Source: Macrostomum lignano
Lineage: Eukaryota
Reading direction: 5' to 3'
Assembly: GCA_002269645.1 (NCBI GenBank)
Contig: NIVC01003710.1
Location: 1-64,000, forward strand
DNA: 64,000 nt
In this document: piece by piece, positions 1-64,000 of the stretch
Layout of the letters: each line of letters starts with the position of its first letter
Numbering within the stretch: position 1 is the stretch's first letter
Made by a program: the position numbers and the translations under genes
The notes under the pieces: model-generated
Seen by the model: only the letters and a program-made list of their open reading frames with translations
Databases searched by the model: none
What the model was told of the DNA's origin: nothing

Positions 1-3000
1 CAGCAGAAAAAATTGCTGCAAGGCTTAAGCGTCTATTAGAGGAGTCCAGTTTCTCGCCCTCATTAGCGGCGACCTCTAGGCAGATTCTTCCACCCTTGCT
101 GGGCCACAGTCTCCCGGATCCAGCCAGAGAGCATTGAAAACAGATCGCCTGGAGACTCGCGCAGACGGTTGCTTGCAGAACATAAAGCCGCGACCAAGGC
201 AGAACTCGCATTGTTTAATACTTGGTGAGTAGAATGCACTCTTGAGCTTTCAATAATCCTTACAATCCATCTCACCGACTTATCTATTCAGGGATTTAAA
301 TGTTGAAGCAAGGTTTTGTGCTAAAAAATGTTTTGGCTAGAAAAGTTGACTACAAAAGCCACTGGTCGCCAACGCATGTAGGAAGTAGAGAGAAACCAGC
401 GAACCGGGTAGGACTTTTAAAATAGAAAGTATCCTTGAAAGAGGCAGAGAGGGATCTTACTCGTTTACTCTCTCTTTCTCAGTTAAGCTCCTACTCGTGT
501 GCCAACTGGGTCTACAGGCTCAACCCTCCTCCACGCGGGTCCCATGCAGTCCAGTGCGAATCCCAGGGCTAATCCTCGTAGCCATTCAAAAGCAAAGAAA
601 GAATTCTCAGCAGAACACCGATAGCAGGCAAGCTGAGCGCAACTAAAAACATGCAGTGCGAGCTTATTTTTCATGGTAGCTGCTGGCATCAAACTGACTA
701 GATGGCGCTTGACGCATCAGATACATACATGCTCGGCGGTAGGTAAACAAAGTTTTTTGTGTAGAAATTAAAAATCTGGAATAGGAACACCGTTGGAAAG
801 AAATTAGGCCAAAATAGTGAAGTGCTTAAATGCTGAACTATAGCTTCCATAGCATTTGCATGAGCTTGCAAAGCGCCACTGGCCGATGCTCTTAATGTAC
901 TAACGCTCGAGACTCCATTGAGCTCGGCCTCTTCCTGTCCCAGCTAGCGGCTCTCGCACGCATGGCAACAAAGTAGCCCGCGAAGGAATGAGTTATTCTG
1001 TAGAAGCTAAACTTGGAAGAGAAGCGAAAGCCAGGGAGCGAAGACAATTCTAGTGTGTCTGCTACTTCTTGGGTTCAGTCAATTTTTTAAAAAAACTGCA
1101 CCTGCATTGAGAAAGAGAATTAAGAAAAGCTCCGCAGAGAGTTGAGTAAGCAAAGGAAGCGAAAAAGACTCGAGACGTCGGGTGCCCAGCGCCCTGATCG
1201 ATACACGCCACACCAGGAGCCAAGATTTACCCTATGTAGAATCAGTGAGTAATGACTGCACGCCTGCAGGACCCTGCGAGTATCCTCGCTCCTCCAAAGC
1301 GCTTTGAAGAGAGAAAGTTTAAGTCCGCAGGGTTTGCTCTGAGGGTCATACAGTTTAGATTGGCTTTGCTGCTCTGTCGCGGCTTCTCCGAACGCTCCCC
1401 CCTCCGATTTTCTGGGTTGAAGAGTTTCAGATAGATGAGCGAGGCCAAGGTAAAGCCAAAATCAGTCGATAACTCATTACTGTGAGAGTGCGGACAGCAG
1501 CGCTAAGTCTACGGGACGTGCAAGCCAGTCTTCCTTTTTCTCCTTCAGCTCCTCGCCGTGAAACGGTTTCCCTCTATGCTGGAACATTGGCTGGTGGTAA
1601 AGTTAAAGCAGGTTTTCTGGATAGAGATAGACAATGGATAGAGACGGACAGCAGGCGGCAACAGTCGCTCCGGACCTTAAGGTCTAAGCGCCGATGTAGA
1701 CAGACCCGTGCCCGTCCATCTTATTTGTTGGCAAACAATCCCAGAGAGTAATTCCAGCTGGATCTAACGCTCTAAAAAGTGCATTCAACGAAGTCGTGGT
1801 TGGTCCGTGGGTCTCAAAAATGCGGTCCCAAATTATTCGCAGTATCGGCGCAGTTTTGCATTTAGTAAAGTTTGTTAAAACAAACCGTCAGTCCAGGTGC
1901 AATCAGCTGCTATAAAGGGGTTTATGCAGACAGCTGTTGCTGCATGCAGTGATGCTACCGTGCACTATAGGTTGCTGGGCGGAAACTGTCTCGGTGGGAG
2001 GGACCCTCCCGGGGGTATCCTGCCTGTAGCATCCCCTTCCCCTCCTCCCACCTGCCGCCGCGTCCTCCAGAAAAGGCTGAAAAAGTCAGCGTTGGAATTC
2101 AGCGCCCCCCCCCCTCTGCGCGCAGATGCTGGCTTGGCCTGACAAACATGTGGGGCTAGCTTGGAACATCAGCAACAGCCCAGAGAGAAAGGGACCTCAT
2201 TAAGCCTTCATCATGCGGAGCTGCTGCAGCATCTCCATTTTCTCCTTCCCAACTCTGCGCGCCTCCATCTGCAGCTTTTTTAATAATGCTTCATCCGTTA
2301 TTCATCCAACAGGCCTTGATGGGTTTCCCTTCTGGCGCTGGCTTCCTCGCCATCTCTATCTCTATACCAATGTGTTTTTTTTCAACTCCATTGCAATGCC
2401 AGCACAGTGAAGTCCAGACAGTTTTCATCGGCTATTAGGGTGCTTGTATAATTTCCTCATGACTTGATGCCGAGTTGGCGGATTTACAGTGCATAAAATT
2501 TCTCACTCTGTGCATTGGCTACGGTGCATTGTTGCAGCAGAATTCGCGTCTCTCTCTCTACCTCTTCTACCTTACCGTATAATAATTGCCCATGATGCTG
2601 TCTCGGACCCTGCCGCTGCTAATGACGCCAGCGCTGCAATCCACTCTCCCCGCAAGCTGCAAGGGGCCAGCGGCAAGCCTATTTCCCCCTTGTGTCAATG
2701 TTTGAAATTGACCGGCGGCACCCGTTAGCCGCCCCTCACGCTCCCCACTTTTCACCCTAGGCCGCGCCAATGCACCGCCCAAAAAAACTGGGAAGCCTCG
2801 GCGGAGGCTAATTCTTGTTCTCGACTCCCGGGCAGCTGTGGCCAACTCTCTCCTGCCTTGCTGCATGGAATGAGACAGAGGGGGGAGGCGCACACGCATT
2901 ATCAGCATCCGCGTGGCGGTTCAGGTCTGCTGCCGGCTGCCGCTGGCAAAGACGGAAAAAAGACAGGAAATGGAGGAGTGGAACTTTAGAGAGAAAAAAT

Positions 3001-4187
3001 GGGTGACTGCATGGCTGGCCGCAGGAATGGGATTTTTTGGCGACTTTAGGGCTTCGAGATTCCCCAGTCTCTCTCCGGCTGTCTGTCGGCTCTACCAGCA
3101 CAGATGGGGGCCCATTTTTCTGCTTTTCCACAAGGCCTGACATTGATGTCTCTGCAGAAGGCATTCTATCTGTGCGCTGATTTATAGCCGTGGCCCATGC
3201 AAGCTTGACGAGCATGTTATGACTGAGTCACCCCACGTCCAGGTTTCTTTTCCACTCCCGTCTACAGTTGCCAGTGAAAATTTGATTTTTACAATTTCTC
3301 AAACTGAGCGGATGGGAAGGTACAGCAGGGCCACCCGGCACGTACTGTGGGCTTTCAATTGAAAAATAAATCGCTCTCACTGAAGCGGGCGGGTGGGAGA
3401 AAAAACTGCAGAGACACACCAGAGACACTGACGCATGAAAGGAACTGAAACCAGATGGTTGGAATTGGATTTCTCAGCAATGCAGGTGGGACAAACGAGG
3501 TGAGACAACTCTGTCCATTGCCAGACTCACACAGGGAGCCTTCATCTAGTATAGATTGGGTTAACTATACCAATGAGCGCATTTTTTCACTCTAACTCTG
3601 TGAATGTCTTTCCTGCCCCATCATGTCCGGCGTCTCTTCCCAACTCCCAAGCAGATCCTCTCTCCCCATAAGCAGGGACAAAGATGCATTGACGCTGAGT
3701 TGGAACTTGAGAGTAGATGTCTGAGGGTGCCCCGCACGCACCGCTTTCCTCAATTATTCATCGGGCAATTTCCTGTACAAGGAGGACTCGGCTGGGCTGC
3801 AATCAGCAGCCGCCCTTCAAGCCGGGAGCCCCCATCGCCCCCTCAGGTCCCCCTGTATGCCTTCTCTTCTCTGTATTTGTATTTCATCAGTCAAGGGTCA
3901 TGTGTCCTGCTGTTGAGGCTTTGAGCAGGGATCTGTTGCGTCTCCCACTCCCACTTTCTCTCCTCGCTTTCGCAAGCTCTTCCACTCCTCCCTAAGCCCG
4001 TACTTTCTGGTCGTAGTGTTGAATTCATTGGATCGGTAGGCGCCGTGCATTGCGGATATTGTGTTGCTTTAAAAATCTCCCCACCTCCAGAGAGATATCA
4101 AGTTTCAAACACTCCAAAGCTTTTTATGGTCTTGACAAGAGAAAAGTATAACAAAGAAAACTTTTGCAATCTTCACCATGCGTCTGA

Positions 4188-4637
<450 letters not shown>

Positions 4638-6687
4638 TAGTCAGTCAGCAAATATCCTACAGCAGTCTCTCTGTGTAGCCCCTCCCCACTTAATGCACTG
4701 TCAGTGCGCCGTTTCTAAAGCAATATACTCGTAGATCGATCAGGTCGAAGCCCGTTGTTCACTGAGCGAGAGATGGGAAAGAGAGAGTGAGCTGGGGGCA
4801 ACTCCGACTGGCAATCTCTATGCTGATGCGGCTTCCAATGAGGCTTACGAGAGTGGGGAAACGGTTGCAGAAGCCCACTCGACCGCGCACACATTGCAGC
4901 AGCTTATACTATAAGTTTAGCCGATGCCTGCAGATTTTCGAATGCTCTACCATCCCATACTCGCCCCCCCCCTTGTAGTCGATCAATCATGCGCAGCTGG
5001 GAAATGAGTCTTAGGGGAAGCTGCGCGTCTGTCCTTAGCATCCACTTTCTCCTGCGGGCCTCTCTCTCTCCCTCTGTCTCTCCATTCTCTTTCTACTCCG
5101 TCGCTCTGGCCCAAATTGAGCTGTTACTCAAGTTGACGCGAACGGCAGCAGACGCGGCCCCACGTGGATAGATTGATCGCCAAGAGAATTTGGTCCCAGC
5201 CGCCAGCATTGCCGCCCGCTATGCCAAAAATTCCACACCGTCCCGCGAGTCCAATAGTTGTTGAATTGACCTCCCGGATGAGAAACTCTTCACAGATCTC
5301 GATGTTGAAAAACCGCCTTCCCAGCTGATCGATTTCATCTCCCTGAGAGGTCCATTTTTTCTCCCAAAGACTCTCTCCATCCTCTTTGCTTTCCCGATTT
5401 CAGCAATCATCAACTCCACCAGCAGAAAATGAACTCGCTTTTAGGGGGAGCGAAAAAAGCCCACACAGAAGGCCATCAGTGGCCGCAGCTGGTTCAAATT
5501 GCCGCCGCTGGTCACCTCTCTCTCGGGTAATTGAAGTCGCCTGTGCAAGTAATGGGCACTGCAGCCTCTGGCGATGAGAAAGTGAAGTGGGAGTCGGGTA
5601 GTTGGGGACGGAGAGAGAGAGGCGGCAAGGAAATCGAAGAGGGAGCTGGTTGAGCTGAAGAGAAGGAGCTGGTCAGGTAGAATATATCGCTCGTCTATAT
5701 AAAAAGTAATTTAGTCCAGCTGGAGCCAGCAGAAAGCGTTTTTCTCCTTTCTCTTCAAGCAGGAGAGAGAGAGACAGAGGAGAAAGTGGATGTCAGGCAA
5801 GCCCCCCGGGGGGGGATTACTCTCTTGGCAACCGCCCAACCTGATTTTTAGTGGCCATTTTAGCGGAAGAAAAGTCGCGATAGACAGTCTACCGAAGATA
5901 CTGGAACTCCCTCAGTTCTATACTCTACTCTGGTATTTCGCCATTAGCAGCTAGCGAGCTCGCATCCCGCAGGACACCCCAATCGCTTTTTCTCTCTCCA
6001 CTGCCCTCCCACTTCAGCCTTGAGGATTCGTGCTCAGGCATGTCTCCTTTCCTCATCTACCGGCTGTCCCCACCCTCATCATCCAAGCCTGCCTTAATTC
6101 CTTTACTTTCACCTCGCTTTCACCCTAAACTGGGCAGGCTGGCCCAGTCTGGGCCTGACTTTTTGGCATCTTTATTGCATTCCAAAGTCGAGCTAAACCC
6201 CAGCCCTGAAAGCCTCTTCTTTCCCCCATTCTGCTCCAGTTCTGCCCCGCAAGCCTGTCCCGCTATCCAATGTTAACCGATGTCTCCCAATACCCTTCCA
6301 ATTTTTACCCAACTCATGTCAGCCCGATCAGGGAGGGGATACGACGAGTTGAGTCCAATATGCAGGATCCTTAAGCCTTGAGCTCAGATGATGAGCACAG
6401 GACTATATAAAAAGCAAAACAGAAGCAGGGTGAGAATAGGGGAATCCGAGAGCATTATGAGAGCACTATTGTTGTATAAAATAGTACAAAAACTTGTCTT
6501 GAACCAACTCTAAAGGTATAGAAAAGATAAAACTAAGGTTTACACCACGACCAAAACTAAGATACTCATAGAAACAGTTGTTAGTGTTTAAATAAATCAG
6601 TCAGCTAAAAAAAGTTTAAAGGATAAGGTATTTCGTAAGCAGGCACAGTGCGGAGATGAGGGAGGCAGGGAGCGTAGCGAAGAGTTC

Positions 6688-7030
6688 GGTAGAGGTAGAG
6701 AGCGGTAGAGGTAGAGAGCGGTAGAGGTAGAGAGCGGTAGAGGTAGAGAGCGGTAGAGGTAGAGAGCGGTAGAGGTAGAGAGCGGTAGAGGTAGAGAGCG
6801 GTAGAGGTAGAGAGCGGTAGAGGTAGAGAGCGGTAGAGGTAGAGAGCGGTAGAGGTAGAGAGCGGTAGAGGTAGAGAGCGGTAGAGGTAGAGAGCGGTAG
6901 AGGTAGAGAGCGGTAGAGGTAGAGAGCGGTAGAGGTAGAGAGCGGTAGAGGTAGAGAGCGGTAGAGGTAGAGAGCGGTAGAGGTAGAGAGCGGTAGAGGT
7001 AGAGAGCGGTAGAGGTAGAGAGCGGTAGAG
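6688..7030 (+). repeat. 16-bp minisatellite (GGTAGAGGTAGAGAGC)n, about 21 copies
   Basis: Direct reading; 16-aa periodic spurious ORFs. Confidence 0.95.
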
Positions 7031-7554
7031 GGAGAATGAAAGAGGGAGGGTGAGAGAGATAATGAGAGAGAGGGAGATAGCGGGAGCGGAAGAGAGAAAG
7101 AGAGAGCGGCCAGAGCTGCAGACGGAACTGGGGAGAGTAAGAGAAGGCCATAAGGCGAAGTCGAGAGGCCGCTAGGAGCGCATCTCTGCCTCCCGATGCA
7201 TTTCCGAAACACGGGTCGACGCAATTTCCTCCTGGCAACTCGCAGGCGACCTGGAGATAGGACTTACTGCAGACAGACGGACAGAAAACCCCCGATTTCT
7301 GTGCAATCCAGCTGCAGACTCCACAGAAATCAAGGAGGGTTCGGCTGGGGGCGATGGGTTTTAACATTCTGAAATTCGAAAAGCAACAATTTTTATCAAT
7401 AATTATGCGTGGCCACTGGACAAGCTAAAATCTACTTGGTCGAAGAACACAGCGGATAATGCAGGTATTCAGGTGGAATTTGATTTGGATTTAACAAGCA
7501 GCGCAATAGCAGGACAGTGTGCGCTCTACCTGGCCAAACTGCAAGCGCCATCTG

Positions 7555-7918
7555 CTGCTGCAGGGGGCTCCCGGCATCCGCTAACCCCTGGCGACCACGA
7601 GCAGCTGGTGCTGCGGTGTTGCTCTGGGAGATCCGGTGATGCCGGGGTTTGCAGCGCGGTTCCCCTCTGGACATTCCAAAACGGAGAGCCTGGAATCGTT
7701 GGAAAGGTCCAGGTTTGGGCCGAGGTAGGCGAACCTGACGTGAGTAAAGGCGACCGGGCAGTCACAGATGATGTGCTCCGCATTCTCAACACAAGAGAGG
7801 CAGAATGGACATTCCTCATTGCGGATTTTCCCATTGCTACCTTCAGCCATGGCCTGAGAGGGCGATGGTTACCGCACTGATATGTCCCTGCGGTTGAGTC
7901 CAAGCAGGGCCCCTATCT
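7555..7918 (-). mobile_element. LINE 3' fragment of the same family as 42116-42599, antisense in ELAV intron 1
   Basis: Reverse complement aligns by eye to 42230-42587 (e.g. GGGCCCTGCTTGGACTCAACCGCAGGGACAT); encodes [20 protein letters not shown]. No TSD found. Confidence 0.8.
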
Positions 7919-10900
7919 GGTGAATTAAACAGAATAGAATAATTCAACAATCCGTTTGAGTCAGATCAGACAGAGCAGTTTCAAACCGACTAGACTAGGA
8001 AAAAAGTTTTAGCCATTGAAATCTTCAAGTCGATCCAAGCTGACTGCGGCTAAACAGTGCCTATTCCCTAGGCGGAGTTCAGATGAGTAAATCTTTCTAA
8101 TATGCGCTTCCTCGTATATAGAGCATAAAGAGTGACAGAGGCAGAGCCCAGGGCCCGGAGGCTGACACAGGGAGACAGACGGACAGACGGATCCCATCCC
8201 GCCCTGGGTGCAATTAAGCTGAGGGCCGACCATGGCCTGTTTCGGCTGTTTAGTATACTGGCTATGGGATCCGTTTAGCTTCAGTTCTTGGCGTCTGCGG
8301 CAGCTGGGCTGGTGTGGAGGGGGGCAATTCCACGCTAATTACTTTAAGTCCCTCCCTCCTCATCCAGTCAATTCCCGTTTTAATTTTATATAACGCTATA
8401 GTTGTTCTCGTCGACCAGGGAGGGGGCTTAGGGAGGGGACATTTAAGTTAATAATTTAGCTGGGAGAATCTCATTTAACCGCCGTCTGTTCGGCTCGCTT
8501 TCTCTTCCCCACTCCCCTTCCCCGCTGCACCCGGACTTGACGCGGTCAAGTTAAAGTTTTCAGCAGAAAAAACCACAGCCAACAGTCGCCATGCGAAGAG
8601 GAGACTGCACACCGAATTCCTCAGTTGGGATAAGGACCGCCCGGCCGGTGAAGGTGTGGAAAGGGCGTGTCAATCAGGCCCATATCGAGCCGGTTAAAAC
8701 TGCGCGCACAGCTGTTGGTATTTTGAAAGAGAGAGGCCAAATCGGGGTGGGGGACGCGCTGGACAGTCCAGAAGCGAATGATGGAGGCAGGGGATATTTC
8801 TCTAGTTCAGGAATTTTCCCCAAATGCGCCATCCAGCGGGTTATCTCTGCTAATCCCAGGGCTTCGACTTCGCTCCCAAGCCGCCCAAGCTGAACATGTT
8901 ATTGGGTGTGTCAGAATATCCACCTGGACCCCGGTGACCAACCAAGAATGGCCCAATGATGGGATCTGTAATATTGCGTGTGTCAGTTTCTCTTCTATTC
9001 TTTTGGCAAACAACATCGTCGTTTGCCAGTAACAAGAAGAAGAGTGTTGGGCAATTCGATAAGTGGAAGAGGCGGAGTTTGGGATGTGGCACTTTGCAGA
9101 GAAAGTAAGCAAAGAGGCTGTTAAAGAGATGGAGATAAGAGAGTAGGATGGATTTCATTGAGTTCAGCAGATATCAGCTGGCAATTATGCAGGGCCAGAG
9201 CGCCTGACCCCGGCCCTCAGCATCCGGGGACGCCACTTGATGAGAGCGGCGCTGAGTCAGCAGTAATGTGAAGATAGATATTTCAAAAGCTTAGCGAACT
9301 GACAGACGTACTGTAAATTGTATACTATTTTATATCTGGTATTAGTGGCGCATGGGCGTCGCAACATCCGGGGAGGGGGGGGGCGATTTCGGCGGCTGCG
9401 TCACGGGGATGTCACGTGACAGAGGATCGCCTCCCCCAATTCAACAGTCAGCGGCTATTGACCGTTAATTAAATCTCGCATCGAATCAGTCACAGCTATG
9501 GGAAGAAAGTCTTTTCCGCTTGCTGGAGTCTTACACATTTTTTATAGATAGAAGCGCAACCTACTGATTATACTGCAACTTCCTACTGGTCAGGCAAGGA
9601 CTGGATATTCTGGACTCGATTTCTGATGCCGTAATCAAATACGGAGATGCTACAGCTCATTCAACTGACTTTGTGTTCTGTGTTGAATGCATCAACAAAA
9701 AACATTTGATTCAACTGCTCACAATTTGGCTTGTTATAGCTGGGCACTGAGACTCTAGACAGAGCAGTCTGTCTGGCCTGTGAGTCACGCCTCCACCCCA
9801 GCTGTCGAGGGGAACTCGACTCGTATCTTCCCGGCCCGACCCATCCCGGGGATTTATTATGCAAATTCTCTCTCGCAGCAGCGGGGCCCTCCTTCGATTC
9901 TCTTTGCCCACGATCTCATCTATCCGTCTGAGAAGGAAGGGAGGAGGATGAGAGGATCTCTGGCAGGGGCGGTGTTTCCCGTAAGACTAAAGATAATCTT
10001 GCCAAATCCTTCGGCTCCCAGCTTCCCAAAGCGACCTCCATCTGCTGAGCTTGAGGGAGCTGCATGTCTTTAGATTCGAAGACGAAGGCAGGGAAAAGAA
10101 GGAGAGAATGGGGAAGTTTGATATGGATGGGAGGCCAGGGGAGGGCCTCTTCCCAAGTTGTTTCGCCCCCTCAGCCCACCAGCTCAAGCTTCGCCATGCT
10201 CCAGTTCTTGAAAAACTTCTCCTTCCCCCTAAAACGGCTCCCGCTGATTGAGTTCGATCGATTCCGGCAGGCTCCATCGAGTGGAGCAAGTTCTCCCCGG
10301 GGAGGGCGAGCCTGCAGGGGAAGATTGAGAGAGAGGGAAGCGAGTCGGAGCGGAGGCTGCCTACTTCTTTTGCTGTCAGCCGCCACTCCAGTTCAGTCTG
10401 GCATGAATGCGACCACTCCAATTCAGTTGTTTGTTTCTGGGCAGCTTCGATTCGGGATTGAGAGGGCGAGAGTATGCTCTTCTTTAGACGGTAACTCTAC
10501 AGTCTCCTTACTTAGCACAAGCAGAGCTCTCTACTGGCTCCAACATCTTGACTTTATTGAACTCAAATTGTCTTTACCTTCGATCCGTATTCCCACGTCT
10601 ACAGATACCTATATTTGAGTCCATTGTGATCCATTAATGAACCTCGACGCTTGTCATCGAGTCAATTGTTAACTGATGAACCTCGATACCTTTATTTGAG
10701 TCCATTATGTACCAGTGGTCAAGCGCGGCGCTCTGATTTGCCAGTGGCCCCAGGCTCGATTTGGGGCTAAACTGGAATCTCGTCTTGGCTCTGCTCGAGC
10801 AATTAACGCCCTTGAGAGCCAACCCCCCAAGGCACAGTGAAGTGTACATGCCAAACGACAAAAAAGTTAGGGCCGCTGTACACTCCTGTGTGGGTGTGTG

Positions 10901-11014
10901 CCTGTGCGTATGACTGCGTATGGGAGTTGGCGGAATGGGCAGTAATGCCTCTCGCCGGTTGTGTGACAATGTCGCTTAAAGTGCGCCATAGTGCACACAG
11001 CCCCCTGACTCTAA

Positions 11015-11407
<393 letters not shown>

Positions 11408-11429
11408 TGATGCTTAGGCAACAACGGTG

Positions 11430-11880
11430 CCTGAGACGGAAATTCTTTGGACGGCGATGCTTACATGTAGTGAACAGCGGATGCTTAGGACGGCGATGCC
11501 TAGTGAACAGCGGATGCTTAGGACGGCGATTCTTAGTGAACAGCGGATGTTTAGGACGGCGATTCTTAGTGAACAGCGGATGCTTAGGACGGCGATTCTT
11601 AGTGAACAGCGGATGTTTAGGACGGCGATTCTTAGTGAACAGCGGATGCTTAGGACGGCGATTCTTAGTGAACAGCGGATGTTTAGGACGGCGATTCTTA
11701 GTGAACAGCGGATGCTTAGGACGGCGATGCTTAGTGAACAGCGGATGTTTAGGACGGCGATTCTTAGTGAACAGCGGATGCTTAGGACGGCGATGCTTAG
11801 TGAACAGCGGATGCTTAGGACGGCGATTCTTAGTGAACAGCGGATGTTTAGGACGGCGATTCTTAGTGAACAGCGATGTT
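11430..11880 (+). repeat. 33-bp minisatellite, about 13-14 copies, ELAV intron 2
   Basis: Unit GTGAACAGCGGATGCTTAGGACGGCGATTCTTA with few variants. Confidence 0.95.
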
Positions 11881-12266
11881 TGTGATTAGAAGCCAAGATC
11901 TTTCTGTCGTGTGTTCAAAATCAAGAAGCTAAAAAAGAGCTTTCGCATCATCTAAGAGAAGGGCGGTTTCCAGAAGGCCTAGTCAGTTTACAATTGAAAC
12001 GGGTATCTGCGTCAAAAAGATAAGTAAGCTTCGTCGATTTCAAACGCGCTTCAATGCATCCGCAGTGTCACTTTACTAAGGATTATAGCTCGTACTAGTG
12101 CTTCGAAGCCAAAGGAATCAGTCAGTCAGTCAGTATAGTTGGCAGAGATTTGAGGGCCTCAGCGATAGAATACTGATGAAATGTCATACAGAGATTCTGT
12201 TCCATAGTAAATAATTTGATGATTTTAGTCGAGACAAACAGCTGAGACCCCCCCCCCATTCTTCAG

Positions 12267-12519
12267 GTCTTTCCAAGGGCGTCGGATTCATCCGGTTCGA
12301 TCAGAAGTTCGAAGCTGAGCTGGCCATCAAAAAGCTGAACGGTCACGTGCCAGACGGCGCAGCAGAGCCGGTCACGGTGAAGTTCGCCAACTCGCCGAGC
12401 TCTAGCAAGGCCGGCAGCCTCGGCCTGGCGCTGCTCCAGCAGGCCTACCAGCTGCAGGCGCCCGCGGCAGCGCGGAGCGTCATCGGCCCGATTCACAGCC
12501 TGGCCAGCAGCCGGATCAG
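12267..12519 (+). CDS. elav: ELAV exon 3 (end of RRM2, start of hinge)
   Basis: Acceptor CTTCAG at 12266; [43 protein letters not shown]; donor GTTAGC at 12520 (phase 2). Confidence 0.95.
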
Positions 12520-14089
12520 GTTAGCAAAAAATTCCCTGGCTTCCATTCTGACTCTGAGCCATAGAGGACTAAATTAGGGGTCGCTTTCATAGTGGACCGC
12601 GCTGTGGATTTTGGTCTTATGAAGCCTTTCCCCTCCTCCCTTAGGTGCTAAAAACGGAAAAATTTCTGTCTCGCCAATGTACGAAGATCGCATGAGTGCT
12701 TTTTACCATAGACACGCGCTCGTTAGCGTTCAAGAATCTCGTTCCTAAATTGATTCTATTGAAAGCATAGGCCATGAAGTTCAACCATAGACAAAATCAA
12801 TCCTGCACGCTGGAATGGGTGAGGGGAGGGGTGATCAGAGGGAGGAGGGATAAGGAGATTACAACTGAATGCTAGTTGTCACCATAGATCTTATACTCTT
12901 ATGATCTTTGGGTGTCACTATAAAAACAAAAAACTAAATTTCAATCCTGCAGCCATGGACAACTCAAGTAGAAGGACGGGGAAACAAAATTTCTAGGACT
13001 TTTTTGCAGGCAGGTATTGTCGAAAAATGCATGGCAAAAATAGTATTCATTTTTCAGCAGAAAATTTGTATAAATTGCTTCTGATAAAAGGCAGACCCAA
13101 TGTTAATCTTTTGATATGACTTTCTTTTTATAAAACAAATAAAACAAATTGTGCCACTTTAATGATTTTTACGCGCAGGACACGTACCTGGGATACAAAA
13201 TAACATAGAGTCCAAATTTTCTAAACAAAAAAGCCCTTACCTGCACCTACATTGCATTAGACCTAAAGGAGGTTTTGCCATAGACAAAAATCAGTTCCGC
13301 ACGCAGAGTCAAATAAGAATGCCGGCCGGTTGGAGCGAAAATCGGCTTCCAATTTTCGCACGAATTCTGAGTGCAGCATCCCTCTGCTACAGAAGCTTAA
13401 TTGTCCATGATCTGAGCTGCTTAAAGTACATATATTATGAATACGGCGATTGTTAAGACGGCAAGCAAGGCCAGTAATAAGACGCACAGGTTGATCGCAT
13501 CAACACAGTCAGTTTATAGCTCGTACTATAGACTTCCCAGTGCCCCGCCAAGCCACGCCAACGGATCGCATGCAGTTTACAATTTCCTTTTTTGCAGTCT
13601 CGTTTTCCTGGCGTTAATAAGCCTATGATAAGCACTTGTATATTTTCGATGCTTCCGTTGGATCAAAGTGCCTGATCAGTTTGCTTTCTTGACTGTTGAT
13701 AATAAGATTTTTGTTTAAAATGTTGACGACAGAGTGAGCCACTTTGTTTTAAGCCCTTATTCTATAACCATGGCTTTTCCGCGATTCATATTCTAACCAG
13801 ACTACTTATCGGAATAGAATATAGTAGTTAATACCCTTATAAAGTTTAATGAGCCCATCACAACATATGCTACTTACAAGTAGCGTTTTGAAAATAAAAC
13901 ATGTACCCATATGTTTTGTTTATATTTACACAGATATCTACACCCCAGTAGCGTACCAGATTGAGTGTCTATTCTGATTTTATGTTATCCTTTGTTACAT
14001 CGGCTTTCTTAACGGTCTCTCTCACATTATTCATTCTCTCTCCGATTCTTCGAAATTATTGTTCTAAGCATTGATCCAGGGGTTAGTAA

Positions 14090-14293
14090 GACTTAAATAC
14101 TGAGGACTTGAGTACTTAGGACTTGAGTACTTAACTTGAGTACTTAGGACTTAAGTACTTTGGGGACTCAAGTCTTAAGTCCTAAGTACTCAAGTCCTAA
14201 GTACTCAAGTCCTAAGTACTCAAGTCCTAAGTACTCAAGTCCTAAGTACTCAAGTCCTAAGTACTCAAGTCCTAAGTACTCAAGTCCTAAGTA
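14090..14293. repeat. 15-bp minisatellite arranged as two inverted blocks
   Basis: Left block TTAGGACTTGAGTAC, right block its reverse complement GTACTCAAGTCCTAA. Confidence 0.9.
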
Positions 14294-14438
14294 ACTCTCA
14301 AGGCCAAAAAACTCAAACAGCCTTGGTTTAAGACTTTTCCGATCTCGCTATGTCTCCGCTTTTCTATCCCAATTATTTTTTCCTACATTTAATTTGCTTT
14401 GTCTCCTCTCCTTGACCCCGACGCCGTCTCGCTAAAAG

Positions 14439-14586
14439 GTACTCCCCGCTAGAGGGCTGCCAGGTGCCCGTCCGAGCCCTGGCCTCCACCTTGGCCGCCG
14501 CGGCGCCCTGCCCCGTGTCCATGGGCACCAGGCCGCAGCTTCCGCTGGCGCAGCCTCAGCAGCCAACAACGGCTTCTGCATTTCAA

Positions 14587-14621
<35 letters not shown>

Positions 14622-14672
14622 AGCAGCCGCCGCGTATCCGCAGCCGGCCGCCTCCTTTGCCGCCTTCAACGG
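14439..14672 (+). CDS. elav: ELAV exon 4 (hinge, poly-Ala)
   Basis: Splicing 12519 to 14439 creates R-YSPL, matching the ELAV hinge R[FY]SP motif; acceptor AAAAG is atypical; donor GTATGG at 14673; phases 2-2 fit both neighbours. Confidence 0.75.
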
Positions 14673-15069
14673 GTATGGAATCTGGGATGATCTGGGGAGT
14701 TGCCGATTGCGCTAGCTTACTTCCGTTCCTTTCTGTTCTACCAAGAGTTGTGTAGCTTTCAGTTGTCTTTTTAGTTTACCGATTTCGCAATATGATATCA
14801 TAGATAAAAATCGGTTTATTATTTAAGTTTTTAACTTGGCGATGGCACTGGTGGGAGAGTGGCTTAGTAGTGGGCAAAGTAAAGTTGTGTCTGCTGGTTG
14901 AAAGAGAAACGGGAAAGAGAAGGGAAGGTTGTTCTTGCAATAGTATCCATTTATAACGAAAATTACTAAGAAAATAAGAAAAGTGTGTGGATTCTGAAAG
15001 GTTTCTTCGTTTTATTGTAAGACGAAATGAACTGACTGAGGAACCTAGACATTGATTGAAGGTGCCAAT

Positions 15070-15490
15070 CATTACAGGAACAAGACAATCGTCACAGCAA
15101 AAAGCCGATAATCACAGGAACAAGTTATTTATCACATAAACAAGTCAATCATCACAGGAACAAGTCAATCGTCACAGGAACAACTCTATCGTCACAGGAA
15201 CAACCCTATCGTCACAGGAACAACCCTATCGTCACAAGAACAACCCTATCGTCACAGGAACAAGCTAATCATCATCGCAGGAACAAGCCAGTCATCGCAG
15301 GAACAAGTCCATCATCACAGGAACAAGCCAATCATCACAGGAACAAGCCAGTCATCGCAGAAACAAGTCCATCATCACAGGAACAAGTCCATCATCACAG
15401 GAACAAGCCAATCATCACAGGAACAAGTCCATCATCACAGGAACAAGCCAGTCATCACAGGAACAAGCCAGTCATCGCAGGAACAAGCCG
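15070..15490 (+). repeat. About 20-bp minisatellite (ATCATCACAGGAACAAGCCA-like), ELAV intron 4
   Basis: Period 20 with variants. Confidence 0.9.
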
Positions 15491-15561
15491 CGGTAGCTAT
15501 ATCTAATGAACTCGGTTGGCAACTGACAACATTCTGGATCCAAAATCCCAATCTGTTTCAG

Positions 15562-16099
15562 CTACCATGCCGGCATTCCCACTGGCCTGGAGACCCTGGT
15601 GCCCGTCACTTCGATGGGCCACCTCTACGCTGGACCGCCTGCGGCAGCTGGCCTGCCCAACGTGATGCCGATGCACCAGGCCGCCCCGGCGCCGCAGCCG
15701 CCGCCCCCTCCGCCGCCGCCTCCTCAACAGTCGGCCGGCGTAACCCCAACGTCTCCACTCGGCGGCATCAGCGGAGGCGGCGCAGGCGCTGGCAGTGGCT
15801 GGAGCCTGTTCGTGTACAACCTGGCGCCCGAGGCCGACGAGTCTCTGCTCTGGCAGCTGTTCAGCCCGTTCGGAGCCCTCCAGGCAGTGAAGGTGGTCCG
15901 CGACCAGGGCAGCGCCAAATGCCGCGGCTTCGGCTTCGTCACGATGAACAGCTACGAAGAGGCGGCGCTGGCTGTCACCTCGCTGAACGGGGCCAGCCTG
16001 GGCGGCCGGCTGCTGCAGGTGTCCTTTAAGGGCCTGCCGACCATGCCGGGCCGGAAGTCGGCCAGCCCGCTGCCCTTCTGCATTCCCCTGCATCCTTGA
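15562..16099 (+). CDS. elav: ELAV exon 5 (Pro-rich linker and RRM3)
   Basis: Acceptor TTTCAG at 15561; [26 protein letters not shown]...[10 protein letters not shown]...[16 protein letters not shown] is ELAV RRM3; stop TGA ends at 16099. Confidence 0.95.
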
Positions 16100-17799
16100 G
16101 AACGTTGCCGACGAGGGAATGTGGAGGGGAGAGAGAAACCTCATCAAGTTCCTCTTGTCACACCGGAGGGAGTTTGCCTCAAGCCTGTAGTTACTAGGGG
16201 TAAAACAATGCGTTTATCTACAGTGCAAGTGATTGGACAGAAACGATGCTCTCTTTCAGTAGGAACCAAGCTAAAAGTCCCTCAGCTTGCTGTAAAAATG
16301 ATTGTGACCAATTAGAACAACTTAAGCATTGGAGAATGCTGAAGCTAAGAAAAACTTGCTGCTGAAATATTCAACTCAGTTGCTTTTTTTATGAGTAAAT
16401 ATTTTCTTTTTGTTAAACTGTTTGTACACTATTGTTGTGCAAACTGTTAAGTGATCTCTGCAAAGTCGGACAAAATTGCACCTATCTATATAATATGTAT
16501 ATTAGTCAATGGACCTCCCCTTCTATAGTCATAGACAGTCCTCTGACCCGTTTGACTTCCGCTGTTTTAATGCTAAATCTGCCCCGCCTCCCATGCGATG
16601 GTGTTTGTTTGCTGAGTCGATTATTGTGAAATACATGCATAACAGTTATAACTGGCACAAGCATACTTTTACAACACAATGAGCTGTCTCTTTTAATGAA
16701 AAATTGTCATTAAAACAAAACAAGGCCGTACTAAGCCTCGACATCAGATAAAGTACTTCTCAAAGTTGTTTTAAATTTACCTTTTTGTTTTATTGAGTTC
16801 GTTCTATAATTTTTTTGAAACCATATGCTACTGTTTCTTTTGTTTCCCTCTGTTGAATTTATTTATCTTTTGTTTTTTAACTGCGTTCGTGCCCCTATGT
16901 TACCTTTATTTTAATTTTGTTTGAATTGCCGCTTCGGTTTTTTATTTTTGTTTTTATTTTGCCATCATACACCCTGCGCTGCTGCGGAATGCATTAAGGA
17001 AAATAGTTAAAAAGAAAATCGAACGTCATTCTAATGAATTTTGAACAGAATTTAAAACAAAACTCAAAAAATGAAAAGTACAAATTAACTTTAGCCATTC
17101 TCATACATTTTGAACAGAGATAAAAACAATAATAAAACCAATAAAAAGAAATCAATTACCATGTCCATGGTTATGAATATATGACTAAAACTAATTATAA
17201 TTACTTTTATTGTATTACAATAACCGAATTAAAATTAAGCAAATGATACATACTGCAGAATAAAAATAGCTAAACGAGTGTAGACTTTTTTGTCAAAAGC
17301 ATGCAGCGAGCATTCAATATATTTTCAAACTAACTAAAGCATTCGATTTGCATGTTTAATATTGCGTGAATTTCCATTTTACCTCGTTATTAAGTTTTGC
17401 TGTTCCATAATATTTATCAAATTTTATAGTCTCACATTTCACATTATTGCTTAGATTGCTAGGAGTGAATCTCTTGAAATCTATCTTATTTGACGAAATT
17501 CCTATTAATTAGCTACTAACTTATGTTGCTGCATTATGCACGATTAGCCCGCGTAAGTGCGCGCTGTGTGTGTGTCTGTAATGTGCATATATACTACTGC
17601 TGAACTACTCGGAATATATCTATACATTTAATTGCAGCGTATAATGCAAGCTATAAAATTTAGTTTGATTCTTTCCGTATGATTGATTTTATTGCTCGAG
17701 ATTTTGACGCATATTATAGAAATCCTCCTGATTTATTAACACTCCGGAACATACTACATGTTACATTTGTCCATGCACATGCGTTATCAAATTTATATA

Positions 17800-18903
17800 C
17801 AGGATCGGGATCAGGATCGGGATCAGGATCGGGATCAGGATCGGGATCAGGATCGGGATCAGGATCGGGATCAGGATCGGGATCAGGATCGGGATCAGGA
17901 TCGGGATCAGGATCGGGATCAGGATCGGGATCAGGATCGGGATCAGGATCGGGATCAGGATCGGGATCAGGATCGGGATCAGGATCGGGATCAGGATCGG
18001 GATCAGGATCGGGATCAGGATCGGGATCAGGATCGGGATCAGGATCGGGATCAGGATCGGGATCAGGATCGGGATCAGGATCGGGATCAGGATCGGGATC
18101 AGGATCGGGATCAGGATCGGGATCAGGATCGGGATCAGGATCGGGATCAGGATCGGGATCAGGATCGGGATCAGGATCGGGATCAGGATCGGGATCAGGA
18201 TCGGGATCAGGATCGGGATCAGGATCGGGATCAGGATCGGGATCAGGATCGGGATCAGGATCGGGATCAGGATCGGGATCAGGATCGGGATCAGGATCGG
18301 GATCAGGATCGGGATCAGGATCGGGATCAGGATCGGGATCAGGATCGGGATCAGGATCGGGATCAGGATCGGGATCAGGATCGGGATCAGGATCGGGATC
18401 AGGATCGGGATCAGGATCGGGATCAGGATCGGGATCAGGATCGGGATCAGGATCGGGATCAGGATCGGGATCAGGATCGGGATCAGGATCGGGATCAGGA
18501 TCGGGATCAGGATCGGGATCAGGATCGGGATCAGGATCGGGATCAGGATCGGGATCAGGATCGGGATCAGGATCGGGATCAGGATCGGGATCAGGATCGG
18601 GATCAGGATCGGGATCAGGATCGGGATCAGGATCGGGATCAGGATCGGGATCAGGATCGGGATCAGGATCGGGATCAGGATCGGGATCAGGATCGGGATC
18701 AGGATCGGGATCAGGATCGGGATCAGGATCGGGATCAGGATCGGGATCAGGATCGGGATCAGGATCGGGATCAGGATCGGGATCAGGATCGGGATCAGGA
18801 TCGGGATCAGGATCGGGATCAGGATCGGGATCAGGATCGGGATCAGGATCGGGATCAGGATCGGGATCAGGATCGGGATCAGGATCGGGATCAGGATCGG
18901 GAT
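17800..18903 (+). repeat. Perfect 12-bp array (CAGGATCGGGAT)92
   Basis: 1104 bp with no visible variant. Confidence 0.97.
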
Positions 18904-19427
18904 TTAGATTGCAGGTAGCTTGTTAAGAGATTAACACTTAATCGGGCATAATGCACGATTAATTGAAGATCAACAATAGACAGATATCAGGAGAAGGGAT
19001 ATCCACTATAAGCCATAAATATACTCGGAAACTGCCACCCATAACGAGTTTTGCTATATTTTATCTTGAAAAAAATTCTAATCTTCATGCTGCGCAGTGC
19101 AGAGGGCAGACAGATGTTTTATGACTAGACCTTCTATATTCTGGTTAATAGAGAAATTCTTGTTGCGCAGAAAAAGGGGAACTTGGCCTGAAGGCGCAGA
19201 GTACGCTTGTACAGTTCACAGGAACCTCTGAGGCTCTCAACCAATGAGGCTTCCTGTACTAGGGAACCAGCTGCAGGAGATACGGGGAGAGAGAAGGACA
19301 GAAACACACTGCTGTACACTGCGGCAAGTCCAAGAACTCACAGTCTGGGGCTAGAGAGAGTGTGTGTGTTTGCGCTGGTAGTGAATATTCTCTTTCTCTC
19401 TGCCTCGCTCAGTTGAACTTGAATAAA

Positions 19428-19890
19428 ATGGTAGAGCCGGTAAAGCTAGCGAATTCAAGCAGCAATACGGCGCAGGGACTTTCGGCTCGTAGTCAGCCAA
19501 AAGCAAAACCACAGTTTTATTATTTAGTAATGAGCGAGAAATTTTCCTGGTTGGAATTTCACCAAGAGTTGAAGTGTGCCGGCCTCACCAAAAAGAGGGC
19601 CGCCTTTCAAACCCGGATTGGCGAGCTGGTGGAAGGCGTCGCAGCCGCCGTGGTTGGCATCAGCGGCGAGTCCTACTACGACTGGATGATGACGGGCAGC
19701 TTCGTGGAAGGCTGGGGCAATAATCTGTTCAGGCTGGACGGCGTCACCGGCGTAGACTCCGACATCGATTGGAGCCAAGTTGTCAAGCACAAGGTGTACC
19801 ACCTGCGCAGCACCTGCCACTCTGTGGTTGACTGCATCAATAGGAAAGACTACGAGTTGAAAAATGGGCATATTGTTGTGAAGAACAGCA
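19428..19890 (+). CDS. Mab-21/cGAS-like nucleotidyltransferase, exon 1 (catalytic GS...DID motif)
   Basis: TGSFVEG...DSDIDW fits the hG[GS]...[DE]h[DE]h nucleotidyltransferase motif as found in invertebrate Mab-21/cGLR proteins; donor GTGAGT at 19891 (phase 1). Full CDS join(19428..19890,20365..20713,20963..21207,21291..24112)=3879 nt, 1292 aa. Start ATG not certain. Confidence 0.75.
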
Positions 19891-19994
19891 GTGAGTGTTG
19901 CATTGGATTGCATTGTATATGAAATCAATAATTGTGTTTTGATTTGACCGGGCAAACGCTCTATGCTTCATTTGTATGCAGCTCACAGTGCTAG

Positions 19995-20280
19995 GGGACC
20001 TAGGGGTCACTGAAGGAACTGGAGATACTCACTGAAGGACCTTGGGGATGCTCACTGAAGGCCCTTGAGGATGCTCACTGAAGGACCTTGAGGATGCTCA
20101 CTGAAGGACCTTGAGGATGCTCACTGAAGGACCTTTGGGATGCTCACTGAAGGACCTTGAGGATGCTCACTGAAGGACCTTTGGGATGCTCACTGAAGGA
20201 CCTTGAGGATGCTTACTAAAGGACCTTGGGGATGCTCACTGAGGGACCTTGGGGATGCTCACTGAGGGACCTTGGGGACC
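19995..20280 (+). repeat. 23-bp minisatellite (GGATGCTCACTGAAGGACCTTGA), intron 1 of the Mab-21 gene
   Basis: Period 23 measured at 20047/20070/20093. Confidence 0.9.
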
Positions 20281-20364
20281 TACGCTCTGAAGGACTCGAT
20301 CCTTTGTGGTCCATAAAACAAGCGGAATTCCGATCTCGCAAAATGACCTCCCCTCGGCTGTCAG

Positions 20365-20713
20365 GTCAGCAGCCGGCATTCGACACGAAGCGTCACGGAC
20401 TGCGCCCCGACACGGACGAGTGTCACGCCTATCCGTGCTGCTCCTACCCGGCCACTGTGCTGGACGATGATCAAGATGAAGTCAACACTGACAGATATCC
20501 AGTGTGCGATAAATTTCAACAGATTATTAAGACGCAGTTTGACAACGAGAATCCGATCGAAGATGTGCACTTTGTTCGGGCCAGCGTGCCAGGCGAGGTG
20601 AACCAGCTGCGCCTAAGCTGCACTAGGCAGGAGCGCTTCATAATGAGTCAGCTAAGCACAGTTCAAGGACAGCTATTCACTGTGCTCAAATATCTTTTCA
20701 AAACTAAGGAGGA
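20365..20713 (+). CDS. Mab-21/cGAS-like protein, exon 2
   Basis: Acceptor TCAG at 20364; DTDECHAYPCCSYP (third-acidic-residue strand) and VHFVRAS...LRLSCTRQERFIMSQLSTVQGQLFTVLKYLFK resemble the Mab-21 HLV.K...WRLSFS..E..L...Q....LK.I.K segment; donor GTAAGT at 20714 (phase 2). Confidence 0.75.
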
Positions 20714-20754
20714 GTAAGTATTGATGTTTCGTTCGATACATTGCCTGCATTAGT

Positions 20755-20786
20755 GTCTGTCGTTCTGTCTGTCTGTCTGTCTGTCC

Positions 20787-20830
<44 letters not shown>

Positions 20831-20833
20831 GCC

Positions 20834-20902
<69 letters not shown>

Positions 20903-20921
20903 TTCTGTCTGTCTGTCTGTC
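20755..20921 (+). repeat. (TCTG)n microsatellite, intron 2 of the Mab-21 gene
   Basis: Direct reading. Confidence 0.95.
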
Positions 20922-20962
20922 TATTAGATGAAAGCTTTAATGATGATCTGTTGCAATCGCAG

Positions 20963-21207
20963 CGAACGCAACCCTAAGTCGGAGAAGAAGATCATCGAGA
21001 GCGTGAAATCCTACCATGCAAAGACCTTGTTAATGAAGTTGCTGCGCGACCGGGACAGCTGGCCAGCAAACGGGCATGACGATGACGTAGAGGAAGATGA
21101 AGAGGCATCAAACAGGCTGGAGCGACTGGTCTGGCGCGGGCTCGGCTTTCTGTTGCGATCGATCACAACTAACCTTCAAGCTGCGGAGGCTGGCGAGGAG
21201 CCAAGCG
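20963..21207 (+). CDS. Mab-21/cGAS-like protein, exon 3
   Basis: Acceptor GCAG at 20962 restores phase 2; KSYHAKTLLMKLL matches the Mab-21 SYHLKT helix; donor GTGGGT at 21208 (phase 1). Confidence 0.7.
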
Positions 21208-21290
21208 GTGGGTGTCCCAATACAGACTAAGTCTGCTTCACTGCACTGCTCACCTGATCACTGCTTACCTGAAAATCTCCTCAATTTCAG

Positions 21291-24112
21291 GCGATTCGAA
21301 GGAACCACCACAGTCTCCATCTCGGCAGGCTTCCGTCGCCTCCAGCAGCGCGTCCACGAAGAGCTCGAACTCGAAGGTTCCGCGAGTACTGGACCACGCA
21401 CTGCTGAAGGACTGCGGTCTCTACTTGAAGCCAAAAAAGCCAAAAGAGGCAACTAAAAGCAGCAAGTCGTCTATTCTGTCTTTTATTTTTCGATCGCCGC
21501 AGGAGCAGCCGAAGAAGGCGATATCTGCGATAGAGGCTCACGCTAGCGCTCTTGAGGAGATGAAGGAGGACCTGCTAGGTCTGATCGGCAAGCGGGGAGA
21601 CATGGACGATGTGCTCGCTGAGACGCCTGGAATTCTGTGGGAGAGAGGTTCAAGCGCAGTCAGTGATTTGAACCGAGAGCTGAAGAAGCTGAACGAGCCG
21701 GAGCTGAAAATGGTTCTGGAAAAATTCGAAAAACTAACTCAGAGTGAGATTGAAAGCATGAGCCAGAGTAAGGACACAAGTCAGGGTCAGGGCGCTAGCC
21801 GTAGCCAGGGTGAGGACACAAGTCAGGGTCAGGGCGCTAGCCATAGCCAGAGTGAGGACCCAAGTCAGGGTCAGGGCGCTAGCCGTAGCCAGGGTGAGGA
21901 CACAAGTCAGGGCCAGGGCGCTAGCCATAGCCAGAGTGAGGACCCAAGTCAGGGTCAGGGCGCTAGCCGTAGCCAGGGTGAGGACACAAGTCAGGGCCAG
22001 GGCGCTAGCCGTAGCCAGAGTGAGGACCCAAGTCAGGGCCAGGGCGCTAGCCGTAGCCAGAGTGAGGACCCAAGTCAGGGCCAGGGCGCTAGCCGTAGCC
22101 AGAGTGAGGACCCAAGTCAGGGCCAGGGCGCTAGCCGTAGCCAGAGCCTGACTCGGAGTGAAAGTGAAAATGACATGAGACAAAGAGAAGAGAAGCTGCG
22201 CAAGAAAATCGCGAATCTGTATGGAAAACTCGGCGATACCTACAAGCTATACGACGTTCTAAAAGACTATCAGACCCGAGTGACGAGTACTTCGGACGAA
22301 AGAAAAAAGCACGGCAAGAAAGAGGATGTCATCGGAGATGAGGCACAATTTCTTTTCATTCCGTTAGCAATGCTGCCGCGAATCACGTTAGACACTCTGC
22401 TTGACGAGAAGGGGCGTCGGTTGAAAAAGGAAAAAACTACCGGAGCTGCCGAAGGTTCAACTGCCGTAGCTGGTGAACGTTCAACTACCGTAGCTGGTGA
22501 AGGTTCAACTACCGGAACTGCCGAAGGTTCAACTACCGGAGCTGCCGAAGGTTCAACTACCGGAGCTGCCGAAGGCTCAACTGCCGTAGCTGGTGAAGAT
22601 TCAACTACCGTAGCTGGCGAAGGTTCAACTACCGGAGCTGCCGAAGGCTCAACTGTCGTAGCTGGCGAAGGTTCAACTACCGGAGCTGGCGAAGGTTCAA
22701 CTACCGGAGCTGGCGAAGGTTCAACTACCGGAGCCGCCCAGGGTTCAACTACCGGAGCTGGCGAAGGTTCAACTACCGGAGCTGGCGAAGGTTCAACTGC
22801 CGTAGCTGGCGAAGGTTCAACTACCGGAGCTGGCGAAGGTTCAACTACCGTAGCTGGTGAAGGTTCAACTACCGGAACTGCCGAAGGTTCAACTACCGGA
22901 GCTGCCGAAGGTTCAACTACCGGAGCTGCCGAAGGCTCAACTGCCGTAGCTGGTGAAGATTCAACTACCGTAGCTGGCGAAGGTTCAACTACCGGAGCTG
23001 CCGAAGGCTCAACTGTCGTAGCTGGCGAAGGTTCAACTACCGGAGCTGGCGAAGGTTCAACTACCGGAGCTGGCGAAGGTTCAACTACCGGAGCCGCCCA
23101 GGGTTCAACTACCGGAGCTGGCGAAGGTTCAACTACCGGAGCTGGCGAAGGTTCAACTGCCGTAGCTGGCGAAGGTTCAACTACCGGAGCTGGCGAAGGT
23201 TCAACTACCGGAGCCGCCCAGGGTTCAACTACCGGAGCTGGCGAAGGTTCAACTACCGGAGCTGGCGAAGGTTCAACTACCGGAGCTGCCGAAGGTTCAA
23301 CTACCGGAGCTGCCGAAGGTTCAACGAACGAACCTTTCAAGGATTCGGCAGTCGACCAAAAAGCAATAAATGAGCTTAAAAAGGCTTACATTAAAGTCTG
23401 GATTGTACTGAGAAGCCTGAGCGATTCAGAGAGGAATTCATCTGAGCCTAGCCAGACCCAGGGCCCTAGCCGTAGCCAGGACGCTGGCCAAAGGCCCAGC
23501 GACAGCTCACTGCAGAAGGCCAAGCAATGGATCAAAAACAAGGCGTTTCTAAAGACCACTTGGCTGTGCCTGGAGATCATGGAGAATCTAAAGAATGGCC
23601 ACATAGAGGAGGTGAAACGGCTCCTCAGGGAAACCGATTGTCAGCCAACACGATGGATCAAACCAGAGAAGGATTACGACTTTGCCAAGCTGCTCAGAGA
23701 AAAGGACTGCGTATGGATATTTCACTACTTCATCAGGCCCAATATAAAGATCAGCTACAACTACTTGAACGACGTGCAGAATCCGGTCGAAAGAGGCACC
23801 AAAATTGAAAAACGAACGGAATACGAGAAAGGCGAAGGCAGGGTGTTCGAGTACATTAACGGTGTGCGCAAGGACTGGCTGATTCACCTGGTTGTCAATC
23901 AGGACGACAAGAAAAGCCGGCAGCCGAGTCTCACTGTCAATTTCGACGGCCTGCTGGACCGATTCAGGCGTCGATTCGGTGACGGCAACGTGGACGTCGA
24001 TTCGGCAGCACAGATAAAGGACGACGACTATTTGGACACAATGAAAAACTGCCTGTTTGACCCACGCGAGGCGGAGAGGCTGGAGGCCGAGAGGTTGAAA
24101 AATCATAGATAA
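21291..24112 (+). CDS. Mab-21/cGAS-like protein, exon 4 (helical region, two tandem peptide arrays, C-terminal globular part)
   Basis: Acceptor TTTCAG at 21290 joins in phase to the 966-codon ORF; non-repetitive flanks are open and protein-like; stop TAA ends at 24112. Confidence 0.7.
21761..22148 (+). repeat. Coding 42-bp repeat, 9 units (SQGQGAS[R/H]SQ[S/G]ED[P/T])
   Basis: In frame within exon 4; a degenerate tenth copy near 23445-23490. Confidence 0.92.
22435..23325 (+). repeat. Coding 24-bp repeat, about 37 units (A[G/A]EGSTT[G/V]), with a 360-bp higher-order duplication
   Basis: In frame; sequence at 22501-22850 recurs at 22861-23210. Confidence 0.92.
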
Positions 24113-25302
24113 ACAAACTACGCAAATGATTTCGATTGTATTTTGGACTGAGTCATGAAACTTCTAGACTGGACTAGCGAGGTAGGAAGTTGAAAACAAT
24201 TGCAGAATCTCAACTACAGAGCTGATCCACCCAGATTGCAGTGAAATTTTGCTCTATTTACAAGTGTAGCTTCATTACACTTTCATACTTCTTATGTGTA
24301 ATTTAGGGCCAACAAGAAGTATAGAAGTAAAATTATTAATTTAACAGATTCCTGCCCCCCCAGTTACGCAACACCATAAAAATATTGTACACAATAGTTT
24401 TTTTCATTTTATAAAACTTAATCTCATCAATTCAAATTTCAAGTCTATATTTACAATGGTTTTATTGTCTTGTTTATCATCGACAAAGTTTAATTTAAAT
24501 TTTTATATCATTTTCTTTTTTTGTTCGCAGCTAGACTCTGGCAGCTCGCGGGAGTAGACTTTCTAGTAGTATAGAATGCTTGATAAAGCTTTTTTGTAAT
24601 ATTAACGAAATAATGAATCTGTAATAGATGAGATCAATAATCAATGCAGTATATAAATGTGTCTTAGGATAGGCTCATTTGTTCGATTTAGAGGCCTTAG
24701 AGGCTAGCTAGCTTTTCTGCTCCATGTATAATTATAGAATTATTATTCGCAGCTCGCCTACTCGAATTTTTGCCTTAAAAGTAGTCTGATTAGGACATTT
24801 TTTCGCGTAGCAAAAAAAGCAAGCTTCATTTAGCATTCTGTGTGTAATTCTGCAGAGTAAAGTTCCTGATTTATTCTAAGAAGCCAATGCCATTTTTTTC
24901 ATTCAGAGCCAATCAAATCGTTTTTCTCAAAACAAACCGATCTACTGACATTCTTATCATTATTAAAAGAAACATAAGCGTACTTTTTATTCAACAATTA
25001 TTGCATACGGTAAATGTTAATTTTTTTGTTTAGCTAGTAAAATATATTTAACGCACTGTGAATGAAATAGTCAAAGCATATAGTGCGCACGCACCAAATT
25101 AAATTTTACGTTGCAAGTAGTTTAATACGCGTATTACTCGTATTTACATGAAAAAAACAATCTAAAACACTAATTACAAAACAAGTGTACAGAATCAAAA
25201 TTCAACAGGCTTTCGCGGCTAGCATTTGGTTGCTTGGAGGGTGGTTGCTAAGCGTACTCAACTGCAACAGATGATGGTGGTTGCTATGCTAAGCTCCAGT
25301 TG

Positions 25303-26103
25303 CTAGGCAACCGCGGTTGCTAAGAACTCTCCGCACTCGTACTTGGCCCGCACGAAGGACTCCCTGACGTCGCTCGGCGAGTCCCGCCTCGGCCTCCGGC
25401 CATCTGGCAGTCGGGCCTCCAATACGGCGTTACCAAGCCGGTTGCCAATGACGCACAGCGGCATAGCCTGGGCGGGAGTCCAGCTGTCCAGCGCCAGGGA
25501 GCGAACCCGGCTGGCGTGGGTGCCGAGCCGCCTGTGGGCGCCGGAGCACAGGATGCACACCAGCAGGCCGTGGCTGACGATCGCCCAGTCTGGCGCCGGG
25601 GCGTGGCAGTCAGCGCAGAGCTCGTTGCCGGGCAAGCTGACGGCCGCCTTCAACAGGATGTCGGCGGCGCCAGACTGAGACGCGGAGTCCTCCCGGAGGC
25701 AGCGTCGGCGATGGCTGCGGCATCGGCGGAGACCGGCAAGGATGCCGGAGCTGAGCGCCGCGAGCCAGGCGTCGCGATCGGCAGCGCTGGCGGCGACGAA
25801 TCGGCGACGTCGGCCGTCAGCCGTTACGAGCTGGAAGGCGGCCGAGCCGGCGGAGGCGTCGGCGACGGTAGCTGCCGCCTGCGCCAGGTCGACGATTTCG
25901 GTCGCGGCAGATTTATTAGAATCGGCGTCGATGTGCACAAATAGGCCGTCCGCGGTGACCCGGGCTGCCCGCCTTCGCGGCGCGAGGTGGCGAAGCGCGT
26001 CCGGCAGGCGGCGTCGGGTCAGCAGAAGGCGGCCTTCGTGGAGGTCGGCAGGTTGGCGGTGGCGGCAGCTCTGCGTTGAGCTGGATGTCGGAGGCGTCCG
26101 CCA
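25303..26103 (-). CDS. AGAP/centaurin-gamma-like ArfGAP protein, last exon (PH-like C-half and ArfGAP zinc finger)
   Basis: FQLVTADGRRRRFVAASAADRDAWLAALSSGI (PH C-terminal helix); CADC...WAIVSHGLLVCILCSGAHRRLGTHASRVRSLALDSW...VRAKYE is the ArfGAP C4 finger with the arginine finger; acceptor TTTCCCAG at 26104. Confidence 0.9.
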   Translation of the reverse strand, partial: WRTPPTSSSTQSCRHRQPADLHEGRLLLTRRRLPDALRHLAPRRRAARVTADGLFVHIDADSNKSAATEIVDLAQAAATVADASAGSAAFQLVTADGRRRRFVAASAADRDAWLAALSSGILAGLRRCRSHRRRCLREDSASQSGAADILLKAAVSLPGNELCADCHAPAPDWAIVSHGLLVCILCSGAHRRLGTHASRVRSLALDSWTPAQAMPLCVIGNRLGNAVLEARLPDGRRPRRDSPSDVRESFVRAKYECGEFLATAVA

Positions 26104-26119
26104 CTGGGAAACCGGGATC

Positions 26120-26630
26120 GGAATCTTTTGTGAGGATTGGGATCTTTTGTGAGGATTGGAATCTTTTGTGAGAATTGGGATCTTTTGTGAGGATTGGGAT
26201 CTCTTGTGAGGATTGGAATCTTTTGTGAGAATTGGGATCTTTTGTGAGGATTGGGATCTCTTGTGAGGATTGGAATCTTTTGTGAGAATTGGGATCTTTT
26301 GTGAGAATTGGGATCTTTTGTGAGAATTGGGATCTTGTGCGGATTGGGATCTTTTGTGAGGATTGGGATCTTTTGTGAGGATTGGGATCTTTTGTGAGGA
26401 TTGGGATCTTTTGTGAGGATTGGGATCTTTTGTGAGGATTAGGATCCTTTGTGAGGATTGGGATCTTTTGTGAGGATTGGGATCTTTTGTGAGGATTGGG
26501 ATTTTTTGTGAGGATTGGGATTTTTTGTGAGGATTGGGATCTTTTGTGAGGATTAGGATCCTTTGTGAGGATTGGGATCTTTTGTGAGGATTGGGATCTT
26601 TTGTGAGGATTGGGATCTTTTGTGAGGATT
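26120..26630 (+). repeat. 19-bp minisatellite (GATTGGGATCTTTTGTGAG), ArfGAP last intron
   Basis: Period 19. Confidence 0.93.
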
Positions 26631-26731
26631 GACATATGCAAATGAGATTTAAGCCCATTTGCATGCAGATCATGACAATCACAAATTAAAAGAACTCATT
26701 TCAGAACCAATCAACAGTCTATAGTACTCAC

Positions 26732-26812
26732 TTCATCTGGCTGTTCAAGGGAAAACTCGAGCTTCGATTTCAAAGTCGGTCTGGCCGAGCAGTCCTGACG
26801 CCTAGCGGTTTC
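26732..26812 (-). CDS. ArfGAP gene, predicted 81-nt internal exon
   Basis: Minus-strand acceptor TTCCTCCAG and donor GTGAGT bracket 27 open codons (ETARRQDCSARPTLKSKLEFSLEQPDE), phase 0-0. No homology support. Confidence 0.6.
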
Positions 26813-26889
26813 CTGGAGGAACAAAAATTACAACCCGTCACTTAATGACCCGAAAGATTTTAGTTAGAAATAACTGGAGCACCAAAGAT

Positions 26890-27995
26890 AGAGTGAGAAG
26901 GAAGGAGAGGGAGAGAGGGAGGGTGATGGAGCGAAGAAGGGAGAGGGAGACAAGAAGGGAGAGGGAGAGAGGGAGGGAAAGGGAGAGAGGGAGGGAGAGG
27001 GAGAGAAGAAGGGGGAGGGAGAGAAGAAGGGAGAGGGAGAGAGGGAGGGAGAGAAATAGAGGGAGGGAGAGGGAGCGAAGAAGGGAGAGGGAGAGAGGGA
27101 GGGAGAGGAATAGAGGGAGGGAGAGGGAGCGAAGAAGGGAGAGGGAGAAAGGGAGGGAGAGGGAGAGAGGGAGGGAGAGGGAGCGAAGAAGGGAGAGGGA
27201 GAAAGGGAGGGAGAGGGAGAGAGGAAGGGAGAGGAAGAAAAAAAAGAGGCGGAAAGAAGAAACGAGAGAGAAGAAGGGAGAGGGATAGAGGGAGGGAGAA
27301 GGAGCGAAGAAGGGAGAGGGAGAGAGGGAGGGAGAGGGAGAGAGGGAGGGAGAGGAAGAGAGGGAGGGAGAGGAAGAGAGGGAGGGAGAGGGAGAGAGGG
27401 AGGGAGAGGGAGAGAGGGAGGGAGAGGGAGCGAAGAAGAGAGAGGGAGAGAGGGAGGGAGAGGGAGAGAGGGAGGGAGAGGAAGAGAGGGAGGGAGAGGG
27501 AGAGAGGGAGGGAGAGGGAGAGAGGGAGGGAGAGGGAGCGAAGAAGAGAGAGGGAGAGAGGGAGGGAGAGGGAGAGAGGGAGGGAGAGGAAGAGAGGGAG
27601 GGAGAGGGAGAGAAGAAGGGAGAGGGAGAGAGGGAGGGAGAGGGAGAGAAGGAGGGAGAGGGAGAGAAGGAGGGAGAGGGAGAGAGGGAGGGAGAGGGAG
27701 AGGAGGGAGAGGAAGAGAGGGAGGGAGAGGGAGAGAAGAAGGGAGAGGGAGAGAGGGAGGGAGAGGGAGAGAAGGAGGGAGTGGGAGAGAAGGAGGGAGA
27801 GGGAGAGAGGGAGGGAGAGGGAGAGAGGGAGGGAGAGGAAGAGAGGGAGGGAGAGGGAGAGAAGAAGGGAGAGGGAGAGAGGGAGGGAGAGGGAGAGAAG
27901 AAGGGAGAGGGAGAGAGGGAGGGAGAGGGAGAGAAGGAGGGAGAGGGAGAGAGGGAGGGAGAGGGAGAGGAGGGAGAGGGAGAGAGGGAGGGAGA
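26890..27995 (+). repeat. Nearly pure polypurine (GGAGAG/GGAGAA-type) tract
   Basis: About 1.1 kb almost entirely G/A. Confidence 0.95.
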
Positions 27996-28060
27996 GGCAA
28001 GTGATAGATCTACCGAGAAAGGGTGAGAAGTAGCCACACGCACTGATGAAGAATTCTCAC

Positions 28061-28261
28061 CCTCAGCCTCCATGCAAGCCCTGCAGGCTCCACAGCAGCA
28101 GCCGAGACCCGGTATCTCCTCTGTCTGCTGGCTGCCGCTGTCCAGAGCCGCTGCATAATCTGGGCAGCGCTTTGGCACTTCAGTGTCGCGGCATCCGGGC
28201 AGTCGGCATCAAAGCCAGTCGGAAATAATGAGCAAACGGATGTCTCAACATGCCGGGACAT
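28061..28261 (-). CDS. ArfGAP gene, predicted first coding exon
   Basis: Acceptor CTTCTTCAG at 28296, ATG at 28261, open frame to donor GTGAGA at 28060 (phase 0, compatible with downstream exons). No homology support. Confidence 0.5.
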
Positions 28262-28859
28262 TTTTCTACAAACGGTTGTTAGACTTGAGAGCTGACTGAA
28301 GAAGAGAGGTAAATTGAGATGGTGATGCCGTGACATGGACGGATATATATGTCCGTTTGTCAGTCCTAGCTGCTCTCTGATTGGCTGGCGCGGTGAGAGG
28401 TGGAGGGGCGGGAGGTCAAGCCAGGTGTTTGCGCGCGTCGATTAAGATAATAAAAGGTGTTTTCTTCGGCGGATTTTCAACTGCAGGTGAAGGTAGGTGA
28501 AACTCCAAGGTTTGTTTGGCTCATTATTCAAGGAGAAGAACTTCGCGGTTCAGCACTGTGGCGCCAATGATGGGTCAGCGCATGGGCCCGTAGTGGCAGT
28601 GCTGATTATGGCTACTCATATTATCAATGGGCTTAGCGGGTTTAAAATGCCACTCTGAGAATTGTCTGCGGCGATGAGCAGCTGATAGTCCTTGACAGTT
28701 GCGACTCAGAATAAGATGAGCTATTTTAAAGTAAGTGTGAAAAATAGCACTTGCCAACCAATTGTCGAGAATTGTCTTCAGTTATTGTTTTTAGATGATT
28801 TTCTAACTGAGGAGGGAGTAAGTATTGATATTGCGTTCGATACATTGCCTGCGTTAGTT

Positions 28860-30180
<1,321 letters not shown>

Positions 30181-31004
30181 GCTTTATAGAAGGTTCTAAG
30201 AAAAAGCGTTATAATTCGCCCAGCTTCTGGGACGCCTTTACTTTAAAGTTAATTTAATGGCCACCTTATTTCAAGGCAATGGTAACTAACTGTTTTCTGT
30301 CTGTAAAAAATAAATAATTAATTCTGGTCTCTCGTTTAGGTACAAGTAATTTAAACGATGCCAGGCCGCACAAGCGGACACCTGTGGGTGACACGAGTTG
30401 CTATGCTGGGAGCAGAAGGCTTAGAAAAATATTACATTGGATTTCATAACAGAAAGATGTTATTTGAGCCTGGGACTTTTGCCCTCAGGGCTTGGCAGTA
30501 ACCCCCCTGCTCGTACCGCCCTCATTAAGAAGCCAATCAGTGTTTTCTATCTCCACAGCAATATTTCTATCACGGTGGAAGTGCATTTCAAAATAGTGTT
30601 ATATTTATACTTTGAGCAGGCAAAGGGTCTTTCATCCAAGCGACACGGATAAACTGTTCGGAAACTTTCACCTTGCTGGCTTGTAACTGACTCAGATCAA
30701 GGTGGCCAGGTTAACTGAGTAACCGGTCAGCGTGTTTGCAATCAGCGGGAGCAGCCACGCGTCTTAACAAATGACCCGCATGTCTCCCAATTCTCATTTT
30801 TAGCTCTCTGGCCTCGGGGCTTCAATGAGTTCTCGGGCAAGAGAGGCAGCTCACAGTGGAGGCGGCTGCTCAACAGGGGTTCGCTTGTCGTGTGCCGACA
30901 ATAAAGTCAGAATATCTGACCTAGATCGCTTTTTCATGCAGTTCCAGAGCTAGACAGCCGGAGAGGAAACTTAACAGGTTTGAGCCCTCGATTTTTAAAT
31001 ACCC

Positions 31005-32040
31005 CAGTTTGTGACGTCTTGTTTGTGAAGAGTCCAGTTTGTGAAGAGTCCAGTTTATGAATTGTCTAGTTTGTGAAATTTCTAGTTTGTGAAATGTCTA
31101 GTTTGTGAATTGTCTAGGTTGTGAAGTGTCTAGGTTGTGAATTGTCTAGTTTGTGAAATGTCTAGTTTGTGAAATTTCTAGTTTGTGAAATTTCTAGTTT
31201 GTGAAATGTCTAGTTTGTGAAATTTCTAGTTTGTGAAATGTCTAGGTTGTGAATTGTCTAGTTTATGAATTGTCTAGTTTGTGAAATTTCTAGTTTGTGA
31301 AATGTCTAGTTTGTGAAGTGTCTAGGTTGTGAATTGTCTAGTTTGTGAAATGTCTAGTTTGTGAAGTGTCTAGTTTGTGAATTGTCTAGTTTGTGAATTG
31401 TCTAGTTTGTGACGTGTCTAGTTTGTGAAGTGTCTAGTTTGTGAATTGTCTAGTTTGTGAAGTGTCTAGTTTGTGAAATTTCTAGTTTGTGAAATGTCTA
31501 GTTTGTGAAGAGTCTAGTTTGTGAATTGTCTAGTTTGTGACGTGTCTAGTTTGTGAAGTGTCTAGTTTTTGAATTGTCTAGTTTGTGAAGTGTCTAGTTT
31601 GTGAAATTTCTAGTTTGTGAAGAGTCTAGTTTGTGAAGAGTCTAGTTTGTGAAGAGTCTAGTTTGTGAAATTTTTAGTTTGTAAAGTTTGTGAATTGTCT
31701 AGTTTGTGACGTGTCTAGTTTGTGAAGTGTCTAGTTTGTGATGTGTATAGTTTGTGAGTTGACTAGTTTGTGAATTGTATAGTTTGTGACGTGTATAATT
31801 TGTGACGTGTATAGTTTGTGAGTTGACTAGTTTGTAGAGAGTCCAGTTTTTGAATTGTCTAGTTTTTGAATTGTCTAGTTTGTGAAGTGCCTAGTTTGTG
31901 AAATGTCTAGTTTGTGAAATGTCTAGTTTGTGAAGTGTCTAGTTTGTGAAATGTCTAGTTTGTGAAATGTCTAGTTTGTGAAGTGTCTAGTTTGTGAATT
32001 GTCTAGTTTGTGAAATGTCTAGTTTGTGAAATGTAAAATT
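31005..32040 (+). repeat. 16-bp minisatellite (TCTAGTTTGTGAAATG-like)
   Basis: Period 16 with many variants. Confidence 0.95.
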
Positions 32041-32500
32041 TGCGAAGAGTGTAGAAGTTTGCAGTTTTCAAAAGCGCCCCTAAGATTTTTCCTCCATAAC
32101 ATCCTACTCCAAATGCTGCTCTATTTAGTAATCCATGACTGACACGTTCAAGACTTGATCGCTCAAGGGGGAGGGCTGGAACTGGGCCCAGAGCAGGTGC
32201 GAGGCGGAGATGTGGCGGCGCACCGCTACCACAGAGAAAGGGAGAGAGAGGGGGGGCTAAAGGTGACAGTCTTGAAGAAATTGATGGCAAACTTGAGAAA
32301 ACAAGAAGAAATTTCTTCAGTGCAAGGCAGACCAAAAGGTTGGATTCAGAGGGTTGGAAGCAGGGCTTTTCTATGCTGAAAGCAACAATGCAAAACTCCA
32401 AAGCATTGAAAAAGAGAAATTCTAATATTATTGACTTTAATTATTGAATTGCATTTGCAAACGCAAGGAGGAATCAGCCAGTCAGCCAACTAGATGAGCC

Positions 32501-33004
32501 TCACAGAACCCCAGTCACCCTGGCCCGACTTGTCCAGTCGTCTCGACTGACGTAGCAGCCGCTGACAACCCGCCGGCCGGAGAAGCCGCTCCGGCCGTGC
32601 AGCAGGCGCCAGTTGTCGATGAGAATGACAGTGCCGGGCCTGAGGCTCAGCCACACCTGAGACACCGGCCGGTTGAGAATCTCGCTAAGGTGAGCGTAGG
32701 CGGCCAAGAAGGCGGCCACTTCGGCCTGGGGCACAGCGGCTAGCGAGTCCAAATCGTACGGATTGAAGCGGATCTGGTAGAGACTTCCGCCGCTCTCGGG
32801 GTCCAGTTTGAGTACGGTGTCCAGGCACCGGGTGTGGTGCGTCGGCTGCCCGGCCTCGAACTCCTGATACTGATGAAACACTGGGGCGCTCGCCAGCAGG
32901 TGAAAATGCGCCGCATTCTCTTGGCGAAGAGTCTCAGCCGCTTGGAAACCGTCGGCAAGGCAGGTGTCCCCGCCGACTGGGGCCGGCTCCAGCACGTGGA
33001 ACAC
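32501..33004 (-). CDS. TMLHE: Trimethyllysine dioxygenase, exon 2
   Basis: VFHVLE...GGDTCLADGF...YQIRFNPYD...LRPGTVILIDNWRLLHGRSGFSGRRVVSGCYVSRDD matches the TMLH/BBOX 2OG-Fe(II) fold (distal His, 2OG-binding Arg); acceptor CTGCAG at 33005. Confidence 0.92.
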   Translation of the reverse strand: MFHVLEPAPVGGDTCLADGFQAAETLRQENAAHFHLLASAPVFHQYQEFEAGQPTHHTRCLDTVLKLDPESGGSLYQIRFNPYDLDSLAAVPQAEVAAFLAAYAHLSEILNRPVSQVWLSLRPGTVILIDNWRLLHGRSGFSGRRVVSGCYVSRDDWTSRARVTGVL

Positions 33005-33054
33005 CTGCAGATTAGGGAGCGTTGATGGGAGAGAGTCCAGACAGTCGCCTCTCA

Positions 33055-33380
33055 TTAGAATCTCACTTTAGATAATCGCGTCTCTTGAGAATCCCACCCA
33101 AAGTAGTCGCCTCTCCGGAGAATCTCACCCTCGATAATCGCCTCTCCCGAGAATCTCACCCTCGATAATCGCCTCTCCCGAGAATCTCACCCTCGATAAT
33201 CGCCTCTCCCGAGAATCTCACCCTCGATAATCGCCTCTCCCGAGAATCTCACCCAAGATAATCGGCTCTCCCGAGAATCTCACCCTCGATAATCACCTCT
33301 CTCGAGAATCTCACCCAAGATAATCGCCTCTTCCCGAGAATCTCATCCTCCATAATCGCCTCTCCTGAGAATCTCACCTT
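33055..33380 (+). repeat. 31-bp minisatellite (GAGAATCTCACCCTCGATAATCGCCTCTCCC), TMLHE intron
   Basis: Period 31. Confidence 0.9.
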
Positions 33381-33992
33381 AGATAATTACGAAAATTTGA
33401 GTTTACTCGTAAGATAAAAATAAAATAAAATTTTGAAGTTACGATACTACTCGTGTTTAATCAGTAGTAAGTTAGAAAATTTTAATCAACTCGAATGCAA
33501 AATCAAATCACACGCCTGAAAGCAATGAAGCTAGAAGGAACTCTTAGACGTCTTTCTATTCGATTTTTTGTTAATTTATCTTTAAAAGAGAATAAAAGTT
33601 TCACGCAATTGAATTGAATTCGCAACTTTTTCAATTCTTTTTTTCAAAGGAATTTTGGCCGCCAGAGTTGGAGACCATTTTCCTAATGCACTTAATTGTT
33701 ACAGAGTGGTGCACAGTCTCTCGCTACTTGCGTGCACAGAAACAAGCAATCTTACATGGGGGAACCTTCTGTTCAGCAAAAACCATAATTGATGCACTCT
33801 TATAAGTGGAACGTGACTTTGAATTGATTGCGCGGCGCTGCTTGTGTTGCTCCTATAGAAGTTTTGTCCTGTGAACTCATTAGTGGTGGTCGAGTGAGGC
33901 GAGTTGGCTTAGCATTGCTGAGAACCAGCTATGTCTACTTGTGAACGGATCGCGTTTAACGGAACAGTACACTGGAACGCTTCGTAGAGGAC

Positions 33993-34622
33993 CCAGTGGG
34001 TGAAGGATCCAGTGGGTGAAGGATCCAGTGGGTGAAGGATCCAGTGGGTGAAGGATCCAGTGGGTGAAGGATCCAGTGGGTGAAGGATCCAGTGGGTGAA
34101 GGATCCAGTGGGTGAAGGATCCAGTGGGTGAAGGATCCAGTGGGTGAAGGATCCAGTGGGTGAAGGATCCAGTGGGTGAAGGATCCAGTGGGTGAAGGAT
34201 CCAGTGGGTGAAGGATCCAGTGGGTGAAGGATCCAGTGGGTGAAGGATCCAGTGGGTGAAGGATCCAGTGGGTGAAGGATCCAGTGGGTGAAGGATCCAG
34301 TGGGTGAAGGATCCAGTGGGTGAAGGATCCAGTGGGTGAAGGATCCAGTGGGTGAAGGATCCAGTGGGTGAAGGATCCAGTGGGTGAAGGATCCAGTGGG
34401 TGAAGGATCCAGTGGGTGAAGGATCCAGTGGGTGAAGGATCCAGTGGGTGAAGGATCCAGTGGGTGAAGGATCCAGTGGGTGAAGGATCCAGTGGGTGAA
34501 GGATCCAGTGGGTGAAGGATCCAGTGGGTGAAGGATCCAGTGGGTGAAGGATCCAGTGGGTGAAGGATCCAGTGGGTGAAGGATCCAGTGGGTGAAGGAT
34601 CCAGTGGGTGAAGGATCCAGTG
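33993..34622 (+). repeat. Perfect 16-bp array (CCAGTGGGTGAAGGAT)39, TMLHE intron
   Basis: No visible variant; a GGATCC site at every junction. Confidence 0.97.
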
Positions 34623-34647
34623 CAAATCAATTCAAATCAGTCCTCAC

Positions 34648-35409
34648 CTGCAGGCCGGCCCCATTGTGCAAATAAGTAGTGTCATTGTGCACCCCGATGG
34701 CGTCGCTGCCATAGGCGGTGTCCTGCCTGCTGCCGTCGGCCGTGAATGTCCACATGCCGCCGAACAGGCTCGGCATGACAGGCGCCACCTGCCGGACCGC
34801 CGCCTCGGTGGCTGCCTCGGTGGCCTCCACGCCGGTGACGGTGGCAACGCCGCAGGACCAGAGGTTCCGCAGCACCGTCCGCAGGCCGCTGGGCGCCGAC
34901 TCTAACTCCGACAGTGGCACCGGCCGGATTGCCGACGTGCCCTCGAACGGGTGTCCAGCCGACCGGGTCCACAGGCTCCGACCGCGGCCGCTGCCACCAC
35001 CGTCCGGGGACAGCAGCGACTCCAGCTGGGAGTAGGCAAACTCGGTCACGTGACCGTCTGACCAGTCGAGGCGGACACCCGAGCTGTCGGGCAACTGGCT
35101 GAGCCGCGGCGGAGACTTGCCGGCAGCCAGAGCAGTCGCTGGCGAGATGACCCGCTGCCGGGTGGCGGCGTTGTGGCAGTCGGCGCAGCGGCAGTTGAAC
35201 CGCAGCCAGGCGCAGCTCAGACGGCGCAGCTTGCCGTCCGGGTATCGAATCTCGGCCGTGGCCGGTCCAGCTGTTGCCGCGGCCGCTGCCGAGGACAATG
35301 AGCAGCGCTGGCGAGGCTGGCGGAGCCAAATCGCAGCAGCCGCTGCTGACCCCGCCGGCTTCAGCTGGGAGCCGATGAGGCAGCGTAAGAAGCTGCTGTT
35401 GTGGAGCAT
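34648..35409 (-). CDS. TMLHE: Trimethyllysine dioxygenase, exon 1
   Basis: Arg/Ser/Ala-rich presequence-like N-terminus; WLRFNCRCADC...WSDGH zinc-binding N-domain; DTAYGSDAIGVHNDTTY...GLQ (HxD, TMLH-type DTTY); donor GTGAGG at 34647; total 421 aa. Confidence 0.92.
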
Positions 35410-36909
35410 CGCGCCTGGGGTTTGTTTAGACAATTGATTTTATATGTCTGCTTAGATACCGGAACTATGTGCTTCATAATTCTCCCATGAGAGCTAGCTT
35501 CCTGGTTGTTAGTTGCGGCCATAAACTAAAGTTCAGTACGTCTGCATTGAACCTTAATCGATTCTATATACCCTTGATGAAGCCACTCAAGCCACCTAGC
35601 AGGAGCGCGAGACCATAGACTGTGGCTTCTGCTGCTCTCAAGCATTAGCATCAGCAGCTGGTATCTGTGGCCCTAACCCCAGGGTTTTTAGGGCCTCGGA
35701 GACGGCCGCTGAATACATTAGCGAATGCTGGAGCGACATATCTAGGCAAAGAGTATTGAAGCAATATAGATGAGGCGCATCTAGGTAATACTCTTTGCAT
35801 CTAACCTGTCATCTAGCCTACTATCTAGCCTACCTACATGCAGGTAATATAGAATCTGTGTTTGGTAGTAGATTGATAAAAAAGGCCACAGAGAGGATAA
35901 CGCGTACGAATATCGCACCAAAAGTATCCAGGTTGATTCCGAGGGCTCGTACACCCTGTGCGAATATGTGCATGCGTGTGTATGTAAGTGCGGCATGGGG
36001 GAACTGGGGAGGGAGGGGGTTGGCGCAACGCAACCTGACGACTCTGCGACTCTCAGTCTGTCTCTCTACTGGCTGCACTTTTTGAATGCTCGCGGTTCCT
36101 GCACATGATAGCTGAAACTAGCCAAGGTAACTTCTAGTGGTCCTTGAAACAAATATTAGAGACACTGCTTTAGTGCCACGTGACAGCGTCAGTTAGGGGG
36201 ATGGAGGTTAGTTGAGCCGGACGTCTCGTAGAAAACGTTGACAGAGAAGCAAGCGCTGCTAAGGATCCAAAAGACACGATGAAAATAATTGTCAAGTAAA
36301 TAGGTATTTTATTCAGGTAAAAGGAGAATCACAATTAATAACGAACCGAAGTCATACTACTGCAGTTGAAATCATTAGGACTCATTAAAGTGCTTGCTAG
36401 TTGCAACTTACCAAAGGTCTATCGGTATTAAGAAAAGCTAGATGACAGGATGAGGGCAGGCTGCAGTGTTTCTATTGCTTACAGTGTTGAGAGCCAAGTG
36501 CTGTAGATGTGCAGCTCTGAATTAGGTTTTTTTCTAGAATTTGGGATAGAGAATGAGTGAGGCGGGGCCGGCAGTGCACAACACAGTACAATAGTTGGCC
36601 CCAGAGGACCTGGCCCTGTACACAGTCTGTGTGCGCGCAGCATGTAGAATTTGCGCGGCTAATTTGGACCTGCGATGCAACATGAAACTTTATCATCATT
36701 AAATCTAATAATCAACATTTTTTATGTTCCACCTTTTATTTCGTGTTGGCAGTTTCACGATTCTTGTCTCCTGAGGCCAGGCGTACATAATAGCTTTCTG
36801 ATTGACATTTAATGCGCTTCGGCCTTATGAAGCTGAGATTTTATTCTGGTCCAATGACTGGCCTCTGTAGTCTGGTCTAGAAAAAAGATGCACTTGAATG
36901 CATCCGTTT

Positions 36910-37270
36910 AGTATTACAGTATTACATAATTATAGTATTACAGTATTACATAATTATAGTATTACAGTATTACATAATTATAGTATTACAGTATTACAGT
37001 AATACAACACTCTACATAATATACAATATAATACAATACATTAATCTACATACAGTAAAACAATATAATACAGTACGACTTATTACCGCATTACAGTATA
37101 GCAACATTACAGTATTACAGAATTATAATATTAAAGCATTAAAGAATTACTGCATTACAGTATTGTAACATTACAGTATTACATTATTACACCATTATCG
37201 TATAGCAGTATTACACGAATACAATATTACAGCATTGCAGTAATAAAACATTTTAGCCTTACAATATTAC
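36910..37270 (+). repeat. Degenerate AT-rich (CAGTATTA-like) repeat
   Basis: Recurrent TATTACAG/TACATAATTA words. Confidence 0.7.
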
Positions 37271-37364
37271 AGCATTAGGCAAATTTTCTCAATAAAATGA
37301 CCGGTACTTCATTTTTCGTTACTTTGTACATCTGCATGGCTCATTTGATGGCGGCGTGCACAGG

Positions 37365-52636: not shown

Positions 52637-53550
52637 TCTATTCTATTCTATTCTATTCTATTCTATTCTATTCTATTCTATTCTATTCTATTCTATTCTA
52701 TTCTATTCTATTCTATTCTATTCTATTCTATTCTATTCTATTCTATTCTATTCTATTCTATTCTATTCTATTCTATTCTATTCTATTCTATTCTATTCTA
52801 TTCTATTCTATTCTATTCTATTCTATTCTATTCTATTCTATTCTATTCTATTCTATTCTATTCTATTCTATTCTATTCTATTCTATTCTATTCTATTCTA
52901 TTCTATTCTATTCTATTCTATTCTATTCTATTCTATTCTATTCTATTCTATTCTATTCTATTCTATTCTATTCTATTCTATTCTATTCTATTCTATTCTA
53001 TTCTATTCTATTCTATTCTATTCTATTCTATTCTATTCTATTCTATTCTATTCTATTCTATTCTATTCTATTCTATTCTATTCTATTCTATTCTATTCTA
53101 TTCTATTCTATTCTATTCTATTCTATTCTATTCTATTCTATTCTATTCTATTCTATTCTATTCTATTCTATTCTATTCTATTCTATTCTATTCTATTCTA
53201 TTCTATTCTATTCTATTCTATTCTATTCTATTCTATTCTATTCTATTCTATTCTATTCTATTCTATTCTATTCTATTCTATTCTATTCTATTCTATTCTA
53301 TTCTATTCTATTCTATTCTATTCTATTCTATTCTATTCTATTCTATTCTATTCTATTCTATTCTATTCTATTCTATTCTATTCTATTCTATTCTATTCCA
53401 TTCTATTCTTTTCTATTCTTTTCTTTTCTTTTCTATTCTATTCTATTCTATTCTATTCTATTCTATTCTATTCTATTCTATTCTATTCTATTCTATTCTA
53501 TTCTTTTCTATTCTATTCTATTCTATTCTATTCTATTCTATTCTATTCTT
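52637..53550 (+). repeat. (TTCTA)n microsatellite
   Basis: Direct reading. Confidence 0.97.
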
Positions 53551-53722
53551 TATGAGCCTTTCTTCCATTAAATTTCAATGCTTTTTAGATCTTCACCTTA
53601 CGGAGAAAGAAAAGACTCTAACTTTAATACTACTTTTAGTAGAGGGCACAAAAAATCATTTGGAAAATTTTTCCTCGAATAAAATATACCCGTTGGAGGG
53701 AATACTGATGGGGAATAGGGGA

Positions 53723-54203
<481 letters not shown>

Positions 54204-56491
54204 ATGTTTCGGAAACGTCACTCAAGAATTCTACTGCCACTTTTTTGAACATCGCATTATCCGGATGTCCAAACTACCCAAGCAGGGGCCCGCATACGCA
54301 TAGCATGCAATTTGAACACCCGATAGTTCCGTTTATGCAGTCTGCACAGCAAATGTCTATGGCTCACATTGGGACCCTGCAATTATAGCTCTAGAGTCTC
54401 ACGCTGGGCTCAGGCGCGCCATCCTGTTATGCGCGCCCCTATTTTAATAATAATAAGAGATCTGCGTCACGCAAAGTCTCATAGCGATTTGAAAACGGGG
54501 GGGGGGGCGCTCAGGCACCAGCTGCTCTGCATTCAGTCTATTGAAATCTATATTTCAGCCAACGCTGAGCTTTCGTGTAGCTCAGAAATTTGATTATTGC
54601 TGTCCAAGCAGACCGGCGCCGCTGGCTCGGGAATTGCTGTTTATTCTAGAAATTTCTATTATGAAACTTGCAGTGGATAAAAGCCAGGTGTTAAGACGGT
54701 TTAATCAAAGAGGCCGTCGTTTAGAGCTTCTATAGGAGAAATGCTTTTCCTTCCCGTTTATTTTTGTCGACTTTCAGTTTTTCGCCAGATTTCAGGTCAC
54801 GCAAACTGGGCGACAAAATGCGGCTATTGATAAACTTCCGTGAGGTCAGGTCATTGTACTCATGATATAACAATGCGAAAGTGAAGGTTGCTTTTCAATT
54901 TCATGTTTTGAACAAATTCAAAACCGAATCTAAAATTGTTGTCTTGCTTTTAAAGTTGTTACCATAACTGCACCCAGTTATGCTACTGTGCAGATAGCAA
55001 ATAGCATACTGTGCAGACCTGATCCCAGTTATGCTATTGCACCTGTGCAGACCTGATCCCAGTTATGCTACTGCACCTGTGCAGAACTGCACCTAGTATG
55101 CTATTGCACCTGTTTTTGTTGTTGTTGTTGTTGTCAACCGGGGATCCTCCTATTGCACCTGTGCAGAGGATAATAGCATAAGGGCAGCACGGGTTTTGGG
55201 CAGCTAAGCTCAATCAAGCTTCATCTGCAGATTTTCTCAGCAACGCGCAGAGGCTCCTCCTCAAAGCAACAGTTTCTCCCGTCTTTCTTCAAGCCTGCCC
55301 TGCCCGCCTCCCGTCCTTCCATAACTGATCGGTTGCTTCTGCCCCAATCTTTTCCGCAGCAATTAAGTTCTCCAATTGCGACACCCGTAGAACCGCGCAA
55401 CCCGCTGGGCCGGCGGCCCAGACCCGCTGCGAATCGGAGAAGCCCGGCAAAGCCTTTTTCCCTGCTTATTTTTCCCTCCATCGCGTCGCTAATCGAATGA
55501 CTCACACAAGCCTTTTTCGTCGAGAGATCTTTCGCGAATTTTAGACCGGGCTGGCTCAGTAATTGCCCTCACACCTGCTTTATACCTATCTTCACCTGCT
55601 TTCATTTAGCACCTGCAGTCGGGCATCAGGTGGTTTTGAAACGAAGACCGTTGCAGAAGATGCCGTTTATTCTGCCAAACTTCCAGGATGGGACAGGGAC
55701 TGTCAGCCAAAAACTGTCCAGACCAAATTGGGAATTATAATTGCTGTCAATATTGTGTTTTTCGCCTTTTCCGAAGCAGTCGGCAGTCATCTCTTTGACG
55801 TCATGATTAACACCTCAAACGGGAGCGAGGTTTCTGTACATCCACGTGGCAATGCGGGACCGAGAAAGTCTTCCGTCTGGCAGACAGCCCCTGCTCTGCT
55901 TTTCTTTGATCTTTCCTTTCTTTGAGCAAACAAGTTCGACCAGAAAAGGCCGAATTGAGAAGCCACCTCGCTTTGGCCAGTTGTGGAACTCCGCTGCCGA
56001 AAGGCGATCGTTAGACAGACCATTGTGAGCTCTCAGGCCCTCCACTATGCCGATAATCATATTTGAGCTCGGCAAGTTGCGGCTCGAGCCTGGCTCAGAA
56101 ATAATCCATTTCATCCATTCAGCGGTCACAATGCCGCTCTGTTTGCTGATTTGATTGCCGGACACGCTGGCCCTCGCATCCGCGACCGCCACTTCCTTTG
56201 CCAGCTCGCGCTAAGAGAGTTTCCGTCATCGAGTCCAGCTAGCTGGTCGAGATCTCGCCGCCTCCAAGCCAGAAATAATCCAGTTTTGCCCTGGCGACCC
56301 CGGGAGCAGAGTGTGAGGCTCCATCGATGCCATCAGCTTCCACTCGTCCGCCCCATCAGAGGCAATCGATGCTTGACGGGTGGGTGGGTGTCGGCACGGG
56401 GTGCGGACTAGGTCGTTAAATATAATAACGCGGAGAAGAAATGAATTGGCGCCAATTTGTGAGGCTGTTTGTCTATTGAAGTGTCAACTCC

Positions 56492-56632
56492 GTCACGTGA
56501 CTTCCCTGAAAGTACGCGAGCACCGCAAGCAGTGTACAGCTAGCTAGCTGCTCCATCACGTGACTCTCCAGAATGTACGCGACCCTTGCAAGCAGTGTAC
56601 AGCTAGCTAGACAAACTTTTGCGTCACGTGAC
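56492..56632. promoter_or_regulatory. Three (G)TCACGTGAC E-boxes within a ~65-bp tandem duplication
   Basis: Motifs at 56492, 56556 and 56623; duplicated GCAAGCAGTGTACAGCTAGCTAG between them. Confidence 0.35.
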
Positions 56633-57892
56633 TTCCTGGGCAAGGTTTTCCGCGCAGCCTACTGGAAATTTCAATTCTTAATACGAAAAACTGTCAAGAG
56701 CCAAATGTTGCAAATTCATCTTTATATATAGACAGCTCGTATATTTATCGTATCAGTAATAATTCCATCGCCTAAAGCCCATCTAAAGCGCGCGCTGTAT
56801 CATTGAGAGAGCTGTTAAATAAAATTGGTCCACTGACTGACCAGCTCAGTCACCTCGGGGTGGGGGGGGGTTATTTGACCCATCAGATACTCAATTAGCC
56901 GATTCTTCAAGTTTCGACCCCGCGGGGGTGGCGCAGAGTTCGAGAAGTTTTGAGAGTTTTCAGAGTCGAGTAGGGGGGGGGGGCGAGTGTGTTGGAGCCC
57001 CGGGCAAGCGCGGAGGCGCGGCGAAAGTCTCAATCGCAGTGCCGCCATCTCTCAGCTCTGTTTCACACTTGAAAGATTCCAGCTGCCGAATACCCAATAC
57101 CCGTCATCAGAAATCTTCAGCCTGCAGCCATCGCCCGGGGCGTCCCAGATAGAAGCATTTTCGGGCACAATCGGCTCCTTGATTGTGGCACCGCCTGGCC
57201 TCAGACTGTCATTACCGAGGTCATTATCCACTTGAGAAACTTGAAAACTGGAAGGAGAAGAAGACTGGAAAAAGGGAACAGTATATTTTGATACACAAGC
57301 AATCCATAGCCAGAGCTGAGCGCTAATTGAAGGCTGAAACAATGAGCTGGAAGAGTAGCAAAAAGTTGCAGCGTCTCTGCGCTCTGTCAAAAGTAATCAG
57401 CTTCTCTGCCGCATTGCCACCGCCTGCAGCCGCCATTTTGCACAAGGTTTCAAGGTCTCCCTGGCCAATCCACCTCGCGCCAAATGTGGATAGAAAGAAT
57501 CTATAAAGCCTGCAAACAATGCATTGGAAGCAATATTATTTCTGAGCTCTGAATAGCAATGCCCCCCACCCAATCTTCCTGCACCACGTCTGACCTGACA
57601 AAGTCAATTAGAATTCATGTTATAAATCAGTCATATTAAAGCTCGTACGAAGTGACTTGAAAAAGCATTTTTTTAGTCCATTGTAACATGAACGGTTTTC
57701 AGCTGTCTGAGCACAATTCACTGAGTTCTGACAGCTCAAAAGGTTTAAATTCACAGAGCCGGAATTTGCAGTTACCCTGCAGTATCCGACTCGCTAAATT
57801 TCAGTTTCATATACTCGTAGGTTCTAATATCCAGAGACCGAAACTTCAAAGGCCCAAAACTAAGAACACCTGAAACTGAAAACATCCAATAC

Positions 57893-58290
57893 TCCAAAGA
57901 CTCGAAACTCCAAAGATTCGAAACTACAAAGACTCGAAACTCCAAAGATTCGAAACTACAAAGACTCGAAACTACAAAGACTTGAAACTACAAAGACTCG
58001 AAACTACAAAGACTTGAAACTACAAAGACTCGAAACTAAAAGACTCAAAACTGCAAAGACTCGAAACTACAAAGACTTGAAACTACAAAGACTCGAAACT
58101 ACAAAGACTTGAAGCTACAAAGACTTGAAACTACAAAGACTCGAAACTACTAAGACTAGAAACTCCAAAGACTTAAAACTACAAAGACTCGAAACTACAA
58201 AGACTTGAAACTACAAAGACTCGAAACTACAAAGACCCGAAACTACAAAGACTCGAAACTCCAAAGACTCAAAACTACGAGTACAAAGAC
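57893..58290 (+). repeat. 16-bp minisatellite (GACTCGAAACTACAAA)
   Basis: Period 16. Confidence 0.93.
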
Positions 58291-58944
58291 TCGAATCCGC
58301 ACATGCACCCAAGACTATAAAGACCCGGAGCTTCAACCGTGAAGCTTCGGGAAGCCCTGCAGAGTAAAATAGAATTATTCGAATTCCCACGAATTCATCC
58401 CGTGACTAGAAATCGATAAATTCGCTAGGAGCCACCGCCAGCTATTCCTCTCCATGGCAACCTAAATTGCCAGACCGCTATTGTAATAAAGTCTGTTGAA
58501 TTTCACAGACCACGCCCCCTCGCCCCCGCCTCTGTCAACCGCCCACTCGCTTTAATCAACCTTGCTGTTCGCCTGCACTAGGCAATGAAGCCATCCTTCT
58601 GACCCTATCAAGGTCGGGTTTCTTCCCAGTGCTTCCCAGCAACTTCCACGTTGCTTTGCAAAGATCTCGAAGTTCTTTTTTTCCTGGACTAGTAGCTCGT
58701 ATTACGCGTTGCGCTCCCCCCCCCCCCTGTTTCAACTCTCCCAGCAACAACGAAAGGCTGCCACCTGATACGAAAATTATCAAGACAGAAATGAGTTACA
58801 GAATGGAAATTTTAAACTGTAATCTTTGGGTATTATTAAGAAACCGAAAATCTTTTTTAACGTTACCCAATAAAGCGACTAACCAGGAGGGCAGGAAATT
58901 CTGTCTATGAGGCTCGATAAGAAGGTATTATCGGCACCAACACA

Positions 58945-59610
58945 GTGGCACCAAATGGATGTCAGTGGCGCCAAATAGGTGTCATTGGCGCCAAATGGGT
59001 GTCAGTGGCGCCAAATGGGTATCAGTGGCGTCAAATGAGTGTCATTGGCGCCAAATGGGTATCAGTGGCGTCAAATGAGTGTCAGTGGTGCCAAATGGGC
59101 GTCAGTGGCGCCAAATGGGTGTTAGTGGCGCCAAATAAGTGTCAGTGGCGCCAAATGGGCGTCAGTGGCGCCACATGGGTGTCATTGGCGCTAAATGAGT
59201 GTCATTGGCGCCAAATGGGTGTCATTGGCGCTAAATGAGTGTCAGTGGTGCCAAATGGGTGTCATTGGCGCTAAATGAGTGTCAGTGGTGCCAAATGGGT
59301 GTCATTGGCGCTAAACAAGTGTCATTGGCGCCAAATGGGTGTCATTGGCGCTAAATGAGTGTCAGTGGCGCCAAATGAGTGTCAGTGGCGCCAAATGGGT
59401 GTCAGTGGCGCCAAATGGATGTCAGTGGCGCCAAATGGGTATCATTGGCGTCAAATGGGTGTCAGTGGCGCAAAATTCGTGTCAGAATATGCGAGATGGC
59501 TGTCAGAAAGCGCAAAATTCGTGTCAGAATATGCTAGATGGCTGTCAGAAAGCGCAAAATTCGTGTCAGAATATGCGAGATGGCTGTCAGAAAGCGCAAA
59601 ATTTGTGTCA
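58945..59610 (+). repeat. 20-bp minisatellite (GTCAGTGGCGCCAAATGGGT) followed directly by a 42-bp repeat of about 3 copies
   Basis: Period 20 to about 59470, then period 42. Confidence 0.93.
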
Positions 59611-60711
59611 ACTACTCGACTTTTTGAGGCTGTTATAAAACATCGAAAACTGCGACCCATATACCTTCACTAAGTGCTTGTCAGTCACGGTGAGAACTTC
59701 AAGTCCGGTTTCTATTTGGCCATCTCCATCGACTCTCTCCATGCCCACAATACTGAGCTTCATCTCAAATCAATGCTCAGTGTGGGACAAAATGATTTGC
59801 CAGCAAAATCAAGCATAAATGACAGTCCCACAGTCCCACATCGGAGAGGCAATTGTCAACAATAAAAAGTTTTCAATACCGCGAAGATCGGCGGCACTGC
59901 TTTGACGGGAGCGTTTGACAGTTGGGGGGGGGGTTCTGGGACTGGGCTAAGTGGGATGAATTCCTCAAGAATTAAAAATCCCCTAACAAAGCAACTTTCC
60001 TCTTTCTTTGACAGACGGACAGACAGACAGCGGGAAGCGGTTTCCCAGAAGGAAGCTGCCGGTCGCCCCTCGCACAGATTGATATGCGGCAGACCGCCAG
60101 AGCCGCTTAAATAGAATTTTGGTCATATTGGCGTATTTAAAAAGAAGCATTTTTGAGTTTCAAATTGCCAGAATTAGGAGAGAGTGAAGACTGCATTGCG
60201 AGGAGTAGGATGAGTAAGTTGATGAAGTCTGCTGCGGCTGGAAAGTCTTCCCCAAAACCCGGATTTTTTTCATCTTTTGGTGCCACAAAGTCGGCAAACT
60301 GCAACTCCCTCTGCTTCTGCTCTCCAAATCTGAGTTGGAGAGAGTTGGAGAGAGTAGTTAGGGTGGAGAAAGAGGCTTTGCCTCATCAGCTCATTGTGCT
60401 GTCACAATCAACTGTTGCCCTGTGGGCAGCTGGGGAGAACTGTAGATGGCTCTAACTACAACCGTGTCCATTTTTTCTGCTTCTATATAATATTTCCTCT
60501 ACTTTTTCTGTGCGTAATAAGACTGCATAGGCGACAAGACACTCGCGTCCTGAGTGGAGGACAAACTCTGTGTGCCATCCTGCATTGACAAGCTGTTGAG
60601 AGTGAGTTGGGGCTGCAGGCCATTGAGAAGCCTTGCTAAAGCTTTTGTCTGTTTTGATGGCCTGCAGTAGTCCTGCTTGCAACCGCTTGGCTCGCTTTGG
60701 CGAGAATTCAA

Positions 60712-61540
60712 CTGCAGATTGTAGACTGAGAACTGCAGATTGTACAGACTTGAAACTGCAGATTGTACAGACTGAGAACTGCAGATTGTACAGACTGATA
60801 ACTGCAGATTGTACAGACTGAGAACTGCAGATTGTACAGAGTGAGAACTGCAGATTGTACAGAGTGAGAACTGCAGATTGTACAGACTGAGAACTGCAGA
60901 TTGTACAGACTGAGAACTGCAGATTGTACAGACTGATAACTGCAGATTGTACAGACTGATAACTGCAGATTGTACAGACTGAGAACTGCAGATTGTACAG
61001 ACTGAGAACTGCAGATTGTACAGACTGATAACTGCAGATTGTACAGACTGAGAACTGCAGATTGTACAGACTGAGAACTGCAGATTGTACAGACTGAGAA
61101 CTGAAGATTGTACAGACTGAGAACTGATGATTGTACAGACTAACTGCAGATTGTACAGACTGAGAACTGCAGATTGTACAGACTGATAACTGCAGATTGT
61201 ACAGACTGAGAACTGCAGATTGTACAGACTAAGAACTGCAGATTGTACAGACTGAGAACTGCAGATTGTACAGACTGAGAACTGCAGCTTGTACAGACTG
61301 AGAACTGCAGATTGTACAGACTGAGAACTGCAGATTGTACAGACTGAGAACTGCAGATTGTACAGACTGAGAACTGAAGATTGTACAGACTGAGAACTGA
61401 AGATTGTACAGACTGAGAACTGCAGATTGTACAGACTGAGAACTGCAGATTGTACAGACTGATAACTGCAGATTGTACAGACTGAGAACTGCAGATTGTA
61501 CAGACTGAGAACTGCAGATTGTACAGACTGAGAACTGTAG
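60712..61540 (+). repeat. 23-bp minisatellite (TGCAGATTGTACAGACTGAGAAC)
   Basis: Period 23. Confidence 0.95.
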
Positions 61541-62682
61541 ACTTTAAGCAGTATTTTACTAGTAGGCAGGTCAAAATGGTCCCACATCCTGCAATTGATG
61601 CTAGGCATGTGGTATAATAGCCCCTTCTGACTTTCATAAAATAAAGCACAAAGAGTGAGAGACTGCGAGAGAGATTTGAGCTCAATGTCGTAGAAAAAAT
61701 TCCGACTGAATGTCGCTTTACTTGATTTCCGCCCAGCCCTTCAATATTCACCCCCCAGAGTTTTGAGAGTCGCCGCCCATCCACCATGCAGTATGCGAGT
61801 CGAGCCCGCATCCTGAGCTGGGCTGATGAAGAGCGCCATTCGCAACTTGCCAGAGATGGAGAGAGACGAGGTTCAAGAGACGCATTCAGACCCATTAGCA
61901 GTTTATTAGAATTAAACTTGACCCTCCCCCACTCTCTCCAAGGATTCCTCACTGCTCAGACAGGTGAAATACAAATTAAATGAATGTGTAAATTCAAGTA
62001 ATATGGCAATGATATTTGGCCATCATTATTATATCTCAGTATAGTGGGAGAGATGCGGGCACTTTCTAGAATTCTCTCTCTGACTCACTCAGATGTTCTA
62101 GAGGTCTGCTGTGTTTAGGTATGTAAAGTCTGCTTGGGTTATGGAGATGAGGGGCCTGAGAGCAACTGGACACAACACAATGATTACCAAACTTTGATCA
62201 TTCTCAGTGATTCGTTTTTAAAAAATGCTAACTGGCTAAGAAACAGGCTTAAAATAACGCCAGATTTCTGCGCCATCTCCTTGCTCAAATCCACCCAATA
62301 ATTTGATTGACTAATTTCTCACCTGCCAGCTGGCCACCTCCACCCACCCCACCATCGCACCTGTCAGCCCCCAGCCAATGAGTGCTCAGCCTTCCAGCCA
62401 ATGAGCTGTCGCCGCTGACGAGGCAGACGGCAACTCAGCGGGGCGCCAGGCGGTGAGCAGGGGATTGGGGCGGGTGGGGCAGCGGGCCACGGGGTTAAGA
62501 GGCTCGACATCCTCAAACTTCCTTTTAAAAAAATCTGTCGCTTATCCAAGCCCCAGAATCTTCTCCTCATCAGTTAGCCAAGTCTCTGTGGCAGCCGGAA
62601 TACCCAGAAGAGCAGCGAACTGGATCAGCGCAGTCAGCAGCAGCAGCAGGCGTCGGCGTTGGCCGCCCTGTTCCACGAGATC

Positions 62683-63392
62683 ATGCGAGAGCGGAAGCTT
62701 GCCGCCGTGGCTGCGGCAGCCGCTCCTGGAAGCAGCAATCCGTTTAGTCTGCTCATGGAGCAGCAACAGCCGCAGCCGCCGCCACCGCCGCCGCCCGCGA
62801 TGCTTCTCCCGCCACCCCCGCCGCCGCCGCTACCGTCGCTGCAGTTCGGGCCGGAGCAGGTTGGCCGCGTCTGCGAGACCTTGGAAGAATCCGGCGACAT
62901 CGACCGGCTGGGCCGCTTCCTCTGGTCGCTGCCGGCCAACCCGCTGCTGTGGGAGGCGCTGAACCGGCACGAGTCCGTGCTGCGGGCCCGTGCCATCGTG
63001 GCCTTCCACACCGGCAACTACAGGGAGATGTACCACCTCATGGAGATGCACCACTATGGCAAGGAGTCGCACGCCAAGCTGCAGGCCATGTGGCTGGAGG
63101 CGCACTACTTGGAGGCTGAGAAGCTCCGGGGCCGCTCGCTGGGCCCGGTGGACAAGTACCGGGTGCGGAAGAAGTACCCGATGCCCAGGACCATCTGGGA
63201 CGGAGAGCAGAAGACGCACTGCTTCAAGGAGCGAACCAGAGGCTTGCTGCGCGAGTGGTACCTGCAGGACCCGTACCCCAACCCGGCCAAGAAGAGGGAG
63301 CTGGCTGCGGCTACTGGCCTGACGCCCACCCAGGTGGGCAATTGGTTCAAGAACCGGCGACAGCGGGACCGGGCCGCCGCGGCTAAGAGCAG
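62683..63392 (+). CDS. six3/6: Six3/6 (Optix-class) homeobox gene, exon 1 (Six domain and homeodomain); rest lies beyond the window
   Basis: [26 protein letters not shown] Six domain; homeodomain with the diagnostic QKTH tetrapeptide and [15 protein letters not shown]; donor AG|GTGAGC at 63393. First in-frame ATG after stop at 62575 is 62683. Confidence 0.95.
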
Positions 63393-63427
63393 GTGAGCTG
63401 ACCAGTTATAGCGGTTGCTATGTGCTT

Positions 63428-64000
63428 GGGATCTGAGGGATCTCAGCTTGGGGTCTGAGGGATCTCAGCCTGGGGTCTGAGGGATCTCAGCTTGGGGTCT
63501 GAGGGATCTCAGCCTGGGGTCTGAGGGATCTCAGCTTGGGGTCTGAGGGATCTCAGCTTGGGGTCTGAGGGATCTCAGCTTGGGGTCTGAGGGATCTCAG
63601 CTTGGGTCTGGGGGATCTCAGCTTGGGGTCTGAGGGATCTCAGCTTGGGGTCTGAGGGATCTCAGCTTGGGGTCTGAGGGATCTCAGCTTGGGGTCTGAG
63701 GGATCTCAGCTTGGGTCTGGGGGATCTCAGCTTGGGGTCTGAGGGATCTCAGCTTGGGTCTGGGGGATCTCAATTTCAGGTCTGGTGGGATCTCAGCTTC
63801 AGGCCTGAGGGATTTCAGCTTCAGGTCTGGGGGATCTCAGCTTCAGGTCTGGGGGATCTCAGCTTCAGGTCTGGGGGATCTCAGCTTCAGGTCTGAGGGA
63901 TTTCAGCTTCAGGTCTGGGGGATCTCAGCTTCAGGTCTGGGGGATCTCAGCTTCAGGTCTGAGGGATTTCAGCTTCAGGTCTGGGAGATCTCAGCTTCAG
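63428..64000 (+). repeat. 22-bp minisatellite (GGGATCTCAGCTTGGGGTCTGA), Six3/6 intron 1, runs off the window
   Basis: Period 22. Confidence 0.95.

What the first reader, a model, noticed from the sequence alone, without database searches (positions are those of the whole stretch)
19428..24112. Giant multi-exon cGAS-like receptor (Mab-21 nucleotidyltransferase) candidate hidden across four separate ORFs
Seen: four ORFs that look unrelated in the track splice in phase into one 1292-aa protein. Motifs in order: GS at 19695, DSDID at 19755-19769, DTDECHA (third acidic position), LRLSCTRQE...LKYLFK, SYHAKTLL. Established: this order defines the Mab-21/cGAS fold, and cGAS-like receptors (cGLRs) with an intact acidic triad make cyclic dinucleotide second messengers in animal innate immunity. 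Inference: a catalytically intact, highly divergent cGLR (20 residues between GS and DID, longer than canonical) with a long unique extension, suggesting an uncharacterised nucleic-acid or stress-sensing system in this lineage. No STING-like partner is in the window.
Basis: partly seen in the sequence, partly recalled or inferred. Interest (0 to 1): 0.8.

Follow-up and report, generated by a model that had tools for sequence, protein, structure and literature searches.

The report
Flatworm cGAS-like receptor gene
This is a real, transcribed four-exon gene of the flatworm Macrostomum lignano. It encodes a cGAS-like (Mab-21) nucleotidyltransferase with an intact active-site motif and a long, repeat-filled tail, but it belongs to a family already catalogued in this species, so it is solid rather than new.

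Summary
Four ORFs on the + strand join through three GT-AG introns, in phase, into a 1292-aa protein (19428-24112). The public M. lignano annotation (PAA73767.1 and three near-identical copies, all "hypothetical protein") uses the same three junctions.

The cGLR/Mab-21 assignment is supported:
- A family profile hits cGAS and cGLR1 in the PDB.
- hhalign to Pfam-positive invertebrate Mab-21 proteins gives 99.9% probability and aligns GS, DxD and the third Asp.
- Two AlphaFold models match only cGAS-family structures.

The novelty claim is not supported. Li et al. 2023 already listed M. lignano cGLRs and cloned five paralogues. The 20-residue GS-DxD spacing is family-wide and lies within their published motif. 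The "unique extension" is mostly two in-frame minisatellites (42 nt x9, 24 nt x37) whose copy number differs between gene copies. It also contains a segment homologous to the paralogues' C-terminal region.

This copy lacks the family's ankyrin repeats and has an acidic core. Its ligand, its product and the presence of a STING partner remain untested. Verdict: a new member of a known kind, of low-to-moderate interest.

The parts
19410..19427 (+). Likely 5' end of the mature mRNA. A pyrimidine-rich tract plus CAG acceptor ends at 19412, followed by a 15-nt leader before the first ATG.
   Evidence: The public protein models start in frame at 19413 (LNLNKM.., P0001) or 19416 (NLNKM.., P0012). Use as an SL trans-splice acceptor is an inference from the known prevalence of trans-splicing in M. 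lignano.
19428..19890 (+). Exon 1 (aa 1-155). Encodes the N-terminal helix and NTase beta-1/beta-2, with M88-T-G90-S91 (19689-19700) and D112-I-D114-W (19761-19772).
   Evidence: G90, S91, D112 and D114 are invariant in the 12-sequence family alignment.
19891..20364 (+). Intron 1 (GTGAGT...CAG). Contains a 23-nt x 11.9 minisatellite at 20007-20278.
   Evidence: The same junction is used in PAA73767.1.
20365..20713 (+). Exon 2 (aa 155-271). Carries the third catalytic Asp D172 (20415-20417, in DTDECHA), the CC pair, HFVRAS, LRLSCTRQE and VQGQLF..LKYLFK.
20714..20962 (+). Intron 2 (GTAAGT...GCAG). Contains (TGTC)x42 at 20754-20922.
20963..21207 (+). Exon 3 (aa 271-353). Start of the Mab-21 C-terminal helical lobe, with K-SYHAKTLL (21009-21032) and an acidic insertion NGHDDDVEEDEEAS.
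   Evidence: (PF20266, 13 bits, aa 258-301).
21208..21290 (+). Intron 3 (GTGGGT...TTTCAG).
21291..24112 (+). Exon 4 (aa 353-1292 plus stop). Holds the end of the Mab-21 domain and the whole C-terminal extension.
   Evidence: One 2.8-kb open frame. It is open with the same structure in public loci L001 (1292 aa) and L002 (1125 aa).
21389..21433 (+). LDHALLKDCGLYLKP. A degenerate counterpart of the Mab-21 C-terminal motif (CMPHFFxxDAxLYFK in paralogues, CPnYFIPexNmF in other invertebrate Mab-21 proteins). It is preceded by a ~35-aa Ser-rich insertion.
   Evidence: Aligned by MAFFT and hhalign. AlphaFold places short strands here with pLDDT 55-80.
21761..22146 (+). In-frame minisatellite 1. It is 42 nt x 9.2 and encodes (SQGQGASRSQ[SG]ED[PT])n, an acidic, disordered stretch.
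   Evidence: TRF. The g1 copy has 5.2 copies. The public protein model has 2.
22435..23325 (+). In-frame minisatellite 2. It is 24 nt x 37.1 and encodes (GEGSTTGA)n, pI ~4.
   Evidence: TRF. The g1 copy has 23.1 copies. The public protein model has 3. pI.
23525..23734 (+). Tail segment aa 1098-1167 (QWIKNKAFLKTTWLCLEIMENLKNGH...DCVWIFHYFI). It is homologous to a conserved block (WCKCAALC..AHLKFGE..DWAWRFC) in the paralogues' C-terminal extension.
   Evidence: An HMM of 14 paralogue C-terminal regions scores the tail at 17.7 bits, against a maximum of 6.1 bits in 2000 shuffles. hhalign gives E = 2.5e-4 and probability 43%.

Best explanation
The locus is an intact, transcribed four-exon gene of Macrostomum lignano. 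It matches Mlig007158, which has four near-identical genomic copies, and at protein level it is closest to g2/g4. It encodes a divergent member of the cGAS-like receptor (cGLR) branch of the Mab-21 nucleotidyltransferases.

Shown:
- The gene structure.
- Homology over both lobes of the cGLR domain (aa ~35-405).
- Conservation of the G-S activation-loop motif, of D112/D114 and of D172.
- Purifying selection between gene copies.

Inferred: like other cGLRs, the enzyme rests inactive. On binding an unknown ligand it uses the two-metal site formed by D112, D114 and D172 to join two NTPs into a cyclic dinucleotide (or related) second messenger, which a downstream receptor reads.

This paralogue differs from its roughly 60 relatives in the same genome in three ways. 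It has lost the N-terminal ankyrin repeats. Its NTase core is acidic. Its family-type C-terminal extension has been inflated by a Ser-rich insert and two in-frame, copy-number-variable minisatellites that encode about 420 aa of acidic, disordered sequence.

Confidence is about 0.9 that it is a cGLR-family gene. It is about 0.5 that it is catalytically active as a second-messenger synthase.
For: Gene model. The same junctions appear in PAA73767.1, whose annotation is RNA-seq/transcriptome-guided.

Homology:
- Paralogues hit at E = 1e-32.
- 60 word-index hits, almost all from M. lignano, many carrying PF20266 plus ankyrin repeats.
- 188 hits in the exhaustive profile search. Its distant members are Pfam PF03281 + PF20266 proteins.
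- Family profile against the PDB: mouse cGAS 3e-7, Sp-cGLR1 (8gjy) 1.4e-6, human cGAS 2.8e-4. MB21D2 and MAB21L1 score much weaker.
- hhalign against 12 invertebrate Mab-21 proteins: probability 99.9%, E = 7.6e-32, 291 columns. GS, SDxD, the third D, RxSxSxxE, SYHxKT and the C-terminal motif all align.

Structure: two AlphaFold models (pTM 0.50 and 0.69). The top 41 and top 50 Foldseek PDB hits all belong to the cGAS/cGLR/MAB21 family, with probability ~1.0 and ~340-380 aligned columns.

Motif: M-T-G-S, X20, D-I-D-W, X55, T-D-E fits the Li et al. definition. These residues are invariant or nearly invariant in the family.

Selection: window against the g1 copy gives pN/pS of 0.23 over 2.6 kb of non-repeat CDS (12 synonymous, 10 non-synonymous, p = 7e-4) and 0.18 in the NTase part.

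Precedent: Li et al. 2023 curated M. lignano proteins of this family as cGLRs and cloned five of them.
Against: - On its own the protein does not reach Pfam thresholds. PF20266 scores 13 bits against a cut-off of 24.1, and PF03281 gives no hit.
- phmmer against the PDB finds nothing.
- The N-lobe half of the family profile alone finds no PDB sequence.
- AlphaFold confidence is modest and TM-scores stay below 0.5. No coordinates were available, so the metal-site geometry was not measured.
- The third Asp has polar rather than hydrophobic neighbours (T-D-E).
- The C-terminal CMPHFF motif and a conserved Trp are degenerate in this paralogue.
- The core is acidic, pI 5.5-6.0. Li et al. associate nucleic-acid-sensing cGLRs with a more positively charged surface.
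- None of the five M. lignano enzymes in the Li et al. screen carries the note that marks the 15 selected active enzymes.
- cGAS and STING are reported lost in other flatworms, so a downstream receptor is not established.
- The tail alone shows no selection signal (1 synonymous against 4 non-synonymous changes).
Confidence: 0.6

Rival explanations
1. It is a Mab-21-fold protein that has kept the motif but no longer works as a signalling enzyme. It would act as a scaffold or regulator, as MAB21L1/2 are thought to, with the disordered acidic repeats and the C-terminal region as the functional parts.
For: - Acidic core.
- Degenerate C-terminal lobe motif and an insertion in the helical lobe.
- Loss of the ankyrin module that almost all paralogues carry.
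- No M. lignano enzyme among the annotated active cGLRs of the published screen.
- STING reported absent from other flatworms.
Against: - G90, S91, D112, D114 and D172, together with RxSxT..E and SYHAKT, are all retained.
- The NTase exons are under purifying selection (pN/pS 0.18).
- The family profile scores cGAS and cGLR1 far above MAB21L1 and MB21D2.
Confidence: 0.25
2. The real product is shorter, about 920 aa as in GenBank. Most repeat units would be removed from the mRNA, so the "giant" 1292-aa size is an artefact of reading straight through the genomic arrays.
For: All four public protein models keep only 2 and 3 repeat units. Arrays whose unit length is a multiple of 3 stay open whether or not they are translated.
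Against: - The public genomic locus has the full arrays.
- None of the 25 equivalent placements of the 294-nt gap in array 1 has GT..AG ends.
- No single deletion in array 2 reproduces the public protein.
- The annotation rests on short-read transcript assemblies, which collapse such repeats.
- In the g1 copy the arrays differ in copy number yet stay in frame with the downstream tail.
Confidence: 0.15
3. It is a decaying duplicate (pseudogene) of the ankyrin-cGLR family that happens still to be open.
For: It has lost the ankyrin repeats, carries insertions and repeat expansions, and shows no selection signal in the tail.
Against: - The frame is open over 3.9 kb in at least three independent genomic copies.
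- pN/pS is 0.23 with p = 7e-4.
- The annotation is transcript-based.
- All splice sites are canonical.
Confidence: 0.04

Closest known systems
Macrostomum lignano ankyrin-cGLR paralogues. Examples are PAA93208.1 and PAA68676.1 (nos. 92 and 93 of the Li et al. 2023 screen) and P0002/P0005/P0015 here.
   Same: - The NTase plus Mab-21 C-lobe is 33-40% identical.
- The active-site layout is identical: [MI]TGS-X20-DIDW ... D-x-C-[HY]-A..CC.
- Both have HLVRA, LRVS.S.QE, VQGQLF..K..FK and YHAKTLL.
- Both have a C-terminal extension with a shared block.
   Different: - No N-terminal ankyrin repeats.
- Extra acidic and Ser-rich insertions.
- CMPHFF is degenerated to VLDHALL.
- Two minisatellite-encoded disordered regions.
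- An acidic core.
Vertebrate cGAS (for example human 4O69/6CT9, mouse 4K8V).
   Same: Same fold by Foldseek over ~340-380 columns. The family profile hits at 3e-7 to 3e-4. The GS activation loop, the acidic triad, RLSxS..E and SYHxKT are shared.
   Different: Only 10-14% identity. The GS-to-DxD loop is longer (20 residues here; 11 in human cGAS from my own knowledge, not checked). There is no basic N-terminal tail. The cGAS zinc thumb was not looked for at the equivalent position. The ligand is unknown.
Invertebrate cGLRs of molluscs and cnidarians (for example Sp-cGLR1, 8GJY) and the unnamed Pfam-positive Mab-21 proteins found by the profile search.
   Same: hhalign gives probability 99.9% across both lobes. 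The motif style GSxxEG...SDxDx is shared. The 8gjy sequence hits at 1.4e-6.
   Different: Those proteins have a shorter GS-DxD loop and are mostly single-domain. Several are proven dsRNA/dsDNA-activated enzymes, whereas nothing is proven for the flatworm family.
MAB21L1 (5EOG) and MB21D2 (7LT1).
   Same: Same fold. Both are weak Foldseek and profile hits.
   Different: They score much lower than cGAS and cGLR1 (E = 0.24-0.5 against 1e-7). [quoted passage not shown]

Membership tests
cGAS-like receptors (cGLR), as defined by Li et al. 2023 | Active-site motif h[QT]GS [X8-20] [DE]h[DE]h [X50-90] h[DE]h. The final selection used the relaxed form G[S/G] ... [E/D]h[E/D] X50-90 [E/D]. | tested here: met
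   The protein has M88-T-G-S91, X20, D112-I-D114-W115, X55, T171-D172-E173. The spacing sits at the upper limit. The neighbours of the third Asp are polar, so the strict h[DE]h is not literally met, but the relaxed form is. The same holds for screened paralogues nos. 92 and 93.
cGAS-like receptors (cGLR), as defined by Li et al. 2023 | [quoted passage not shown] | tested here: met
   hhalign aligns 291 columns from the N-terminal helix to the C-terminal motif, with probability 99.9% and E = 7.6e-32. The PDB profile hits cover profile positions 97-292. The N-lobe half alone gives no PDB sequence hit.
cGAS-like receptors (cGLR), as defined by Li et al. 2023 | Predicted structural homology to cGAS/cGLR by AlphaFold modelling. 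| tested here: met
   Two models were made. All top Foldseek PDB hits are cGAS, cGLR, MAB21L1 or MB21D2, with probability ~1.0 and best E = 1e-5. TM-scores are only 0.38-0.46 and core pLDDT is 50-90.
cGAS-like receptors (cGLR), as defined by Li et al. 2023 | Ligand-dependent synthesis of a nucleotide second messenger. | not testable with these tools
   This needs biochemistry. The five M. lignano paralogues in the published screen have an empty Note column, and that column names the selected active enzymes.
cGLR-STING pathway | A STING (or other cyclic-dinucleotide) receptor encoded in the same genome. | not tested
   Only the 64-kb window could be scanned. The literature reports STING loss in other flatworms. 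Macrostomum is absent from Li et al. Table S5.
Pfam Mab-21 (PF03281 NTase domain + PF20266 HhH/H2TH-like domain) | A hit above the curated gathering score. | tested here: not met
   For the spliced protein, PF20266 scores 13 bits against a cut-off of 24.1 (E = 0.12) at the expected place, aa 258-301. PF03281 gives no hit. Many paralogues pass PF20266, and distant profile hits pass both. This is a sensitivity failure of a single divergent sequence, not a contrary result.
M. lignano ankyrin-cGLR expansion | N-terminal ankyrin repeats fused to the cGLR domain. | tested here: not met
   tblastn with paralogue ankyrin regions finds no ankyrin-like hit anywhere in the window at E <= 0.1. The annotated mRNA starts 15 nt upstream of the ATG.
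M. lignano ankyrin-cGLR expansion | The family-specific C-terminal extension downstream of the Mab-21 domain. | tested here: inconclusive
   The tail block aa 1098-1167 matches the paralogue HMM at 17.7 bits, and 0 of 2000 shuffles reach that score. hhalign gives probability 43%. Two further collinear matches, DHALLKDCGLYLK and FLFIPLAMLP, are only marginal: 56 and 25 of 2000 shuffles do as well.

The most novel reading that the evidence does not exclude
Unlike planarians and parasitic flatworms, Macrostomum lignano may keep a large lineage-specific cGLR signalling system whose products are read by something other than canonical STING. Within it, this ankyrin-less, acidic paralogue would sense a non-nucleic-acid cue. 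Its copy-number-variable disordered repeats would tune localisation or assembly, for example into condensates.
Probability: 0.1. Interest if true: 0.7.

Novelty: new member of a known kind. Interest (0 to 1): 0.3.

Why it matters
Flatworms are usually described as having lost cGAS-STING signalling. M. lignano is the exception, with dozens of cGLR-like genes that are known but uncharacterised. This locus adds a correctly assembled, full-length gene model for an atypical paralogue that has no ankyrin repeats, an acidic core and repeat-inflated tail. Public records label it only as a hypothetical protein, with a repeat-collapsed sequence and no domain call. It could serve as a test case for two open questions: what these flatworm enzymes make, and what reads their product. 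By itself it does not change what is known about cGLRs.

Tried and rejected
1. Pfam on the spliced protein gave only a sub-threshold PF20266 hit. phmmer against the PDB found nothing.

2. The spliced protein could not be submitted to the exhaustive search or to AlphaFold, because it is not a contiguous window translation. I used exon translations plus database proteins (A2). For structure I used the near-identical public proteins P0012 and P0193.

3. A full-length family profile against the PDB was swamped by ankyrin hits. It was redone on a trimmed alignment.

4. The N-lobe-only profile against the PDB gave no cGAS hit. Residue correspondence was obtained by hhalign to Pfam-positive Mab-21 proteins instead.

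5. My first idea was that FHYFIRPN in the tail (23720-23743) is the Mab-21 C-terminal "YFIP" motif, which would make the repeats an insertion inside the domain. I rejected it. BLASTP shows no such similarity. MAFFT and hhalign place the motif at LDHALLKDCGLYLK (21389-21430) instead.

6. A protein search with the 261-aa tail returned nothing, not even P0012, which contains the tail identically. This is a tool miss and was not used as evidence of absence.

7. HMM tests of the two inter-repeat segments against the paralogue region gave collinear but only marginal matches.

8. I tested whether the shorter public protein could arise by canonical splicing inside the arrays. No GT..AG placement reproduces it.

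9. Searches for STING, a second Mab-21 copy and ankyrin repeats in the window found none.

10. Rfam gave nothing in the window at gathering score.

11. Literature searches found no paper on this gene and none on STING in Macrostomum.

12. Li et al. Table S1 is truncated in the held copy, so I could not tell whether this exact protein is among their 3,020 cGLRs.

Full report
**Origin and observation.** The window is flatworm DNA. Every close protein hit comes from Macrostomum lignano, and the region aligns at about 98-99% identity to GenBank contig NIVC01000994.1 of assembly GCA_002269645.1.

- Exon 1, 19428-19890, donor GTGAGT.
- Exon 2, 20365-20713, acceptor ..GTCAG|, donor GTAAGT.
- Exon 3, 20963-21207, acceptor ..CGCAG|, donor GTGGGT.
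- Exon 4, 21291-24112, acceptor ..TTTCAG|.

All quoted motifs are at the quoted coordinates.

**Independent support for the gene model.** The GenBank protein PAA73767.1 (P0012, "hypothetical protein BOX15_Mlig007158g4, partial") has the same three junctions..VVKNSS|QQPAFD....FKTKE-D-ERNPK.. and ..EEPSG|DSKEPP... It belongs to a cluster of four genomic copies, g1 to g4. At protein level the window agrees best with g2/g4.

That annotation was built from RNA-seq and a de novo transcriptome mapped onto the genome. The junctions therefore have indirect transcript support. The annotated models begin at 19413/19416, directly after a pyrimidine tract plus CAG. This fits a trans-splice acceptor, with the ATG at 19428 as the first start codon; that last point is an inference.

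In public loci L001 (g4) and L002 (g1) the same exons, GT-AG sites and open frame are present. Between the window and g1 the non-repeat CDS differs at 12 synonymous and 10 non-synonymous positions. That gives pN/pS of 0.23 (p = 7e-4) overall and 0.18 for the NTase exons. The gene is under purifying selection and is not a pseudogene.

**What the protein is.** On its own the protein is too divergent for routine tools:
- Pfam gives only a sub-threshold PF20266 (Mab-21_C) hit at aa 258-301.
- phmmer finds nothing in the PDB.

Family-level evidence is strong:
- The N-terminal 353 aa hit M. lignano paralogues at 1e-32.
- A profile finds about 60 word-index hits, almost all from M. lignano. Most are ankyrin repeats fused to a PF20266-positive domain.
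- The exhaustive search finds 188 proteins. Its distant members are bona fide PF03281 + PF20266 Mab-21 proteins.
- A 12-sequence profile trimmed to the domain hits mouse cGAS (3e-7), the coral cGLR1 structure 8GJY (1.4e-6) and human cGAS (2.8e-4). MB21D2 and MAB21L1 score far lower.
- hhalign of that family alignment against 12 invertebrate Mab-21 proteins gives 99.9% probability and E = 7.6e-32 over 291 columns. It aligns GS, SDxD, the third Asp, RxSxSxxE, SYHxKT and the C-terminal CPxYFxP-type motif.
- Two AlphaFold models of the near-identical public proteins (pTM 0.50 and 0.69, core pLDDT 50-90) retrieve only cGAS, cGLR, MAB21L1 or MB21D2 structures as top hits. Probability is ~1.0 over 340-380 columns, but TM-scores are only 0.38-0.46.

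The fold assignment is therefore secure. The fine geometry of the metal site was not measured.

**Active site.** Li et al. 2023 define cGLRs by h[QT]GS-X8-20-[DE]h[DE]h-X50-90-h[DE]h. This protein has M-T-G90-S91, 20 residues, D112-I-D114-W, 55 residues, T-D172-E.
- G90, S91, D112, D114 and D172 are invariant in the 12-sequence alignment and nearly invariant among 28-31 paralogues.
- The polar neighbours of D172 break the strict "h[DE]h". The same is true of paralogues that Li et al. accepted.

**The extension.** The cGLR domain ends near aa 405. A ~35-aa Ser-rich insert precedes a degenerate C-terminal motif, LDHALLKDCGLYLK. The remaining ~890 aa contain two tandem arrays:
- 42 nt x 9.2 at 21761-22146, encoding SQGQGASRSQSEDP-like units.
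- 24 nt x 37.1 at 22435-23325, encoding GEGSTTGA units.

Together the two arrays encode about 420 aa of acidic sequence, pI 4.0-4.4, which AlphaFold models with low confidence.

Three observations bear on the arrays:
- Copy numbers differ between gene copies. The g1 copy has 5.2 and 23.1 units and gives an 1125-aa ORF.
- Both periods are multiples of three. Most of the other roughly 22 strong arrays in this repeat-rich window are not.
- The public 926-aa protein keeps only 2 and 3 units although its own genomic locus has the full arrays. No GT..AG placement reproduces that gap. The short public model most likely reflects collapse of repeats in a short-read transcript assembly.

The 261-aa tail is not unique either. 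Residues 1098-1167 match an HMM of the paralogues' C-terminal extension at 17.7 bits, against at most 6.1 bits in 2000 shuffles. hhalign gives E = 2.5e-4. Two further collinear matches are only marginal. The architecture is thus the family's cGLR domain plus C-terminal region, minus the ankyrin repeats, plus low-complexity expansions.

**Mechanism.** The best-supported reading is a ligand-activated nucleotidyltransferase that makes a nucleotide second messenger. It rests on fold, motif, conservation and selection.

Several points weigh against activity or nucleic-acid sensing:
- The NTase core is acidic, pI 5.5-6.0.
- The C-lobe motif is degenerate.
- The five M. lignano enzymes cloned by Li et al. 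are not among their 15 annotated active enzymes.
- cGAS and STING are reported lost from other flatworms.

Whether M. lignano has STING could not be tested. The window has none, on a weak test.

[quoted passage not shown] Their tables nevertheless contain M. lignano ankyrin-cGLRs and five cloned representatives of this family. I could not tell whether this exact protein is in their truncated Table S1. No paper mentions the gene.

The finding is a correct, useful annotation of a divergent paralogue that public records leave as "hypothetical protein" with no domain call. It is a new member of a known kind, not a new system.

Noticed in passing
window 17800-18903: A perfect (CAGGATCGGGAT)x92 tandem array lies about 0.5 kb upstream of the gene's mRNA start. 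The g1 copy (L002) has 60 copies. It creates two long spurious ORFs, (GS)n and (DRDQ)n.
   Followed up: partly
whole window: 26 TRF rows with score >= 400 (24 distinct arrays) cover about 16.5 kb, roughly 26% of the 64 kb. Only the two arrays inside exon 4 (periods 42 and 24) and four others (33, 12, 18, 72) have periods divisible by 3.
   Followed up: partly
window 25303-26682 (-): This ORF encodes PH + ArfGAP domains (ArfGap E = 4.5e-32) and lies convergent with the cGLR gene. Its upstream part stays open only because a 19-nt x 27 array (26115-26631) has no stop in any frame. The resulting 19-aa pseudo-repeat KIPILTKDPNPHKRSQSSQ is probably not coding.
   Followed up: no
window 62659-63396 (+); 43065-44585 (+); 39701-40402 (-); 32501-33055 (-): Other genes in the window: a SIX-class homeobox exon (SIX1_SD 6e-45 plus homeodomain), a weak rhodopsin-type GPCR-like ORF, a reverse-transcriptase fragment (RVT_1 6e-23) and a TauD-family dioxygenase exon (7e-29).
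   Followed up: no
L001 (NIVC01000994.1) 6001-11019 versus window 19416-24112: The GenBank proteins PAA73767.1 and PAA50135.1 (926 aa) omit 98 aa of array 1 and about 272 aa of array 2, although the deposited genomic sequence encodes the full 1292 aa. No canonical intron explains the gap. It looks like a repeat-collapse artefact of the transcript-based annotation.
   Followed up: yes
window 19800-19871 and 20421-20441 (aa H125, C130, C136, H148, C174, H175, C179, C180): A cluster of Cys/His residues conserved in the family lies between the DxD strand and just after the third Asp (H..C..C..GH ... D-x-C-H-A..CC). It might be a structural metal site. It is not at the position I recall for the cGAS zinc thumb.
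   Followed up: no
database records for this family (P0001, P0033, P0044, P0059, P0196 and others): UniProt automatic names for fragments of these M. lignano proteins look spurious. Examples are Bromo domain-containing, RING-type E3 ubiquitin transferase, Exodeoxyribonuclease V subunit alpha, GXGXG and Pecanex_C.
   Followed up: no
window 23327-24109 (tail): The word-indexed protein search with the tail returned no hit at all, although P0012 contains the identical 261 aa. This is a miss of the search tool rather than a biological result.
   Followed up: yes
window 26000-30200: This stretch has extreme strand composition: GC skew up to 0.76 and AT skew down to -0.57. The cause is long GA-rich (18-nt x 62) and (TCTG)x330 arrays.
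   Followed up: no
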